NCBI GenBank assembly: GCA_020348925.1
Contig: CP070758.1
Span: 4,231,688-4,295,687, forward strand
Reading direction: 5' to 3'
Source: Gemmatimonadota bacterium
Lineage (GTDB): Bacteria; JBHIER01; G020348925
DNA length: 64,000 nucleotides
Part shown: in pieces, positions 1 through 64,000 of the stretch
How positions within the stretch are numbered: position 1 is the stretch's first letter
Layout of the letters: every line of letters begins with the position of its first letter
Translations under genes and position numbers: made by a program
Notes under the pieces: model-generated
The model's database searches: none
The model's input: only the letters and a program-made list of their open reading frames with translations
What the model was told of the DNA's origin: nothing

Positions 1-98
1 CTTTCCTCTGAAATGCCTCTGATCTCACCTCCTTTTCAGAATAGAGTACTGTTCATGACTCCTTATTATATTAATTATAAATCCCTGCAGATATACAA

Positions 99-148
99 TT
101 TCCCTTTTAATATAAAGAACAGGTTTCCCTTTGAATATAAAGAACAGG
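99..148. repeat. 25-bp tandem direct repeat (2 copies, 1 mismatch)
   Basis: tttcccttttaatataaagaacagg at 99-123 and tttccctttgaatataaagaacagg at 124-148. Confidence 0.9.
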
Positions 149-281
149 TTAGAGCAAATCCCAAAAAGCACGTGCGGTTCATTGAAGGAAAGGCCAGGGA
201 ATGCGTCATTGCCCTCTTTTTCGAACTTTCCTCCTGACCAAATCAACTGAGAAATCTACTGAAAATCATTAAATAGACCAA

Positions 282-318
282 ATAGATATATTCTATACAA
301 TAAATAGAATAATTCTAT
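282..318. promoter_or_regulatory. Two operator-like palindromes ATAGA-N5-TCTAT
   Basis: atagatatattctat at 282-296 and atagaataattctat at 304-318, 22 bp apart start to start, in an AT-rich intergenic region. Confidence 0.5.
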
Positions 319-415
319 AATTAACAGAAATCGCTCACAGCACCGAGCCACAGGGAGGTCCATGCGAGCGCCTTTTCCCTGCCGAATTATATAAAAATGA
401 TAGAGCCTTTGGATT

Positions 416-892
416 TCAGAGATGTTCGGGTGTTATATTATTCCCTTGGGGTAAAACCTCCAGGATTTCCTCTATAGCATCAAGCCGGAACAGACGGTCT
501 GCTCCTCTCAGTTCACAGAAAGCTGAAAAGTACGGGCCAATAGACTCATCAGCAATTTCGTATGGCCTGACGACACGCTCCGTGGTTTCGCCGGTGGTAT
601 GAGCATGGTATCGAATACGCAGTCGTTGGCCCTGACTCAATGCACTCTTGACCTGTTGAAAAATCACAGGATCAACCTCATGGTATTCGAACGTTTCATA
701 AATTTCTTTAAGTTCCTGCATTACTAAAGATTTTATCTCTGCAATGTCCTCATCACTGAGAGTCGGTTTGACCTTATCCCAGATCCGCTTCAAGGTATTA
801 TCATCCGCCACGGTGAACCGTTCAAAACCGAGCTGGCAGAGCAATGCAATCTCAAAAAGTTCGTCCTTGGTCAAAGATATGTTGTCAGGCAT
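416..892 (-). CDS. WYL domain-containing protein (no clear HTH)
   Basis: C-terminal half LRIRYH..ETTERVVRPYEI..YFSAFCELRGADRLFRLDAIEEI matches the WYL consensus (Y..R.V.P..Y..A.C..R...R.FR.DRI). Confidence 0.85.
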   Translation of the reverse strand: MPDNISLTKDELFEIALLCQLGFERFTVADDNTLKRIWDKVKPTLSDEDIAEIKSLVMQELKEIYETFEYHEVDPVIFQQVKSALSQGQRLRIRYHAHTTGETTERVVRPYEIADESIGPYFSAFCELRGADRLFRLDAIEEILEVLPQGNNITPEHL

Positions 893-1367
893 TCAGGGTA
901 TCCTTTCCTTGGAACAGAGTAATCATAGAGACACGAACCTTCAAAATATTCGAATATAATTTAAAGTACTGGAGGAGGAAAATCCTAAAGAAAAAATATG
1001 CTCAAAGTTTTCATATGTGATAAGGATTGAGAATATCTAAAAGATGAGCTTAATCCAAAATGCGAAGAAGAGAATGATTCCGAAGAACAAATAAAGCACC
1101 ATAAAGAGCCAAGGTAATCGCGCTTCGGGATCAGAAAAATTAATCCTTGGCCAGGAATCATGTTGCCCATTTCATCCCGCGGATAAAGTTTGCCTTCTTT
1201 GTGGAACATCCTTATCGAGTCTGGCATTTCGTCTTCCATATCCCGGAGAGTATCAATACGAAGCTTGAGAGGATGACCTTTTTCATTGATCGAAGATTCC
1301 TTTTAAGGATGAATGCTAAGTTTAATATGTTTTGTCAATGAATTTTCTATGAGTCACGAGATTTTTT

Positions 1368-1393
1368 CGGACAGGAGTAAACCCTGTCCCTAT
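1368..1393 (-). repeat. GTAG-type REP-like palindrome
   Basis: Minus strand atagggacagggtttactcctgtccg, near-identical to gtagggacagggtttatccctgccccg at 11146. Confidence 0.65.
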
Positions 1394-1411
1394 GATTTCT
1401 GCAGGATCTCC

Positions 1412-1476
1412 GGAGTTACCGCTTCAGCGGTTTATTCAACCGCTTTTCCGGTATAATCCCGTAAACGGGTAACTCC
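1412..1476. repeat. Inverted pair of short REP-like palindromes
   Basis: ggagttaccgcttcagcggtttat faces an inverted copy (minus strand ggagttacccgtttacgggattat); each unit has its own small hairpin. Confidence 0.5.
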
Positions 1477-1538
1477 TTGCGCGCTATGAAAAGTGTGGCT
1501 GCAATCTTAAGCCCATGGTCTCAAAGACTCCAGAATTC

Positions 1539-2450
1539 TCAAGACCACATACTTCTCTCTCGGAGAAAATCCAACGTTTCTTGAAGGGAAGGAATGCCCG
1601 TCCGGCCGCCGAGTTTGGTGCATTTGAGGGCGGCCACACCACTGGCGAACGTGACTGTCTTCTTCAGATCCCATTCCTGCAACACTCCGAACACAAAAGC
1701 CCCGTGAAAGACATCACCGGCCCCCGTCGTGTCCGCGACATCGACCTCAAATCCAGGATACGAAAACTTCTCTTTTGGGGTGAAGCATACCCCTCCGCGC
1801 TCACCCTGAGTGATGACGACGACCTCAGGGCCTGAGGCAAGCAGATCTTTACAAACATCGGCTGAACTTTTATCCGGTGCATAATCGGAAACAAAATACT
1901 CCGGGGCAATAACGACATCGACGAATTTCAACAACTCGGTCGCGTCCGGTTTGAATGCCCCGGTGTCGAGGACGACTTGAATTCCTTTATCCCTGGCCAT
2001 CTTTACGCCCGCAAGACCCGCCTCAGGATGAAGGCTGTCAATCAATAATATCTTTCCTGAAAAAAGCAATTCCGTATTCAAATCCTCTGGAGAAAGAGGA
2101 TCCACCGTGCCACGGTTGTGAACAATACTCCGTTTACCGCTTGTCCCTTCCATGATAACGAGGGAAAGGGGTGATGACTTGCCGTGTTCGACGATGAGTC
2201 CTCGGGTGGCAACCCCCTCCTCGGCCAAGCCATCAACGATCCCCTGCCCCCAGATGTCATCACCCACCTTACCGATGATGGCCACCCTCGCGCCCAATCG
2301 AGAAAGCGTCACCGCGGCCGTAGCGGCAGGTCCCCCGCCCTGCTGAAAGGATTCGAGGGCCTCCAACTTTGAGTCTGGCTGAGGAAATTCGTCAACAACA
2401 AAAAGAAGATCCCAGGCACAATGGCCCAGACAGACAACATCGATATTCAT
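1539..2450 (-). CDS. PfkB/ribokinase-family carbohydrate kinase (YihV-like)
   Basis: GGGPAATAAVTLSRLG N-terminal signature and DTTGAGDVFHGAF C-terminal signature; kinase fold starts at MNIDVVCLG (ATG 2450), while the upstream in-frame part is a GYD remnant. Confidence 0.88.
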   Translation of the reverse strand: MNIDVVCLGHCAWDLLFVVDEFPQPDSKLEALESFQQGGGPAATAAVTLSRLGARVAIIGKVGDDIWGQGIVDGLAEEGVATRGLIVEHGKSSPLSLVIMEGTSGKRSIVHNRGTVDPLSPEDLNTELLFSGKILLIDSLHPEAGLAGVKMARDKGIQVVLDTGAFKPDATELLKFVDVVIAPEYFVSDYAPDKSSADVCKDLLASGPEVVVITQGERGGVCFTPKEKFSYPGFEVDVADTTGAGDVFHGAFVFGVLQEWDLKKTVTFASGVAALKCTKLGGRTGIPSLQETLDFLRERSMWS

Positions 2451-2465
2451 GATCACAAAAGAAAG

Positions 2466-2754
2466 CTCAGGTAATTCCTGAATGATTTTGGAAAAGTCCT
2501 CAAAAGGAATTGCTCGCCAGGTTTCGGTATTCACCTCACCTTCGGCGCTGACCATGGCCACAAACTTGAAGATGGCTTTCTCTTCCGGCGCCTCAAGTAT
2601 CAGCACAGAATCGTACGTACCGAGAGTGGCGTACATTGCAATCAGTTCGATCGCACACGCTTTCGGACTGCGTATAGTGCTCGCGAAACGCTGCGGAGCC
2701 TCCTTAATATTCTCCTTGCCTGCTCAATCCCAGAAGCATGATGTATCGGACTAG
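2466..2754 (-). pseudogene. Degenerate GYD-domain gene, frameshifted and lacking its stop, running in-frame into pfkB
   Basis: VRYIMLL in one frame, then GKENIKEAPQRF..ELIAMYATLGTYDSVLILEAP..TETWRAIPFEDFSKIIQELPE in another; in-frame TGA at 2724-2726; no ATG after the gaggaagg RBS. Confidence 0.7.
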
Positions 2755-2811
2755 AGGCTACCTTCCTCAGGCAATATCTTCACGATCGTTCGTTTCATCG
2801 ATCAACGGCAG

Positions 2812-4416
2812 CTACTCTTCGTTTTTTCCAAGAGGCCGCCATTCGGCGATGTTCTCGAAATGGACTTCAGCCCTCGGCTCAGCGGTCCAGAAAACGTTCG
2901 AATTGTAGCTCCACTCCAAATACTCGGAATTGCCGCCACCAAACGTGGTCAGCAGAAATCGGTTGGACAGGTGCGCGATACTCCTCGTCTGATCCCTGGG
3001 CCAGTCCTTATCACCGCCCTGAGGATCCCAGTGAATCCAGCCGTAATTGGGCAGATAGACCTGGGCCCAACGATGGAAGTACTCATCGTAGGACGCATCG
3101 TCACCGCGTACAACCAGGGAACCGACGTATCGGGCCGGCACCCCTGCCGCTCGACACATGGAGATAAAGACAAAGGTGTACTCCGAACAGGAGCCTGTTC
3201 CGCGCTTCAATACTGTCGGGGCCACGTTCCAACCCCCGACAAGCTCATATTCCATATGGGTACGAATGTGATCGAAGATCTTTCGGACAATCCAATAGGG
3301 GTTCTTCTCACCTCCGACCACTCCCCTCACCGTTTCCTGAATGTAGGGATGACTTATATTGTACTTGTCCTCATCCACGAGATATTGGGACTTGATATTT
3401 TTGGGTATGTCCCCCAGGGGTCCGACTTTGTCAGGGTAAATGTAATATTGAATGTCATATACCCTTGCCTTCACCCTCACGGTCGGTGCGACAATCTGCC
3501 CCGGGGCAATGTTCTCAAAGACAAAGTGGGCTGTCTTCTGATCCCACCGGTCCGCGACCACACCTACGGGCTGGGGGTCGAATTCAATCTCACCCTCCAA
3601 CTGTTGAGAGTCCTCGTCTTTGGGAATGGCGAAATAGAAATCCGCTCTTTCAACGAATCCTGTCCCAAAGTTCTTCAATTGGTGGACAAACTCCACCTCC
3701 GCGTATCGCTCCTCGCTCAGAGCGTACCGCTCGTTATCACGAACGACCAGCTGGTAAATCATGTCATTCTCATAATCGGCGTTCCAGAGATACGTATCGT
3801 CGAAGGCCAAACCCCAGGCATAGGGCCCTGGAGACTCGACATGGAACAGAACAACTCCGTTCTCAGGCCACAGGACATAGATCTCGTTGTTCACCCGATC
3901 CGAAACCCACAGGTACGTGCCATCGAAGGCCAAGCCCTGTGGATTTTTCGTCGGGGCTTGTATCGAGATGATGGTCGTCCCATCCTGCGAACTTATCTTG
4001 TCGATTTTTCCTTTCCGGTAATCGCTGACCCATAAATATTGACCGTCCCAGGTCAATCCCATTGGATATGAAACCGGAGCCTCCACTGTTCTGACAATAA
4101 GCCCATTCTCGGGATCGATTTGAAAGATTTTCTTTTGTTCGGAATCGACATTCCAGAGATAGCGCCCGTCCCACGCCAGGCCCATGGGCCAAAAGGCGGG
4201 TGATGGAATATTGGATAGAATAGCACCGTCCGTGGGATCGATACGATAGAGCTGATCGGTCTTTCGATCTGCAACCCACAGATCTTTTCCATCAAAGGTC
4301 ATGCCTGTGGGACAAGGTCCTGGAGACGGAATCTTCGACATAACATCCCCCGGTTTTGCCACAAGGGATTGGGTCAGGAAGCAGATCATAGCGATACAAA
4401 GAAAAACCGTTCTCAT
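2812..4416 (-). CDS. Secreted beta-propeller + transglutaminase-like (Cys-His-Asp) protein
   Basis: Signal-peptide-like MRTVFLCIAMICFLTQSLVA after an aaggag RBS; five P.GL(T/A)(W/F)DG.YLW repeats; GSCSEY..RAAGVPARYV..HRWAQVY..GWIHWDP core. Confidence 0.85.
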   Translation of the reverse strand: MRTVFLCIAMICFLTQSLVAKPGDVMSKIPSPGPCPTGMTFDGKDLWVADRKTDQLYRIDPTDGAILSNIPSPAFWPMGLAWDGRYLWNVDSEQKKIFQIDPENGLIVRTVEAPVSYPMGLTWDGQYLWVSDYRKGKIDKISSQDGTTIISIQAPTKNPQGLAFDGTYLWVSDRVNNEIYVLWPENGVVLFHVESPGPYAWGLAFDDTYLWNADYENDMIYQLVVRDNERYALSEERYAEVEFVHQLKNFGTGFVERADFYFAIPKDEDSQQLEGEIEFDPQPVGVVADRWDQKTAHFVFENIAPGQIVAPTVRVKARVYDIQYYIYPDKVGPLGDIPKNIKSQYLVDEDKYNISHPYIQETVRGVVGGEKNPYWIVRKIFDHIRTHMEYELVGGWNVAPTVLKRGTGSCSEYTFVFISMCRAAGVPARYVGSLVVRGDDASYDEYFHRWAQVYLPNYGWIHWDPQGGDKDWPRDQTRSIAHLSNRFLLTTFGGGNSEYLEWSYNSNVFWTAEPRAEVHFENIAEWRPLGKNEE

Positions 4417-4492
4417 TGCACTCTCCTTTCGTTTGGAAACAGAATGCGCTTCGCCTGTTGAGTTCCTTTTCCTTTGTGCTCCTGTATCCACA

Positions 4493-4534
4493 TATTGGCT
4501 TTTGAGTTTTGAATTTTGGGTTTTGGATTTTGGC
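4493..4534. repeat. Heptamer tandem repeat (TTTTGRN, about 6 copies)
   Basis: tattggc ttttgag ttttgaa ttttggg ttttgga ttttggc between tnaA and the transglutaminase gene. Confidence 0.8.
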
Positions 4535-4535
4535 C

Positions 4536-5912
4536 TTATTCGACCCTCTCAAATTTCGCTGTAAAATGCCTCAGGTACTGAGTTTCGTGTGTAATTTTCA
4601 TACCCTTGATAGCGTCCTTTCGATCATAAACATTTTGAAGCGCCTCAGCCAAAAAGTCAACGTGGCTCTGGGTATAGACCCGTCTGGGAATGGCCAGTCG
4701 AACGAGTTCCAGATCGGCCGGTTTCTCCTGACCGGATTCTTGATCTCTTCGACCGAACATGACGCTCCCGATCTCAACGGCCCGAATACCGGCCTCCAAA
4801 TACATCTCAGCGACGAGTGCTTGTCCCGGATACTGGGTGGGAGGAATATGAGGTAATAATGCTTGCGCATCGATATAGATGGCGTGTGCGCCGGGTGGTT
4901 CAAATATATCGAAACCCGCCTGCCGGAGTTTCTTTCCCAAATACCGCGCCGAGGCCAACCGATACTCAAGATAGTGTTCGTCCAGCGCCTCTTCCAATCC
5001 TACGACGATGGCCTCCATGTCTCGCCCGGCCAGCCCACCATACGTTGGAAATCCCTCTGTTAAAATGAGGTGGGTACGGGCCCGCTCGGCGAGCACATCG
5101 TCGTTCAGGGCCAGAAATCCACCCATGTTGGCCAGACCGTCCTTCTTGGCACTCATGGTGCACCCATCGGCGTATGAAAATATTTCCTGGGCAATTTCCA
5201 ACACACTCTTATCCCCGTAACCGTCCTCCCGGAGTTTGATAAAATACGAATTTTCAGCGAAACGACACGCATCGATAAAAAGAGGAATCGCGTGGCGTGA
5301 GAGGATCTCTTTCATACCCCGAATATTGGCCAGAGAGACGGGCTGGCCGCCGCCGGAGTTGTTGGTAATCGTAACCATGGCCAATGGAATCCGATCGGAA
5401 CCCACCCTCTTGATCAAATCTTCCAGCTTGCCCAGATCCATATTCCCTTTGAACGGATGATCGACGCTGGGAATGCGACCTTCATCAATGTACAGATCGA
5501 CAGCCTCGGCGCCGGAAAATTCGACGTTCGCACGGGTGGTATCGAAGTGAGTGTTATTGGGAATAACTTTCCCTTTCCCGCCGAGAAGAGAGAAGAGAAT
5601 ATGTTCGGCGGCTCGGCCTTGATGTGTCGGAATAACATGCTTCAATCCGGTAATTTTTTTTATCTGATTCTCGAATCGGAAAAAACTCCGACTCCCGGCG
5701 TACGATTCGTCCCCCAGCATGATCCCAGCCCATTGACTTGCACTCATGGCTGCCGTTCCTGAATCGGTCAGGAGATCGAGAAGGATGTCCTCCGCTTTGA
5801 CCATGAAGAGATTATAGTGGGCTCCCTTCAAGATCTCCTCTCTCTCTTTCCGGGTCGTATAACGAATGGGCTCCACCATTTTTATCTTGAAAGGTTCAAT
5901 AATAGTCTTCAT
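4536..5912 (-). CDS. tnaA: Tryptophanase (beta-eliminating lyase)
   Basis: MKTIIEPFKIKMVE start, DLLTDSGT, MSAKKD (PLP Lys); HFDTT, AVEIGS and LRHFTA have tryptophanase-type residues where tyrosine phenol-lyase has FTTT, MERG and LRFFTA. Confidence 0.88.
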   Translation of the reverse strand: MKTIIEPFKIKMVEPIRYTTRKEREEILKGAHYNLFMVKAEDILLDLLTDSGTAAMSASQWAGIMLGDESYAGSRSFFRFENQIKKITGLKHVIPTHQGRAAEHILFSLLGGKGKVIPNNTHFDTTRANVEFSGAEAVDLYIDEGRIPSVDHPFKGNMDLGKLEDLIKRVGSDRIPLAMVTITNNSGGGQPVSLANIRGMKEILSRHAIPLFIDACRFAENSYFIKLREDGYGDKSVLEIAQEIFSYADGCTMSAKKDGLANMGGFLALNDDVLAERARTHLILTEGFPTYGGLAGRDMEAIVVGLEEALDEHYLEYRLASARYLGKKLRQAGFDIFEPPGAHAIYIDAQALLPHIPPTQYPGQALVAEMYLEAGIRAVEIGSVMFGRRDQESGQEKPADLELVRLAIPRRVYTQSHVDFLAEALQNVYDRKDAIKGMKITHETQYLRHFTAKFERVE

Positions 5913-6005
5913 ACGTGCTTCCTCTCGGTTTTGTTCACTGAACGGATACTCTGTCTCTAGGCAGGGTGGCTTTCCGCGACCCCCGGGGATTGAATTAGAT
6001 GGTAC

Positions 6006-6034
6006 AATATACAGAGAAGAAATAGATTCGACAA
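6006..6034 (-). promoter_or_regulatory. sigma70-type promoter for tnaA
   Basis: Minus strand TTGTCG-N17-TATATT about 95 bp upstream of the ATG. Confidence 0.55.
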
Positions 6035-6246
6035 GCCATTTCTTGCGGACCGTTTGAGATCCCTGAAGGCCTTTCCATATTCGGGAGTCTCTATTGACCG
6101 GTGAAAAGTCCAAGAAAAAAAATTCACGAACTATGGATTATTCATAACGTCAACGAGAACTCGAGGTAACATGAATATATTTGAAACGTTAGAATGAACA
6201 CAGGTCTTCGGCTTTTTTCCAGACCATCTTCCACGATGAGAGACAG

Positions 6247-6332
6247 CGTCATTCCGGATCTATCAGGAATCTCCTTCATCGAGAGTCTGTGGTAGAGTGG
6301 GAGATTTCCAGTATTAAATACGGGGAAGGACA
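6247..6332. repeat. GTCATT...GAC-type palindromic intergenic element
   Basis: cgtcattccggatctatcaggaatctcc ... ggagatttcc..ggggaaggac: inverted ends with internal hairpins. Confidence 0.5.
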
Positions 6333-6412
6333 GCTTTTGATTTTTTACGCATTCCCCAGGCTAATTTTTCATAAAATTCGTCGAAAAATACCTATTTCAT
6401 TAGATTATTCTG

Positions 6413-6441
6413 TTGACAGTTGTTTAAAAAATATGTATATT
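6413..6441 (+). promoter_or_regulatory. sigma70-type promoter for the TCA cluster
   Basis: TTGACA-N17-TATATT upstream of citrate synthase. Confidence 0.75.
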
Positions 6442-6522
6442 CTCAAGCTCCGAGTTGGGACATTGTTTCCACGCAGTTCAGCGACGGTTGTACCCTTAAA
6501 CTTTTATGAAAGGAGGTCTTAC

Positions 6523-7800
6523 ATGGCCACACTTCATGACAAACTGGCTGAGCAGATTCCTGTTCTTCGAGAAGATTTGAAAAATCTCGGGAAAGAATAT
6601 GGTGACACAAAGATTTCCGATGTCACTATTGCTCAGGCGTACGGAGGTATGCGCGGCGTGAAGGGCATGATCTGCGACACCTCTGTGGTTGAACCGGATA
6701 AAGGTCTCATTATCCGAGGCATTCCGCTCCTCGAAGGCTTGACGGAAAAATGGCCAGAAGAAATTTTCTATTTGCTGCTGACCGGCGAACTGCCGGATGA
6801 GGAAGCCACAAAATCCGTCCAGGAGGATTTCAGAAAACGCCAGGGCGTTCCCTCGTATGTTTGGGATGTGCTTCGAGCCATGCCCGAAGATTCCCATCCC
6901 ATGGCCATGTTCGATACGGGTATCCTGGTGATGGAAAAGGAATCCATGTTCAGAAAGCGTTACACCGAGGGGATGACCAAAACCGATTACTGGAAACCGG
7001 CCCTCGAAGATTCCTTGCAGCTCTTGGCAAAACTTCCGGAATTGGCCGCTGGGGTTTACCGCATTCGGTATAAGAAAGGTGACCTGATTCCACCGGATAA
7101 CAATCTGGATTGGGGTGCCAATTACGGGCACATGCTGGGCAACGACCAGCCGGACTTCTACGAATGCATGCGACTTTATCTCACCCTCCACTGCGATCAT
7201 GAGGGGGGGAACGTCAGCGCCAACACGTGTCACACGGTTGGCTCCGCTCTGTCCGATCCCTACTACGCGGTGAGCGCTGGACTGAACGGTCTCGCCGGTC
7301 CGCTTCACGGCTTGGCGAATCAGGAATGCCTGGGATGGATCCTCGAACTCATGGATAAGTTCGGTGGAACGCCCACGGCAGAGCAGATCAAGGAACATGC
7401 TTGGGAGACATTGAACAGCGGTAAGGTTATTCCTGGATATGGCCATGCGGTACTGAGAGTGACCGATCCACGATTCGTGGCTTTCAATGCCTTTGGGAAA
7501 AAGCACTTCCCCGACGATCCTGTGTTCAAGACCGTGGACTTGGTCTACCAGATCGTACCGGAAGTTTTGAAAGAGCATGGTAAGGCGAAGAATCCGTGGC
7601 CGAACGTCGACGCCGGATCAGGCGCGCTCCTGTATTATTACGGCATCAAAGAGTTCGAATATTACACTGTGTTCTTCAGTGTATCCAGGGCCATGGGTAT
7701 GTGCTCCCAGCTCGTTCTCAATCGTGCCATGGGAACCGCCATCACGAGACCGAAATCCGTTTCCACCAAATGGATCAAGGACTTCGTATCCAAGCAGTAA
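6523..7800 (+). CDS. gltA: Citrate (Si)-synthase, eukaryotic/mitochondrial type
   Basis: aaggaggt RBS then MATLHDKL; YGGMRG, DHEGGNVSA, SALSDPY, GLAGPLHGLANQE, VIPGYGHAVLRVTDPR and NPWPNVDA motifs. Confidence 0.95.
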   Translation: MATLHDKLAEQIPVLREDLKNLGKEYGDTKISDVTIAQAYGGMRGVKGMICDTSVVEPDKGLIIRGIPLLEGLTEKWPEEIFYLLLTGELPDEEATKSVQEDFRKRQGVPSYVWDVLRAMPEDSHPMAMFDTGILVMEKESMFRKRYTEGMTKTDYWKPALEDSLQLLAKLPELAAGVYRIRYKKGDLIPPDNNLDWGANYGHMLGNDQPDFYECMRLYLTLHCDHEGGNVSANTCHTVGSALSDPYYAVSAGLNGLAGPLHGLANQECLGWILELMDKFGGTPTAEQIKEHAWETLNSGKVIPGYGHAVLRVTDPRFVAFNAFGKKHFPDDPVFKTVDLVYQIVPEVLKEHGKAKNPWPNVDAGSGALLYYYGIKEFEYYTVFFSVSRAMGMCSQLVLNRAMGTAITRPKSVSTKWIKDFVSKQ

Positions 7801-7845
7801 GGTGAAACACCTTTGCTTTTCATGAGGAAGGTTTTCCTTTGAAGA

Positions 7846-7879
7846 AAGAGGAGGCGGATCGTCTGATCCGCCTCCTCTT
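7846..7879 (+). terminator. Perfect 15-bp stem-loop after gltA (terminator or stabiliser)
   Basis: aagaggaggcggatc-gtct-gatccgcctcctctt, with only a weak U tail. Confidence 0.6.
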
Positions 7880-7969
7880 CGTAATTGAAATCCTTTGCAG
7901 GGCATAAACCTTCGGTCTAAAAGAAAGAAAATAAGACCTGAGATCCCGGATGAAGGAGGGCTCGAGAAT

Positions 7970-9916
7970 ATGGCCAATATAGTTGAAAAAATTATCAAGA
8001 GCCATCTCGTCGAAGGTGAGATGGTCCCCGGACAGCCCATCGCCATTCGCATTGATCAAACCCTCACTCAGGACGCTACAGGGACCATGGCCTACCTCCA
8101 ATTCGAGGCCATGGGCATTCCCCGCGTCCAGACGGAGCTTTCAGTCAGTTACATCGACCATAACACGCTTCAGGAAGGTTTCGAGAACGCCGACGATCAT
8201 CGCTACCTTCAGAGCGTAGCAGCCAAGTACGGCATCCATCTCTCCAAGGCCGGCAACGGTATCTGTCACCAGGTCCACCTGGAGCGATTCGGAAAACCGG
8301 GGAAAACCCTTCTCGGTTCCGACAGTCACACACCGACAGGCGGAGGGATCGGTATGATCGCCATCGGGGCTGGCGGTCTCGATGTCGCCGTGGCTATGGG
8401 CGGAGGTGCCTTCTACCTGACCTGTCCCCGGATCGTGAAAGTGAACCTCACCGGACAATTGAAACCCTGGGTATCTGCCAAGGATGTCATCCTGAAGATG
8501 CTGGAGATCCTGACCACGAAGGGCAATGTGGGTTCAGTAGTAGAGTACGGCGGTGAAGGCGTCAGAGCCCTGTCCGTTCCCGAGCGAGCGACGATCACCA
8601 ATATGGGCGCGGAATTGGGAGTGACCACGTCGATCTTCCCCAGCGATGAGACCACGAAGGCATTTCTCAAGGCCCAGGGTCGCGAAGAGGACTGGAGCGA
8701 GCTGCTTGCAGATCCTGATGCGGAGTATGATCGAACCATCGATCTGGCTCTCGGTGAGATCGTACCTCTCCTGGCCCAACCCCACTCGCCGGATAACATA
8801 TGCCCCGTCTCCGCTATCGCCGGGATGAAGGTCAATCAAGTCTGTATCGGGAGCTGCACCAACTCATCCGTCAAGGATCTCATGACGGTGGCCAAGACGC
8901 TCGAAGGAAAGCACGTCCATCCTGAAGTGAGTTTCGTCGTCGCCCCAGGATCGAAACAGGTCCTGCGCATGATCTCCGACAACGGGGCGCTCTCCACACT
9001 CATCGCGGCCGGGGCTCGGATCGCTGAGACCGCCTGCGGATTCTGCATCGGCAATGGGATGGCCCCTCAGACGGATGCCATCAGTATTCGGACGAACAAT
9101 CGCAACTTCGAAGGACGATCCGGCACAAAGAGCGCTCAGGTGTATCTGGCCAGTCCTGAAACCGCTGCGGCCTGTGCTCTGAAAGGGGTCATTACGGATC
9201 CGAGGGATCTGGGTAACGATACCTATCCGGCCATCGACATGCAGGAACAATTCACTATCGATGACAGCCTCGTTTTCCCGCCTTCGGACGAACCCGCGCA
9301 GGTCAAGATTTCCAGAGGCCCGAACATCGGAGATCCTCCGGCCAATGAACCTTTACCGGACTCCCTGAGGGGTGAGATCATGCTCAAAGTGGGCGATAAG
9401 ATCACGACCGACCACATCATGCCGGCCGGCAGCAGACTCAAGTACCGGTCCAACGTCCCGAAGTACGCGACCTTCGTCTTCGAACCCGTCGATCCGACCT
9501 TTGCCACCCGCTGTGTCAAAAATAAGGAGGTGGGGACCCACAACTTCGTCCTGGGCGGTATGAGCTACGGTCAGGGTTCATCCCGCGAACACGCTGCTCT
9601 CTGTCCCATGTACCTCGGTGTGAAGGCTGTAATTGCCAAATCCCTGGAGCGCATTCATACCGCGAATCTCATCAACTTTGGAATCTTACCCCTGACCTTC
9701 ACGAAGGAGAGCGACTACAACATTATCGAGCAAGGGGATGAGGTCGAAATCCCCAATATCCGCCAGGCACTCTCGGCGGGTCAAGAACTGAACCTGTTAA
9801 ATGAAACGAAGAAGAGGGCGTTCAGGCTGAAATACGACCTGAGTGAACGACAGAAAAACATCATTCTTGCCGGCGGTTTATTGAACTACACAAAGGCCGG
9901 TGGTACCGAATCTTAA
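7970..9916 (+). CDS. Aconitate hydratase (about 650 aa, Aquifex/clostridial type)
   Basis: QDATGT, DH, GNGICHQ, GSDSHT, IGSCTNS, CGFCIG (Fe-S cysteines), NRNFEGR, TTDHI and GSSREHA; aaggaggg RBS. Confidence 0.93.
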   Translation: MANIVEKIIKSHLVEGEMVPGQPIAIRIDQTLTQDATGTMAYLQFEAMGIPRVQTELSVSYIDHNTLQEGFENADDHRYLQSVAAKYGIHLSKAGNGICHQVHLERFGKPGKTLLGSDSHTPTGGGIGMIAIGAGGLDVAVAMGGGAFYLTCPRIVKVNLTGQLKPWVSAKDVILKMLEILTTKGNVGSVVEYGGEGVRALSVPERATITNMGAELGVTTSIFPSDETTKAFLKAQGREEDWSELLADPDAEYDRTIDLALGEIVPLLAQPHSPDNICPVSAIAGMKVNQVCIGSCTNSSVKDLMTVAKTLEGKHVHPEVSFVVAPGSKQVLRMISDNGALSTLIAAGARIAETACGFCIGNGMAPQTDAISIRTNNRNFEGRSGTKSAQVYLASPETAAACALKGVITDPRDLGNDTYPAIDMQEQFTIDDSLVFPPSDEPAQVKISRGPNIGDPPANEPLPDSLRGEIMLKVGDKITTDHIMPAGSRLKYRSNVPKYATFVFEPVDPTFATRCVKNKEVGTHNFVLGGMSYGQGSSREHAALCPMYLGVKAVIAKSLERIHTANLINFGILPLTFTKESDYNIIEQGDEVEIPNIRQALSAGQELNLLNETKKRAFRLKYDLSERQKNIILAGGLLNYTKAGGTES

Positions 9917-9936
9917 ACGAGAGGAGGAAGTACAGT

Positions 9937-11106
9937 ATGAGTGACGAAACCATGGAAAGAGCACGAACACATTTTGAAACCCTCGTCAATGAACAACTCG
10001 AACGCGTTGAGCGCATGAAGCAGGCCGAGGACTGGATCGATTACAGCACCCTGAAACCGATCATTGTCGGTGTCTGCTGGGGTGATGGTATTGGACCCAT
10101 CATCTCCCAGGAAACCCAGCGAATCCTCGAGTTCCTGCTCGCAGACGAGCTGAAAAGTGGAAAGGTCGAGTTCCGGACCATCGAGGGACTGACCATCGAG
10201 AACCGGGCCAAGCACAAGAAAGCCATTCCTGATGATGTGCTGGAGGAGCTCAAGGCCTGTCATGTCATACTCAAGGCCCCCACGACAACCCCTGAAAAGG
10301 GCGACCAGTGGCCCAACATCGAGAGCGCCAATGTTGCCATGAGGCGATACCTGGACCTCTTCGCCAACGTCAGGCCGGTCAAGGTCCCCCAGGAAGGCAT
10401 CGACTGGATCTTCTTCCGTGAAAACACGGAAGGGGCCTACGTTCTGGGCAGCAAGGGAATTCAGGTCACCGAGGATCTGGCCTTCGATTTCACCGTCACC
10501 ACGAAGCAGGGGGCCGAGCGGCTCATCCGCCTTGCCTTTGATCACGCCAAGAAGAACAACATCGACTATGTCACCATCGTCACGAAGGCCAACGTGGTGA
10601 AGACAACCGACGGACTGTTCCTTGAAACGGCCGCTCGGGTGGCCAAGGATTATCCGGGCATCCGCTGGGAGGGCTGGTACATCGACATCATGACGGCCAA
10701 GCTCGTCGATCCCAAACGGCGCACCCAGTTCAGGGTCATTGCCCTCCAAAACCTCTACGGTGACATTCTCACCGACGAGGCGGCCGAATTCCAGGGCGGC
10801 GTCGGAACGGCCGGCAGCGCCAACATCGGCAAGCGCTACGCCATGTTCGAGGCCATCCACGGTAGCGCTCCCCGGATGATTAAGGAAGGGCGCGGCAAAT
10901 ACGCCGACCCGTGCAGCCTCATCCGGGCCGGAGCCATGATGCTCAACCACATCGGATTTACCGAGAAAGGGAAAAAGCTCGAAATGGCCCTCGACATCTG
11001 CGGTCAGTACGAAAAGAAACTCACCATCACTGGCCGTGATACGGGGTGTACAGGTGAGGAGTTCGGAAACTATCTCATGGAGACTATGCAGGACCCGAAC
11101 CTGTAA
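9937..11106 (+). CDS. icd: Isocitrate/isopropylmalate dehydrogenase family protein, probably isocitrate dehydrogenase
   Basis: GDGIGP, SANVAMRRYLDLFANVRP, RENTEGAY, KAN, NLYGDILTD and FEAIHGSAP; lies between aconitase and mdh. Confidence 0.85.
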   Translation: MSDETMERARTHFETLVNEQLERVERMKQAEDWIDYSTLKPIIVGVCWGDGIGPIISQETQRILEFLLADELKSGKVEFRTIEGLTIENRAKHKKAIPDDVLEELKACHVILKAPTTTPEKGDQWPNIESANVAMRRYLDLFANVRPVKVPQEGIDWIFFRENTEGAYVLGSKGIQVTEDLAFDFTVTTKQGAERLIRLAFDHAKKNNIDYVTIVTKANVVKTTDGLFLETAARVAKDYPGIRWEGWYIDIMTAKLVDPKRRTQFRVIALQNLYGDILTDEAAEFQGGVGTAGSANIGKRYAMFEAIHGSAPRMIKEGRGKYADPCSLIRAGAMMLNHIGFTEKGKKLEMALDICGQYEKKLTITGRDTGCTGEEFGNYLMETMQDPNL

Positions 11107-11145
11107 TCCAAGTGGGAAGGTTACGTGAAAGGGTAATAAAGAATT

Positions 11146-11228
11146 GTAGGGACAGGGTTTATCCCTGCCCCGTTGAATAAGTTATTCTGCGGGGTCTGTC
11201 CTCGGACAGCCACAAAGACTGTCCCTCC
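11146..11228. repeat. Inverted doublet of GTAG-type REP-like palindromes
   Basis: gtagggacagggtttatccctgccccg at 11146-11172 (+) and ggagggacagtctttgtggctgtccg at 11203-11228 (-). Confidence 0.65.
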
Positions 11229-11266
11229 AACGGAGCAAAAACATACGCAGCAAAGGAGGTCACATC

Positions 11267-12220
11267 ATGTTCAACAAAATCGGTGTTGTCGGTGGTGGAA
11301 ACATCGGCGGCGTTCTGGTCCAGGAGCTGTTCAAGCGGAACCTGGCCAAGACCGTGGCCTTGATGGACGTCAAGGAGCCGGATCTGGCCAAGGGAAAATG
11401 TCTGGATATTGCTGAAGGCTCCCCCATCATTGGTGCTGATGTCAAGTATGACGGAGGGAGAGATTACGACGTTCTCAAAGGTTCTGAGATCGTCATCAAT
11501 ACGGCTGGTGTCCCCCGCACCAAGAGACCTGATGGCACCATTCCCAGCCGCGAGGAGCTGCTGGCCACGAATTTGAAGATCACGGACATGGTGGCCGAGG
11601 GCATAAAGAAGTACTGCCCCAAAGCCATCATCATCTCCATCGCCAATCCTCTGGACGCCATCGTGTATCGTCTCTACCAGCAACTGAAACCGCCGAAGCA
11701 AAAACTGATGGGAATGGCCGGTGCGCTCGACTCTTCACGCTATCGCCATTTTGTCGCTTACGAAGCCGGCGTCTCCGTGGAGAACGTCGAGGCCATGGTG
11801 CTCGGCGGCCACGGCGACACCATGGTCCCTGTCCGGAGCTGTTGCCGGGTTGCCGGTATGCCTGTCGAAAAATTTCTCGACGAGGAGAAACTGGGGGCCA
11901 TCGAAACCCGCACCCGGAAAGCCGGCGGCGAGGTCGTCGGTCTGCTCGGCGTGGGCTCGGCGTTCGTCTCGCCCTCGTGGGCGGCCCTGGACATGGTCGA
12001 AGCCATCGTCTTCGACAAGAAGAAGATCATTCCCTCCTGTGTCCTTCTGGAAGGTGAGTACGGGATCGACGGTCTCTTCATCGGTGTCCCCGCCCTTCTG
12101 GGCAAGGACGGTGTGGAGAAGATCATCGAGGTCGACCTCACCGACGACGAAAAAGAGGCCTTGAAGAAATCAGCAGCCGCCGTTCAGAAGACAGTTGATG
12201 AGGTCAAAGCAGTAGCTTAA
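11267..12220 (+). CDS. mdh: Malate dehydrogenase (LDH-like)
   Basis: GGGNIG Rossmann motif, TAGVPR, NPLD, GMAGALDSSR, LGGHGDTMVP, RTRKAGGEVV; aaggaggt RBS. Confidence 0.93.
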   Translation: MFNKIGVVGGGNIGGVLVQELFKRNLAKTVALMDVKEPDLAKGKCLDIAEGSPIIGADVKYDGGRDYDVLKGSEIVINTAGVPRTKRPDGTIPSREELLATNLKITDMVAEGIKKYCPKAIIISIANPLDAIVYRLYQQLKPPKQKLMGMAGALDSSRYRHFVAYEAGVSVENVEAMVLGGHGDTMVPVRSCCRVAGMPVEKFLDEEKLGAIETRTRKAGGEVVGLLGVGSAFVSPSWAALDMVEAIVFDKKKIIPSCVLLEGEYGIDGLFIGVPALLGKDGVEKIIEVDLTDDEKEALKKSAAAVQKTVDEVKAVA

Positions 12221-12242
12221 TCCCAAGAAGTATTTCGAAAAC

Positions 12243-12281
12243 AAAACGTCCGGCCTGATTGCATGGTCCGGGCGTTTTTCT
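12243..12281 (+). terminator. Intrinsic terminator after mdh
   Basis: aaaacgtccgg...ccgggcgttttt stem followed by a T-rich run. Confidence 0.65.
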
Positions 12282-12469
12282 TTCCCACGCATTTCCTCTC
12301 GTCATTGCCAAGCGTGCAAGGCCGAAGCACACTTGTCCCATCGCCCAGGAATTGTTCCGGGCAAAGCATGCTGGGCTCCTGTCTTTTTTGGGGGAAAATG
12401 CAACCGGAGCATCGGGTCGACCGTTCCTTAACCTGTCCACCCATCTCCTCCAATCCGACAAAAAAGAGC

Positions 12470-12498
12470 TTGACGATGCGTTTATTTCGTCGTATCCT
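12470..12498 (+). promoter_or_regulatory. sigma70-type promoter
   Basis: TTGACG-N17-TATCCT upstream of the MFS gene. Confidence 0.55.
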
Positions 12499-12545
12499 CA
12501 TGGAACGAGAACTGAAACGATTCACGATCCTTAAGCTGGAGTACT

Positions 12546-13892
12546 ATGGACACAGAAACATACCGGAACACACTCGACTTCAGAATCCACAACAGACTGA
12601 ACATTCATACAGCACTTTCCGAGAGCAGCCTGCTTCGTTACATACTCTTTTCTGCGCTTTATTTTGCGCAGGGATTACCCAACGGCCTGATGATGGTCGC
12701 CTTTCCCGCCTGGCTGGCCGAGCGGCAACTCGGTACTGCTGAGATCGGTTCATTCATAGCCATCGTCTCAATACCGACGAGTTTCAAATTCCTCATGGGC
12801 CCACTTCTGGATCGTTACGGTTTTCTGCCCATGGGGCGGCGACGACCGTGGGTCCTGGTGGCCCAGCTCGGATTTTTTATCACCTTCGCCTTGATATCCG
12901 GGGTATCCGATCCGGTGAAAAATCTTGATCACGTCATCTTCATAGGATTCATCGTCACCATCTTCATGACTCTGCAGGATGTGGCGGTCGACGGGCTGGC
13001 AATCGAAATTATTCCTATCGAAGAGCGGGCTCGAGCGAACGGCTTTATGTGGGGCAGCAAGACCTTGGGCATAGCCGCAGGTGCGTCAGGCGGCGGAGTG
13101 CTCCTGAGCATATTCGGATTCGGACCGACCGTTTTGACCGTGGCCATACTCATCGGACTCATCACGGTATTTCCCTTGATCCTTCGCGAACGCCAGGGTG
13201 AACGGTTCCTTCCCTGGACCCGGGGCAGAGCATCGGAGGTCGCCATTCGACTCCAGCTCCACACTTGGAAAACCTTGGGTCGCGGACTCCTTCGGGCTCT
13301 TTGGACACCGGTAAATTTCAAAGCAATCGGCGCGGCTTTCCTCTTCATGTTTGGCCTGGGTCTCCTCCAGCCGCTCCTGCCCGTTCTCTCCGTGCAGGAG
13401 CTTGGTTGGAATCACAAGGAGTTTTCGAACCTATTCGCCCTTGCCGGTATCATCGCCTGTATCGTGGGGATGTTCCTGAGTGCAACCATCCTCAATCGGC
13501 TGGGTCCAATCCGCACTCTTGTCCTCATCACGCTTCTTTTTATGATTCTTGAAATAGGCGCTGGATCAGCGATCCACGTGTGGATGACACGGACCGCATT
13601 CGCCATATTCGTAATAAGTTTTAGTATCATCAAATTTTGCGGCATCGTTGCGATTCTGGCGATGTTTATGAACATGTGCTGGAAGCGCGTCGCGGCAACT
13701 CAATTCGCGCTCTTTATGGCTTTCGCCAACTTGGGTGCTTCAGCCGGTGCCGCCCTTGCCGGACCTTTGGACACCGTTTTCGAATACGCCCACATATTCT
13801 TTCTCATGGCGTTTGTAATCGGTTTGGTCCTGCTGCTGTTGCGATCCGTCGATTTAAAAGCTCACCAAGAATACCTCAACAGCCTCGCATAA
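12546..13892 (+). CDS. AmpG-like MFS permease
   Basis: LYFAQGLP, FKFLMGPLLD, GRRRPWVL, QDVAVDG and ATQFALFMA motifs; about 12 hydrophobic segments. Confidence 0.85.
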   Translation: MDTETYRNTLDFRIHNRLNIHTALSESSLLRYILFSALYFAQGLPNGLMMVAFPAWLAERQLGTAEIGSFIAIVSIPTSFKFLMGPLLDRYGFLPMGRRRPWVLVAQLGFFITFALISGVSDPVKNLDHVIFIGFIVTIFMTLQDVAVDGLAIEIIPIEERARANGFMWGSKTLGIAAGASGGGVLLSIFGFGPTVLTVAILIGLITVFPLILRERQGERFLPWTRGRASEVAIRLQLHTWKTLGRGLLRALWTPVNFKAIGAAFLFMFGLGLLQPLLPVLSVQELGWNHKEFSNLFALAGIIACIVGMFLSATILNRLGPIRTLVLITLLFMILEIGAGSAIHVWMTRTAFAIFVISFSIIKFCGIVAILAMFMNMCWKRVAATQFALFMAFANLGASAGAALAGPLDTVFEYAHIFFLMAFVIGLVLLLLRSVDLKAHQEYLNSLA

Positions 13893-14048
13893 TCAGGCAG
13901 GAGAACCTTTCTCAAAACATCTGTCACATTGGCTTCCATTTATTTGTCTAAGGGAATGAAGTCAAAGTGCTCAATAGTAGTTTGAACTTCAAAGATGAAT
14001 TCAGTCTTTCGAAAGTGTATGCCACACGGATATCATCGAGGAGGAAAT

Positions 14049-14495
14049 ATGAAAGACAAGAAAGCACTGACGGCACCCTGCGGGCTGGATTGCTTCAACT
14101 GCGAAATTTATGAAGAAAATCTGACGGAGGAGCTTGCCGCATCGATTCATACAAAAACGGGAGTCCCGAAGGGTGAGATTGCCTGCCAGGGCTGCCGCCA
14201 GGAGGACGGGAGGCATTATCATTTTCCGCCGGAGGGCTGCGCCACTCTCAATTGTGTCAAGTCCAGGGGCGTTGAGCTGTGCTGCAATTGCACCGGTTTT
14301 CCGTGCGAATTGTTGGCACCATTGGCTGATGGGGCCAACTCCTATCCGCACAACATGAAGGTCTACAATCTCTGCCGGATCAAGAAGATCGGACTTGAGC
14401 GTTGGATCCGAGAGGAAGCCGGGCACATTCGTAAAAACTATTTCACAGCCAAATTCATTGTCGGCAGGGGTCAAGGGATGCCACGGGAACTGTGA
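14049..14495 (+). CDS. DUF3795-type Cys-rich protein
   Basis: APCGLDCFNC..CQGCR..C...C....VELCCNC..FPC pattern; ggagga RBS before ATG 14049. Confidence 0.8.
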   Translation: MKDKKALTAPCGLDCFNCEIYEENLTEELAASIHTKTGVPKGEIACQGCRQEDGRHYHFPPEGCATLNCVKSRGVELCCNCTGFPCELLAPLADGANSYPHNMKVYNLCRIKKIGLERWIREEAGHIRKNYFTAKFIVGRGQGMPREL

Positions 14496-14795
14496 AAGTA
14501 CTTTTGGGAACAGGGACTGCGAACCATGTATCATGAATTTTCCTTGACTCATAAGTCAATTATTTTCAGAATCTAATGCAAGATACACTTGAACTATTTT
14601 TCACCCTCCTTGACATAAAATTGAAACAGTCGACCGTTTTTATTGTCTAAAATCATTAAGAAGAAAAACGAAAATGATATTATATTCACCTGATTCGATG
14701 TTCGGTCTACACATCGAGACGCAGAGAAGAGAGAAGTCGAATTTCGGGCTTTAAGAACGCAGAATGTGCGAGCAGTAAATGCAAGGAGGTCTGTC

Positions 14796-17700
14796 ATGCG
14801 TTTCCAAAGGAAGTGTCTTAAAATTTTCGAAAGATGGTATTGGCTTGTCGGTCCTGTGGCCTTTCTCTGGGTACTGCTCAGAAGCGCCACGAATCCGAAG
14901 AGGTTGACATACCCCTGCCAGCGTGCGGCTATGCCCCTTGCAGCCAATTGGGCTCTGGCCGCGATTGCACTTTTGACCGGGAGCATGGTTCTTCGAAAGT
15001 TTGCGAAGCTTTCAGCCGCGGCCGTCTTGATTGCAGGAACGATCTGGTTCATCGGAGGAATGCCCGATTTCGGCACATCCGGGATACATGAGATACCGTC
15101 TCTGCCCGTGTGGGACGTGGTCGATCCCCTCTCGAGGGTTTTCGTCATGGATGCTGTTCCGCCGACGACCGGTTCACTGGCAGCCGGTGACGCCTCCGTT
15201 CCCGACGCATATCTCTCCGATCCAGCCATCGATACGTTGGTGGCTATGCTCGAAGCCGGCGGTGTGTTCCTGCATCAAACCGCATCCCACCCCGAAGGTA
15301 TTGTCGGTGTTGACAATGTCGTCGTCATAAAGGGAAATTTCCAGTGGACCAGCAGGAACACGACGAGCACCGATCGCATCAAAGGACTTGTATGGCAAAT
15401 TTTAAATCACCCCGACGGCTTTTCCGGCGAAATACTCGTGTGTGACAACACCCAGGATCTTGGCACCGGTATCAACCACAACGACAACAACTCCGAAGAT
15501 CCCGACCAATCCATCGTCGATGTGGTCAATACTTTCTATAGCAAGGGTTACCCCCTGTATCTCCTGGACTGGGTCTCCATATGGGACGACGTGGCCTCCG
15601 AATACTCCGACGGCGATTACGATGACGGATACGTTTACGAGTCCGAGACCATGGTATCCTACCCCAAATTCCGTTCCCCTTCCGGTAACCATTACATTTC
15701 GCTTCGCCACGGTATCTGGGATTCGCTTTCAGGAGAGTACGATGCCTCCCGTCTGTGTATCATCGACTTTCCGGTGCTGAAAGCTCACTTTCGTGGCGGT
15801 TCAACCATAGCCGTCAAGAACTGGATCGGAGTACTTACGACCGCATATAGAGAGGAGCGGTACGGCGGCATCGATCCCCTGCACGACGACCTTTTCTTCG
15901 GGCCATACGCCCTGGTTGCCCGGGTCATGGCTGTGACTTTCCCCCGACTCTCCATTGTGGATGCAGCCTGGACGACGAGACAGGGTCCGATCAATCTGTC
16001 ACTGGTGGAGAATACGAGGATGCTGCTCGCTTCCACTGATCCTGTGGCAGTATCCTGGTACGCCGCAAAATTCATCCTGACACCGATCGCCGTCAATCCT
16101 TTCGAAACCGATCCGGACCGGCCGGGAGGACTGTACAATACTATCCTGGACAGGTGGACGACGTTCCTGGCCGACTCGGCAGGATTTGCCTGCACGAATA
16201 CCTCCTCGAGGATCGCTGTCTGTGACAGAACGATCCTGGGGAGCCCCTATATCTGGCTGAACGACTACACTGTGGATGACAGCCAGGGCAACAACAACGG
16301 GAGACCGGACGAAGGCGAAACCGTAAGCCTCGTCGCGACCCTGACCAACATGAACCTGGACGCAACCGGAATCTCGGTGACCCTCACGACCGACGATCCG
16401 GATGTCCAGATCATCGACCCCACTGTCGAATTCGGTGGTCTGGCCAAGGACGAAAGTATTACAAACGAGGGAAATCCATTTTCATTCTCCATCGATACTG
16501 CTACTGTCGCCCATCTCTGCCAATTTCAATTGAATATTGCAGCCGACGGTGGATACACAAAATCCTTCGACATCGAACTCATCGTCGGAACGCCCACGAT
16601 TCTCCTTGTGGACGACGATGCGGGGGTTCAATACGAACAGAACTACACACTCGCTTTGAGGACCACACAGATTTTTCCCGAGGAATGGGACGCATCCCTG
16701 ATGGGCACTCCGACCGCAGAGATATTGCAGCAGTACGAAACCGTCATCTGGTTCACCGGGGATGACCGGATCAGCACCCTGACCTCGGAAGAACAATCCG
16801 CCATTAGGACTTTGCTGGATGGAGGCGGAAAACTTCTGATCGCCGGCCAGAACATCGGTTACGATTTGGTGGAGGATGGCACGATAAGCGACGCGGACTT
16901 CTATGCCAATTACCTGCATGCCGACTACTTGAGCGATTCGGCCCAGGAGACATTCCTCTACGGGATCGCGGGCGACCCGATCTCAGGCGAATACCAATTT
17001 CTTCCCATCGGTGAAAACCAAACCTCTCCGGATGCCATTGCTCCCCGGGAAGGGGCCAGTCCCGTCTTTCTCTACCAGGTCTCCCGGGAGGCGGCTGCCA
17101 TAAAATACGATGGCGATCACAAGGTGGTCTATTTTGGCCTCGGTCTCGAGGGCATTCGACCTCTGTCCGGAGACGAGTATGAGGTTCGGGGAACGATCAT
17201 GGGGAAAATCATTCAGTGGCTCGGCTACGTCGAGACCCGGGGCGATGTGACCCAGGACGGTGCGATAGATATCCTGGACGTCCTCACGTCGGTGAATATG
17301 ATACTTGGAACGGTCCAACCGACGCCGACTCAGGAGTGGGCGGCCGATTGCAATAGCGATGGGACCGTCGATATTCTCGACGTCCTCGGCATTGTGAACG
17401 TCATTCTCGGCATCGGCACCTGTCCACCGGAAGGCACGGTCGGGATCTCCCCGACCGCTCTCAAATACATTCAATCGCTGGAATCTCTCTTGACACCTGA
17501 GAATTTTTCAACCCTCATGACCCTCATCAAGGAGGTGTACGCACCACAAAAGTACCGTCTCGCCCAGAACTACCCCAATCCCTTCAATCCCAGCACGGAT
17601 ATCAGATACCAGATACCAGACGGGAGAGATCCCGTCCGTACCACCCTAAAGATTTATAACATTTTGGGACAGGAGGTGAAAGTGTTGGTGGACGAGGTTC

Positions 17701-17825
17701 AGGAACCGGGGCATCACGCCGTCACCTGGGATGCGTCCGATGTGAGCAGTGGTGTCTATTTCTACAGACTATCAGTAAATGATGGTCAGTGGTCGGAGAC
17801 GAAGCGGATGGTGTTGATGAAATAA
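14796..17825 (+). CDS. Secreted multidomain protein: DUF362-like domain, Ig-like domain, dockerin-like repeat, C-terminal FlgD/T9SS-A-like sorting domain
   Basis: N-terminal TM segments with the P.R..YPCQRAA motif; VVIKGNFQW and PVLKAH..GSTIAVKNWIG; duplicated GDVTQDGAIDILDV / ADCNSDGTVDILDV; LAQNYPNPFNP..SSGVYFYRL..KRMVLMK tail. Confidence 0.8.
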   Translation: MRFQRKCLKIFERWYWLVGPVAFLWVLLRSATNPKRLTYPCQRAAMPLAANWALAAIALLTGSMVLRKFAKLSAAAVLIAGTIWFIGGMPDFGTSGIHEIPSLPVWDVVDPLSRVFVMDAVPPTTGSLAAGDASVPDAYLSDPAIDTLVAMLEAGGVFLHQTASHPEGIVGVDNVVVIKGNFQWTSRNTTSTDRIKGLVWQILNHPDGFSGEILVCDNTQDLGTGINHNDNNSEDPDQSIVDVVNTFYSKGYPLYLLDWVSIWDDVASEYSDGDYDDGYVYESETMVSYPKFRSPSGNHYISLRHGIWDSLSGEYDASRLCIIDFPVLKAHFRGGSTIAVKNWIGVLTTAYREERYGGIDPLHDDLFFGPYALVARVMAVTFPRLSIVDAAWTTRQGPINLSLVENTRMLLASTDPVAVSWYAAKFILTPIAVNPFETDPDRPGGLYNTILDRWTTFLADSAGFACTNTSSRIAVCDRTILGSPYIWLNDYTVDDSQGNNNGRPDEGETVSLVATLTNMNLDATGISVTLTTDDPDVQIIDPTVEFGGLAKDESITNEGNPFSFSIDTATVAHLCQFQLNIAADGGYTKSFDIELIVGTPTILLVDDDAGVQYEQNYTLALRTTQIFPEEWDASLMGTPTAEILQQYETVIWFTGDDRISTLTSEEQSAIRTLLDGGGKLLIAGQNIGYDLVEDGTISDADFYANYLHADYLSDSAQETFLYGIAGDPISGEYQFLPIGENQTSPDAIAPREGASPVFLYQVSREAAAIKYDGDHKVVYFGLGLEGIRPLSGDEYEVRGTIMGKIIQWLGYVETRGDVTQDGAIDILDVLTSVNMILGTVQPTPTQEWAADCNSDGTVDILDVLGIVNVILGIGTCPPEGTVGISPTALKYIQSLESLLTPENFSTLMTLIKEVYAPQKYRLAQNYPNPFNPSTDIRYQIPDGRDPVRTTLKIYNILGQEVKVLVDEVQEPGHHAVTWDASDVSSGVYFYRLSVNDGQWSETKRMVLMK

Positions 17826-17961
17826 AGAGAAGTGATGTCGGAGTGTGTGCAGTACGTTCCTGCAAACACCGGTTCGAAACTTAGGGGAGGTTCGCTCGGT
17901 ACAAACTTCTTTCAGCCAACAGCGTTCGACAAGCTGTCTGGTCTCTTCCTTCCACCCATTT

Positions 17962-19371
17962 CTAAGCGATAGAATTCAGCGCCTGATCCAGATCGGCGAT
18001 GACATCGTCCGGGTGCTCACCGCCGACGCAGAGCCGCACCATGTTGGGTGGAACGTCCGCCATACACCGGGCTTCCTCACCCTGCTGCTGATGCGTTGAA
18101 ACGGCCGGTATCGTGGCCACCGATTTGATACGACCCAGGTCCGTAGCCCGCCAGATCCGCTTCAGGCTGTCGAACATGGTTCGTGTTTGTTGTGCTCCCC
18201 CTTTCACCCGAAAGGACATGAGGTGACCGTATCGATTCACAGGCTCACCGTAGTCGTATTCCGAATCGACCAGCACCATATACTTCGCTGCCAATTCGTG
18301 TAAAGGATGAGATTGCAGTCCCAGATAATCCACCTGCTCCACCCTCGGATGCTGTTCCAAAAATTCGGCCACCTTCATAGTATTTCTGCTCAGCAGATCC
18401 ATCTTCGACCGGATGGTTCGGATATCGTTCAAGGTCAGAATGGCCTGAATGGGTGACAGACACGGGCCGTTGTCGCGATTCGGTAAAAATTTCACATATT
18501 CCGCGAAGTTCTCCTGCATCGGTGGATTGTCAAAGTTGGTCGCTATATTCTTCCTGGCAATGAGGGCTCCACTGATACCGAAACCACTGCTGGTAAGGCT
18601 TTTCGTAGCACTCTGAATGACGATATCGGCGCCCCGGGCGAGGGGCCGGAGCAGTGCCGGGGTGGCCACGGTCGTGTCGACGATCATAGGAATACCATGG
18701 GAGTGGGCCAGCTCGGTGACCGTGTCCAAGTCGAAGAAGGCCTGACCCGGATTGGATGGCATCTCGCCGTACAGAAAACGGGTGTCCTTGTCGATCCTCG
18801 AAGCCCACTCGTCAAGGTCGTGGGAGTGGACAACCCATCTGCATTCAATCCCACGATCCGTCATCTTCCGCTCGGCGAACTGTTGGAAGGTCCCACCGTA
18901 CACTTGACAGGTGGCCACGAAATTGATCTTCTCGTCGAGCTTCTTCGTCCGCCTTACAAGCAGCGGATCGATGGCGCTCATGATAGCCGCCATGCCTGAG
19001 GAGGTGGAGCAGCAGGAGGCCTCTACATCAGAACCGTAGGTTTCCAAGAGGGCGAGTGTCCATTCGAGGTAGTAGGTTGATGGGTTGGCGATGCGCGAAT
19101 AGCACCATGTCGGAATGAGGTAGGCCAGAGCTGCCTCCATTTCATCGGAATCGCGATACGCCTGGGAGGCGCTCATGAACATGGGCTCGATAATTGCCCC
19201 CTGGTTGTGGTCAAGGGATTCCTCGACCGTGTACAGACCGTGGACGGCAATCGTATCGAACTTCCACTTCTTGACGACCTCTTGGACATATCTATCGCGT
19301 TCAGCTAAAGCTTTCTTCGCTTGTTCAACATAGCGCATCACGCCCGGACTGTACGATTGTTCCTCTGACAT
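17962..19371 (-). CDS. Cys/Met-metabolism PLP enzyme (divergent O-acylhomoserine sulfhydrylase / gamma-lyase family)
   Basis: FDTIAVHG, YSRIANPS, SSGMAAI, YGGT, PSNP, DTTVATP, QSATK (PLP Lys) and VRLCVGGE; ggagg RBS before ATG 19371. Confidence 0.85.
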   Translation of the reverse strand: MSEEQSYSPGVMRYVEQAKKALAERDRYVQEVVKKWKFDTIAVHGLYTVEESLDHNQGAIIEPMFMSASQAYRDSDEMEAALAYLIPTWCYSRIANPSTYYLEWTLALLETYGSDVEASCCSTSSGMAAIMSAIDPLLVRRTKKLDEKINFVATCQVYGGTFQQFAERKMTDRGIECRWVVHSHDLDEWASRIDKDTRFLYGEMPSNPGQAFFDLDTVTELAHSHGIPMIVDTTVATPALLRPLARGADIVIQSATKSLTSSGFGISGALIARKNIATNFDNPPMQENFAEYVKFLPNRDNGPCLSPIQAILTLNDIRTIRSKMDLLSRNTMKVAEFLEQHPRVEQVDYLGLQSHPLHELAAKYMVLVDSEYDYGEPVNRYGHLMSFRVKGGAQQTRTMFDSLKRIWRATDLGRIKSVATIPAVSTHQQQGEEARCMADVPPNMVRLCVGGEHPDDVIADLDQALNSIA

Positions 19372-19504
19372 GATAGCCACCTCCCTGCGGGTAAATCAAG
19401 TCATTGAAAAATGCATAAAGTAAAAGTCACAACAAGTACTCAGTTCTATTGAATTGAATCCACCTCTTTAGAACTACCTCTTCTCACAAGACCAACGACG
19501 GTTT

Positions 19505-20917
19505 TTACAGATTAAAACAGACCACCTTCGGCTCCGTCATCTCCAACAGGGCGAACTTGAGCCCTTCGCGACCCAGACCGGAGTACTTCACGCCACCGAA
19601 GGGCATGAGATCAATGCGATAATCCGAGGAGTCGTTGATCATGATGCCGCCCACGTCGATCTCTTTGATGAGTTTAAAGGCCGTCTTGATATCTTTGGTA
19701 AAGACACCGGCGTGGAGCCCGAACCGGACATCGTTGGCCTTGGCAACGGCCTCGTCCATATCCTTCACCTTGAACAGACACACGGCCGGCCCGAAGACCT
19801 CCTCGCAGGCGATGGTGACACCCTCGGGCACATTCGACAGAACCGTCGGTTGAAAAACGGTCCCCTCACGAGTTCCACCTGTCAGGAGTGTCGCACTCTT
19901 TTCAACGGCCTCCCTCACCCACGCCTCGACCCGGGCGGCCTCGCCCTCGGTAATCATCGGGCCCATGTCCGTGTCCTCATCCAGCTGGCGACCGACCTTC
20001 ATCTTTTTCGTCCGCTCGACAAACATCGATTCGAACCGGTCATAGATCGCCTCGTGAATATAAATCCGCTGCACACCGATGCAGTTCTGACCGACGGCCC
20101 AGAAGGCGCCGGACACCGAAGATTCAACGGCCAGTTCGAGATCCGCATCTTCGGCCACAACCACGGGTGAGTTCGAGCCCAACTCCATGCCGATCTTTTT
20201 CAAGCCGGCTTTTCGCACAATCTCTTCACCGGCCTCGGTCCCGCCGGTAAAGGTGATCATTCGAACCCGCTTATCCGTAACCATGGCATCACCAATCTTG
20301 CTCCCGTATCCGGTGACGATGTTCAACACCTTGGGAGGGAGACCCGCTTCCAACAGGGCTTCACCTAACTTCAGGGCCGAGAGCGGTGTCACTGTGGCCG
20401 GCTTCAGGACGACGGAGTTGCCACCCGCTATGGCAGGACCCAATTTATGCGCAACCAGGTTGAGGGGATCGTTGAAGGGCGTGATGGCTGCGATGATACC
20501 GATGGGAAACCGGTAGTAATACCCGACGCGATTCTCGGAACCGGCCATACTATCGAAGGGTATCGTCTCTCCCAAGATCCTCCGCGCCTCCTCGGCCGCT
20601 ACCGTCATGGTCTGAGCGGCCCGGAAGGCCTCCTTTCGCGCCTCCTTAATGGTTTTACTCCCTTCGGTGGCAATCGTCCTGGCAAACTCCTCCTGTCGTT
20701 CGTCAAGGATGTTCGCCGTTCCCTTCAGTATCTCGATTCGCTTGTGGACCGGCAGATCGCGGTTGATGCGAAATCCCTCCTCAGCACTATCTATGGCCGC
20801 TTTCACATCCTTGGCCGTGCCGGACGGCACCGTATCGATGACCCGGCCATCGTAGGGATCAACAACGTTTATCTTCTCCTCTCGATCAACCCACTCTCCG
20901 TGGATGAGCATCTTCAT
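19505..20917 (-). CDS. NAD(P)-dependent aldehyde dehydrogenase
   Basis: ITPFND, KPA, FTGG, ELGSNSP (catalytic Glu), GQNCIG (catalytic Cys), EEVFGP and PFGGVKYSGLGREG. Confidence 0.93.
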   Translation of the reverse strand: MKMLIHGEWVDREEKINVVDPYDGRVIDTVPSGTAKDVKAAIDSAEEGFRINRDLPVHKRIEILKGTANILDERQEEFARTIATEGSKTIKEARKEAFRAAQTMTVAAEEARRILGETIPFDSMAGSENRVGYYYRFPIGIIAAITPFNDPLNLVAHKLGPAIAGGNSVVLKPATVTPLSALKLGEALLEAGLPPKVLNIVTGYGSKIGDAMVTDKRVRMITFTGGTEAGEEIVRKAGLKKIGMELGSNSPVVVAEDADLELAVESSVSGAFWAVGQNCIGVQRIYIHEAIYDRFESMFVERTKKMKVGRQLDEDTDMGPMITEGEAARVEAWVREAVEKSATLLTGGTREGTVFQPTVLSNVPEGVTIACEEVFGPAVCLFKVKDMDEAVAKANDVRFGLHAGVFTKDIKTAFKLIKEIDVGGIMINDSSDYRIDLMPFGGVKYSGLGREGLKFALLEMTEPKVVCFNL

Positions 20918-20932
20918 AGTATTCTCTCCTGT

Positions 20933-21967
20933 CTACTTTTTCAAGGTTCTGTGTATATCCAGCAGATCGGTCAAGACGCTGTATCCGGTCTCGCGTTTGC
21001 CTGCACCTGCGCCCACGACCGTCACCTGACCCAGCAGATCGGTATCAAAGGTCAAGGCATTGGTGGCCCCTCCGACGCCGGCCAGGGGATCGCTCGTAGG
21101 AATCATCTCCGGCGACACTTTGGCCTTGATGGAACCGTTCTCTTTTCTGGTCTGACCGATGAGTTTCCAGCGTTTCCCCGCATCCTTGGCCTTTCGGATA
21201 TCCTCCAGCGTTATCTTCGTAATGCCTTCACGCTCTACATCGGAGACCTTCAAGGCTCCACCCATGACGACATTGGACAGAATGAGTACTTTCGCCAGGG
21301 CATCCCAGCCCTCGACATCGGCATCGGGCACGGCCTCCGCGTAGCCCAGTTCCTGAGCCTGCTTCAGGGCTGCCTCATAGCTCTGACCCTTCTCCATCTC
21401 GGTCAGGATATAGTTGGTCGTTCCGTTGAGAATCCCGCGGATTTCTCGAATATCGTTCCCCGCCAGGCAGAGGGTAGCAAGATTCACGACCGGAGTACCA
21501 CTCATCACCGTGCCTTCAATCCGAAACTGGACACCCTTCTCCTCAGCCATCTCCGCCAGCTCCTTGTAAGCCAGGGCAACCGGCCCCTTATTCGTGGTGA
21601 CGAGATGCTTGCCTGTCTCGAAGGCCGCCTTGAAATGGGACATGGCCGGCTCACCTGTCTCAATGTTCGTGAAGGAGAGTTCCACAATGATGTCGGCATT
21701 GCTCTCTGTGATGGTTTTGAGACTGTCCCAACCCTTGATTCCACGGGGATATCCTTCGATATTTCCATTCTCTGCAACCAATGACAATAGTTTTTGGATT
21801 TCCAATCCCTTTTCGTCGTAGACCGACCCTTTCTGTATGTCGGAGACAGCGACTACGGAGTAATCAAACCCGTGTCGTTTTTTGAGATCCTCCGCTTTTT
21901 CAATGAGAATCTCCACCAACCCCTGCCCCACCACACCAAAACCTACCAATGCCAGATTGTGCTTCAT
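20933..21967 (-). CDS. hom: Homoserine dehydrogenase, short form without ACT domain
   Basis: GFGVVG, VTTNKGP, GILNGTTNYIL, AQELGYAE..DVEGWDALAK and GAGKRETG; ends without a regulatory domain. Confidence 0.92.
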   Translation of the reverse strand: MKHNLALVGFGVVGQGLVEILIEKAEDLKKRHGFDYSVVAVSDIQKGSVYDEKGLEIQKLLSLVAENGNIEGYPRGIKGWDSLKTITESNADIIVELSFTNIETGEPAMSHFKAAFETGKHLVTTNKGPVALAYKELAEMAEEKGVQFRIEGTVMSGTPVVNLATLCLAGNDIREIRGILNGTTNYILTEMEKGQSYEAALKQAQELGYAEAVPDADVEGWDALAKVLILSNVVMGGALKVSDVEREGITKITLEDIRKAKDAGKRWKLIGQTRKENGSIKAKVSPEMIPTSDPLAGVGGATNALTFDTDLLGQVTVVGAGAGKRETGYSVLTDLLDIHRTLKK

Positions 21968-22021
21968 AGCAGGAGCTCCTTCCTTCAATCACACGATATA
22001 ACAGTCCTTTCCGAGAGGGAA

Positions 22022-22405
22022 TCACCCCGGAATTGTAAATATCTTGGATACTATTTTCCAACCATCCTCAAATTTGTAGAGCAGCATATAATCTGTGGAA
22101 AAATGAAGACCCCTTTTATACACATCGAGTTTGACAACTGCCGCATTGCCCGTTATGTCAACAGATTGAAAGGTATGCGTCGTCTCACCACTCCAGAGTT
22201 CCGGATTCTCCGCTTTCAATTTTTCAATCCGAGCAAACCAAGTATCGAGCGTGACTCTCTCAATGGTATTATCCTGTTTTACAAACATAATAAAATCATG
22301 ATGAAATCCTCTTCTCACGGTTCCCTCATCCTGACTTCCGTGAATTCCCTGAATATACGACGCCTCAATCACCTCTTTGATGGCCTCTTTCTCAACGTTC
22401 ACCAT
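22022..22405 (-). CDS. NTF2/SnoaL-like (putative lumazine-binding family) protein
   Basis: AIKEVI..YIQG..FH..IDITGNAAVVKL-type pattern (here VDITGNAAVVKL) and TDYMLLYK..GWKIVSK. Confidence 0.8.
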   Translation of the reverse strand: MVNVEKEAIKEVIEASYIQGIHGSQDEGTVRRGFHHDFIMFVKQDNTIERVTLDTWFARIEKLKAENPELWSGETTHTFQSVDITGNAAVVKLDVYKRGLHFSTDYMLLYKFEDGWKIVSKIFTIPG

Positions 22406-22497
22406 GATCGAATCCTCCTCTCTTCGGCAAACCTTTTAGTGCTCGAGCTCTCGAGGGGGCAGTCCATCTCGTCTTCGTAGAATAGATTTCACACATA

Positions 22498-23691
22498 TCA
22501 GAGCGTACTCAAGGCCTGCTCAAGGTCTTCCTTCAAATCCTTAAAATCTTCACACCCTACGGACAACCGGACGAGATCGTCGGTGATGCCCGCTTTTTCA
22601 CTTTCCTCATTGGACATTGCAGCATGGGTCATGGACGCAGGATGTTGGATGAGTGTCTCGATACCACCTAATGAAACAGCCAATGTCGCCAGGGAAACAG
22701 TGTTCATGATGGTCCGGCCGGCATCAAGCCCGCCTTTAACGCCGAAGCTCAACAGTGCTCCGGGTCCGTCCATCTGCCTTTTGGCCAGCTCATATTGAGG
22801 ATGGCTTCGAAGTCCGGGGTACTTCACCCAGTTGACCTTCGAGTGGTCCTCCAAGAACTTGGCCAGCTTCAGAGCATTGTCCTGGCACCTATCCATGCGA
22901 AGCGGAAGTGTTTTCAAGCCCCTCTGGACGAGCCAGGCTTGATGCGGATCGATGGTACCTCCCATGTAGTGGAGTACAGCTCGGATCTGTTTGAACACCG
23001 ACTCGTCTTTGCACACGATCATCCCGGCGACCACATCGCTGTGGCCGTTGATAAATTTCGTCATGGAATGGACGACAATATCAGCTCCCAGATCCAGTGG
23101 CCGCTGCAGATAGGGGCTCATGAACGTGTTGTCCACAGCCAAAAGGGCACCGTGCTCATGAGCGATATCGGCACACGCCTCGATATCGGTAAGAACGATG
23201 GTGGGATTTGCCGGTGTTTCGATGAAGAGAAGACGTGTGTTCGGTTTGAAGGATTGTTCCACTTCTTCGATGTTCGAGGTATTCACATATGAATACTCCA
23301 CCCCGAAGCGGGAGAAATCCCGTTCCATGACAACACGGGAGGGTCCATACAGGCAGTCGGTACTTACCATATGGAGCTCTTGACCTAAAAAGGTCATATA
23401 AACCGTCGTGACTGCAGCCATGCCGGATGAGGTCGCCAGCGCCCCGCAGCCGTTCTCCAACACCGCCACATTCTCTTCCAAAGCCTTCGTCGTCGGATTG
23501 CCCATCCGGGTATAGATGTACCCCTCAGTTTTTTGGGCAAAAAGATCCGCTCCATGATTCGCATCCTTAAAGGCAAAGGTTGATGTTTGAAAGATAGGCG
23601 TCGTGATGCTGCCCGCTGCTTCCTCCACTTGTCCCGAGTGGATTGTTTTGGAGTGAAACCCTAACTTGTCAGTGTGCGAAGCCATTTGCAT
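22498..23691 (-). CDS. Trans-sulfuration family PLP enzyme (methionine/cystathionine gamma-lyase-like)
   Basis: PIFQTSTF, YIYTRMGNPT, SSGMAAV, ETPANP, DNTF, HSMTKFINGHSDV, AVSLGG and HPASMTH. Confidence 0.9.
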   Translation of the reverse strand: MQMASHTDKLGFHSKTIHSGQVEEAAGSITTPIFQTSTFAFKDANHGADLFAQKTEGYIYTRMGNPTTKALEENVAVLENGCGALATSSGMAAVTTVYMTFLGQELHMVSTDCLYGPSRVVMERDFSRFGVEYSYVNTSNIEEVEQSFKPNTRLLFIETPANPTIVLTDIEACADIAHEHGALLAVDNTFMSPYLQRPLDLGADIVVHSMTKFINGHSDVVAGMIVCKDESVFKQIRAVLHYMGGTIDPHQAWLVQRGLKTLPLRMDRCQDNALKLAKFLEDHSKVNWVKYPGLRSHPQYELAKRQMDGPGALLSFGVKGGLDAGRTIMNTVSLATLAVSLGGIETLIQHPASMTHAAMSNEESEKAGITDDLVRLSVGCEDFKDLKEDLEQALSTL

Positions 23692-23782
23692 CCCTCGTTT
23701 TGTGAATGATTAGTGCACTGAAAATTTTGTTTCGTACTTGACAGTCCATCGGAAGCCATTTGTATTGACGCTTCTTGAGTAA

Positions 23783-24256
23783 CTACTCCACCGGAAATTT
23801 CGTTTCGTATTTCACTGTGGAAAGAATAAAAGACGTTTTAATCTTACTGAGCGCCGGCAGTTTCGTCAACTTCTTCAGAATAAAGTTTTCATACTCGTGA
23901 ATATCCTTGACGGCAACTTTGAGGACATAATCGTCTTCCCCGGTGATGTGGTAACATTCCATCACCTCAGGGATCTTTTCGATGGCGCGCGTGAACTGAT
24001 CGATGGACTTGATGCGATGACGATCCAAAGAGACGGAGACCAAGGCCATCGTTCCCTTGCCAATCGTATCCGGATCGATAAGGGCGACGTACTTCTGAAT
24101 GATCCCTTTTTTCTCCAGCTTTTTCACGCGCTCCAACATCGGCGGCGGGGATATACCCACACGGCTGGCCAATTCGGTATTGGTGATCCGCCCGTTCTCT
24201 TGAAGGATATCCAGGATCTTCCTGTCAATATCGTCAAGTTTATTATTGGTTTGCAT
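23783..24256 (-). CDS. Lrp/AsnC family transcriptional regulator
   Basis: LDDIDRKILDILQENGRITNTELA HTH, RVKKLE..GII and EV.ECYHITGEDDY.LKV RAM domain. Confidence 0.95.
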   Translation of the reverse strand: MQTNNKLDDIDRKILDILQENGRITNTELASRVGISPPPMLERVKKLEKKGIIQKYVALIDPDTIGKGTMALVSVSLDRHRIKSIDQFTRAIEKIPEVMECYHITGEDDYVLKVAVKDIHEYENFILKKLTKLPALSKIKTSFILSTVKYETKFPVE

Positions 24257-24525
24257 AAGATTATCCTTGATATCGAAATTTGTGGAATAAAATTATAAAA
24301 AATAGTGTAGAAGTCAAGAAATATTTCCCAAATAATACTATATTCGTAATATTATTCTGAAAATCGCGTGAAAATCTTTCTACCATCTTGAATTATACTC
24401 GTGTGACTCTCTGTTTTTCGACGCCAAAGAAAGAGGTGGAGAGGAAGGAACCCATCATGTGCTGCCATTATCAGCCCCGGTCCTGAGTTCGGGATAAGCC
24501 ACGCAAATCGATCTCATTGTATGCC

Positions 24526-24657
24526 CGTCATTGCGAATCCCGGGACTGAACCCGGGACAGGCTCCGTGAAGCAATCTCCTTCGAACAAGGAGATCCCTGA
24601 AGAAATTCCCTTGGGTTATCGTCCTTGTAAAAACATTTATTCGCAATACTGATGACA
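24526..24657. repeat. Degenerate GTCATTGCGA...GCAATCTC-type palindromic element
   Basis: cgtcattgcga..gaagcaatctcc..ggagat..ttcgcaatactgatgaca inverted-end architecture. Confidence 0.5.
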
Positions 24658-24667
24658 TATTATTTAC

Positions 24668-24696
24668 TTGACACCATGCGAAAAGCTCCCTATTTT
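24668..24696 (+). promoter_or_regulatory. sigma70-type promoter for rlmN
   Basis: TTGACA-N17-TATTTT. Confidence 0.6.
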
Positions 24697-24752
24697 CGCT
24701 TCACGATACAGGATATGCTTGAATCTGCCTTGAACAACGACGAAGCAAAACC

Positions 24753-25772
24753 ATGAAAACACTCTTAGGGTTGAAAACCAAGGAACTCGAACAGATTGCT
24801 TTATCCCTGGGGCTTGATGCGTATCGGGGAAGACAGCTGGCCCAATGGATGTATCGTAAAAGGGTCACATCTTTTGAGGCCATGACGGATCTTGGAAAGG
24901 ATACGCGGGAGCGGCTCCTTCAAACATATGCGATCAATCCTCTGAAGGAAAAACGTGTCCACCAACATCAAGACGGTACAGCGAAATATCTTTTCGAGCT
25001 CGAGGACGGCGAATGCATCGAGACGGTCAAAATTCCCCATGGTGACTGGGAGACAATCTGTGTGTCAACTCAGCTGGGATGTCCCATAGGCTGCACATTC
25101 TGCGCCTCAGGATTGGATTACGGTCGAAACCTGACCGCCGCGGAAATAATCGGGCAGGTGCTTCTCTCAAGAGGAGACACGAGTACGAACGTGGTCTTCA
25201 TGGGCATCGGGGAGCCGTTTCTCAACCGGAAGGAGTTGTTCCGAAGCCTGAAAATACTGAACGGAGAGGTCGGCATCGGAGCCAGACATCTGACGGTCTC
25301 GACCATCGGTATCGTCGAAGGCATAGAGAATCTGGCCCATCTTGGGATGGAGGTAAACCTGGGAATATCCCTCCACGCGCCTCAGGACGAACTCCGCCGT
25401 CGTCTCATCAAGACGCATCTATCAAGATTGCGAGACATTCTCAAAGCGGCCGACCTCTATTTTCAAAAAACAGGAAGACGGATCTCCTTCGAGTACGTCA
25501 TGCTGTCAGGCGTCAACGATCTCTTGAAACATGCCACCCATCTCGGCAGGCTCTTGAAATCGTTTGATTTTAAATGTCACGTCAACCTTATCCCGTACAA
25601 CGAGACCGACTCCGGATACAGCAGCTCGTCACCGGCTCGAATCCGTGCCTTTCAGCAGTGCCTCGAAGAATTGGGCATCAATGTCACCGTGAGGCAAGAG
25701 AGGGGAAAAGGTATTCAAGCAGCCTGCGGCCAGCTCCGCCGCCAGCATTTGGAGGGAAAGATACCCAGTTAA
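24753..25772 (+). CDS. rlmN: Dual-specificity RNA methyltransferase RlmN (radical SAM)
   Basis: DGTAKYLF, CVSTQLGCPIGCTFCASG (CxxxCxxC), VVFMGIGEP, SLHAP, EYVML.GVND and AACGQL. Confidence 0.95.
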   Translation: MKTLLGLKTKELEQIALSLGLDAYRGRQLAQWMYRKRVTSFEAMTDLGKDTRERLLQTYAINPLKEKRVHQHQDGTAKYLFELEDGECIETVKIPHGDWETICVSTQLGCPIGCTFCASGLDYGRNLTAAEIIGQVLLSRGDTSTNVVFMGIGEPFLNRKELFRSLKILNGEVGIGARHLTVSTIGIVEGIENLAHLGMEVNLGISLHAPQDELRRRLIKTHLSRLRDILKAADLYFQKTGRRISFEYVMLSGVNDLLKHATHLGRLLKSFDFKCHVNLIPYNETDSGYSSSSPARIRAFQQCLEELGINVTVRQERGKGIQAACGQLRRQHLEGKIPS

Positions 25773-25997
25773 AGATTGAAGTCTGCGATTATCAATAGCC
25801 CTCAGTTGATCAGCCATTATATCGCATTCATCTTTGAGATGCACCATACCTTACGTTAGGTGAATTCTTAATACGTCACTTTCAGGCTGAATATTTGTAG
25901 GAAGTGGGCAGGTTCCTGTCAAGGGATGCACGTTATTCAGTAAATCAGTCTGAACGATTCCAAGCGGTCGTGTTTTACCTGTCTCAACACCAAATCT
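25773..25997 (-). pseudogene. mazF: MazF/PemK toxin remnant
   Basis: One frame reads RFGVETGKTRPLGIVQTDLLNNVHP..CP..TNIQPESDVLRIHLT*GMVHLKDECDIMADQLRAIDNRRL; TAA at 25851-25853; no start codon or N-terminus. Confidence 0.8.
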
Positions 25998-26029
25998 AAT
26001 TAGTTCCAGCGGAATCGCATGTTCGCAGC

Positions 26030-26365
26030 CTATCGCTTTTTGCGATTACTTCTCCGAGTACCCCTACGCTTCTTCTTCGATCGATTCCTTGTTGGTTTCT
26101 CCTCGGCAATGAGCTCGAGCTGCTCACCGTACTTGTTGATAACCTCGTTTCTGAGATCTTCCAGCTTATCCTTCGGGCAGCCAAAGGCGAGGGCAGAACA
26201 GGCCCAGTCACGCTGCCGTATCATATCCCTCTCAAGCTTTCCAGCACAATCCTCACACAGGCCGATATCGTCGACCGGACCCCACGTATCACACCCCTGG
26301 CACTCAGCCTCGTACTGGGGCCAGAGATCATCACCGTCCTGATCGAATTTAAAAAATTCATTCAT
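26030..26365 (-). CDS. Small hypothetical protein with CxxC...CxxC zinc-finger-like motif and basic tail
   Basis: ECQGCD..GLCEDCA and a Lys/Arg-rich C-terminus; coding-like composition. Confidence 0.6.
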   Translation of the reverse strand: MNEFFKFDQDGDDLWPQYEAECQGCDTWGPVDDIGLCEDCAGKLERDMIRQRDWACSALAFGCPKDKLEDLRNEVINKYGEQLELIAEEKPTRNRSKKKRRGTRRSNRKKR

Positions 26366-26553
26366 GCTCGGTTCCGTTTGAATTATAGATAATGATACGA
26401 TAGTTGGGGAACAAAGTCAAGCCCTTTCATGATCTGCGACGCCGTTTCGCCGCTTCGGAAATCGAAATCAAGGTTAAGTACTCCAAAGGAATGAGTTAAC
26501 TTTTCAGTTGAGTTTCCCGTGTCTTTTCCTCGGTCTCCGTTCGAAGTTGCTCG

Positions 26554-26937
26554 TTATGCCGGCAGATCCCAAGCATCCAGCGGCTGACCGCAACGGCACA
26601 TACGTTGATACCACTTCACCTCGGCACCACAATTGTCGCATGACCATTCTTGCTGCTGGGCCTGGAGCCAGCTCTTCACCCCATTCTTTCTGATGAACTT
26701 GAGATTGGGTTCCATGGTCCAGTGGTGCGGCCATTCATCGTTCATGAATCCTTGAAGTTCCGGGCACGGATAATCGCTGCAGAAGCAGCAGAAATCCACA
26801 TCCTTGTCTTTGGTGCATTGCCTGAACACGCACCTTTTTCCCCAATCATGGACATGATCGCTGAGACAACCACCGCAGGTTGGCTCGCCGCATGCAGCGC
26901 AGTAAAGACCACATGGTCCATAGTGGGATTCTTTCAT
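26554..26937 (-). CDS. DUF3795-type Cys-rich protein
   Basis: GPCGLYCAAC..CGGC..C...C....FCCFCSDYPC plus a C-terminal CDNCG..CRCG; gagga RBS. Confidence 0.8.
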   Translation of the reverse strand: MKESHYGPCGLYCAACGEPTCGGCLSDHVHDWGKRCVFRQCTKDKDVDFCCFCSDYPCPELQGFMNDEWPHHWTMEPNLKFIRKNGVKSWLQAQQQEWSCDNCGAEVKWYQRMCRCGQPLDAWDLPA

Positions 26938-27220
26938 TGTATGATCCTCTTCGATCGAACGCTGGCGATTTCACTGGAACTTCCGCACATATACTTCTTG
27001 CTACGAAACCACGGACTCATGACACTCAGATTTTCACTGCGATAGAGGTCGTTTTACTTTCGGCAGGGCGAAGCCATGTCCCGAGCGAACTCCTGTGATC
27101 CTCACACCCGCGATACGCTCAGGGCTTGTGAGACCCCTGACGTGAGATTACTACGCCTTGAACCATTACAGTTCTTGGCTCACAACGCAGTCCTCATCTC
27201 GAAGACAATTTTAGTCATGG

Positions 27221-29524
27221 TTATTCTCTTACCCCCTTCACATCGCCTTTCGCCTGATGAACAACTCCCTCGATCTCCTTCACCCGCTCTTCGGCGGCCT
27301 CGGCAAAGGTGTGAACGGCCTCCAGAATCTGGTCGTCCCCCAATCCCGCCTCTTCACGAACCTCGTCGACAGTTCCACCGGTGCGCCACCTGTTGTCCTT
27401 ATCAGCAGAAAGCGAATACGTATCCTCAAAATAGCGCCACGGGCCGCGCCACTCCTGCATCAACTTCTTCGACATGTTCGTAACAATCATGGAATTGAAG
27501 CGGTCGGCCTGGGAATAGACCTGCTCCTGGTAATCCGTCGGCTGTCTCCGAAAGAGCTCGGGGCTGATGGCCGTCACAATCTTGACGTTGAGGTTTTTCA
27601 GTTTGGGCAGAAGCCGAACCACGGCATCCGTCGTACTCGTCCCCTGAACGAGAATGGTCCCGCGTTTCGACCTCTTCTCATCGTAGGGTTTCATGATATA
27701 GCCGCCTCTGCGAGCCTCGAAATGCGAGGGGATTCCCAATGCTTCACGGTCAGGAATGACGATCGGCGGACGGGTCAGGTGGAGAGCAATGACGGATGCT
27801 GCCGTTTGCAAGGCTTCGCTCAAAACAACCGCTACCTCATTGTGTTCCCACGGTACGACATTGATCGTCTGGCCGTCGGGAAAGAGCTGGCCGACACCCG
27901 GGCCGAAAATACCAAAATGCGTGCGCGAGTCATCGGCTGTTTCAGGTCCAGAGTGACCGGCCAAGTATATCACTTTCCCCACTTTGATAGGGCTGTCCTG
28001 GGCCAACTGGCTAAACAACCGCATGGGTCCGTAACCGAGATAGATGAACGAACCATAGGTTCCATGGATGGCATAGTATCCACAAAACGTATTGAATGGA
28101 TCCTCGGCGAAATTTGTGGAAGCGATACCGGCAGACATCGAGGCGTTTGCAAACTCCGTGATCTCCGAAGGGAACTCCGTGCCCAGCCGGTTATCAGAAC
28201 CGTAAATGCCGTAGTCAACGTTCATCTGATTCATACACAGAGATCCGGAGAGGTCGGCTGCAAAGCTGATCAATCTCCCCTTCGTTATCCTGTTGACGTA
28301 ACACCCCCACTTGCCAAGGGCGTGCCTGTTGGCCGCTTTCGTGCCGGGATCCACAAAGAGTTCTTCCGGCAGGTTTTCCACCTTCAACCGCTCGTCCTGC
28401 CAGACATCCGCATCAGTGGGAATGGCCAATGTCACTTTATGAGGAACATGCATCGCATTGGAGACGAGCCTGCCGGCGATGTAGTCAATAAATTCCTCGT
28501 CCCGCCGAAGAACACTGAAGACATTATCAACACACTCGCCAAACTGGGCACGCACAATTTCCGCATCCGAAGCATCAATGGGTTCATAGCAGCCGCAAAA
28601 TTCAATTCCATACTTCTCCTGGAAAGGCTTCTTCGTCTCCCAATATCCCTCGCAGTTCATGGCGTGTGGCGAACCGTGGGATTTGTGTCCGGTAATACCG
28701 TAACCGCGTCCTTTCAGGGTGTGAAAAATACCGATTCGGGGGAGATCGCTCTCATCGGCCACCAATCCCTGAAGAACCTCAACGACACTGGGGATATGAT
28801 TTCCTTGTGCGGTCTCCTTCACAACCCAACCGTGAGCTTCCCACTGGACACAGGGTTCACCCGGGATAACCTCACTCACCTTTCGGTCAATGCTTTCGTC
28901 GTTAAAATCCTCGAGGAGAATGAACCTGTTGCCCAATTTGGCGGCCCAGGCCGCGTTCTGTGCTTCGTGTGTGCCGCCGGGAGTCAGTCCCCCCTCCCCT
29001 TCCAGGACAAAGATCTTGAAAGGAGCATTGGCATGATCAGCGGCAATGCCGATGCCCAATGACGCAGGGAATCCATGACCGGAAGGCCCGGTGTTATAGG
29101 AGATCATGCCCGTCGTCGTCACGGCATGGCCGTCCAGCTTGCTGCCCTGGCGGCGAAACTCGAGCAGATCCTCGGGAAGGATGGCCAGCTTTTCGTCGAA
29201 ATCATATGTATCGTCTCCGGTCTTCTTATGTTTTAACCTTAGAGCTTCGTATAAGACAGAGAGCAGAGCATACACAGCAGGGATCGTATGACCGGCAGCC
29301 AAAACGAACCGATCGTTGAGGGAATGTTTCGGTCTTCGGATATCGTATCTCATAACGCCACTTAAGAAGAGAGACGTCAGAATGTGGATTTTCCCCCGAC
29401 TTCCCCCGGGGTGACCGCTCTGCCTGTAATTGAGCATGATATCGATCAACTGATCGGACATATCGGCCACAGTGTCCAAGTATTTATAATTGATCTCCTT
29501 GACACTTTTTTTTGAGTCTCCCAT
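27221..29524 (-). CDS. tkt: Transketolase (single chain)
   Basis: QSGHPGGS, DRFVLAAGH, TGPSGHG, GEGG..E (ThDP motif variant), HTLKGRG, SHG, ADL and GHSGPETADDSRTH. Confidence 0.9.
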   Translation of the reverse strand: MGDSKKSVKEINYKYLDTVADMSDQLIDIMLNYRQSGHPGGSRGKIHILTSLFLSGVMRYDIRRPKHSLNDRFVLAAGHTIPAVYALLSVLYEALRLKHKKTGDDTYDFDEKLAILPEDLLEFRRQGSKLDGHAVTTTGMISYNTGPSGHGFPASLGIGIAADHANAPFKIFVLEGEGGLTPGGTHEAQNAAWAAKLGNRFILLEDFNDESIDRKVSEVIPGEPCVQWEAHGWVVKETAQGNHIPSVVEVLQGLVADESDLPRIGIFHTLKGRGYGITGHKSHGSPHAMNCEGYWETKKPFQEKYGIEFCGCYEPIDASDAEIVRAQFGECVDNVFSVLRRDEEFIDYIAGRLVSNAMHVPHKVTLAIPTDADVWQDERLKVENLPEELFVDPGTKAANRHALGKWGCYVNRITKGRLISFAADLSGSLCMNQMNVDYGIYGSDNRLGTEFPSEITEFANASMSAGIASTNFAEDPFNTFCGYYAIHGTYGSFIYLGYGPMRLFSQLAQDSPIKVGKVIYLAGHSGPETADDSRTHFGIFGPGVGQLFPDGQTINVVPWEHNEVAVVLSEALQTAASVIALHLTRPPIVIPDREALGIPSHFEARRGGYIMKPYDEKRSKRGTILVQGTSTTDAVVRLLPKLKNLNVKIVTAISPELFRRQPTDYQEQVYSQADRFNSMIVTNMSKKLMQEWRGPWRYFEDTYSLSADKDNRWRTGGTVDEVREEAGLGDDQILEAVHTFAEAAEERVKEIEGVVHQAKGDVKGVRE

Positions 29525-29939
29525 GAGCACAATCTCCTTTCGGTATTTGAGGGGATGATTATTTATAGTAAACCTACATCGAAAAAGAGTTTTTAAATAT
29601 ACGCTTTTTTCGCTGAAAAAACAACCTTGAAAGCACTGGCAGATGGTCGCTCATTCTAAAAAATCCACTGTTGATAAAACAGTGGGTGAATTGAATTACG
29701 GGAGACACTCCGTGAAATAACTTTTCGGTCAGTAACCGAAAGGTTTTGATAATTAAAGAAAAGGTTGCTTGATGTCCACTTTCATTTAAGTAAGCATTTT
29801 CACCAACTAATTCTCAGATGAATCAGATTTTAAACTTTCATTCACTCTCCTGAAGTGAATTTACCTAACCAAAATCACCCGAGTGTGTTAGACGTATTAC
29901 TTCTTGGAAGTATCAGAGGATATTATATTAAATCCTTAC

Positions 29940-29965
29940 TGCAAAGTCACGAATATTAAAGATAA
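29940..29965. mobile_element. IS-like terminal inverted repeat remnant (left side of island)
   Basis: tgcaaagtcacg at 29940-29951 is the perfect inverse of cgtgactttgca at 41240-41251; its flank matches 36745-36767 at 21/23. Confidence 0.45.
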
Positions 29966-30522
29966 TAAAAACACTTTCACTCCATCACAGATAGTCTATG
30001 TTTCTGTCGAAAGTGGTAGAAATCAACCATAGAAAATCATCAATCCCATCAAAATCCAAAATGGTGGATTATAGAAAAAATGTCCCTGCAATTCAGTAGT
30101 AGTTCTTCAAAATGCAATTTCGCTTCCTTTTGAATGCATAAATTATCCTTCAGTAATTATTTTTTGCCCTTGCTTTCCGGCAGATAACGGAATAATTTAA
30201 GAATTGACCTATCCATATGTTGAATTTTCTGAAAGGAAGTTCAACAGGCAAACCATGATCTGACTAATAATATCGCTCTCTAAGATATTCGATGTGAAGG
30301 AGTACGTATGGGTGACGTTGAGGTGTATCAACTGCTGGGATATAAAGTGACAGAGTGAGAGGATGATGTATTACTGGTGTGGGTATCATTCGGCTCGTGC
30401 GATCGACTCACATGTCAAATAGCTATACTTATATTATCGCACCCATGCCGTTGACCTTTTGCCACAAGACGCATGGTTTTCATGAAGCTGACCGATAATC
30501 GTTTTTTGAAAGGAGCCACAAA

Positions 30523-33500
30523 ATGAAATCAAGAAAGGGAAATTCGCTGAAGATATTTGTCTGTATGATTTTTATGGTAACCTTACTCATTGCTGGTAAA
30601 ACAGACGCTCAGGATCAAAAACGAGTGATCGTTGTTTCCGGTCAGGAGGCACCTGGTACGGGTGGTGCGATTTTTTCATCGTTTTCACCTGTGGCAATAA
30701 GCAATACCGGGAGAGTCCTTTTTGAAGGTCATCTCCAATATGGTGTGGCCGGTGTAACGGTAGCAAATTCAAAAGGCTATTGGGTCGAAGAAAATAACGA
30801 TATTAAGTTAATTGCCCGCGAAAAGAGCGAAGTACCCGGCCTGCAGGGACAGTTTTTTGTCGAAATTGTAGAAGTATTTATGGACTTGTCAGGTCAAATT
30901 GGAATTGAAGCAACCTATTCTCCCACAGGAGAGGAACCTGAAACTCATGGATTCTTCATGGAAGAGAATGGAACGTTGGCTTTAAAGGTGTATGACGGAA
31001 TGACCATATCACCGGAATCACCGGAGATAATACTGACACGCTTCTACGAAGTGAAAGGCTTCAATATGGGAGGTGTTATATTTCGCGGTTACATCTGGAG
31101 TGATGATGATCGTTCTTACCATTATATCCTGGCCATGGTGGACCAGAATGGTTTCACTATTCTCTGCAGGCAAGGTGATCCGATGCCGTTCATGGAAGAT
31201 GACTATGTGATTACACAATATATGGGTTTTTACAACACACTGAATATGTATGGAAATACAATTGTGTGGATAAAGGGTGAACATACTACAATTTATAGAA
31301 AAGAAACCTCAGCCGTTTATCTCTGGAAAAAATCAGAAGGGTTTTCACATATAATCCACAGTTATCCAAGCAATGGTACGAGCAATTATGGCTTTCATCT
31401 AAATTCTTCGGATAATGTATTGGCGAGTCCATTATACGGGGATACCCTTTATATGGAAAAGGACGGTACTTTTTTAAAAGTAGCAAGCAGGGGTGATGTG
31501 GCAGACGGTACCGATAGTGCAACCTTTATAGACTTTGTAGGTAGCGTTTTGCATGATAATGATATGATATCCGTATTTGCTACAACTACGGATGATAATT
31601 TTGATTCGAATATTGAGGCTGGCATCTGGACGGGTGATGAAACAGGGCTTCAAAATGTGATCCGCACAGGAAACCTTATGGAGGATTCGGTTTCGGTTTC
31701 CTCATTAAAGGGGATGGATGCAAATACCAGTGGGCAGGTTGCGATTTATGGAACGTCCGGGGGTCTGGGACTATTGGGTAATGACTGTATCTGGTTTGGA
31801 GACAAAAACGGCGTAAAGGTGGCAGCAAAAAAGTACGATCAGCTTGAAATTGAGCCCGGCGTTATAAAAACTATTGAATCTGTCACTCCATTAGAAGAAT
31901 ATATGGGTTTCTTCCGGGGGCCACGCACCGGTGCAACGGGTTGGCCGTCCACGGTCAATGATAACGGCGAGATTATTTTTCACGTAGAATTTCAAGAGGG
32001 GGAAAACGCCCTTGTTGTGGCTGTTGGGGGAGTTGGCGAGTTGGTAGTAAATTCAACCGACGATGATGTAGATAACAATCCAGGTAATGGAAAATGCGAA
32101 TGCGACGGTCATTATGTAGAGGGAAAGCCCAAATGCACGCTGCGGGCTGCTATTATGGAAGCCAATGCGAAAGAAGGGAAGGATAAGATAACTTTTGATA
32201 TTCCAGGTGAAGAAGACGTTTACTTAATTCAACCGAGTACAGCTTTACCGGAAATTACATCCCCTGTTTCTATCACCGGCTCTATGAATGAGCAGCAAAA
32301 ACCGGATATATATATCGACGGAGTTAATCTTACTGATTCTGACGGTCTACAGATAACGTTCGACGGAGAAGGGAGCAGTATCCAGAATCTCATTATCATG
32401 CATTTTGTTAATGGTATTCATATTGATGGAGGCTGGAATAATACCGTGAGTGGTTGCTATATCGGAACCGATACTGAAGAGGGCGATGTAGCCGGCAATA
32501 ACATTGGTATCATGATCACTAACGGCAATGGGAATACTATAGGTGGTAGTTCAAGAGAGTTAGGTAATTACATATCTGGAAATGGCGGAAACGGCTTAGT
32601 TATTAGTGGAACTGGATCCAAATTCAACAAGATATTGAATAATGTGATCGGTCCAAGAGTGAACCTGGAAGAAAATCCGGGCAATGGTGGCAATGGTATT
32701 TTTATTGAAAAAGGAGCAACCCAAAATACAGTAAAAGAGAATGTCATATCCGGGAATCTTGGACACGGGCTTTACATTTTAGGTTCGAGCAGCGACAATA
32801 CCAGGGAAAATATGATCTATAAGAATTTTATCGGAACCGATTTTGATGTGTCGGCAGATATTCCAAATGGCTTAAATGGAATACTTGTAGAGAATTCGGG
32901 AGCAAATACAATAGGTGGTACGCCCGATGGAGGAGAGATCAGCGGAAATATTATTTCAAGTAACAAAGGACATGGTATTGAGATCAAGGGAATACTTTCA
33001 TCGGTTAACTCTATCAAAGGAAACAAAATAGGCAAATGCTATTCTGAGTTAGAGACTGGGGCTAATGAGGGAGATGGAATTTTTATCAACTCCGCACCAA
33101 GAAACATCGTTGGCATTCTTGATCTAATACCAGGTGAGGGTTTGGGAAATCAAGTCAGCCTAAACATGGGTTCCGGGATCAGAATTGAAGGTGAGGACGC
33201 AACTGGAAACACGGTAGAAGGAAATCTACTGAATGGAAATGAATATGGAGTAAAGATTGTTAATGCCCCGGAAAATAGGATTGGTTATGAGTCAACAGGC
33301 CCCAATAACGTCATTAAATTAAATTTAAAAGACGGAATATATATATCCGGTTCAAATTCAATCGATAATACAATACACTATAACTATATAGGGACCGACG
33401 AAACCGGCTCGAGTAAGGAGGGTAACAACGGCAATGGAATCCATATCACTGGAGGAGCTTCTCAGTGCAAAATAAATAATAATGTTGTATCCGGAAATAA

Positions 33501-36500
33501 AGGGAACGGAATATACATAGATGGTGATTCGGAAAACGATACCCATGGTAATTCGATCAACGATAACAAGATCGGTACAAATAAAGACGGGAATGATTCA
33601 ATTCCTAATGAAAAGAGCGGTATTTACATTTCAAACTCGCATTCAAATAGAATCAGCTCGGTGGATGATGCTAATTTTCCCGGTAATATTATTTCTGGAA
33701 ATAAAGAATATGGTGTATTAATCGATGGTATAATCTCTACTTTCAATCAAATTTTTAATGCATACATCGGTGCAATGGTTGATGGAACAGGCAACCTCGG
33801 TAATGAAAAAGGTGGAATCAGATTAACTGAATCTCCGGGGAATATAATTGGTATTGCCGTGGCACCTGGCTCAATTGGCGGTAACCTGATTTCCGGTAAC
33901 GGCGGAAACGGAATCGTTATTGAGGAGTATTCTGATGGGAACTCTATAAACGGTAATTTGATCGGAGTAAACCGAGATGGTACAGATATATTGAAAAATG
34001 AAAAGGACGGTATTCTTTTGATAAATACAAGGGAAAATGTTATTGGAGAACTTCCTGGTAATAATGTGATCTCAGGGAATGGTGAAAACGGGATATATAT
34101 TATTGGGAACGAATCCAGACAAAATATTATTGGTGGAAATATGATAGGAACTGATTCTAAAGGGGAAAAGGCCCTTGGAAATGAAGAAAATGGTATCAAA
34201 TTGGATATGGCGGATGAGAATTTGATTGGTGGAATCACGGGTATTGCCCATAATCTCATATCCGGGAACAGAAAATCAGGAATATTGTTATTGACGGATG
34301 CAAACGAGAATAATATTGTAGGCAATTTTATTGGGACAAATCTTCCCGGTGACGATGCAATATTGGATAGTCTTGACATAATTGGCATTGAGATCAGTGA
34401 TTCACGTAGAAATAATATTGGTTTTTTTGAGGATAACAAAATAGGCAACTTAATTTCTGGAAACGATATTGGAATCTACATTTCTACTAGTCGAAGTGAA
34501 GGTGCTAATGTAATCAAACACAATTACATTGGAACAGACAAAACCTCAGATGTAAATGTCGGAAACACGTATGGAATAGTTCTCAACAGAACAAGTAAAA
34601 ATATCATTGGTGGAAGCTCTGGTGAAGATCGTAATATAATATCTTTTAATAAGATGTACGGTATTTATATGAGTGAATCATCAGAGAATGTGGTAAGTGG
34701 TAATTATATAGGGACCGATAACCTGGGAGAAAATGCCCGGGGGAATAAAGATGGGATTTTCATTCATTATAGATCAAAAAAGAACATCATAGGTGGTCCA
34801 TCAGAGAGTGAGGGAAATGTAATCTCAGGAAATGATATTGGGATTAGAATCAATGGCATGCTGACTGAGTATAATAAGATCTTGGGAAACAAAATCGGGA
34901 CAGACAAGAATGGCACCTTTCCGATTCCAAATAATACTGGAATAGAGTTTTGGGAAACTTGGTATAATCAAATTGGTGGCTATGAAGAATATGATAGAAA
35001 TATTATTTCAGGAAATATTAATGAAGGTATACTTATTGAAAAATCCTACGGATCTATAATTGTCGGTAATTATATAGGAACCAATAAAAACAAAATAAAT
35101 TTACAGAATACTGTTGGAATTAAAACAATAGATTTGGACTTTACAATCGGTGTGACATTTTCAGGCTTGAGTTTACAGAATTTACCAAATTTAATTGCGT
35201 ATAATGAAACCGGAATCTTCATCGAAATGAGTGAAGACCATGGCCGTGCATCAATTCTGTCGAATAATATTTTTAAAAATAATGTTGGCATTAAGATACA
35301 TCAATTACACGAGCTTATACTTAATCCGGCTATAAAGTACATAAATATTTTAGGTAATCATGTTCATGATAACCAAAAAGGGTTGGTCATTAGAAGTTAT
35401 AGAGCTGATGTGGACGAATCAGAAAAAATAATCATAGAAAATAATATCTTTGAAAACAATATAAGTAACACAAGTGGCATCCATCTCGATAGTACTTACG
35501 CCGTGATTCGAGGTAATCAGATAACGGGTGATGCCGGCAGTGCGATCTATCTTGAGAATTTCTCCAATGCAGACATCACCGATAATAACATTTACGGCAA
35601 TGAAGGATTTGGTGTGAAAAACATGTCCCCTGCAGTAACAGTAACTGCCGTAAACAACTGGTGGGGCGATGACAGCGGGCCAAGTGGCGAAGGTCAGGGC
35701 ATGGGTGATAAGGTCAGTACAGGGGTAGATTTTAGCAATTGGCGCACCGAGATGGTCTCACTGGTTCTCTCCACAGGTGCGGATACCGTATATATCCCAC
35801 CAGGTGAAAGTGATTCGGTCTACTTTTCTGTCCGCAACTGGCAGTATCCCACCGAAACGGTAGAGGTGAATGTAACGGATGATCTGAGCTGGGTGCAGGA
35901 GCCAACTAACTTCTCGGTGACGCTTGATTCAAGTTTTGGAGGTGGTGCCGCTATTCGTCTTGCAGTTTCTGGAAACACAGAGGAAGGTACAGAAAATAGT
36001 GTCATCGTAACAGCAATCTCGCAAACTGATCCGGGCACATTTGAAACTGATTCATTCCTTGTATTAACGTACGAACCTATCCCCACTCAAATTTTCGTAA
36101 TACCAGACTCAGTTGCGCTTTCTCCAGGTGATTCGGTGCAGTTTGAGGCAATAGGAATAAATCAGTTTAATACTATTCTTGTTTTTACGCCTGTCTGGAG
36201 CGCCGCAGGAGGGACGATAGATGAAACGGGATTGTATGCGGCCGGCTCGGAAGAAGGCGTGTATACAATTACTGCCAGACATGAAGCAGGAGGGGTAGAG
36301 GGATACGCACAAGTATTGATTCAATGGTATGTGGGTGTCGGACCGGATGAAAATATTCTCACTCAACAACTACCAACGGAGTATCTTCTCTCTCAGAACT
36401 ATCCCAATCCATTTAATCCTGTAACTACTATTGATTACGCTCTGCCTGAAGCAGCACAGGTGAAGGTTACGATATACAACATCATAGGACAGGTCGTTGA

Positions 36501-36639
36501 AGTGCTTATGAATTCACATCAAGCAGCCGGTTTCCATTCTGTCCAGTGGAATGCTTCTGGTTTAGTCAGTGGAGTCTATTTCTACAGACTTGAAGCTGGT
36601 GAATTCGTGACCACAAAGAAGATGCTACTGCTAAAGTGA
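30523..36639 (+). CDS. Giant secreted protein (2038 aa): N-terminal propeller-like repeats, CSLREA-like motif, long right-handed beta-helix, C-terminal sorting domain
   Basis: Signal peptide; N..G.(V/I).F repeats; VVNST.D..CTLRAAIMEAN; many N.IGTD..G...GN...GI and N.ISGN repeats; NNWWG; LSQNYPNPFNP..SGVYFYRL..KKMLLLK. Confidence 0.88.
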   Translation: MKSRKGNSLKIFVCMIFMVTLLIAGKTDAQDQKRVIVVSGQEAPGTGGAIFSSFSPVAISNTGRVLFEGHLQYGVAGVTVANSKGYWVEENNDIKLIAREKSEVPGLQGQFFVEIVEVFMDLSGQIGIEATYSPTGEEPETHGFFMEENGTLALKVYDGMTISPESPEIILTRFYEVKGFNMGGVIFRGYIWSDDDRSYHYILAMVDQNGFTILCRQGDPMPFMEDDYVITQYMGFYNTLNMYGNTIVWIKGEHTTIYRKETSAVYLWKKSEGFSHIIHSYPSNGTSNYGFHLNSSDNVLASPLYGDTLYMEKDGTFLKVASRGDVADGTDSATFIDFVGSVLHDNDMISVFATTTDDNFDSNIEAGIWTGDETGLQNVIRTGNLMEDSVSVSSLKGMDANTSGQVAIYGTSGGLGLLGNDCIWFGDKNGVKVAAKKYDQLEIEPGVIKTIESVTPLEEYMGFFRGPRTGATGWPSTVNDNGEIIFHVEFQEGENALVVAVGGVGELVVNSTDDDVDNNPGNGKCECDGHYVEGKPKCTLRAAIMEANAKEGKDKITFDIPGEEDVYLIQPSTALPEITSPVSITGSMNEQQKPDIYIDGVNLTDSDGLQITFDGEGSSIQNLIIMHFVNGIHIDGGWNNTVSGCYIGTDTEEGDVAGNNIGIMITNGNGNTIGGSSRELGNYISGNGGNGLVISGTGSKFNKILNNVIGPRVNLEENPGNGGNGIFIEKGATQNTVKENVISGNLGHGLYILGSSSDNTRENMIYKNFIGTDFDVSADIPNGLNGILVENSGANTIGGTPDGGEISGNIISSNKGHGIEIKGILSSVNSIKGNKIGKCYSELETGANEGDGIFINSAPRNIVGILDLIPGEGLGNQVSLNMGSGIRIEGEDATGNTVEGNLLNGNEYGVKIVNAPENRIGYESTGPNNVIKLNLKDGIYISGSNSIDNTIHYNYIGTDETGSSKEGNNGNGIHITGGASQCKINNNVVSGNKGNGIYIDGDSENDTHGNSINDNKIGTNKDGNDSIPNEKSGIYISNSHSNRISSVDDANFPGNIISGNKEYGVLIDGIISTFNQIFNAYIGAMVDGTGNLGNEKGGIRLTESPGNIIGIAVAPGSIGGNLISGNGGNGIVIEEYSDGNSINGNLIGVNRDGTDILKNEKDGILLINTRENVIGELPGNNVISGNGENGIYIIGNESRQNIIGGNMIGTDSKGEKALGNEENGIKLDMADENLIGGITGIAHNLISGNRKSGILLLTDANENNIVGNFIGTNLPGDDAILDSLDIIGIEISDSRRNNIGFFEDNKIGNLISGNDIGIYISTSRSEGANVIKHNYIGTDKTSDVNVGNTYGIVLNRTSKNIIGGSSGEDRNIISFNKMYGIYMSESSENVVSGNYIGTDNLGENARGNKDGIFIHYRSKKNIIGGPSESEGNVISGNDIGIRINGMLTEYNKILGNKIGTDKNGTFPIPNNTGIEFWETWYNQIGGYEEYDRNIISGNINEGILIEKSYGSIIVGNYIGTNKNKINLQNTVGIKTIDLDFTIGVTFSGLSLQNLPNLIAYNETGIFIEMSEDHGRASILSNNIFKNNVGIKIHQLHELILNPAIKYINILGNHVHDNQKGLVIRSYRADVDESEKIIIENNIFENNISNTSGIHLDSTYAVIRGNQITGDAGSAIYLENFSNADITDNNIYGNEGFGVKNMSPAVTVTAVNNWWGDDSGPSGEGQGMGDKVSTGVDFSNWRTEMVSLVLSTGADTVYIPPGESDSVYFSVRNWQYPTETVEVNVTDDLSWVQEPTNFSVTLDSSFGGGAAIRLAVSGNTEEGTENSVIVTAISQTDPGTFETDSFLVLTYEPIPTQIFVIPDSVALSPGDSVQFEAIGINQFNTILVFTPVWSAAGGTIDETGLYAAGSEEGVYTITARHEAGGVEGYAQVLIQWYVGVGPDENILTQQLPTEYLLSQNYPNPFNPVTTIDYALPEAAQVKVTIYNIIGQVVEVLMNSHQAAGFHSVQWNASGLVSGVYFYRLEAGEFVTTKKMLLLK

Positions 36640-36697
36640 TTTCTGTGATTCTTGGAGAAATTTGACAACATCGTTTAAAACCCGACAGTGTATGCTC

Positions 36698-36767
36698 TCT
36701 TTGATAACACTCACTTTTGGTGGAGGATCTGAAAAAATTCTAAAAAAGTCACGAATATCAAAGACAA
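36698..36767. mobile_element. Internally deleted IS-end/MITE-like remnant
   Basis: tctttgataacactcacttttggtgg at 36698-36723 matches 41265-41290 at 25/26, followed by aaagtcacgaatatcaaagacaa matching 29943-29965. Confidence 0.45.
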
Positions 36768-36863
36768 CCTTCACTTTGAAATTTTGTGCAAGAACTAATG
36801 TTTTCCACGAGAATCATAGAGATCACTCTCTTCTCTTGGGACTGAAGGTTTACCAAATGAGTC

Positions 36864-38234
36864 TTATTCCTGGAGTTCTGCTTCTAAAACCTCAATCCTC
36901 TCCTTCAAAGCCTCATTCTCAGCATGTAACTCCTTGATTGCCTCAATAAGTGGAGCAACAAGTCGCCCATAGGCTACAGACATGTGCCCATCATCATCAT
37001 TGGACACTGCCTCGGGAAATATCGCCTCGACCTACTGAGCGATTACCCCAATCTGCAACTCGTCAGATTTCTCTTCATCCTTCTATTTGAAATTCACACC
37101 TCGAAGAGAACTTACTTTCTTAAGAGCATTCTCAATAGACCTAACTTCCTTTTTCAGTCGCACATCAGAGGGGGAGACATTATCACCTCGAATCGTTCCA
37201 TTCACGTCAAGCTTGTATGAAGGATTAGAATATCCAATGCCAACCCTACCGCCTGAGTCGATCACGACTCTTTGTGCCGCTCCACCTATACCGAACCCTA
37301 TTTTGTCATAAAAGTTGGAATACTCAATTGAAGCTCTGCAATCATTCGTGAAATTTCCAAAGTAAATCCTCGACGAAAACGAATCTCCAGATACTAACGA
37401 CATATCTGTATACTCATTCGTCTTAATCTTTAGCTTTCTTGATCCCGGATCGTCCGTTCCGATGCCAACGTCACCGGTCCCATTCTCAATAACCATATAA
37501 TTGATGGTACCACTGCTTCTGAATATCAAATTATCTGAATCCTTTTGCACCCCTACAAACCAGTTTTCGGATCCATTGTTTTTGTAAACGATACCACTCC
37601 AGATTGCAGTATTCGATCTATCGATTTCTATGCCACCACCAGTATTTGAATGACGGATATCTAAATTTCTATCTGGACTCGTTGTTCCTATACCGACATT
37701 TCCGTTATGGTTCACGTAGACTGCATCCGTTGGATCACCATCGACAGCATCGAGGGAGTGTCCGTCTCCACCGCTCGCAGCCGTGTCATCCGTTCCATCA
37801 GCAAAGCCTTCGGGTACATCGGCCATATTGTTCCAGCTCACCCGATAAGCCGAGTCTGCGACGGCGGCCCGAAAGGCCGTCGGCACACTGACGAGACGGT
37901 ATCTCGGTGAGAGTTCATCGTCTCCAGCGACCTGCATACCCAACCAATAATCACCGTCGAAGTCCAGATCAATGGGATTTATCAATCCCAAGTTGACGTT
38001 GTACAGTCCTTCATGACAGTCAACATGAATTGTCTCCGTCCATAGAAGTGTACCGTCTTCTTCCGCATCGTAAATACGAAAGGTGACTTCATATTGACCG
38101 GTCAACGTATTGCCATCACTGTCATACAGCTTGCCCTGAAAGTTGATGAGTTGAGGCACATCAGCAGAAGCGGCCCCTGCTGCCAGCAAAACGAGGATGG
38201 CGATTGCGCTCAGGACAACCATTCGCCTGCTCAT
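36864..38234 (-). pseudogene. Secreted tail-fibre-like protein with peptidase S74 intramolecular chaperone domain interrupted by two TAG codons
   Basis: Signal peptide, VPQLINFQGKL domain, GNVGIGT repeats, SDVRLKKEV..LRGVNFK*KD..IGVIAQ*VEAIFPEAV..SVAYGRLVAPLIEAIKEL coiled coil, ending at TAA 36864-36866. Confidence 0.8.
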
Positions 38235-38709
38235 GGTTTTCTCCTTTCTTGATCAGAATAATTGATGAGTGAAAATGATAGGTAAACCAGTGTTTATTAT
38301 CTTAATGTTGTCAATTTCTGTGATCGTATGCGGAAAGAAGAGAAATCAGAAGAGAGAAGAGTTTATTGACGATTTTGAACTGATATCACCTCCTTGTTCA
38401 CTCCACACAAGTGAACAATCAACCCTCTCCCAATCCCAAATTACTTTTTAAATGTGTCTGTCAAGATGTTTCTGTGAATTCCCGAAAACTGAAAGGTTTC
38501 ACCCGAAATATTCTGCGATTTCACTCAACTCAAAATGAGGCTTTCTTACCCTAGCAGAGCTTTTTCAGAGTTTCTTGTCAACTCTTTCCCTTTAAGTGTT
38601 TGTTATCAAAAAAAACTACACTTTCACAGATTTAATAAAATTGTTTATTTCAACCGAAATTCACGGAAATCAAAACTGAATCACTTATCACTTTTGACAA
38701 CGAAGGAAT

Positions 38710-38744
38710 AAAGGCCACCCAGGATAGAACCTGGATGGCCTTTT
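38710..38744. terminator. Intrinsic terminator after the 38762-40627 gene
   Basis: aaaggccacccagg-atagaa-cctggatggccttt hairpin with A/T tails. Confidence 0.65.
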
Positions 38745-38761
38745 CGTACATACGCAGCGAT

Positions 38762-40627
38762 TTACTTCATGAGAACCATTCGCTTAGTAGACGTGAATTC
38801 GTTGGCTATAATCCTAAAGAAGTACACACCACTGGGTGCATCGGTGGCATTCCATCTGACAGTATAGGTACCTTTAACCTGGTGTTCATTTACAAGTGTA
38901 GCTACCTTTTGCCCGAGCAAATTGAAAACTTCTACTCTGACCTCACCTTCAATGGGAATGACATATCCGATTTCAGTCTCAGGATTGAATGGATTCGGGT
39001 AATTTTGAAAGAGAGCATAGGAACTTGGAGAGGAAGCAACTGTCTTGGCACGGCCTTTCAATCGGATAACAACACAGTCGCTGCCCTCTATCAAGCGCCC
39101 TTTGAATGTTGCACCGGTCAGAGTCAAAACCAACTCTTCACCATCCTCAATCTCTCCCAGAACTGCCACAATCTCCTGAGTATTATACTTCAGGGTTAGA
39201 TCATCGAACCCATCGGGTCCCTGTGTGGAGCAACTGCACAACTCACCCTCGTAGGGTGCCGCAACATCCTCAATAGACCAGCGTAAAGGAGGGACACCTT
39301 CAAGCTTTATTGTTGCAGGATCAACAATCGTCACATCAAAATTCTCATTACCCAAGATGGCCACCGGGAGTTTCCCTTTATCCGTGTTATTAAAAGGATT
39401 GGGACACGATGTCGGCTTGATATCGACATGAACCAAGAGAGGCGGGAAAACCTTCTGCAATGTAAGGAGTGCCCAGGTAGTGGAGAGGACCGAATCACCA
39501 CCAACCCAACCGTCCCAGATGTCAGGTCCCCAGGATCCATTAGCGTGTTGTGAAACCACTATGGAATCTGAAACTTCATCAAACCAGTCAAATCCACCAA
39601 TTTCCTCAATCCCAAAGGCTTCCAATCCTTTCATCAAAGTGAACATAGCTTGATAGTTACCATGCCATCCCTGAGGGCCTGGCCAAGTATTGCCAGGATC
39701 AGCCCAATGACGGACTATATAGTCGATTGCATCAAGCACCCTCTGGGTCGCCACATCGTCTCCATACCACTCCATTTCGGATAGCAAGTTACCGGTTTCG
39801 AGGATGTTTACCGTTTGATATCCGGCCGTGGTATCGTTAGGTTGAAAGTATGCCGATCCCCCATCAAACTGATCTCCATCCACATCGTTCTGGATGTAAT
39901 CTATCCATAAGCCAGGATCTCCCAATTCATCCTTCACAAACTGTGGTACTGTCAAACCAAATCCATGAGGTGGAGAGGATTCAGCAAACCTTAGTCCCAG
40001 AGTTGCATACCCGGAATTGGAATTATCGCCATTAAGGGAATTATCCGTATATCCCCAACTTCCTCTCCATATTCCGGCATCAATCTGTCCAAAAGCCAGG
40101 AAATCCACTACATCTACAGCGACGTCATAGTAAGTCCAGCCATCTACAGGGCTATCCGGAACATCTACCACACTATCCGGGGTGTTGCTCTCGACAATAG
40201 CCATCAATGCTATACCAGTTTCATAGGTTTCACCTCCGGAGAAGCCCACTCCTATGCCATCACCATCTGAGTCAGGATCACCTGCAGGCTGAGGAACGAT
40301 CGCATGGGTGGAAGCGTTCAAGAAAAGATAATTCAATCCTCGTTGGACAAGCTCATGATAGGGATAGTTCGGATCCAAAGGGGATTCATATCCCATCAAT
40401 GTGGCATGATGTTCAAATTTCTTGACAGCTAATCCTGTTTTCCCAACCTTCTGGTCGATACCCCACGATCCAAAGTCTGGTCCAGGGGTTGTTTCCTGCT
40501 TCGCCGCCAACCAGGCCAGGCCATTATTAATCGCACCCTGGATCTCGTCTTTAGTGGCTCCATCTACCACCTGTATACTCATTGAAAAGGCCACCAAAAC
40601 AGCAATAACAAATACAATCCTTTTCAT
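38762..40627 (-). CDS. Secreted alpha/alpha-toroid (prenyltransferase/squalene-cyclase-repeat-like) protein with DIKP domain and C-terminal sorting domain
   Basis: MKRIVFVIAVLVAF signal after ggagg; AINNGLAWLAAKQ..GSW, GSWGY..DNSNSGYATLGL, SQHANGSW; VDIKPTSCPNP..DGFDDL; LFQNYPNPFNP tail. Confidence 0.8.
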   Translation of the reverse strand: MKRIVFVIAVLVAFSMSIQVVDGATKDEIQGAINNGLAWLAAKQETTPGPDFGSWGIDQKVGKTGLAVKKFEHHATLMGYESPLDPNYPYHELVQRGLNYLFLNASTHAIVPQPAGDPDSDGDGIGVGFSGGETYETGIALMAIVESNTPDSVVDVPDSPVDGWTYYDVAVDVVDFLAFGQIDAGIWRGSWGYTDNSLNGDNSNSGYATLGLRFAESSPPHGFGLTVPQFVKDELGDPGLWIDYIQNDVDGDQFDGGSAYFQPNDTTAGYQTVNILETGNLLSEMEWYGDDVATQRVLDAIDYIVRHWADPGNTWPGPQGWHGNYQAMFTLMKGLEAFGIEEIGGFDWFDEVSDSIVVSQHANGSWGPDIWDGWVGGDSVLSTTWALLTLQKVFPPLLVHVDIKPTSCPNPFNNTDKGKLPVAILGNENFDVTIVDPATIKLEGVPPLRWSIEDVAAPYEGELCSCSTQGPDGFDDLTLKYNTQEIVAVLGEIEDGEELVLTLTGATFKGRLIEGSDCVVIRLKGRAKTVASSPSSYALFQNYPNPFNPETEIGYVIPIEGEVRVEVFNLLGQKVATLVNEHQVKGTYTVRWNATDAPSGVYFFRIIANEFTSTKRMVLMK

Positions 40628-40771
40628 CTTTTCCTCCAATGAGTCCCCCTTTAGACAGGACTCCATTTGTGGGGTAAGTTTAAAAATCAACATCATTCCC
40701 CATCCCTTCTTGCACACCCTCACTCGATTTCTCAGTTCCAGGGTAGTTCTGTTAATCATTACCTCCTTTCT

Positions 40772-40810
40772 TTAAAATGTTCTTATCAAAAGTGAAGTTA
40801 TCGTTCGCAT
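40772..40810 (-). CDS. Putative 12-aa upstream ORF MRTITSLLIRTF
   Basis: AAGGAGGTGA Shine-Dalgarno 4 nt before ATG 40810; TAA at 40772-40774. Confidence 0.35.
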   Translation of the reverse strand: MRTITSLLIRTF

Positions 40811-40886
40811 TCCATCACCTCCTTTTCGACCTGGAACTGTTACGATATGATTATTGAAGAGATCAATTGATATCAACCAATTAATT

Positions 40887-40903
40887 CGCAAATATTATAC
40901 CAA
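40887..40903 (-). promoter_or_regulatory. Candidate sigma54 (-24/-12) promoter overlapping an extended -10
   Basis: Minus strand TTGGTATAATATTTGCG gives GG-N10-GC and also TGnTATAAT. Confidence 0.5.
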
Positions 40904-41239
40904 GATTGGTTTAAATAATTGGGAGGGTCTAACGCATTGGGAGAGAGAAAGAATACTCTTTCTATTAACTAATGACAGAAAAAAAGGGGGTATTTAAAAT
41001 GCAATATTTGCGTTGATGTGCATTATTTCATTTTGCGCATACCTTTAAAAAGGGCATTGTCACGGTAAGAAAGTCCCCTACTTAGAAAAATTAAAATTTT
41101 TCGCTCAAATTTGTTTAGCCTTTGGCGTTTGTATACCTTTTGGGGTTTCCTGTTTAACCTACAGAAGGTCAATCTTCAGCAAAGAGATCTTCGTTTGTCC
41201 GGTTAATTTCTGTCATTTTTGGTTGAAATATACTCTTGC

Positions 41240-41290
41240 CGTGACTTTGCAAAAGTGATTATTTTCTTTGATAACACTCGCTTTTGGTGG
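41240..41290. mobile_element. IS-like terminal inverted repeat remnant (right side of island)
   Basis: cgtgactttgca followed by a 26-bp segment shared with 36698-36723. Confidence 0.45.
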
Positions 41291-41878
41291 TTCTAATTGT
41301 AACCCCTATATATAGTATTCTATGAATCTCCTTAAGGTCACATATCAAGCATTTTTTCGGTGCATTTTCTGAGATCTGATCAGATTGCGAAATTTCCCCA
41401 GAAACATGCATTTCCTATTTCACCCGAAAAGTAATTGTTATCTTTGATATTTCACTCTTATCTTAAGTTACTCTATAATATTCCCCAAACTCCTTGAGAA
41501 TACCGGCAAGATTTTCACCGTATCACTGACACGTTTTGTACAGGCGGAGTTGGGTACATCCTACTTTTTCGCCGCCCTATGCTCTTCGGAGCAATGAAGG
41601 GTATACCCGATCAGTTTGTGACCGTTTATGGATCCATTTCCGGCAGTGAAGTAGGCGGAAAGTTCTTGGGCGTGTGCATGCGATCCCTCTTTTGCTGAGG
41701 CACAACACTCGCCACGATGAATCGTTGCACTCCAGAGACCTGCACGATGGATTGAAAAAAGAAGAGCGTGAAATGATGTATTTCTTCAGATCTTTCACCT
41801 GCTTCGATTTTCAGATTTTCGAAGCCTCAAAAACTCCGAGAGTAGTGCTTCTTTGATGAAGATAGTATAAAGGATCGA

Positions 41879-43747
41879 TCAAAGTTTATCAAGAACCCAC
41901 TCGATCTGAAGCTCCCAGAGTTTCTCCGGTGTCGGGATTCCGTTCTCCGGGTCCCAGCCCATCATCTTGTAGTACGTCCGAATGGCCTCCTTCATCTCCT
42001 TGGGATCGAGAGCCACGCCTTTGAGAGGTCCCCGCTCGAAAGGCTGGAACATTCTCGGAGGCAGCTTATCGTCATCCGGTGTCAGCCCCTGAATCACATT
42101 GAAAGCTCTTGCCAGAGTGATCGCTCGCTCTCCGACTTTCATCCCTTCCCAGACCGACGTGCTCCAGCCCGTGGCGGCTCCGACGGCCTGCATGATCTGC
42201 TGCGGCGAGAAGGGAATGAAGACGCACATGGGCGCTGAATCGCACAGGTTCTGCCACTGCTGGCGGTAGATGAACATGGCCACCTTGCGGGGGCTCAGGT
42301 CGGAGGCCGGCAGCGGCTCGATAATACCCAAGGGTTTGGATTGCTCGAAACGACCGCTGGGACTATCGAAGTAGGTGTCCTGAAAACCGGTGCCGTGATC
42401 GCCCCCGTGAGAAGCCACGGCATAGCCAAGCCCGGTGCCGGGCTTCAGCCTGGCCTCGTGCATGCCCATGTCGACCCCCTTGACCTGATGGGCATATTGT
42501 AAGGCCTCCGGGCCGATCTTCTCCGCCGCGCGACGGCTTCCCTCTGCCAGCAGATCCCCAATGCCGTCCCGTTGGGCAATCCGCGCGACCGTCTCGAGCA
42601 TCGCCTCGGCGTTCCCAAAGGTCAACTCCATGCCGTTCGTATCGACCTTTGTCAACAAACCGTTCTCAAAACATTCCATGGCGAAGGCGATGGTGCTTCC
42701 CATCGAAATAGTATCCAGGGAGTTGGCCTGACACAGGTGATGAGCCCGGGCAATGGCCTTGACGTCGTCGATACCGCAGTTGGCCCCCAGGGCTGCCAAG
42801 GTCTCGTATTCCGGACCACCGTATGCCGGATCAACCGTGTAAGGCTCCCTCACCCGGACAATCTTTTTGCACCGAATGGGACAGCCGGGACACCCTTTCA
42901 TGCCAATGCGGATAGTATCGCGAACGGCCTGTGCGGAGATTCTGTCCGTACCCTCGAAGATACCGTCGCGCCAGTTGCGGGTGGGCATGTTGCCTGTTTC
43001 GAGCGATTCGAGCATGTCACTGCCGGTGCCAAAATCGTGGAGCGCCTTGGCCTGTTTTCTGAAATGTTTGGCAAGCCACCTGTTCACACCTTTGACGCCC
43101 TCGGCCTTGAACATCTTCGGTCGCTGTCTCCCTTTGACAGCCACCGCCTTCAAATTTTTCGAGCCCATGACAGCACCCATGCCGGTGCGCCCGACGGCGC
43201 CGTGGAGATCATGAATGACGCAGGCGAATCGGACCAGGTTTTCCCCCCCCGGTCCAATCTGTGCCACACGTATGTCATCGTCATGGTGATTCTTATGAAT
43301 CACGGCCTGACACTCTTTCGTCTCCAAGCCCCACAGGTGCCCCGCATCCCGCATCTCGACCTGTCCGTTTTTCACCCAGAGATACATGGGTTGTTTTGCT
43401 CTGCCTTCCACAATGATGGCGTCGAAACCGGCTCTTTTCAACTCAGCCCCCCAGTACCAGCCGACCTCTCCCTTGCCGAAGCCTCCGGACAACGGTGACT
43501 TTGCCCCTACGACATGGCGGGCGGCACCGGCCAGAGGCATACCGGTCAGAGGGCCTGCGGCGAAGACGAGCTTATTGTCAGGTCCCAAGGGATCCACATC
43601 GGAACGCAATTCCTCCACCAGAATCCGTCCGATAAAACCAACGCCGCCGAGATAACGCCGGTAGAATAATTCGTCCCGATTCTCGACAGAGGCGGACTCG
43701 TCCGTCAGATTGACCCGAAGTATCTTGCCGGTATATGCCCAATCCAA
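41879..43747 (-). CDS. aor: Aldehyde:ferredoxin oxidoreductase (tungsten AOR family)
   Basis: aaggaggt RBS with TTG start (DWAYTGKILRVNL); KSPLSG, IGPGGENLV, GRTGMGAVMGSKNLKAV, CPGCPIRC, GPEYET, DTISMG and D.LPPR. Confidence 0.92.
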   Translation of the reverse strand: MDWAYTGKILRVNLTDESASVENRDELFYRRYLGGVGFIGRILVEELRSDVDPLGPDNKLVFAAGPLTGMPLAGAARHVVGAKSPLSGGFGKGEVGWYWGAELKRAGFDAIIVEGRAKQPMYLWVKNGQVEMRDAGHLWGLETKECQAVIHKNHHDDDIRVAQIGPGGENLVRFACVIHDLHGAVGRTGMGAVMGSKNLKAVAVKGRQRPKMFKAEGVKGVNRWLAKHFRKQAKALHDFGTGSDMLESLETGNMPTRNWRDGIFEGTDRISAQAVRDTIRIGMKGCPGCPIRCKKIVRVREPYTVDPAYGGPEYETLAALGANCGIDDVKAIARAHHLCQANSLDTISMGSTIAFAMECFENGLLTKVDTNGMELTFGNAEAMLETVARIAQRDGIGDLLAEGSRRAAEKIGPEALQYAHQVKGVDMGMHEARLKPGTGLGYAVASHGGDHGTGFQDTYFDSPSGRFEQSKPLGIIEPLPASDLSPRKVAMFIYRQQWQNLCDSAPMCVFIPFSPQQIMQAVGAATGWSTSVWEGMKVGERAITLARAFNVIQGLTPDDDKLPPRMFQPFERGPLKGVALDPKEMKEAIRTYYKMMGWDPENGIPTPEKLWELQIEWVLDKL

Positions 43748-43799
43748 GATGGAACCTCCTTTCGATAAAAAACATGAAAAGTTGGACGCACCATGTATC

Positions 43800-44942
43800 T
43801 CATTCTTCGCTCGCACAGTGTGGCTCCGGCGCACGATCCAATGGCACCAAGGTATAATCCCGGGAGCCGAGACCGATCCTCTCCGCATACTCGATGATGT
43901 CGTAGGGATAGATGTCAGGCCATAAGGTCTGCCATTTGTCGTCATCCTTCGGGGTTTTTTCAGACAGAGCCGAATTCGGTAGAGGTGCGTGCTCGTTGAC
44001 GAGGTCGAGAGCGGCCTGGTCGATGGCCACAGGATCGTCGGAGGCCAGAATGCCCAGATCCGGAACGATGGGGGCATCGGCCCAACGGTTGCAGTCACAA
44101 TCCGGAGTGATCTCGGTCAGAAAGCTCATGTAGCCGAATTTCGCCCGCGAGTGGCGGACGATTCCCAGGGCGTACTCGGCCATCTTTTCGTGCATCTCGT
44201 GCGTCGCCTCGCGGGGTGCGGTGATGGCCTCACAGGGGCAGACGTGGGTACATTCCAGACACCCCATGCATAATTCCCGCGAGAGAACGGCCGCCCCGCC
44301 CACGACCCGGATGGCGCCGGCAGGACAGTGTTCGACGCACTCGCCGCATGCGCTGCAGCGCTCGGGGTCAACCTGGGGGAGATCCTTGCAGTGCATCTCC
44401 TGCTTGCCTCTGCGGCTGGCGCAGCCCATGGCGACATTCTTGATCGTGCCGCCGAACCCGTGGGAGATATGGCCCTTGAAGTGGGTCGCAACAATGACGG
44501 CGTTTGAGTAGTAGATATCCGATGCGATGTGGATCGTATCGAAATAATTGAAGTCGACCGGAACGTCGACGGTACTGTGGCCCAACAGGCCATCGGCCAC
44601 CAGAATGGGCGCACCGACGACAGGGTAAGCGAAGCCATTGGTGATGGCCGTGTTGAGATGGTCGACCGCGTTCGTTCGTGTGCGGATATAGAGCGTCCCG
44701 CTGTCAGTCAGGTACGGTTTCCCGCCGAGCTCTTTGATTCTATCCACTATTTGGCGAATGAACAGGGGACGGATGAAGGCCGTGTTGCCCTGCTCACCAA
44801 AATGCAGTTTCACGGCAACCAGGTCATCCGGCTGGACAAACGTGCCGAAACCGGCCCGATCGAAGAGCCAGCGGATCTTATGCAGCAGTCCTTCATCCTG
44901 TTTTCTCGATCTCATATCCGCAAAGTATACAGTACTTGACAT
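43800..44942 (-). CDS. DUF362 protein with inserted 2x[4Fe-4S] ferredoxin domain
   Basis: VAVKLHFGEQGN, THFKGH..GFGGTIKNVAMGCASRRGK, CSACGECVEHCP, CMGCLECTHVCP, PDCDC and DPVAIDQA. Confidence 0.9.
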   Translation of the reverse strand: MSSTVYFADMRSRKQDEGLLHKIRWLFDRAGFGTFVQPDDLVAVKLHFGEQGNTAFIRPLFIRQIVDRIKELGGKPYLTDSGTLYIRTRTNAVDHLNTAITNGFAYPVVGAPILVADGLLGHSTVDVPVDFNYFDTIHIASDIYYSNAVIVATHFKGHISHGFGGTIKNVAMGCASRRGKQEMHCKDLPQVDPERCSACGECVEHCPAGAIRVVGGAAVLSRELCMGCLECTHVCPCEAITAPREATHEMHEKMAEYALGIVRHSRAKFGYMSFLTEITPDCDCNRWADAPIVPDLGILASDDPVAIDQAALDLVNEHAPLPNSALSEKTPKDDDKWQTLWPDIYPYDIIEYAERIGLGSRDYTLVPLDRAPEPHCASEE

Positions 44943-45568
44943 GTTTGCCTCCTGTCATGTGCTCGTCTCATCCCAAATACGCTACAACCATGCGTCCACC
45001 TCAACGCTATGGTCGTATGACATCTTCTCCCAATTACCAGTCTCGTGTCAGGAATTTCTGACCGGAAGGGTTGCAAATGCAATGCGAAAACAGCCCTATT
45101 TTTATACTTTTTAATATAACGCTTCCGAATCCAAATTGCAAGTTCAGCCACCATAATCAATTATAAGTAAGCAGCTTGCATCAACAGAGCGGCTGCCGTC
45201 ACGGCTCGGGGAGAGACGAAAGCTGTGAACATGGAGCGGTTCGGTAGCATCGTACCGGGATTCACATCTTTCCTTTTCTGATAGAACATTTTGCCGACCT
45301 GTGATTGCGAGCTTGGTTATACAAGCTTTTGTATTTTAATGAGAAAGGGATTCTCCTTGGGGGTAATCCCTGAACGCGGGAGCGTGCCTTGCAAGTCGGG
45401 ACGGCCACTCATGTTGTGGCAATTGTTCATGTCAGAGATCGCTCAGGACTCGCCCGTGTACTGTTCAAGGTCAGGAAATCACAGAGACTACTCTTTGGGA
45501 AGGATCTCACACGGAACACATGCGTCTAAAAGGTAACATTGCTTTTTCGAAGACCGAGAAAAAAGGAC

Positions 45569-45597
45569 TTGACAAATATAATGGAACTCTTTAATTT
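45569..45597 (+). promoter_or_regulatory. sigma70-type promoter upstream of the structured RNA and sprA
   Basis: TTGACA-N17-TAATTT preceded by an A-tract. Confidence 0.6.
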
Positions 45598-45603
45598 GTA
45601 AAT

Positions 45604-45834
45604 GTGTTGTATTGAAGGAATCCAAATTATACGTTGAAAAGGAGGCTGGTGCCTATATCCGTTCGTTAAGGGAGTTGGTTGCTACGTAAAAGAGGTCGGA
45701 ATTGACCTCTCAAGCAAGAATAAACGTCAGGTAGTTCAGTGAGCAACCAAGGCCTTTGAACGAACGATGGGTGTACAGCCTTTTTATCATATTATCTTAT
45801 CAAAGGCCAGGTTGCCCAAATCTGGCCTTTTTTT
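45604..45834 (+). ncRNA. Structured non-coding RNA candidate (long rod; 6S-like or cis-regulatory leader)
   Basis: 45638-45685 pairs with 45739-45785 over about 40 bp with several G-U pairs and bulges; apical agaggtc/gacctct hairpin; own promoter and terminator. Confidence 0.55.
45802..45834 (+). terminator. Intrinsic terminator between the RNA candidate and sprA
   Basis: aaaggccaggtt-gccca-aatctggcc followed by 7 T. Confidence 0.8.
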
Positions 45835-45889
45835 GTGCAGGCCTTGAGGACGCAATCGAACGTAAACCGTACGTCTATCGCTGAAATCC

Positions 45890-48800
45890 ATGGAAAGATA
45901 CGGCGACATTCCGGTTGAGTCGGACAAGACCACGGTTTCTTTGTGGATCCCCCCGAAGGAGCTTTTTCTTGTTCTTCTCCTCTCTTTTTTCTCACTGGTC
46001 TCTTCATCCTCGTGGGGAAGTATTACTGTTCCTCCCCTCAATGGAGTGGCAGACCGTGCCGTGAGCCTCTGGGACACGGCTCCCCTGAAACCTTTGAGCA
46101 TAGCCTATCCTTCAGTTCCGGCCTTAATTGTGAATACCAAGGGGTTCACAAGGGATATCTCGGTTGACCCGGAAAAGAGGATTATTACCTTAAAGGAGAC
46201 GGTGCATGGTCTCGAGTTGAAAAGACCCCTCATTTTCGAATTGAACACATTCGTCAAAGTAAAATCCTTGGAGGCGTTACCCAGGTTGCTGCGGGAGGAG
46301 CGCCGGAAAGCCCTGACCGAGGAGCAGGCCGCCGGGACGAAGAGGGCTGGTATCAATATCGACATCCCGGTAAAATTTCCAAAGGCGTTATCTCGCATTA
46401 TCGGTGAGGGGGGCGGTCTCAAAATTACGGGGTACAGGAAAATCAATTTCTCCGGGCGGAGCGAGTGGACGGAGGGGGACGTGCTCACGGCCACGCACCG
46501 CCCCTCGAAATTTCCCTCCCTCGTCATGGAACAGCGATCGCAATTCAAGATCGAAGGGACCATCGGTGAGAAGATACATGTCTATGTCGATCAGGATTCG
46601 GAGCGGATGACAGAATTGGAGAATGCCATCCGAATCAACTACAAAGGCTCGGAGGATGAGATCGTCCAGGAGATCCAGGCGGGCAATACGTCCCTGTCCC
46701 TGCCCGGTACACAATTCGTCAGTTTCAGCCAGCAGAACAAAGGGCTCTTCGGGATCAAGGCCTCGGCCAAAATCGGTCCGGTCGATCTCGTGGCCATCGC
46801 CAGCCAGGATAAGGGAGCGGGACAAAGAAAGTCCTTCCAGGCCGGGGCCGAGAGCTCGGCCGATAAAATTCCGGACTATCGCTACGATACAAGCCGCTAT
46901 TTTTTTCTGGATGCGATGTATGTGAAGAACTACTACGAGAACTACACCCAGGATTGGAAACACATTGCTGCTAACGAAAGAATCGACAGCCTCGAGGTCT
47001 TCATCGATGACAACATAAACAACGACCTGGAGGGAAGGGGCAAGCTTGCCGACGCTGTTGTGAATCCACAATCTGATGACACGACGACATTCGACGACAT
47101 AGGGGACGATGAAAACCATCATGGATACTTCGACCTTTTGGACCCCGACGAATACTTTGTGCAGAAGGATCTGGGCTACATTCGGCTCAATTCGACCATA
47201 ACCGGGGAAAAGACCTTGGCTGTGAGATACAAACTGGTGAACAGTACAACCTGGGTCGGCACGGCACCGAGCGATACGAGCAGCGACTTGCTATTGAAGT
47301 TGATCAGACCGGGGAGTCCACGGCCCAGCCATGATACCTGGGATCTCTCATGGAAGAACGTTTACTCCCTGGGAAGAATATCCGAGGACGGTTTGGACAT
47401 AAAAATTTACTTCGACACAGCCGGCGAGGAGGATGACGACTCACAGGGCGGTGACAAATACGTGACCATCATGGGACTCGATAAGTACAACAATGCAAAT
47501 CCCGGCACACAGCTACCGGACAATCTGTTTGACGCGTTCGACAGATCTCTCGTCAATTATGAACTTGGTGAGCTCCACTTTCCCCAGCAACGGCCCTTTG
47601 CTCCTGATACCGCCCTTTTTGGGATTCCTCTCAACACGCCTGTTCCGGAGATCTATGATGAGTCCAATACTACCCTTCGACAACAGGCCACTAAGTATTA
47701 CATCGCCGTTGAATCGCAAACGCGGAAGACGTCTTACAGCCTGGGCATCAATATCATTGAGGGCTCGGAGGTGGTCAAGCTCAACGGGCGGGCGCTCCAG
47801 AGGAACAAGGATTACAACATCATCTATGAGGTCGGTCAGATCACGTTTTTGACGGATGAGGCCATGGATCCCTCTGCGGATATTACGGTGGACTACGAGT
47901 ATGCGCCCTTTTTCATGCCGGAGAAAAAGACTCTGTTGGGCTTTCGAGCCGACTATTCCTTCTGGGAGGACGCGTCCTGGGGAGCGACTTTTCTGTATCG
48001 GAGTGAAAGCACCATAGACCGCCGTATCCGCCTGGGTCAGGAGCCCTCGCGGGCCATCGTCTGGGACTCCGACATTCACCTCAATTTCGAGCCCCAGATT
48101 CTGACGGACATGGTGGATGCCCTGCCCTTCGTGCGGACCAATGCGCCGTCGGCTCTCAAAATCGACGGTGAGGTCGCCCAGAGCTTGCCCAACTCGAACA
48201 CAAAGGGCGATGCCTACGTGGACGATTTCGACGGCAGTAAGAATACGACGAGCTTGGGAGTCATGAGGGGCCACTGGACTCTGGCCAGCCCACCGAGTTC
48301 CGATGATCCTGTCAGGGGTCAATACTCGATCTGGAGTCGTTGGCAGTCCTTTTACTGGTACAATCCTTACACACAGGTGAGTGTAACGGATATCTGGCCT
48401 GAAAAAGAGGTCCTCGGCCGGGAGAACAAGACCCACGTGCTGACCCTCGAGTTCACACCCAAATCAGATCCCATCTATAACCCAAATCCGGCCAACTCCT
48501 GGGCCGGAGTGATGCGGGCGCTCTCTCAGGGGAACTACAATCAGTCGCTCAACAAGTACCTCGAAGTCTGGGTGCAGGGATCCAGCGGCCAAGTGAACAT
48601 CGATCTCGGTCTCATCAGCGAGGACGTCATTCCCAACGGCAAGCTCGATTCCGAGGATATTGGTGCGGATACTGGAGTGGGAGATGGAATCCTGGACAAA
48701 GATCCCGACGAAGATGTAGGAATGGACGGTATGGCCGACGGCGACCCAAGAGCCGTTGCTGCCGGGGGAGATTTCTGGGATATTGACAGTATCGGCTCGA

Positions 48801-51800
48801 AACAGGCTTGGGAACCATACAGTAACGATAACTGGAACTACAACAACAAGAATATTTACACGCAAATTAACGGTACCGAGGGAAACCGGGACGATTACGA
48901 CAGGGCACAACGGCCGGACACCGAGGACATTAACGGGAAATCGTTGCTGGAAACAGAGAACGCCTTCTTCAGATATTCCTTTTCTCTGGAAGAGGACAGT
49001 CCGGATACGGTTTACGTGGCCGGCGGTGATCCGAATGTCCCATGGAGAACGAGATGGCGCCTCTACCGCATTCCGCTGGCCCAGGCATCCGATACGGTCG
49101 GAGCGGCGGATATGGAACAAATTCGGTTTGCCCGGATCTGGATCACCGGAGTCGCGCGTCCCACAACAATAAGTCTGGCCGCCATCGACATCGTCGGCAA
49201 CGACTGGTTGGAGGATGGGATCGAGCCCGCCGCCCTTGTCTCCATCGATGAAACCTTCTCCGTGGCCGTGAAGAATACACACGATAATCCTGAGCCCGAC
49301 TACATACCACCGCCCGGTGTCGAGGGTGTCAAAGACGCGGTCACCGGACTCAGGCAGATGGAGCAGTCGCTGGTGTTGATGTTTGAGAACCTCGCACCAG
49401 GCCATTCCGGCTCGGCGAGTCAGGACTACTCCACCCAGGCGAAAGATTTTACCCAATATCGAACGCTCCGCATGTACGTTCATGGCAATCTCCGCAGTTC
49501 CGCGGGGGTCGACATAGGGGTGGCTGAATTCTTCTTCCGGTTCGGGGCCGATGCCAAGAACTACTATGAGTATCACACCATGATCTACCCCGGCTGGGAT
49601 CCGCGCAATGAGGTCAACATCGAATTTGATGATCTGACGAACCTCAAGTACCAGAAGCTGGAATCCGGCAATACCGAGGGAGATACGACGGACGGTCACT
49701 TCACCGTCATGGGAAAGCCCTCTCTTTCCGCCATAAAAAAGCTTACTGCCGGTGTGAAGAGCGTCTCGTTCCATCCGGTTCAAAAGGGGATCGGCACACC
49801 CAGGAGGGAGGAGACCATCTCCGGTGAAGTGTGGATCGATGAGCTGCGGCTGTCCAATGCGAGGGACGATCCGGGACTGGCCAGTAGGCTGACAGTGAAT
49901 GCAACCCTGGCCGATTTGGGCGGAGTTACGTTCAATATGAGCAGAACGGACGCCGAGTTCCAATCCTTAGGAGCTGGCTCTCGCTCCGACGCCCAAAAGA
50001 CTGCCAAATCGGACGAGAGTATCCAGGGAAATCTCAACGCGGACAAGTTTCTGCCTGAGAAGTGGGGGATTTCTCTGCCCGTTTCAGGAAGCTACAGTAA
50101 GACGACGCAGTTGCCGAAGTTACAAAAGGGTTCCGATGTGAACCTGACCAGCGACGAACAGTGGAGGCAGCGAACCGAAAATATCAGTAAAAGTGGTCGA
50201 ATCAGCTTCAGCAAGACGAAGCCGTCGTCTTTCTGGCTGTTGGGATTAACCCTCGATCGAATGAAAGTTTCAGCTTCGGGTTCGGAGAAAGAGGGGCGTT
50301 CGACGACCAATCCCTACAGCCTGACCCGACAGTTGAGTGGCTCTTTCTCTTATAACTTACAGTCGAAGAAAGATCTGTCGCTCTCCCCCTTGGCTTGGAC
50401 CGCCTCCAAGTTTGTGCCGAAGTTCATCTCGGAGACAAAAATAACCCTCATACCATCAAACATAAGTTTTGACACGAGTATCAACCAGACGCGGACCCAG
50501 AAAGTGGACCGTCATGACATACTCACGTCAAATTTTTCGCGGAAGACGACACAAAAAGTGAACAGCAGCATGAATCCCTTCGGTTCGGTATCGGCCAATT
50601 ATTCCTTTAACAGGGGCTTTGACAGCCAGAGAGCTCAGGTGATGAGACTGAGATTTGGTCGGGAGACGGACCGAACGCAATCGCTCTCTCTAACCTATAA
50701 ACCGCCGTTTCTCAAGTGGTTGGGTCCAAACTACTCTTACCGGATCAACTATCACGAAAAGGAGAATACGAAAGTAAAACCGCAGGAGATAGATACAACT
50801 TCTACTTCTACGAGAGAGTTTGGACTGGACGCCGACAACAGTATCAGCCACTCGATTGGGGCCAGCCTGAATGTCTCGCAGTTTTTAACCTCTCTGGGCG
50901 CGCCGAAGAAGGATGAGAAAATCGGACTTCTTTCGTACAAGAGAGTACTCGGAACATTGAAGTATGTCACCGATCGTTTTCAGAGTGTCTCCGCGTCCTT
51001 TCAGAAGGATCGGAGATCGAACTGGTTCAGCTTGCTGGGACGCCCCACCTTGGACTATCAGTTCGGATTCAGTAGTGAACCTGGCATTGGGTCAGATCCC
51101 AATTTGACCGGCCAGACCCACACCAGCTCTTCAGGTCAGGGCTGGAGCGCCAAATCGGGCTTGAATCTCATGGCCGGAGTGAACGTAAGCACCAGCATCT
51201 CCTCTGACAATAAATCGACGGTCTCCTCAACCGGACGGTCGGATTCCCGGACGATGACGTTTCCCCAAGTCAGTACACGATGGGGAGACTTTGGTAAGCT
51301 CTATCTCATCAGGAACCTTGTCCAGAGTTCGAGCCTCGATTTCAGCTATACCGAGAAAAAAACCGAGGAGGGCACGGACAATTTCAAGGTGCTCCGCTCC
51401 GAGTCGGTCAACAAGAATTTTTCGCCGCTTTTCTCCTGGTCCGCCACGTGGGCCAAGAACCTGAGCTCCACCCTGACGAGCAATCGAACGGAGACGGTCA
51501 ACACCGATCATCAACGAGATACGGAAACGGTCCAGACGAACTCGTCCCTGCGGGCCTCGTTCAAATACAGCTTCAGTGCACCGCAAGGGATTACACTCCC
51601 GCTCTTCGGAAAAGTGAAATTTCAGAGTAATTTGAACGTGAATCTCGATTTCAAACTCGATAACACGAAAAACATAACAAAGAATGCGGCCAACCCGGTC
51701 ACAAAGGATGATCAAACACGATCCATCTCTCTGGGCGGAAGCTACACCTTCAGCAAGAAAGTGAAGGGCGGGCTGAAGGTCGAAATAAGTGATCGGCACG

Positions 51801-51868
51801 ACCGCAAGACAGACAAAAAAACAATGGTCCGGGACGTCGGTCTGTGGACGGAAATCCGGTTTGATTAG
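45890..51868 (+). CDS. sprA: SprA/Sov-like outer-membrane translocon of type IX secretion
   Basis: GEKIHV..D..ELENAIRINY.G.EDEIVQEIQAGNTSLSLP..GLFGIK, KNVYSLG, EGSEVV.LNGR.L, IDLG.ISED, PDTEDING, WRLYRIPL, EVWIDELRL, and a long amphipathic beta-strand C-terminus; exact start uncertain. Confidence 0.85.
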   Translation: MERYGDIPVESDKTTVSLWIPPKELFLVLLLSFFSLVSSSSWGSITVPPLNGVADRAVSLWDTAPLKPLSIAYPSVPALIVNTKGFTRDISVDPEKRIITLKETVHGLELKRPLIFELNTFVKVKSLEALPRLLREERRKALTEEQAAGTKRAGINIDIPVKFPKALSRIIGEGGGLKITGYRKINFSGRSEWTEGDVLTATHRPSKFPSLVMEQRSQFKIEGTIGEKIHVYVDQDSERMTELENAIRINYKGSEDEIVQEIQAGNTSLSLPGTQFVSFSQQNKGLFGIKASAKIGPVDLVAIASQDKGAGQRKSFQAGAESSADKIPDYRYDTSRYFFLDAMYVKNYYENYTQDWKHIAANERIDSLEVFIDDNINNDLEGRGKLADAVVNPQSDDTTTFDDIGDDENHHGYFDLLDPDEYFVQKDLGYIRLNSTITGEKTLAVRYKLVNSTTWVGTAPSDTSSDLLLKLIRPGSPRPSHDTWDLSWKNVYSLGRISEDGLDIKIYFDTAGEEDDDSQGGDKYVTIMGLDKYNNANPGTQLPDNLFDAFDRSLVNYELGELHFPQQRPFAPDTALFGIPLNTPVPEIYDESNTTLRQQATKYYIAVESQTRKTSYSLGINIIEGSEVVKLNGRALQRNKDYNIIYEVGQITFLTDEAMDPSADITVDYEYAPFFMPEKKTLLGFRADYSFWEDASWGATFLYRSESTIDRRIRLGQEPSRAIVWDSDIHLNFEPQILTDMVDALPFVRTNAPSALKIDGEVAQSLPNSNTKGDAYVDDFDGSKNTTSLGVMRGHWTLASPPSSDDPVRGQYSIWSRWQSFYWYNPYTQVSVTDIWPEKEVLGRENKTHVLTLEFTPKSDPIYNPNPANSWAGVMRALSQGNYNQSLNKYLEVWVQGSSGQVNIDLGLISEDVIPNGKLDSEDIGADTGVGDGILDKDPDEDVGMDGMADGDPRAVAAGGDFWDIDSIGSKQAWEPYSNDNWNYNNKNIYTQINGTEGNRDDYDRAQRPDTEDINGKSLLETENAFFRYSFSLEEDSPDTVYVAGGDPNVPWRTRWRLYRIPLAQASDTVGAADMEQIRFARIWITGVARPTTISLAAIDIVGNDWLEDGIEPAALVSIDETFSVAVKNTHDNPEPDYIPPPGVEGVKDAVTGLRQMEQSLVLMFENLAPGHSGSASQDYSTQAKDFTQYRTLRMYVHGNLRSSAGVDIGVAEFFFRFGADAKNYYEYHTMIYPGWDPRNEVNIEFDDLTNLKYQKLESGNTEGDTTDGHFTVMGKPSLSAIKKLTAGVKSVSFHPVQKGIGTPRREETISGEVWIDELRLSNARDDPGLASRLTVNATLADLGGVTFNMSRTDAEFQSLGAGSRSDAQKTAKSDESIQGNLNADKFLPEKWGISLPVSGSYSKTTQLPKLQKGSDVNLTSDEQWRQRTENISKSGRISFSKTKPSSFWLLGLTLDRMKVSASGSEKEGRSTTNPYSLTRQLSGSFSYNLQSKKDLSLSPLAWTASKFVPKFISETKITLIPSNISFDTSINQTRTQKVDRHDILTSNFSRKTTQKVNSSMNPFGSVSANYSFNRGFDSQRAQVMRLRFGRETDRTQSLSLTYKPPFLKWLGPNYSYRINYHEKENTKVKPQEIDTTSTSTREFGLDADNSISHSIGASLNVSQFLTSLGAPKKDEKIGLLSYKRVLGTLKYVTDRFQSVSASFQKDRRSNWFSLLGRPTLDYQFGFSSEPGIGSDPNLTGQTHTSSSGQGWSAKSGLNLMAGVNVSTSISSDNKSTVSSTGRSDSRTMTFPQVSTRWGDFGKLYLIRNLVQSSSLDFSYTEKKTEEGTDNFKVLRSESVNKNFSPLFSWSATWAKNLSSTLTSNRTETVNTDHQRDTETVQTNSSLRASFKYSFSAPQGITLPLFGKVKFQSNLNVNLDFKLDNTKNITKNAANPVTKDDQTRSISLGGSYTFSKKVKGGLKVEISDRHDRKTDKKTMVRDVGLWTEIRFD

Positions 51869-52028
51869 GAAAGAGATACGAAAACAGTTCATCGGCCGAA
51901 CAATCAATCGCAATTTTGTTGTTGCCAGATGTCAGATGGTACCATGCGAAGCACCTTCAAGGGGTGAACGGTTTCTCCAACAGTTCCCATGATATTATAC
52001 AAAAAAAAGTAATTTTACGAGTTACAGC

Positions 52029-52436
52029 ATGTCTTTTTTCAGTTTTACCCGTCAGGAACAGATCGTGATCCTCTTTCTCGCGTCTGCCTTGATCGTCGGT
52101 GGCATCGTAACGCTCATCAAACGTCACCACCCCGCAAGTGCACCTGAACTCATGCTGGAGGAATACGGGGAACCGTCTGATCTCGATACGATCCACACAG
52201 GGGGGGACCGGCAGCCACGCTCTCCGGAGAAACCCCTGGAGGGAAAAGTGGACATCAATACCGCGACGATCGAAGATTTCATGCGATTGCCGGGGATTGG
52301 TCCTAAAACAGCCCGCGCAATTATGGCTTATCGAAAGGAACACGGTAAGTTTCAAGCGTTGGAGGATTTGTTACAGGTAAGGGGTATTGGTGAGAAGACC
52401 TTCGAACGATTGAAGCCGCTTTTAAAAATTGAATGA
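52029..52436 (+). CDS. comEA: ComEA-like helix-hairpin-helix DNA-binding protein
   Basis: N-terminal TM segment; KVDINTAT.EDF..LPGIGPKTA.AI..YR..HG.F...EDLL.VRGIGEKT. Confidence 0.92.
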   Translation: MSFFSFTRQEQIVILFLASALIVGGIVTLIKRHHPASAPELMLEEYGEPSDLDTIHTGGDRQPRSPEKPLEGKVDINTATIEDFMRLPGIGPKTARAIMAYRKEHGKFQALEDLLQVRGIGEKTFERLKPLLKIE

Positions 52437-52451
52437 CGTCAAACATTTTTG

Positions 52452-52480
52452 TTGACATTATTGTCGAGATGAAGTATTTT
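52452..52480 (+). promoter_or_regulatory. sigma70-type promoter for the pilin gene
   Basis: TTGACA-N17-TATTTT. Confidence 0.6.
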
Positions 52481-52547
52481 AACGAATCGCGCTTTGAAGA
52501 ATCGTAACAACGGGAGATACAGGAACTTTTTTTAAGGAGGAATCATA

Positions 52548-52928
52548 GTGCGGCCAAAACGTGAAAGTGGATTGATTCTTATTGACCTCTTGATCATTAT
52601 TTTGATTGCAGGGATTATTGCAGCTATTGTGGTTCCTCAGTATGCACTAAAAAAGGAAGAGAAGCGAAAAGAGCTCTCACGACAGCACATGATTGCGTTG
52701 GCTGATGCTCAGGATAGATATTTTGAAGAACACGGAAAGTTCGCCCCAGACATTGAGGAACTTTCTCTTGCAGCCCCTGAAGTGAACGCACTCGTTGGTC
52801 CTGAAGGTGAAGAGTACATTTTTGAACAGCCGGATTCCCTCTCATTCGTGATTACCAGTTCCTTGGGGTACGGTGAAGTCCGGGCGGATACTACCGAAAG
52901 AAAGGTGGACTGGGAAAAACAACAGTAG
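52548..52928 (+). CDS. Type IV pilin-like protein
   Basis: Basic leader RPKRESG, then hydrophobic LILIDLLIIILIAGIIAAIVVPQY (class III signal); AQDRYF...G.F....EL pattern; aaggagg RBS with GTG start. Confidence 0.75.
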   Translation: MRPKRESGLILIDLLIIILIAGIIAAIVVPQYALKKEEKRKELSRQHMIALADAQDRYFEEHGKFAPDIEELSLAAPEVNALVGPEGEEYIFEQPDSLSFVITSSLGYGEVRADTTERKVDWEKQQ

Positions 52929-53145
52929 CCGCAAAAAATGAGACGGGGAGAGGCAAGGGGAGCCGTTGAAACAGCCGGAAACCGGAAAAGGAACTCCTGC
53001 GAGAAAAAGAGACCGCAGAAATAGCGGAACCAACGGCAAGAGATACACACTGAGACAAGAGATCGTAAACTAATTTCGCCATTTTAAAAACCCATTTCTC
53101 AAAACTTTTATTTCACTCATCCGCGCGACCCTTTGGAGTCTGCCA

Positions 53146-54072
53146 ATGAAAAAAGGGCGTCGAAGCACAATAGCGCTTGGAATCCACTTTGGGGCGCACT
53201 CCGTTCGTCTTGTTGCACTAGAACGTACTCGTAAGGGGATTCAGTTGAAACATTGCTGTGAACGCTCTTTTCCCAATGATTTGCGTTTCGCGGGAACGTT
53301 CGATCCTCTCGTGAAAAACGCGAGCATTCAAATCCTTCAATCCATGCTGTCAGAGATTCGTATGAGGAGCGAAAATGGCACAGTCGGTCTTGACAGCAGA
53401 AACGTCATTCTGAGGAGAATTCCCGTCGATTCGTGGTTGGAAGATGATGAACTTCAGAACCAGGTGCTGTGGGAAGCAGAACAGTTACTCGTCGATCCCC
53501 TTGAACATTACGTTCTTGATTTTCACATCCAGGATGTCTCCGAGACGATGAGGGAGGTCCTTCTGGCCATCGCGCGAAGGAAAACGATCGAGGAGTACAC
53601 AGAAATTGTGCGAAAATCGGGAATATATCCTGTGTGCGTCGACGTCGATCTCTTTGCTTTGGGCAATGCCTATGAATATCTCTCAGGAAATCGTTCGAAC
53701 GGAGCCGTCGCCCTGATGGACGTTGAACCTGATACCGTTCGCTGTGTCATCGTGCGGAACGGATTTTTTTACTCTGGCAGACTTTACGAGAAGTCTTCGA
53801 AAGCCTGTGATCCTGAAGAGCTGTTGGACACCGTCATACCCCGGGGTGGAGAAACTCTGCCATTGACGAGGATTGTGTTGAGTGGCAGCGAGACGTTTTC
53901 CGAGGAACGGCTCTCAGATTTGTCCGCCAGATGTCACTGTCCGATTGAAATAGCCAATCCGTCTCGAAAAATGAAAATCGGTTCGGCGTTCAGCCGTCAG
54001 CATCTCCAAAAACAAACCTCCTCTTGCGTAATAAGCCTGGGATTGGCTTTGAGAGGTATTACCGAACCATGA
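53146..54072 (+). CDS. pilM: PilM-like type IV pilus alignment protein (divergent)
   Basis: LGIHFGAHSVRLV, VILRRI..L...V.WEAEQ, YVLDF, VLLAIAR, VDVDLFALGNAY and C-terminal EIANP..SLGLALRG. Confidence 0.75.
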   Translation: MKKGRRSTIALGIHFGAHSVRLVALERTRKGIQLKHCCERSFPNDLRFAGTFDPLVKNASIQILQSMLSEIRMRSENGTVGLDSRNVILRRIPVDSWLEDDELQNQVLWEAEQLLVDPLEHYVLDFHIQDVSETMREVLLAIARRKTIEEYTEIVRKSGIYPVCVDVDLFALGNAYEYLSGNRSNGAVALMDVEPDTVRCVIVRNGFFYSGRLYEKSSKACDPEELLDTVIPRGGETLPLTRIVLSGSETFSEERLSDLSARCHCPIEIANPSRKMKIGSAFSRQHLQKQTSSCVISLGLALRGITEP

Positions 54073-54224
54073 TTCGAATCAATTTTCTTAAGAATTCGAA
54101 GCCGAAAGCCGAGAACCAGCATCGAGCACCGAGGATGACGTTTGGACTTGTACTTATTCTGATAACTGTATTTTTTATGACTATGATGTTCCTCGTGCTC
54201 ATGCTGAAATCGTATTGGTCATGA
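54069..54224 (+). CDS. Miniature or truncated PilN-like peptide (51 aa)
   Basis: ATGA overlap with the pilM stop; MIRINFLK (PilN INLL-like motif) plus one TM helix, then stop. Confidence 0.55.
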   Translation: MIRINFLKNSKPKAENQHRAPRMTFGLVLILITVFFMTMMFLVLMLKSYWS

Positions 54225-54365
54225 GAGGATCATTGGCCGTGATCTCACCTCATCACCACCTTCTTTTGAGTTCCGCAATCGGTTCGTTTTCAGAGGTGCG
54301 CCGGCACGTCTCAAGTGAGGCAAGCCCTCAGTGTGACGGGCCAGAAGGCGTACGCAGAGAGAAGC

Positions 54366-54929
54366 ATGCGTGTTATAACGGGAAAAGCTAAGGGACTCAG
54401 GCTCAAAACGTTAAAAGGTTCGAACAAACGCCCCACGACCGATCGCGTGAAAGAAAGCATCTTTTCGGTGATTGGTGAAAAAGTGTACGAAGCTGATGTG
54501 TTGGACCTGTTTGCAGGAACCGGCAATCTGGGCATAGAGGCCTTGAGCCGTGGTGCTCGGACGGCCCTCTTTATCGACAACGACCACAGAGCCACAAGGA
54601 TCATTGAGGAAAACCTGGAGCTAACGCGCTTTCGGAGCAAGAGTGAAATATGGACGTCTGACGTCTTCACTGCACTTCTGCGGCTCCGCACCGTTTCACG
54701 GGCATTCGATGTGATCTTCGCCGATCCACCCTACGAGAAAGGGTTTGGAACGAAGACGCTCGTCCTTCTCGAAGAGAATGGTCTTCTCAATACAGGGGGG
54801 ATATGTATCCTGGAACATCCCATCAGGGAGGAAATCCGTATCGCCAGCAACCGTATGAAGCTCATGACTCACAAATTGTACGGTCAAACAGCGGTCCACT
54901 TCTTTCAAGACATCGATACAGAGGAGTAA
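54366..54929 (+). CDS. rsmD: 16S rRNA m2G966 methyltransferase RsmD
   Basis: MRVITGKAKG, RPTTDRVKESIF, VLDLFAGTGNLGIEALSRGA and FADPPY. Confidence 0.95.
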   Translation: MRVITGKAKGLRLKTLKGSNKRPTTDRVKESIFSVIGEKVYEADVLDLFAGTGNLGIEALSRGARTALFIDNDHRATRIIEENLELTRFRSKSEIWTSDVFTALLRLRTVSRAFDVIFADPPYEKGFGTKTLVLLEENGLLNTGGICILEHPIREEIRIASNRMKLMTHKLYGQTAVHFFQDIDTEE

Positions 54930-54932
54930 AAA

Positions 54933-55424
54933 ATGCAGACGGCTCTTTATCCCGGAACTTTTGACCCCATGACACATGGTCATCTCGACATCATGGAACG
55001 TGCCCTTCGACTCTTCGACAGTTTGATTGTCGCTGTGGCGGTGAACCCATACAAGCACCCACTCTTCACCGTTGAGGAGCGCGTGGAGATGATACAGGAA
55101 GAAACCGAGAGCTGGGAGCGCATTCGCGTTGAACCCTTCGATGGTCTTCTGATCGAATATGCCCACAACATGGGAGCACAATCGATCATTCGGGGACTTC
55201 GGGCCGTGTCCGATTTCGAGTACGAGTTTCAAATGGCCCTCACGAATCGAAGCCTTGACTCGAGCATCGAAACGGTCTTCCTCATGCCCAGCGAGCAATA
55301 CACCTATCTCAATTCGACAATTGTGAAAGAGATTGCCCATCTCGGTGGCAACGTCAGCCAGTTTGTACCGAAAGGGGTCGAGAGACGTTTGAGAGAGAAA
55401 TTGCCGCAGCCGGAACACGAGTGA
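54933..55424 (+). CDS. coaD: Phosphopantetheine adenylyltransferase
   Basis: [32 protein letters not shown] and STIVKEIA; usual position after rsmD. Confidence 0.97.
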
Positions 55425-55751
55425 ACGAACACCGACTGCAGGCCGGTAGTATTTTGATGCGGCTTCCTGCCGAGTGAGATAAAGAGTGCTTGCGACGCGC
55501 GGTCAAGGTCAGGAAACCCTTATCGTTTCGCGCTGAAGTGGCCGGCGTCGTTTTGGAGAGGCCCGCATTCGCAGGAACGGGTTCGGCGACGACGAGCCGA
55601 AACCACGAAAGAGACGTCCGGAACAGCGGGTTCACCGACCGACACACTTTCAAGGAGATTCAACGCTCGAGAGTGATCCGCACTCATTTTCCTCCTTGAG
55701 AAAGCGATCGAAGTCCGGCGTGATTGTACAGCGCGTCTTTCGAAAAAGTCA

Positions 55752-55780
55752 TTGACTTTAAAGCTCCTTTTTCATAAACT
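55752..55780 (+). promoter_or_regulatory. sigma70-type promoter
   Basis: TTGACT-N17-TAAACT upstream of the acyl-CoA synthetase. Confidence 0.55.
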
Positions 55781-55840
55781 TTTATTCTCATGTACTGCTC
55801 ATTTTTCATGCGATTCTTTTAATACGGAGGTTTTTGACTT

Positions 55841-57985
55841 ATGGGGGGTTGTACGAATAGAGACGAACCAAAGATCATGAAAACTTTCTTCTCTCCGAGG
55901 TCCGTAGCGGTCGTAGGTGCTTCCACACGGCCTGATAGTGTGGGGAGGGCTATCTTTTCCAATTTATTGTTCAGCGGCTACACCGGCATTGTCTATCCTG
56001 TCAATCCGAAAGCTCACGGTATATTGGGAGTGCGGGCATACCATTCTGTCTGGGACATCCCCGGCGGAGTCGATCTGGCTGTCATCATCGTCCCCAGCAC
56101 GGCTGTGCCCGGTGTCTTGGAGGAATGCGGCGAGAAGGGTGTCAAAGGTGCTGTCGTCATCACGGCCGGTTTCAAAGAAGTCGGCCAGCAGGGATTGGAG
56201 TTGGAGAGACAAGTCAAGGACGTAACCACGAAATGCGGCATCTCTCTCATCGGTCCCAACTGTTTGGGGATCATTAACACCGATCCCGAATTTTCCCTCA
56301 ATGCCACGTTTGCGCGATCCATGCCCCGGGTGGGCAACATCGCCTTTATCTCCCAGAGCGGAGCTCTCGGGGTCGCGGCCCTCGAATACGCCCACGAGCA
56401 AAACATCGGCCTATCGAAATTCGTCTCCATGGGCAATAAGGCCGATGTGACTGAGAACGATCTTCTCACGGGCTTGAAAGACGACCCTCAGACCGACGTT
56501 ATTTTGCTCTATCTTGAGGATTTATCCGACCCGAAGACATTTATTGAACAGGCCAAGCAAATTACGGGTGATGCCCAGCACAAAAAGCCAATTCTGGCCA
56601 TTAAATCAGGAAGGACAGCCGAAGGGGCCAAGGCCGCTTCGTCGCACACCGGGGCCTTGGCCAGTTCCGATGAAGCCTACGACGCTGTCTTTATCGAATC
56701 GGGCGTTCTTCGGGTCGAGACCCTGGAGGAGCTCTTCGATTATGCCCAGGCCTTTGCCAGCCAACCATTGCCCAAGAGCAACCGCATTGCTATTGTCACG
56801 AATGCCGGTGGTCCCGGCATTATGGCCACGGATGCCTGCATTCGATACGGATTGAAGCTGGCCGAGTTTGAGGAAGAGACCACTGACAAGTTGAGAACAG
56901 GACTTCCACGCACGGCCAATATCAATAATCCGGTCGACATCATCGGAGACGCCAAGGAGGATCGCTACGAGCTGGCCCTGAGGAGCGTTCTTGAAGACGA
57001 GAATGTGGACGGCGTTATTGCCATCAGCACGCCTCAGATGATGACCGATTTGGAAGCCGTGGCGAAAACCATCGTAGATACGGCCTCCACCTATGAAAAA
57101 CCGATGTTGACGTGTTTCATGGCGACAGAGGATATCTCCGAAACATTGCGCATTCTTGATGAAAAGAGGGTCCCCCATTACCTGTTTCCTGAGGCGGCTG
57201 CCCGAGCCATGGCCAATATGGCCGAATACGCCTGGTGGATCCAGCGACCCCGCACCGATGTCCGGACGTTCAACGATATACACAAGGATCAGGCCAAACG
57301 AGTCCTCCATAGGGTCAAGAAGGAAGGTCGCTCTTTTCTGCCAGAGCCAGAGGCGCACGATGTTCTGGAGGCATACGGCTTTCCGGTTCTGGAATCTCGA
57401 CTCGTAAAAAGTGTTGAGGAGGGGGTCACCGCGGCTGAACGGATTGGGTTTCCTGTTGTGTTGAAAATCGTTTCCCCGGACATTGTCCACAAAGTGGACG
57501 TCGGTGGCGTCAAGGTCAATATTCAGACCAAAGCCGAGTTGCGACGAGCCTACAAGGATCTTCTGGAGAACGTGAAGAGGGAGAAACCGGATGCCGATAT
57601 CTGGGGCGTTTTTGTCCAGAAAATGGCCGCAAAGGGGAAGGAAGCCATCATCGGTATGAATCGAGACCCTCACTTCGGTCCGATTCTACTTTTTGGATTG
57701 GGCGGTATTTATGTGGAGCTGTTTAAAGATGTCAGTTTCCGGATTGCACCTCTGCGGGAACTTGGCGCCCGCCGCATGATACGCCAGATCCGCGGGTACA
57801 AGATGTTCGAGGGGTTCCGGGGCGAGCCCCCGTCGGATACAGAAGCCATTGCCGAGTGTCTCCAGCGGTTATCACAATTGGTGATGGACTGTGAAGAGAT
57901 CGATGAGTTGGACATCAACCCTTTGATTGTCTATAATAAGGGTGATGGAGCGATGGTCGTCGACGCGCGAATATTGATCAGATGA
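55841..57985 (+). CDS. ADP-forming acetate/acyl-CoA ligase, fused alpha-beta
   Basis: PRSVAVVGAS, GPNCLG, SQSGA, SMGNKADV, ASSHTGAL (phospho-His), NAGGPG, and an ATP-grasp with KIVSPDIVHKVDVGGV, FGP..LFGLGG, LDINPL; start may be 55877. Confidence 0.92.
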   Translation: MGGCTNRDEPKIMKTFFSPRSVAVVGASTRPDSVGRAIFSNLLFSGYTGIVYPVNPKAHGILGVRAYHSVWDIPGGVDLAVIIVPSTAVPGVLEECGEKGVKGAVVITAGFKEVGQQGLELERQVKDVTTKCGISLIGPNCLGIINTDPEFSLNATFARSMPRVGNIAFISQSGALGVAALEYAHEQNIGLSKFVSMGNKADVTENDLLTGLKDDPQTDVILLYLEDLSDPKTFIEQAKQITGDAQHKKPILAIKSGRTAEGAKAASSHTGALASSDEAYDAVFIESGVLRVETLEELFDYAQAFASQPLPKSNRIAIVTNAGGPGIMATDACIRYGLKLAEFEEETTDKLRTGLPRTANINNPVDIIGDAKEDRYELALRSVLEDENVDGVIAISTPQMMTDLEAVAKTIVDTASTYEKPMLTCFMATEDISETLRILDEKRVPHYLFPEAAARAMANMAEYAWWIQRPRTDVRTFNDIHKDQAKRVLHRVKKEGRSFLPEPEAHDVLEAYGFPVLESRLVKSVEEGVTAAERIGFPVVLKIVSPDIVHKVDVGGVKVNIQTKAELRRAYKDLLENVKREKPDADIWGVFVQKMAAKGKEAIIGMNRDPHFGPILLFGLGGIYVELFKDVSFRIAPLRELGARRMIRQIRGYKMFEGFRGEPPSDTEAIAECLQRLSQLVMDCEEIDELDINPLIVYNKGDGAMVVDARILIR

Positions 57986-58145
57986 AGCTCCTTCGTGCTT
58001 CTGTTCTCCGGTTGTCGCCCAATATGTAGAGGAAGTTATTTTCACATTTTGATTTCGTCTCGCCACTACGAATCCTTCCGTTTGAGAAAGAAAGAACTGA
58101 GACGCTTTCAGGAAGGCCGTTCGACTGCTTCCAAAGGAGGTCCTT

Positions 58146-58370
58146 ATGGCTGAATCGAGCCAGAGTGAACCGAAGCGCTTGTATCGCTCCCAAAAAAATC
58201 GGAGACTGTTCGGTGTGTGCGGTGGTATTGGTGAGTACTTCAACATTGATCCTGTCATCGTCCGTTTGTTGTGGATCCTCTTCACGCTGGCCGGTGGCGG
58301 AGGGATCATTGCTTACATCGTCGCCTGTTTCATCGTCCCGGAACAGCAGCACCACGAGCCGTCCTCATAA
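58146..58370 (+). CDS. pspC: PspC domain protein
   Basis: KRLYRS..RRLFGVCGGIGEYFNIDPVIVRLLW..YIVA..IVP; aaggagg RBS. Confidence 0.92.
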   Translation: MAESSQSEPKRLYRSQKNRRLFGVCGGIGEYFNIDPVIVRLLWILFTLAGGGGIIAYIVACFIVPEQQHHEPSS

Positions 58371-58423
58371 GGCGCGGTCAGATCATTTGTATCACGTTTT
58401 GAGGTGAAGCTTGTGGAGAGCGT

Positions 58424-59401
58424 ATGTTTTTAGACGAGGTAACCATTTTCGTGAAAGCCGGCCGGGGTGGTGACGGGTGTGTCAGTTTCAGAAGGGAAAA
58501 GCATGTCCCGCGCGGCGGGCCTGACGGGGGCGACGGAGGACGCGGTGGTCATGTGATCTTTGAAGTGAATCCCCACCTGCATACGCTACTCGATCTGCGG
58601 TACAAACAGTACTACTCGGCAGGCCGGGGATCGCACGGTATGGGGAAAAAGATGCACGGACGAAACGGCGATGACGCCGTCATTTGTGTGCCACCCGGAA
58701 CAACCGTCACCGACGCGGAGTCAGACAAGACCATTGCTGAGCTGACGAAGCCGGGACAACGAAAGATCGTGGCCCTTGGTGGGAAAGGAGGAAGAGGAAA
58801 TGCCCACTTCGCAACGTCCACGAACCGCACGCCGCGTGTGTGTGAGGAAGGCGTTGCAGGGCAAGAGCTTACTCTTCAAGTGGAACTGAAGCTGATGACC
58901 GATGTCGGTTTGGTGGGCCTTCCCAACGCGGGCAAATCGACTCTTCTGGCCAGACTCTCCGCCGCCCGCCCCAAAATCGCGGATTACCCCTTCACGACAC
59001 TGCAGCCACACTTGGGAATTGTTCGAAGAGGTGAATATCAGTCCTTCGTCATGGCCGATATCCCCGGCTTGATCGAAGGTGCCCACAAGGGCAGGGGCCT
59101 GGGAACCCGGTTTCTCCGTCACATCGAACGGACAGAGGTGCTCGTCTTTCTGCTCGATTGTGCCAGTTCAGATGTCACCCGAGATTTGAAAACGTTGCAG
59201 AAAGAATTAGGCTGTTTCAATCCGAAGCTTTTGAAGAAAAAGAGAATTATAGCCATCACCAAAATAGATCTCTTAACCGAAAGAGAGCAATGTCCGGTCG
59301 TCGAAACGAATGACCGTGTTCCCGTTTGTCACATCTCCTCTGTGTCCGGCGAAGGATTGGATACGCTTCTGAAGGCTATTGATGTTCAATTAGAGAGGTG
59401 A
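58424..59401 (+). CDS. obgE: GTPase ObgE/CgtA
   Basis: AGRGGDGCVSFRREK..P.GGPDGGDGG, GLPNAGKS, IADYPFTT, DIPGLIEGA and TKID. Confidence 0.97.
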   Translation: MFLDEVTIFVKAGRGGDGCVSFRREKHVPRGGPDGGDGGRGGHVIFEVNPHLHTLLDLRYKQYYSAGRGSHGMGKKMHGRNGDDAVICVPPGTTVTDAESDKTIAELTKPGQRKIVALGGKGGRGNAHFATSTNRTPRVCEEGVAGQELTLQVELKLMTDVGLVGLPNAGKSTLLARLSAARPKIADYPFTTLQPHLGIVRRGEYQSFVMADIPGLIEGAHKGRGLGTRFLRHIERTEVLVFLLDCASSDVTRDLKTLQKELGCFNPKLLKKKRIIAITKIDLLTEREQCPVVETNDRVPVCHISSVSGEGLDTLLKAIDVQLER

Positions 59402-60498
59402 GGCCCTTGAGCGATCTCGAATCATGGTTACTCTTGAACTCAATTCCCGGTGTTGGCCCAACACGGTTTCGAGCGCTCTTGGGGAAATTCGGATCCCCGG
59501 AAGCTGTGCTCCAGGCCAAAGTCAAGGATCTTTTGTCCGTTCCAGGTATCGATGAACGCACCGTCCGGGCAATTGGCCTGAAGGGAGACCGGACGTTTGT
59601 CTCCAAGCAGCTGGAGCTCATTGAGAAGCACGGGGTAGACGTTGTAACATACAAGGACGAGGACTACCCTGAGAATTTAAAGGCGATCTACGATGCGCCT
59701 CCGGTTCTTTTCGTGCGGGGGGGATTCGAAGAGAGGGATGCGGGCGCTGTGGCCATAGTTGGTTCCCGGACTCCCAGCGATTACGGGAAACTCATTGCCC
59801 AAAGACTTGGACGGGAGCTGGCCGATCAGGGAATCACGGTCGTGAGCGGCATGGCACGGGGTATCGACACCATGGCCCATCGGAGCTGCCTGACCAGAGG
59901 TGGCCGGACGATTGCCGTTTTGGGCTGTGGAGTCGACATCGTCTATCCTTCAGAAAACAGGAGATTGATGGAAGAGATCACTAAATTGGGGGCCGTGGTT
60001 TCGGAGTTTCCCATGGAGGCAAAACCGGAAGGGGTCCACTTTCCGCGCCGAAACCGTATCATCAGCGGTCTCAGCTTAGGTGTTGTTGTCGTTGAGGCCG
60101 GAGAGAAAAGCGGAGCGCTTGTCACGGCCGAATTTGCTCTCAACCAGAACCGGGAGGTCTTTGCCGTTCCCGGACAGGTGACATCAATGCGCAGCCGGGG
60201 CACCAACAGACTCATCAAAGAGGGGGCCAAACTGGTTATGAGTGTTGAGGATGTGCTTGATGAGTTGGTTCCGGCAATGGACGCAAGCTTGAGGACAGGA
60301 CCAATCCGCATGCCTGAAATCCGTCTCTCCGAAACCGAGAAAAAAATCTATGAAGCCCTCTCCGAGACTCCCCTCCACATCGACGATATTGCCAAGCAGA
60401 CCCAGCTTTCCACATCGCAGGCACTCACCCTGTTGCTCTCCATGGAACTCAACGGAGCCGTGAAGCAGCTCTCAGGCAAGATGTTTGTCCGAGCCTAA
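59398..60498 (+). CDS. dprA: DNA-processing protein DprA
   Basis: YP..L..IYDAPPVLF, AIVGSR, VSGMARGID, SEFP, FPRRNRIISGLS, VVEAGEKSGAL, FAVPG and a C-terminal winged helix. Confidence 0.96.
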   Translation: MRPLSDLESWLLLNSIPGVGPTRFRALLGKFGSPEAVLQAKVKDLLSVPGIDERTVRAIGLKGDRTFVSKQLELIEKHGVDVVTYKDEDYPENLKAIYDAPPVLFVRGGFEERDAGAVAIVGSRTPSDYGKLIAQRLGRELADQGITVVSGMARGIDTMAHRSCLTRGGRTIAVLGCGVDIVYPSENRRLMEEITKLGAVVSEFPMEAKPEGVHFPRRNRIISGLSLGVVVVEAGEKSGALVTAEFALNQNREVFAVPGQVTSMRSRGTNRLIKEGAKLVMSVEDVLDELVPAMDASLRTGPIRMPEIRLSETEKKIYEALSETPLHIDDIAKQTQLSTSQALTLLLSMELNGAVKQLSGKMFVRA

Positions 60499-60781
60499 TT
60501 CCTGTTTCCTGGGCAGAACGCGTTCATCTCGTATTGTGATGTACTGTGACACCCTGGTTAGGGCTCATGTCCTTACTCTCTCCCTCACGGAATACATATT
60601 CGAGACCATCAGGAGGTCGGGCTGTTGTATCTTGCCCTTTTGCTCCTTGCATAACAAATGCAACACACACTGTTATGAAACGCATGGTCAATCCCTCGTG
60701 TTGACAGAAGTCCTGTACTTTTATAAATGCAAAGAGCAGTAATTATAGGGTGATTTGAAACGGAATGGAAATACCTTACTT

Positions 60782-62104
60782 TTACACTGACTCAATCCTC
60801 TCCAATCCACCCCCCTCGCGGACGTCGGCGCGCTTGAGGAGCAGGGCGAAGATGAGGCCGAAGAGGCCGAGGCTGGCGAACATAATCATGCTGCTGGTGT
60901 ACGTTTTTGTGATATCACGCAGCACACCATTCAACCACGGGAACAATCCCAACCCAAAATTCTGAATGGCCGTCATCAGTCCAAAGGCCGTGCCCACCCG
61001 CTCCTTTCGGACGATGAGCGGGACCGAGGGCCACATGGCGGCCGGGACGAGGACGAAAGCGGCGCCGAGCGTAATCATCGGGTAGACCGGGTAGATCTTG
61101 GTGACACCCATGAGCAGGTGGCTGGGGATCATGAGGAGCGACCCGAAAATCATCAGGGTGGCGCGCCTCCCGAATTTATCGACGAATCGTCCGGCGAAGG
61201 GAGCCAGGACCATGGAGGCAAAAATGATGATGGAGGAAATGCCTCCGGCCGTGCTGAACATGTGGAGAAAGTTATTGAAAATCTGATAGAAAAAGCCGCC
61301 CGTCGTCTCGGCAACCCGGGCGATGCCCCATTTGTCCGCGAAGAAATCGGTCGACAGGGCGGTAAATGGAAAGATGGCCGAGTAGAAGGTTACGCACAGC
61401 AGGACGACATACCAGTAGGATGGCTTGAAATCCTTAATATCCTTGAAGACGATCTTCTCTTCGGCGCCCTCGTCTTTCAACTTCAGGAGTCGCTCACCCC
61501 GGCGGTCCAGAATAATGTAGATCACATTGGCCGCCAGGGAGACGGCACAAAACAGAACCCCGGCAAAGAGCGCGTACCGGTAGTTCCCGAAATGGCTGGC
61601 GATCAATTCGCCCGTATTGAAGGTGAACAATGTCCCCAACCGACTCACGGTGAGAGAGATTCCAAAGGCGAGGGCCAGCTCCTTTCCCTTGAACCAGCGG
61701 GCCAGGATGGCGCTCTGGGCAACGATGAGGGGCTCAGAACCGGCACCGAAAATGAACCGGCCTAAAAAGAAAAGTGGAACACTGCTGCCAAGCCAGACCA
61801 CCACTTGACCCACAAAAACGAGCAGCGAAAAGATGAGGCTGGCCTTGCGGGTTCCCAACCGGTCGATGAGTATCCCCCCGATCAAAACAAGAAGAATGGC
61901 GGCGATGCTGTACATCGTATAGGAGGCACCTATGATCTCTCGCGTTCCCAACTCCTCTGACAGTGTCGGCGCAATGGCCCCGACAACGTCGTAAGCGAAA
62001 TAACTGCCGAAGGGGAGAAACGCGATGAAGGCCAGGATGATAAAACGATACAGCCCTCTCGAGGGATGAAAAACACTCACCTGTTCACCGGTCATTTCGG
62101 TCAT
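60782..62104 (-). CDS. MFS transporter, MFSD1-like
   Basis: GSYFAYD, GGILIDRLG, GRFIFGAGSE and WFKGKELALAFG; about 12 TM segments. Confidence 0.85.
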   Translation of the reverse strand: MTEMTGEQVSVFHPSRGLYRFIILAFIAFLPFGSYFAYDVVGAIAPTLSEELGTREIIGASYTMYSIAAILLVLIGGILIDRLGTRKASLIFSLLVFVGQVVVWLGSSVPLFFLGRFIFGAGSEPLIVAQSAILARWFKGKELALAFGISLTVSRLGTLFTFNTGELIASHFGNYRYALFAGVLFCAVSLAANVIYIILDRRGERLLKLKDEGAEEKIVFKDIKDFKPSYWYVVLLCVTFYSAIFPFTALSTDFFADKWGIARVAETTGGFFYQIFNNFLHMFSTAGGISSIIIFASMVLAPFAGRFVDKFGRRATLMIFGSLLMIPSHLLMGVTKIYPVYPMITLGAAFVLVPAAMWPSVPLIVRKERVGTAFGLMTAIQNFGLGLFPWLNGVLRDITKTYTSSMIMFASLGLFGLIFALLLKRADVREGGGLERIESV

Positions 62105-62274
62105 GATTCTTTATCCTTTCCGTTGAACAATTCGAAATCACTCATTGAGGCTGAAGACTCTATACGGATTTCGTTTCCAGAGACTTGCTTATAAATTTTG
62201 GAGAATATACGGAGTTGTTTTGAGAATTCAAAAGGAAAAATCGAGTCGATTTCAAGATGCTTCCATTCCTTTTC

Positions 62275-62360
62275 TGTGATTTCGAATCCAGAGTCAAAGT
62301 CCGGAGGAGAGATCTTGATGTGGTAAAGATACAGATTTCTCGGTTTCGCTCGAAATGACA
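62275..62360. repeat. TGTCATTTCGAGCG-type palindromic intergenic element
   Basis: tgtgatttcga..gagagatct ... agatttctcggtttcgctcgaaatgaca inverted ends. Confidence 0.55.
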
Positions 62361-62430
62361 CCTGGGGTAATAGCGGGTCGAATGGATTCTGCTCGGAACG
62401 ATATATTGTCCGGAGAAAAGAATTCCCTAC

Positions 62431-63051
62431 TCATCGATCGCTCAAAGAACGGCTTTTCTTTAAATGGTCGATGATCTCGTCACACGTGAGAATGTAAGCG
62501 AACCCGAAGGCAAGATTTCTCAGGGTTGCCAGATGGTAGTCATCCCCGGCCGTGGCCGTACCGTCGGCCAAGAAAAAGACCCGAAAATCGCGAACAAAGG
62601 CGTCCCGGGCCGTTGTCTCGCAGCAGAGATTTGTCATGACCCCGGAGACGAGGAGGTCTTTCACGCCGACGGTTTTTAAATGATGTTCGAGGTCGGTATC
62701 GTAAAAAGCGCTGTAACGATTTTTTGCAATAATCTTCTCCGCAGGCTGTGGTTCGATTTCCCTGAGGATGTGCGCCCCTCGTGTTCCCTTGATAATCAGA
62801 TCACCCCACCACTCCCCAAGCATCCCGCCGTCCTGAGACGGATCTTCGTGCCCGTGTTGCGTGTAGATCACAGGTATATTGGAATCGCGGCACACTGAAA
62901 TAAGATTATCAAGATCAGGAATAATATCTGTGACCATGGATCGAAAATATTCCTGCATATCGACGACGAGCAGGGCTGTGTGATCCGGTGACGGCAGAGC
63001 CTGCCGCCATGTGGCCTCGGGAATTAATTTTAGGAGTTCCTGTCGGTCCAT
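62431..63051 (-). CDS. Isochorismatase-family cysteine hydrolase (nicotinamidase-like)
   Basis: ALLVVDMQEYF (Asp), KNRYSAF (Lys) and GVMTNLCCETTARDA (Cys) triad; start uncertain. Confidence 0.88.
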   Translation of the reverse strand: MDRQELLKLIPEATWRQALPSPDHTALLVVDMQEYFRSMVTDIIPDLDNLISVCRDSNIPVIYTQHGHEDPSQDGGMLGEWWGDLIIKGTRGAHILREIEPQPAEKIIAKNRYSAFYDTDLEHHLKTVGVKDLLVSGVMTNLCCETTARDAFVRDFRVFFLADGTATAGDDYHLATLRNLAFGFAYILTCDEIIDHLKKSRSLSDR

Positions 63052-63299
63052 TTTCGATGAGATTGGTTCTGTTGCCAATAGAGCCTAAAATGATTTGGTT
63101 GGAGTGAAACGATTTATCGTTTCAATGTACGGCAATGATACATCATTGCACTCTCAAAGATACTCCCCGGTTGAGACACTGAGCCCTGTATTCACTTTTT
63201 GCTTCTCGCTCCCAAATTCTCTCGCTGCAAAAAAAAATTTTCCTTTTGAACTCCCTTTGCGGCTGTCCGCGGACATGGATAGACACTGTCTTAACATTT

Positions 63300-64000
63300 T
63301 TATTTGTCAGCTTCGTACACGACCTCCCCACCAACAACAGTCATGAGGACTTCAGTATTCAGTATTTCTCCCGCCGGAACCTCGAAGATATCTTTCGACA
63401 GGACCACAAGGTCGGCCAGTTTTCCCACCTCCAGTGAACCCTTGATATCCTCCTCAAAGGCTCCATAGGCCGCATCAAGGGTGAAGCCTTTGACCGCTTC
63501 ATACACCGAAAGTTTTTGCTCCGGATACCAGCCTCCTTTTGGCCAGCCCTGATGGTCCTGGCGGGTCACGGCGGCGTAAATGCCCCACAGGGGATTGGGC
63601 GATTCCACGGGAAAATCGGACCCAAAGGGAATTCTGACGCCGGTATCTAAAAAGCTTCGCCAGGCATAGGCCCCCTTGATCCGCTCAGAACCGACGCGGT
63701 CTTCAGCCCAATACATGTCGGAGGTGGCATGGGCGGGTTGCATCGAGGGAATGATTCCCAACGTGGCAAAGCGGGGAATATCATTCAACGACACAATCTG
63801 GGCATGTTCGATCCGGAATCGATGATTATCCTTGGTGTTCTCCTTCAACGCTCGTTCGTAGGCGTCGAGCACCAAACGATTGGCATGATCACCAATGGCA
63901 TGAGTACAGACCTGAAAACCGCGACTGAGTGCTTCCCTGCAGATTTCATACATGCTATCCGAATCCGTGACAACCAATCCCCTATTGCCCGGATCGTCGC
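63300..64000 (-). CDS. YtcJ-like amidohydrolase, 3' part only (runs off the window)
   Basis: THAIGD, RIEHAQ, SMQPAH, GSDFPV and KGSLEVGKLADLVVL. Confidence 0.9.
   Translation of the reverse strand, partial: DDPGNRGLVVTDSDSMYEICREALSRGFQVCTHAIGDHANRLVLDAYERALKENTKDNHRFRIEHAQIVSLNDIPRFATLGIIPSMQPAHATSDMYWAEDRVGSERIKGAYAWRSFLDTGVRIPFGSDFPVESPNPLWGIYAAVTRQDHQGWPKGGWYPEQKLSVYEAVKGFTLDAAYGAFEEDIKGSLEVGKLADLVVLSKDIFEVPAGEILNTEVLMTVVGGEVVYEADK

What the first reader, a model, noticed from the sequence alone, without database searches (positions are those of the whole stretch)
17962..24256. Candidate new amino-acid catabolic pathway: Lrp, gamma-lyase, SnoaL-like protein, homoserine dehydrogenase, ALDH and a second gamma-lyase
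Seen: six co-oriented genes with short spacers (hom to ALDH 15 bp). Hom lacks an ACT domain, and no aspartokinase, asd, thrB/C or metA/metX is nearby. Established: a non-phosphorylating ALDH has no role in Met/Thr biosynthesis. In canavanine utilisation by Pseudomonas, a PLP gamma-lyase releases homoserine, which is oxidised via aspartate semialdehyde to aspartate. Inference: this cluster converts a gamma-substituted C4 amino acid (methionine, homocysteine, cystathionine, an O-substituted homoserine or a canavanine-like compound) to homoserine, runs Hom in reverse, and uses the ALDH to make aspartate, under Lrp control. I know of no description of this exact arrangement, but could not search.
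Basis: partly seen in the sequence, partly recalled or inferred. Interest (0 to 1): 0.75.

Follow-up and report, generated by a model that had tools for sequence, protein, structure and literature searches.

The report
Homoserine-to-aspartate gene cluster in sediment bacterium
A sediment bacterium carries a regulated six-gene cluster whose conserved core, a homoserine dehydrogenase next to an aldehyde dehydrogenase, most likely burns homoserine to aspartate, and the same pair recurs in many uncultured anaerobes that lack the usual first steps of the aspartate amino-acid pathway.

Summary
The six co-oriented genes are real. They encode Lrp/AsnC, an MGL-like PLP enzyme, an NTF2-like protein, an ACT-less Hom, a hydrolytic-type ALDH and a MetY-like PLP enzyme, with gaps of 91, 92, 33, 15 and 124 bp.

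The conserved unit is Hom+ALDH. Hom lies within 8 kb of this ALDH subfamily in 66 of 80 loci from more than ten phyla, and directly upstream in 48 of 80. PLP partners (36 of 80) and Lrp (22 of 80) vary. The NTF2 gene is unique to this genome.

This is the genome's only Hom. Aspartokinase, Asd, MetX, MetA, ThrB and HomK were not found, so it is not a canonical biosynthetic hom.

Best reading: homoserine -> aspartate semialdehyde -> aspartate. This pair of steps was shown with purified Pseudomonas canavaninivorans enzymes (PMC9533460).

That the PLP enzymes make homoserine is unsupported. The closest relatives of the MetY-like enzyme sit beside threonine synthase and HomK, not Hom.

Verdict: a new variant of a known kind. 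The open question is where these genomes get aspartate semialdehyde.

The parts
23783..24256 (-). Lrp/AsnC-family transcriptional regulator (157 aa), first gene of the cluster
   Evidence: Pfam AsnC_trans_reg 89.6 bits and HTH_24 77 bits. NCBIfam Lrp 138.7 bits, under the cut-off of 233. An Lrp homologue lies upstream of Hom-ALDH in 22 of 80 related loci and in the same-family genome G001.
22498..23691 (-). PLP1: methionine-gamma-lyase-like Cys/Met-metabolism PLP enzyme (397 aa)
   Evidence: Pfam Cys_Met_Meta_PP 499.6 bits. NCBIfam MGL models score 489.8 and 466.6 bits, under their cut-offs of 666 and 549.7. It scores 453 bits to the Citrobacter freundii MGL chain 4mkk. The query reads YGPS where the two mutant chains read YGAT or YGXT; that wild-type MGL has Cys there is recalled. 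A strong homologue sits between Hom and ALDH in 4 loci (L049, L058, L069, L075). It is absent between Lrp and Hom in G001.
22022..22405 (-). NTF2-like small protein (127 aa), Pfam Lumazine_bd_2; a lineage-specific insert whose role is unknown
   Evidence: Pfam PF12893 67.5 bits and no NCBIfam hit. No homologue in the 80 ALDH-anchored loci or the 80 PLP2-anchored loci at E<=1e-5. One weak paralogue in the same genome, 75 bits.
20933..21988 (-). Homoserine dehydrogenase, short form without ACT domain (351 aa from the TTG; an ATG 21 bp downstream is the likelier start)
   Evidence: NCBIfam PRK06270 451 bits, over the cut-off of 373; Pfam Homoserine_dh 211 bits. It is the only PF00742 match in the genome. 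Asp50 at the predicted beta2 end is invariant in 61 of 61 ALDH-linked Homs. Best PDB match 3do5, 216 bits.
19505..20917 (-). Aldehyde dehydrogenase (470 aa), proposed non-phosphorylating aspartate-semialdehyde dehydrogenase
   Evidence: Pfam Aldedh 534 bits. The best NCBIfam model is methanogen lactaldehyde dehydrogenase, 539 bits, under the cut-off of 650. The closest solved chains are ALDH21 succinic semialdehyde dehydrogenase (383 bits), MJ1411-type lactaldehyde DH (367) and GapN (352). Relatives are 63-93% identical across many phyla. Cys279, Glu245 and Asn149 are invariant in 22 sequences. Hom lies within 8 kb in 66 of 80 loci.
17962..19380 (-). PLP2: divergent MetY-like (O-acetylhomoserine-sulfhydrylase-like) PLP enzyme (472 aa)
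   Evidence: Pfam Cys_Met_Meta_PP 265.5 bits. NCBIfam TIGR01326 266 bits, under the cut-off of 495. Best PDB match 7kb0, 188 bits. Relatives are about 70% identical across phyla. The PLP2 type is present in 25 of 80 ALDH-anchored loci. Among the 80 closest metagenome relatives, Hom is adjacent in 1, threonine synthase in 20 and HomK in 13.

Best explanation
The cluster is an Lrp-controlled amino-acid utilisation operon built around a conserved two-enzyme lower pathway. Hom oxidises L-homoserine to L-aspartate 4-semialdehyde. The adjacent hydrolytic ALDH oxidises that aldehyde irreversibly to L-aspartate, giving two reduced nicotinamide cofactors.

In other lineages the same Hom-ALDH core is joined to different regulators, transporters and enzymes, as expected of a funnel that receives homoserine from several sources.

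In this genome the accessory genes are two sulfur-amino-acid-type PLP enzymes. One is MGL-like and one is MetY-like. At least one is proposed to handle methionine, homocysteine or a related gamma-substituted amino acid, and possibly to release homoserine by gamma-replacement with water.

Shown here: gene content, order, conservation of the Hom-ALDH pair, and absence of the canonical pathway around it. Inferred: the ALDH substrate, the direction of Hom, the effector of Lrp, and any homoserine-forming activity of the PLP enzymes.
For: (1) Linkage. In 80 loci of this ALDH subfamily, Hom lies within 8 kb in 66. It lies directly upstream on the same strand in 48, or 46 of the 74 loci with room, often with a 4-bp overlap. 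The loci come from Aminicenantes, Krumholzibacteriota, Latescibacterota, Cloacimonadota, Calditrichota, Zixibacteria, WOR-3, Fidelibacterota/Marinimicrobia, Gemmatimonadota and some archaea.

(2) The only direction in which a hydrolytic ALDH and Hom act consecutively is homoserine -> ASA -> Asp. Cys279, Glu245 and Asn149 are invariant; their catalytic roles are recalled.

(3) Not canonical biosynthesis.
- One Hom in the genome.
- No PF02774 match, and the best AK match is 38 bits.
- Profiles I built from 8 AK and 8 Asd sequences, run unfiltered over all ORFs of 60 aa or more, give best scores of 22.8 and 15.4 bits.
- No MetX, MetA, ThrB or HomK.

(4) In five chromosome-level records with the pair, AK is over the cut-off in 0 of 5.

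(5) In 151 Acidobacteriota genomes, 11 of 15 ALDH-positive genomes lack an AK match, against 22 of 136 ALDH-negative genomes.

(6) ALDH-positive genomes that do have AK carry extra, longer Homs (500- and 799-aa ORFs). These score 147-219 bits to the window Hom, against more than 340 bits for ALDH-linked ones, so the linked Hom is a separate paralogue.

(7) Asp50 is invariant in 61 of 61 linked Homs. An acidic residue at this position is the usual NAD+ marker (the rule is quoted in bioRxiv 10.1101/2021.02.09.430557, passages read).

(8) Other ASA users are co-operonic in WOR-3, which has ALDH-DapA-ThrB-Hom. Regulators (Lrp, IclR), an SNF transporter and a porin-like protein occur in clusters.

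(9) Precedent. Purified HD plus ALDH (AH, same operon as HD) plus aspartase from P. canavaninivorans convert homoserine to fumarate via aspartate, and that HD uses only NAD+ (PMC9533460, passages read).
Against: - No assay exists. The ALDH substrate is inferred from context only, and its nearest characterised relatives act on succinic semialdehyde, lactaldehyde or glyceraldehyde-3-P.
- PLP2's family looks biosynthetic elsewhere. Of its 80 closest metagenome relatives, 20 sit beside threonine synthase, 13 beside HomK (TIGR02535, 549.7 bits, over the cut-off of 446) and only 1 beside Hom. In a tree, the window's PLP2 groups with those relatives, not with the two clades of Hom-ALDH-linked PLP2s.
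- PLP1 resembles MGL, whose product is 2-oxobutyrate, not homoserine.
- DapA, ThrB and a LysA-like gene in some clusters are anabolic enzymes.
- The own genome keeps ThrC (605 bits to NF006050) and a DapA-scoring gene (343 bits).
- The genome is a MAG of about 205 pieces joined by 100-N spacers, 96.3% complete, so absences are 'not found'.
- 4 of 15 ALDH-positive Acidobacteriota do have AK.
- Related genomes are not independent samples.
Confidence: 0.45

Rival explanations
1. Homoserine-centred salvage hub. In genomes without AK/Asd, homoserine enters the aspartate-family network instead of aspartate. It is either imported or made from another amino acid. Hom runs backwards as the source of ASA for DapA (diaminopimelate/lysine). 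PLP2 builds homocysteine and ThrC builds threonine. The ALDH drains surplus ASA to aspartate.
For: AK and Asd were not found, while DapA-scoring and ThrC-scoring genes and three homocysteine methyltransferase domains are present in the own genome. WOR-3 has ALDH-DapA-ThrB-Hom-SNF transporter-cyclase-porin in one string. One Marinimicrobia locus has a LysA-like decarboxylase upstream of Hom. PLP2 relatives sit beside ThrC and HomK. ThrC is over the cut-off in 13 of 21 ALDH-positive genomes. Trypanosoma brucei keeps only homoserine kinase and threonine synthase and uses external homoserine (PMC4460637, abstract seen in the listing).
Against: The own genome has no ThrB or HomK, so no phosphohomoserine for ThrC or PLP2. 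Its DapA-scoring gene sits beside a LacI regulator and a TonB receptor, a sugar-acid context. DapA is over the cut-off in only 4 of 13 panel genomes. Co-translating a competing ALDH with Hom would waste ASA. No source of homoserine is identified.
Confidence: 0.2
2. Ordinary methionine biosynthesis. Hom makes homoserine and PLP2 makes homocysteine under Lrp control. ASA comes from an unrecognised replacement of AK/Asd. The ALDH is a safety valve or has an unrelated role.
For: Hom scores over the cut-off of the biosynthetic equivalog PRK06270. The PLP2 family is highly conserved (about 70% identity across phyla) and is linked to ThrC and HomK elsewhere. MetH-type domains are present.
Against: No AK, Asd, MetX, MetA, ThrB or HomK was found. 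An MGL-like enzyme in the same operon would undo the product. AK-positive genomes carry a separate longer Hom. The GapMind 2026 paper reports no AK/Asd replacement in the passages that match my terms (PMC13759103).
Confidence: 0.1
3. The ALDH acts on another small aldehyde, such as glyceraldehyde-3-P (GapN), lactaldehyde or succinic semialdehyde. Its adjacency to hom then reflects co-regulation or cofactor supply, not a shared intermediate.
For: One source names relatives 'glyceraldehyde-3-phosphate dehydrogenase (NADP+)'. The best NCBIfam model is lactaldehyde dehydrogenase. The closest structures are SSADH, lactaldehyde DH and GapN. SSADHs are promiscuous towards GAP and erythrose-4-P (PMC11480449, passages read).
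Against: All named models are under their cut-offs. Adjacency to Hom holds in 66 of 80 loci across phyla, often with overlapping stop and start, and with DapA in WOR-3. This points to ASA as the common metabolite. A paralogous ALDH elsewhere in the genome (464 bits) could cover other aldehydes.
Confidence: 0.1
4. Metabolite repair. Homoserine arises continuously from spontaneous or enzymatic breakdown of S-adenosylmethionine and from aminocarboxypropyl transfers (recalled chemistry). In auxotrophs without homoserine kinase it is a dead end, and Hom-ALDH recycles it to aspartate.
For: ThrB is found in only 3 of 21 and HomK in 0 of 21 ALDH-positive genomes. The pair is enriched in AK-less genomes. 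L-homoserine potently inhibits growth of E. coli (PMC9792984, abstract seen in the listing).
Against: Dedicated regulators, transporters and porins in many clusters suggest substantial external flux. The extreme conservation of the ALDH suggests a major pathway.
Confidence: 0.07

Closest known systems
Canavanine/homoserine catabolic pathway of Pseudomonas canavaninivorans and Rhizobiales (PMC9533460; passages read)
   Same: Homoserine dehydrogenase and an aldehyde dehydrogenase share an operon. The purified enzymes convert homoserine via aspartate semialdehyde to aspartate. A PLP gamma-family enzyme and a transcriptional regulator are in the locus. Rhizobial loci also carry dapA and threonine synthase, as WOR-3 loci here carry DapA and ThrB.
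   Different: Different phyla and lifestyle: anaerobic sediment lineages against aerobic Proteobacteria. No guanidine exporter, ABC importer or aspartase is in this cluster. The PLP enzymes here are MGL-like and MetY-like, and orthology to the canavanine gamma-lyase was not tested because no sequence was available. Here the Hom is the only one in the genome and AK/Asd were not found. The paper's supplements were not open to me.
Oxidation-only homoserine dehydrogenase AnHSD of Arthrobacter nicotinovorans and the Rhizobium leguminosarum homoserine locus (bioRxiv 10.1101/2021.02.09.430557; passages read)
   Same: An NAD+-preferring Hom is proposed to degrade homoserine, with a neighbouring putative ALDH proposed to oxidise ASA to aspartate.
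   Different: That family is described with Asn at the cofactor-discriminating position. The Homs here have an invariant Asp and match the archaeal-type PRK06270 model. Its neighbours are ABC importers.
Ectoine degradation doeABX-CD of Halomonas elongata (recalled; PMC3187862 appeared only in the listing)
   Same: An ALDH-family, non-phosphorylating aspartate-semialdehyde dehydrogenase (DoeC) under an Lrp/AsnC-type regulator (DoeX) returns ASA to aspartate.
   Different: There ASA comes from diaminobutyrate by transamination, not from homoserine, and no Hom is involved. DoeA, DoeB and DoeD were not looked for here.
mdeR-mdeAB of Pseudomonas putida (recalled, from no call)
   Same: An Lrp-family activator sits next to a methionine gamma-lyase gene.
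   Different: No Hom or ALDH. PLP1 here fails the MGL model cut-offs and lacks the MGL active-site Cys.
Canonical aspartate-family biosynthetic operons (asd-dapA, hom-thrB-thrC, metX-metY)
   Same: Hom, DapA, ThrB and a MetY-like enzyme appear together in some related loci.
   Different: AK and Asd were not found, and an irreversible ALDH occupies the place next to Hom. Hom has no ACT domain. MetX and MetA were not found.

Membership tests
Catabolic homoserine -> aspartate module (HD + ALDH, P. canavaninivorans type) | Homoserine dehydrogenase and a non-phosphorylating ALDH encoded side by side | tested here: met
   The gap in the window is 15 bp. Hom lies within 8 kb of the ALDH in 66 of 80 related loci.
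Catabolic homoserine -> aspartate module (HD + ALDH, P. canavaninivorans type) | Hom uses NAD+ and favours oxidation | tested here: inconclusive
   Asp at the predicted beta2 end is invariant in 61 of 61 linked Homs. This is a sequence rule only; no kinetics are available.
Catabolic homoserine -> aspartate module (HD + ALDH, P. canavaninivorans type) | ALDH oxidises L-aspartate 4-semialdehyde to aspartate | not testable with these tools
   Context only: DapA, ThrB and Hom are neighbours, and hydrolytic-type catalytic residues are present.
Catabolic homoserine -> aspartate module (HD + ALDH, P. canavaninivorans type) | A PLP gamma-lyase that releases homoserine | not tested
   Two PF01053 enzymes are present. 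Orthology to the canavanine gamma-lyase could not be tested, and PLP partners are present in only 36 of 80 loci.
Canonical aspartate-family biosynthesis | Aspartokinase and aspartate-semialdehyde dehydrogenase (Asd) in the genome | tested here: not met
   No PF02774 match and a best AK match of 38 bits. My own profiles, run unfiltered, give best scores of 22.8 and 15.4 bits. The assembly is 96.3% complete and in about 205 pieces.
Canonical aspartate-family biosynthesis | Homoserine activation by ThrB/HomK or MetX/MetA | tested here: not met
   No match for any of them in G000. The two ApgM-family proteins score 190 and 176 bits to TIGR02535, under the cut-off of 446.
Methionine gamma-lyase (PLP1) | Score over a curated MGL model cut-off | tested here: not met
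   489.8 bits against a cut-off of 666, and 466.6 against 549.7, although it scores 453 bits to a solved MGL.
Methionine gamma-lyase (PLP1) | Active-site Cys in the YGCT motif (recalled) | tested here: not met
   The query reads YGPS at the aligned place. The identity of the wild-type residue comes from recall, not from a call.
O-acetylhomoserine sulfhydrylase MetY (PLP2) | Score over the TIGR01326 cut-off, with a homoserine O-acyltransferase partner | tested here: not met
   266 bits against a cut-off of 495. No MetX or MetA in G000.
Lrp/AsnC regulators | N-terminal winged HTH plus C-terminal AsnC-type ligand-binding domain | tested here: met
   Both domains are over their Pfam cut-offs. It is not an equivalog of E. 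coli Lrp: 138.7 bits against a cut-off of 233.
Non-phosphorylating GAPDH GapN / lactaldehyde dehydrogenase (ALDH) | Score over the curated model cut-off | tested here: not met
   lactal_redase_Meth 539 bits against 650, and G3PDH_Arch 362 against 780.

The most novel reading that the evidence does not exclude
In many uncultured anaerobic phyla that lack aspartokinase and Asd, the aspartate-family network is entered from homoserine rather than from aspartate. Examples are Aminicenantes, Zixibacteria, WOR-3, Cloacimonadota and this rare lineage. Homoserine is imported, or made from methionine or threonine by Cys/Met-family PLP enzymes through the vinylglycine intermediate. Hom works backwards as the cell's only source of aspartate semialdehyde for diaminopimelate and lysine. 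A highly conserved ALDH closes the path to aspartate. The variable modules next to the core would be alternative feeders, including a TIM-barrel family with no Pfam or NCBIfam match.
Probability: 0.2. Interest if true: 0.8.

Novelty: new variant of a known kind. Interest (0 to 1): 0.6.

Why it matters
Homoserine dehydrogenase is normally read as a marker of threonine and methionine biosynthesis. Here it is the partner of an irreversible aldehyde dehydrogenase. In this genome and in most sampled carriers, the enzymes before it (and in most of them those that activate homoserine) were not found.

If the pair oxidises homoserine to aspartate, automatic annotation mis-scores amino-acid prototrophy for several abundant sediment and digester phyla. 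A widespread route for homoserine or sulfur-amino-acid carbon would also have gone unnoticed.

The pattern also makes a concrete question testable: where do AK/Asd-less bacteria with DapA get aspartate semialdehyde?

Tried and rejected
- tRNA and Rfam scans of the window found nothing.
- Promoter and terminator scans gave only consensus-level hits.
- No RNA holder was listed for the cluster, so expression is untested. Read laying gave DNA contigs only.
- Fold search of the 413-aa neighbour family gave no assignment. Foldseek TM was at most 0.37. VIA's best match was the glutamate mutase E subunit at Z 13.6, but many TIM barrels tie at about Z 12.
- I considered that the ALDH replaces AK+Asd by running in reverse. 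I rejected this on thermodynamic and mechanistic grounds (established knowledge: hydrolytic ALDHs are irreversible; Cys, Glu and Asn are present). It was not tested.
- I considered the ALDH as a ProA-like phosphorylating reductase. I rejected this because its closest relatives are GapN and SSADH types and no kinase partner is conserved.
- GapMind 2026 (PMC13759103) was searched by terms only. It has nothing on an AK/Asd replacement, and it confirms HomK as an alternative homoserine kinase.
- The Cloacimonadota survey (PMC12590816, term search) does not mention the cluster.
- Literature searches found no description of the Hom-ALDH cluster in these phyla. The library lacks most subscription journals.
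- The SSADH promiscuity paper and the ALDH21 search gave no residue-level test of substrate.
- Supplements of all papers were closed.

Full report
**What is there.**
Six ORFs lie head to tail on the minus strand between 24256 and 17962. The gaps are 91, 92, 33, 15 and 124 bp.

Pfam and NCBIfam identify them as follows:
- An Lrp/AsnC regulator.
- A Cys/Met-metabolism PLP enzyme closest to methionine gamma-lyase (PLP1). It scores 499.6 bits to PF01053, and its MGL models are under their cut-offs.
- A 127-aa NTF2-like protein (PF12893).
- A 351-aa homoserine dehydrogenase without ACT domain (PRK06270, 451 bits against a cut-off of 373).
- A 470-aa aldehyde dehydrogenase.
- A 472-aa divergent MetY-like PLP enzyme (PLP2; TIGR01326, 266 bits against a cut-off of 495).

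No terminator-like site on the coding strand lies inside the cluster. The flanking genes are convergent or divergent: a DUF362/dockerin/T9SS-tail protein and an RlmN-like radical SAM gene. Contigs of two public sediment runs of one study bridge every junction. A second study holds near-identical short pieces.

**What is conserved.**
The ALDH belongs to a tight subfamily, 63-93% identical across phyla. A scan of species genomes found 589 relatives among 598 candidate stretches, and the best 80 loci were kept. I ran phmmer with the six window proteins against all ORFs of those 80 loci.

| Feature | Loci (of 80) |
|---|---|
| Hom within 8 kb | 66 |
| Hom directly upstream, same strand | 48 (46 of 74 with at least 1.1 kb of upstream sequence) |
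| Any Cys/Met PLP enzyme | 36 |
| of these, PLP2 type | 25 |
| of these, strong PLP1 type | 5 |
| of these, a third type scoring 150-400 bits | 10 |
| Lrp | 22 |
| NTF2 gene | 0 |

Fourteen loci show no Hom, and several of them are short or truncated. A single-copy gene should fall within 8 kb of another by chance in well under 1% of genomes (inference).

The same-family genome G001 has Lrp-Hom-ALDH with nothing between Lrp and Hom. Its PLP2 lies at the start of another short contig. The unit under selection is therefore Hom+ALDH. PLP1 and the NTF2 gene are local additions.

**Variable modules.**
I clustered neighbours by all-against-all BLAST after a greedy choice of ORFs. This step lost some genes, so its counts are lower than the phmmer counts. 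Together with Pfam and NCBIfam scans it shows several recurrent partners:
- Lrp-PLP2-Hom-(PLP1)-ALDH in Calditrichota, Melioribacteraceae, Fidelibacterota and others.
- Lrp-other PLP-Hom-ALDH in Krumholzibacteriota and Latescibacterota.
- A 413-aa protein with no Pfam match, a class I/II aminotransferase, an SDR and a small cupin in Cloacimonadota, Aminicenantes and Zixibacteria. The unknown protein is in 21 loci.
- IclR-Hom-ALDH-SNF transporter-PF04199 'cyclase'-porin-like protein.
- In WOR-3, ALDH-DapA-ThrB-Hom-SNF-cyclase-porin. There DapA scores 232.7 bits against a cut-off of 206, and ThrB scores 262.7 against 194.
- One Marinimicrobia locus has a LysA-like decarboxylase upstream of Hom.

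A constant core with changing regulators, transporters and enzymes is the look of a catabolic funnel. DapA next to the pair points to aspartate semialdehyde as the shared metabolite.

**Genome context.**
The window lies in a 5.04-Mb assembly scored 96.3% complete. The 'single contig' is in fact about 205 pieces joined by 100-N spacers, so every absence below means 'not found'.

Not found in the assembly:
- Asd/ArgC domain: no match.
- Aspartokinase: only a 38-bit match.
- As an independent check, I built profiles from 8 AK and 8 Asd proteins of other genomes and ran them without filters over all 21,155 ORFs of 60 aa or more. The best scores were 22.8 and 15.4 bits.
- MetX, MetA and MetE.
- ThrB and HomK. 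The two ApgM-family proteins fail the HomK model.

Present in the assembly:
- Exactly one Hom match, which is this gene.
- ThrC (NF006050, 605 bits).
- A DapA-scoring gene (343 bits) that sits beside a LacI regulator and a TonB receptor.
- Three homocysteine-methyltransferase domains.
- A third Cys/Met PLP enzyme and two further ALDHs.

But without the steps before and after it, a biosynthetic role is hard to sustain.

**Is that pattern general?**
In five chromosome-level records from other phyla that carry the pair:
- AK is over the cut-off in 0 of 5.
- PF02774 gives no match in 2.
- PF02774 gives weak matches of 55-60 bits in 2, probably ArgC (inference).
- PF02774 gives a 111-bit match in WOR-3.

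I also sampled 151 Acidobacteriota genomes of at least 85% completeness. ALDH-positive means a match at E<=1e-150, and an AK match means E<=1e-30.

| | AK match | No AK match | Total |
|---|---|---|---|
| ALDH-positive | 4 | 11 | 15 |
| ALDH-negative | 114 | 22 | 136 |

The 114 include the two unpublished genomes G058 and G083. Without them the figure is 112 of 134. Related genomes are not independent, so this is a tendency, not a test.

In 21 ALDH-positive genomes:
- The AK-less ones have a single Hom, the linked one. G031 has two.
- Three of the four with an AK match (G045, G095, G151) carry additional, longer Homs (500- and 799-aa ORFs); G125 has a single Hom.

Those second Homs score 147-219 bits to the window Hom, against more than 340 bits for linked Homs of other phyla. 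The linked Hom is thus a distinct paralogue. All 61 of 61 linked Homs carry Asp at the end of the predicted beta2 strand, the usual NAD+ marker. The four second Homs read E, T, N and D there.

Across the 21 ALDH-positive genomes and the 13-genome panel:

| Enzyme | Genomes with it |
|---|---|
| ThrC over cut-off | 13 of 21 |
| ThrB | 3 of 21 |
| HomK | 0 of 21 |
| MetX (match at E<=1e-10; none over the 500-bit cut-off, nor in any control genome) | 2 of 13 |
| DapA over cut-off | 4 of 13 |

**Mechanism.**
The ALDH keeps the catalytic Cys (C279), the general-base Glu (E245) and the oxyanion Asn (N149), invariant in 22 sequences (the roles are recalled). Its nearest solved relatives are succinic semialdehyde dehydrogenase ALDH21, MJ1411-type lactaldehyde dehydrogenase and GapN. 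These are all hydrolytic, irreversible enzymes of short anionic aldehydes.

Such an enzyme cannot make ASA from aspartate (established thermodynamics). The only way it and Hom act in sequence is homoserine -> ASA -> aspartate.

This pair of reactions has been reconstituted from purified P. canavaninivorans proteins. There HD and the ALDH 'AH' share an operon and HD uses only NAD+. The rhizobial loci also hold dapA and threonine synthase (PMC9533460, passages read). An oxidation-only Hom with a neighbouring ALDH is described for Arthrobacter (bioRxiv 10.1101/2021.02.09.430557, passages read).

**The PLP enzymes.**

PLP1 scores 453 bits to Citrobacter MGL but reads YGPS where, by recall, MGLs have YGCT. 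MGL chemistry yields 2-oxobutyrate.

PLP2's family is about 70% identical across Planctomycetota, Armatimonadota and others. Starting from PLP2 instead of the ALDH, I examined its 80 closest metagenome relatives:

| Neighbour of PLP2 | Loci (of 80) |
|---|---|
| Hom | 1 |
| Threonine synthase | 20 |
| ApgM-family protein; the one scanned (L135) scores 549.7 bits to the 'proposed homoserine kinase' model TIGR02535 (cut-off 446) | 13 |

That family is now confirmed as HomK (PMC13759103, passages read). This context suggests a phosphohomoserine-using homocysteine synthase.

In a quick ML tree of 106 sequences, Hom-ALDH-linked PLP2s form two clades of their own. The window's PLP2 falls in the third clade with the ThrC/HomK-linked ones. 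The sampling was biased towards the window's closest relatives.

In a broad sample of 201 genomes, PLP2 occurs in 5. It is next to Hom in G000, G316 and G003.

Because this genome has no known way to activate homoserine, PLP2 cannot work here as a classical sulfhydrylase. It remains open whether it hydrolyses a gamma-substituted amino acid to homoserine, sulfhydrylates free homoserine, or is a relic.

**Verdict.**
The cluster is real. Its core is best read as a homoserine -> aspartate oxidation module under Lrp control (confidence 0.45). The main rival is a homoserine-centred salvage hub that also feeds ASA to DapA (0.2).

The kind is known from Proteobacteria and Actinobacteria. New here are:
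- Its wide spread in uncultured anaerobic phyla.
- Its tendency to occur in genomes without AK/Asd, where it is the sole Hom.
- The variable feeder modules.

My literature searches found no description of it in these lineages. Supplements were closed, and most subscription journals are not in the library.

Noticed in passing
L091:7329-8570 and 20 further loci (e.g. L025:15349-16605, L032:5042-6328): A conserved family of about 413 aa (62-88% identity to L091, mean column identity 78%) with no Pfam match sits next to Hom-ALDH in 21 loci, often with a class I/II aminotransferase, an SDR and a small cupin. AlphaFold gives a confident TIM barrel (pLDDT 85.9). Fold searches give no clear relative; the best is the glutamate mutase E subunit at Z 13.6, nearly tied with many TIM barrels. 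It is absent from the window's genome.
   Followed up: partly
L087:10001-16279 (also L079, L083, L096): WOR-3 genomes string ALDH, DapA, ThrB, Hom, an SNF-family transporter, a PF04199 'cyclase'-family hydrolase and a porin-like secreted beta-rich protein in one direction. This looks like an uptake-plus-distribution locus for homoserine or a precursor.
   Followed up: partly
G000 whole genome: The genome is presented as one contig but is about 205 pieces joined by 100-N spacers (20,500 N in all). The window lies on a piece of about 117 kb.
   Followed up: yes
21 ALDH-positive genomes: Threonine-synthase-scoring genes are present in 13 of 21 genomes, but a known homoserine kinase (ThrB or HomK) in only 3 of 21. 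Either an unknown kinase exists or these ThrC-like proteins do something else.
   Followed up: no
window 14766-17825 (+): A 1019-aa protein combines DUF362, a dockerin type I domain and a T9SS C-terminal sorting domain. Its tail region (about 17534-17800) recruits very many unrelated contigs when reads are laid, as expected of a widespread sorting domain.
   Followed up: no
window 30523-36639 (+) and 45890-51868 (+): Two giant ORFs of 2038 and 1992 aa. The first lies in a low-GC stretch (0.38-0.42 against about 0.5-0.55 elsewhere) with strong positive GC skew.
   Followed up: no
window 7895-12220 (+): An aconitase-family protein (673 aa), an isocitrate/isopropylmalate-type dehydrogenase and a malate/lactate dehydrogenase lie in a row, followed by an MFS transporter at 12546-13892. 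No link to the cluster was seen.
   Followed up: no
L066:4281-5567: In a Marinimicrobia locus an Orn/DAP/Arg-decarboxylase-family gene (LysA-like, or carboxyspermidine-decarboxylase-like) lies directly upstream of Hom-ALDH. This is another enzyme of ASA-derived metabolism.
   Followed up: no

Follow-up and report, generated by a model that had tools for sequence, protein, structure and literature searches.

A predicted default-off transcription attenuator upstream of sprA in a Gemmatimonadota genome, with a paralogous leader upstream of porU-porV

The window, that is, the whole stretch of DNA that was analyzed, comprises 64,000 nucleotides of the complete 5.04-Mb genome of a Gemmatimonadota bacterium, and the unit described here lies on its plus strand directly upstream of sprA, a gene of 1992 codons that starts with the ATG at 45890 and extends to 51868 (Pfam SprA_N, E 2.4e-44). 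The unit begins with a -35 box, TTGACA (45569-45574), which matches the cTTGACA box in front of the tRNA genes of this genome, and is followed after 17 nt by a -10/-7 box, TAATTTG (45592-45598). From the promoter spacing, transcription is predicted to start near 45604, and the span from promoter to terminator corresponds to a predicted leader transcript of about 232 nt if terminated (45604-45836). In the minimum-energy fold, most of this transcript forms a long irregular rod of about 145 nt and about 36 bp (45639-45785). The 5' arm of the rod (45639-45683, segment 1, the anti-antiterminator strand) contains the family motif GUUCGUUAAGGG (45661-45672), and the 3' arm (45742-45785, segment 2) ends in a U-run (45781-45785). 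The internal loops of the rod measure 2-5 nt, and the sole large open region is the apical one, beyond which the fold places an 8-bp hairpin with an A-rich 3' side (45691-45710) and, on the 3' side of the apical junction, the unpaired stretch GGUAGUUCAGUG (45730-45741). The rod is followed by an intrinsic terminator (45802-45834, segments 3 and 4) with a 12-bp stem, a 5-nt loop and 7 U (hairpin 45802-45830, U-run 45828-45834), located 55 nt ahead of the sprA ATG on the same strand as the promoter.

The exact leader sequence is present in a single copy in the genome. The initial annotation, made from the sequence without database searches, had described a promoter, a set of helices, an apical hairpin and a terminator at this locus, and inspection of the sequence and the minimum-energy fold locates every one of them where they had been placed; the helices aggctg/cagcct, gcctat/atgggt, cgttcgtt/aacgaacg, aaggg/ccttt and ttggttgct/agcaaccaa are all part of the fold, and the distance of 55 bp from the terminator to the sprA open reading frame agrees with the coordinates (45834 and ATG 45890). 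The RNA was also rightly called unannotated, given that Rfam 15 yields no match at the gathering score across the whole window. The adjoining 231 nt upstream (45335-45565) are unstructured, with z-scores of -0.38 and -0.10 on the two strands, and an 81-aa open reading frame in that interval has neither a Pfam family nor a relative in the other genome of the phylum.

The promoter at 45569 is not listed by a generic sigma-70 scan because TAATTT matches TATAAT at three of the six positions. It belongs, however, to a type that recurs in this genome and that we refer to as the house promoter, cTTGACA-N17-TAnnTTTG. The strict pattern precedes 10 of the 41 tRNA and tmRNA genes and a looser one 16 of them; genome-wide, the strict pattern occurs at 152 sites, compared to 23.3 in shuffled sequences, and three of these sites are in the window, including the one at 45569. 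For Bacteroidetes, TAnnTTTG has been reported as the -7 box of the sigma-A consensus (PMC9723704). Between the terminator and sprA (55 nt), no house-type promoter was found; a weaker promoter of its own, or one dependent on an alternative sigma factor, may serve sprA, since strict house sites number 152 against thousands of genes.

The fold is strong and specific to the transcribed strand. The plus strand folds with an energy of -86.7 kcal/mol, compared to -57.2 +/- 4.7 kcal/mol for shuffled sequences (z -6.3; 0 of 200 shuffles as good), and the minus strand, which folds less well because the rod is rich in G-U pairs, reaches -64.8 kcal/mol. The rod forms by default at every simulated transcript length. 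Thus, the rod is predicted to zip up once the 3' arm has been made and the terminator to form after it, so that the default state would be off, and with a default rod of such stability, switching would require an active factor.

The phylum is represented in our genome library by two genomes, and the second one (G001) belongs to a different genus than the genome of the window. In G001, the RNA is found at the very start of a contig, directly upstream of sprA, and this contig alone was returned by a scan of the genome contigs based on SprA; the SprA protein of the window is 69% identical to that of G001 from residue 37 onward. The leader elements are far better conserved than the sequences between them. 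The two arms of the rod show 90.7% (5' arm) and 88.9% (3' arm) identity to G001, the terminator 80.6% and the loop at 45730-45740 100% (11 of 11 positions), compared to 45.5% for the apical region, 33% for the spacer after the rod, 40% for the segment from the terminator to the ATG, 33-45% for the spacers overall and 69-72% for the sprA DNA. This pattern of sequence identity suggests that the leader is subject to purifying selection.

The differences between the two genomes preserve the structure. Between the arms of the two leaders there are 8 substitutions and one indel, and every pair is preserved (P = 0.024 under the observed transition bias and 0.0012 with a transition fraction of 0.5); all 92 paired cells of the two-sequence alignment (92/92) are in pairs, and the apical hairpin shows two compensatory pair changes along with one single-sided change. 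Covariation in the rod, however, does not reach significance by itself (119 of 500 shuffles score as high), because two sequences provide no statistical power. A third lineage is represented by contigs from a public sediment or estuary run (X10), among four DNA runs from which reads were compared; it differs from the window at 66 positions over 45738-46231, the interval in which the changes were placed. In this relative, the 3' arm carries 2 changes in 48 nt, both of which keep the pair (U-G to U-A and G-C to G-U), and the terminator carries 2 changes, both in the loop and none in the stem; the 53 nt downstream of the terminator contain 13 changes, and the first 139 nt of sprA contain 21. A scan of metagenomes with an 18-mer of the conserved loop produced 9 stretches, all of them chance matches with unrelated flanks.

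The leader has a paralogue in the same genome (G000). Upstream of porU-porV lies a second leader; its house promoter has the TTGACA box at genome position 3286797, and it, too, comprises the 5'-arm motif, a rod and a terminator. Its 5' arm reads AGUUCGUUAAAGGGUUUGGUUG where the sprA leader has CGUUCGUUAAGGGAGUUGGUUG, its 3' arm pairs with the 5' arm partly through G-U pairs, and the 5' arm of its terminator again matches the 3' arm; the GGUAGUUCAGUG stretch of the sprA leader is not shared with the porU leaders. The same porU leader is found in G001, so both genomes of the phylum carry both leaders. A covariance model built on the core common to the leaders (R2) detects these two plus-strand sites, and no others, in each of these genomes, and another model (R1) finds one site per genome and detects the porU leaders weakly (16.4 bits, E 0.003, and 10.3 bits, E 0.11).

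Outside the phylum, the R2 model gave no match in 149 genomes, and none at 10 porU loci with the filters turned off. PorU scores above the curated cut-off in 23 of these 149 genomes (25 of 151 when G000 and G001 are counted). Inspection by eye shows CGUUCGUUAAAGG within the same architecture upstream of porU in G064, and a variant in G003. Among the 12 genomes of the class to which G064 belongs, the exact 12-mer is found at 7 sites in 6 genomes. As a word, it is not enriched in this class (7 matches compared to 11 for the reversed control). However, at six of the seven sites there is a leader built in the same way, each with a downstream partner of the motif, and these leaders precede PorU in five cases (partial open reading frames, E 2.9e-38 to 1.5e-51) and a protein of the PorV/PorQ family in one (312 bits). 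A search with a two-anchor pattern missed the G064 leader and returned two chance matches. At the sprA loci of G064, G003, G159 and G020, such a leader was found in none of the four; therefore, the sprA copy seems to be specific to the phylum (both of the two genomes here). In total, there are ten leaders, two upstream of sprA, seven upstream of porU and one upstream of a PorV-family gene, all on the same strand as the gene and directly upstream of it. The link across classes is suggested by the 12-nt motif together with the architecture and the gene context, and the same features suggest that the family serves outer-membrane genes of type IX secretion, namely sprA, porU-porV and the porV-family gene.

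Further elements recur across the ten leaders. Eight of them have a TTGAC-type promoter 66-103 nt upstream of the motif, one of the remaining two being cut by the end of a contig, and a U-run immediately follows the rod in nine. The most distinctive common element is the motif itself: all ten leaders carry GUUCGUUAARGG in the 5' arm, where it pairs with a 3' arm farther downstream, and only position 10 varies (A or G). The flanking pairs covary, with C-G and A-U at position -1, A-U and U-A at -2, and G-C, U-A and U-G at 13, and the 3'-arm partners opposite the U positions of the motif are either A or G (in ratios such as 5:5 and 5:4). These pairs were counted for each sequence by duplex folding, given that MAFFT did not align all the 3' arms. 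An invariant 5' strand with a drifting partner points to direct recognition of the 5' strand, because a helix for which pairing alone mattered would drift on both sides. Within the genome, 16 sites match the motif with at most one mismatch, compared to about 22 expected, and the real ones are the two leaders.

The 3' arm of the rod has a second potential partner. Part of it (45743-45759) can pair with 45800-45815, that is, with the 5' half of the terminator, in a predicted antiterminator duplex of 15 bp (9 + 6) with an energy of -25.2 kcal/mol, compared to -17.8 kcal/mol for the terminator hairpin. The corresponding values for the G001 sprA leader are -27.3 and -14.8 kcal/mol. With the whole 5' arm blocked, both sprA leaders adopt this alternative helix in their minimum-energy fold, and the terminator is lost. 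None of 3957 random 48-mers taken from the genome pairs as well with the terminator arm of the window, whereas 6 of at most 4000 random 48-mers do so with that of G001. Blocking of the 5' arm likewise abolishes the terminator in both porU leaders (G000 and G001), where the duplex reaches -21.0 and -22.4 kcal/mol and random draws are as good in 25 and 23 of 2984 cases. In all four leaders of the phylum, for which the pairing was computed, a helix incompatible with the terminator hairpin can accordingly take up the 5' half of that hairpin; the leaders of the other class were judged by eye. As read from the sequences, the 5' arm of the terminator is a loose copy of the 5' strand of the rod in both lineages.

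Two further analyses bear on this helix. When 214 terminator-like sites of the genome were ranked by the pairing of their 5' arm with the 60 nt upstream, the sprA leader came third (-24.4, compared to a mean of -12.2 and a standard deviation of 4.7). The first rank went to a c-di-GMP-I riboswitch (RF01051, 80.8 bits; L034:233-322), so the measure detects a known transcriptional switch; three other top-ranked sites that were checked have no match in Rfam. How much of the 5' arm has to be occupied was examined in four leaders by blocking 16 nt, that is, the motif with its two flanking bases. The terminator pairs are all retained in the window leader and in the G001 porU leader (12/12 in each) and all lost in the G001 sprA leader (0/15) and the G000 porU leader (0/13). 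Thus, a block confined to the motif leaves the terminator in place in two of the four leaders, and more of the 5' arm must be held.

Taken as a whole, the unit at 45569-45836 is, in our assessment, rather probably the leader of sprA and a transcription attenuator, off by default, through which type IX secretion genes would respond to a putative effector. The in silico support for this reading consists of the elements themselves, their conservation, the paralogy and the alternative helix; from these, we infer termination and readthrough in vivo as well as the existence and the nature of an effector. The mechanism would operate as follows. A strong promoter of the house type would fire, and the 3' arm, once made, would zip onto the 5' arm to give a rod that ends in a U-run. 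The second hairpin with its 7 U would then form, and RNA polymerase would stop about 55 nt upstream of sprA. If the 5' arm were instead held single-stranded, the 3' arm would pair with the 5' half of the terminator, both stop signals would be lost and sprA would be transcribed. What holds the 5' arm is a guess, namely, a factor that would recognize the invariant GUUCGUUAARGG. Through the paralogous leader of porU-porV, the genes for the translocon and for its sortase and shuttle partners would be switched together. In its fullest form, this proposal makes GUUCGUUAARGG the docking site of a trans-acting factor, be it a protein, an RNA or a small ligand, and the sprA and porU-porV leaders an RNA-based regulon that turns on the translocon and its sortase/shuttle partners jointly in at least two deep lineages; we put this forward tentatively, as a possibility with somewhat less than an even chance of being correct.

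The attenuator was one of two forms of an earlier suggestion, according to which the locus encodes either a new small RNA or an attenuator that gates the translocon by readthrough. The conserved alternative helix and the fact that no house promoter was found between the terminator and sprA favor the second form. The first would be a stand-alone small RNA, with its own promoter and terminators, that acts in trans, either through base pairing or by serving as a decoy for a protein; in that case, promoters of their own would drive sprA and porU, and the link to the secretion genes would be regulatory or historical rather than cis-acting. The unit is indeed complete from promoter to terminator and has two successive stop signals, formed by the rod and its U-run and, downstream of these, by the hairpin and its 7 U. 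Moreover, the leader of G151, one of the genomes of the other class, is without the second terminator and shows a TTGACA immediately downstream of its rod, so that in this case the RNA may be a separate transcript. RNAs derived from attenuators are reported to be capable of acting in trans as well (PMC6614838). Against this stand several observations. All ten members of the family lie on the same strand directly upstream of a type IX secretion gene; the helix that removes the terminator would have no role in a stand-alone RNA and yet is kept in each of the four leaders of the phylum; and no house promoter was found for sprA within the 55 nt upstream of it. Base pairing in trans finds no more support in the genome, where sites complementary to the conserved loop GGUAGUUCAGUG show no enrichment (no further exact site, and 9 sites with one mismatch compared to about 22 expected) and where neither Hfq nor CsrA was found. 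We therefore regard a stand-alone RNA as unlikely, though it deserves to be kept in view.

The attenuator could also be operated by ribosomes rather than by a dedicated factor. Under such a scheme, the leader would be read in cis through a tiny frame that ends GUU CGU UAA, and a ribosome covering the 5' arm would cause readthrough. In the window, AAGGAGG (45639-45645) is followed by GUG-CCU-AUA-UCC-GUU-CGU-UAA from the GUG at 45649. Elsewhere the frame would begin at an AUA, which occurs exactly 3 nt upstream of the motif, in frame, in eight of the ten leaders, and a purine-rich stretch of the AAGG type, seen by eye, lies 6-9 nt upstream of the AUA; the organism makes use of Shine-Dalgarno sites, which precede 1085 of 2580 long open reading frames, compared to 330 at a control position. 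However, a canonical start codon is present in the window leader alone, with AAA in the G001 sprA leader and an out-of-frame AUA in G151. The spacing from GGAGG to GUG is 3 nt, and the purine-rich stretch is explained equally well by pairing with the basal U-run of the rod. Ribosomal control of this kind appears improbable to us.

The asymmetric conservation of the motif admits an explanation at the DNA level, too. The 12 invariant bases could be a loading site for a NusG-like factor, in the manner of RfaH and ops, that makes the polymerase resistant to terminators, with the RNA rod being secondary. It is the motif on the 5' (non-template) strand alone that is invariant while its partner drifts, and the genes served are long envelope genes, for which the RfaH and UpxY systems offer an analogy. 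However, the complete genome has a single gene with a NusG domain and no NusG paralogue was found in it, and the conserved alternative helices would be left unexplained; we consider this explanation very improbable.

Least credible of all is the idea, raised in the initial annotation, of a divergent 6S RNA, which would imitate an open promoter and thereby sequester the RNA polymerase holoenzyme: the sprA leader does resemble 6S RNA (RF00013 and RF01685) in being elongated, having its own promoter and containing many G-U pairs, and the slot is formally empty in this genome, where neither model has a match at E<=1, but neither 6S nor 6S-Flavo matches the locus (45100-46000) even at E<=10, no central bubble separates two long helices, the largest open region being apical, and each genome contains two paralogues, both upstream of a secretion gene and equipped with a terminator/antiterminator pair. 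At E<=10, the matches of Rfam models to the locus are two at chance level, suhB (E 3.4) and SCARNA7 (E 1.1), and at E<=1, four porU-leader loci yield one chance match, CRISPR-DR38 (E 0.65). None of the aptamers or metabolite riboswitch pockets known to Rfam was matched in the sprA or the porU leaders.

The attenuator inferred here from the leaders is of a familiar kind. Three-helix attenuators, which comprise an anti-antiterminator, an antiterminator and a terminator, include the Bacillus pyr leaders with PyrR and the expression platforms of the S-box and T-box leaders. The sprA leader shares with them the order of promoter, leader, intrinsic terminator and gene, as well as the principle that one segment, here the 3' arm of the rod, has two alternative partners, an upstream strand and the 5' half of the terminator, the default fold being the one that terminates. 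Unlike them, the sprA leader matches no Rfam family, its rod of about 36 bp has a U-run of its own at the end, so that there are two stop signals, and the genes served encode outer-membrane components of type IX secretion rather than metabolic enzymes. The c-di-GMP-I riboswitch of this same genome follows the same terminator/antiterminator logic and, like the sprA leader, is among the top antiterminator scores; unlike that riboswitch, with its known aptamer and ligand, the sprA leader has no recognizable aptamer.

In the Bacteroidota group, type IX secretion underlies gliding, the degradation of polymers and virulence, and the known forms of its control involve sigma factors and two-component systems. 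With regard to the former, an ECF sigma factor has been reported to control T9SS genes in Bacteroidetes (PMC9723704), and the sprA leader, as described here, would similarly serve the coordinated control of type IX components. The reported control acts via promoters and an alternative sigma factor (PMC9723704), whereas here the conserved element is an RNA leader positioned behind a promoter of the housekeeping type. The main text of that article contains no occurrence of sprA, and its supplements list 64 structured 5' regions. Among the articles reached by a full-text literature search, none describes an RNA leader of sprA or porU, and no family in Rfam 15 covers the leaders of either gene. 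The kind of device is known, and the family, the set of genes and the invariant motif appear to be new.

If the docking-site regulon is real, these leaders would represent a new class of riboregulators and the first case of control of type IX secretion at the RNA level. If the mechanism holds, the 12-base motif and the two competing helices would provide a handle on how these bacteria produce the components of an outer-membrane machine in step, and the putative effector would be worth finding.

Eight of the ten predicted rod-shaped leaders that precede sprA, porU and a PorV-family gene contain a purine-rich stretch of the AAGG type followed by AUA, exactly 3 nt and then GUU-CGU-UAA (window positions 45639-45669 in the sprA leader, and the equivalent place in the other nine leaders). 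This arrangement could be a reading frame of four codons that opens at a non-canonical start codon; equally, it could just be a portion of the recognised motif. The leader from G151, a genome outside the phylum, is located upstream of a PorV/PorQ-family gene (L075:700-960) and comprises the rod and its U-run. Because this leader lacks the second terminator and is immediately followed by TTGACA, its RNA may be a separate transcript.

In the promoter type characteristic of G000, the complete genome containing the window, 17 nt separate a -35 box of the classical kind (cTTGACA) from a -7 box of the Bacteroidetes type (TAnnTTTG). The strict form of this pattern occurs at 152 sites in G000, compared to 23.3 in shuffled sequences; one match, TTGACATTATTGTCGAGATGAAGTATTTTA (window 52452-52481), lies between a ComEA-like gene and the following pilM-like gene.

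Across the whole G000 genome, no 6S RNA was detected by the Rfam models at E<=1, and neither Hfq nor CsrA was found; SRP RNA (74.1 bits), tmRNA and tRNA-SeC are all present. Outside the window, G000 encodes a riboswitch of the c-di-GMP-I class (RF01051, 80.8 bits, E 7.9e-16; L034:233-322, about C1 4463382-4463471) that carries a terminator platform and ranks first among 214 terminator-like G000 sites by the antiterminator measure, that is, pairing of the terminator 5' arm with the 60 nt upstream.

Upstream of the sprA leader lies a small hairpin whose tail is rich in U (GAGCTTGGTTATACAAGCTT..., window 45303-45330); G000 has one copy of it. It is kept, in a different context, in G001, the other genome of the phylum used for comparison (C273:172-199, 89% identity, E 0.008), and is also conserved in one contig of the sediment/estuary read set X10.

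Predicted SprA residues 1-36 (window 45890-45997) show no conservation with respect to G001. The true sprA start codon may lie later than predicted, for example, at the in-frame TTG at 45941; such a start, if true, would imply a longer untranslated stretch downstream of the terminator.
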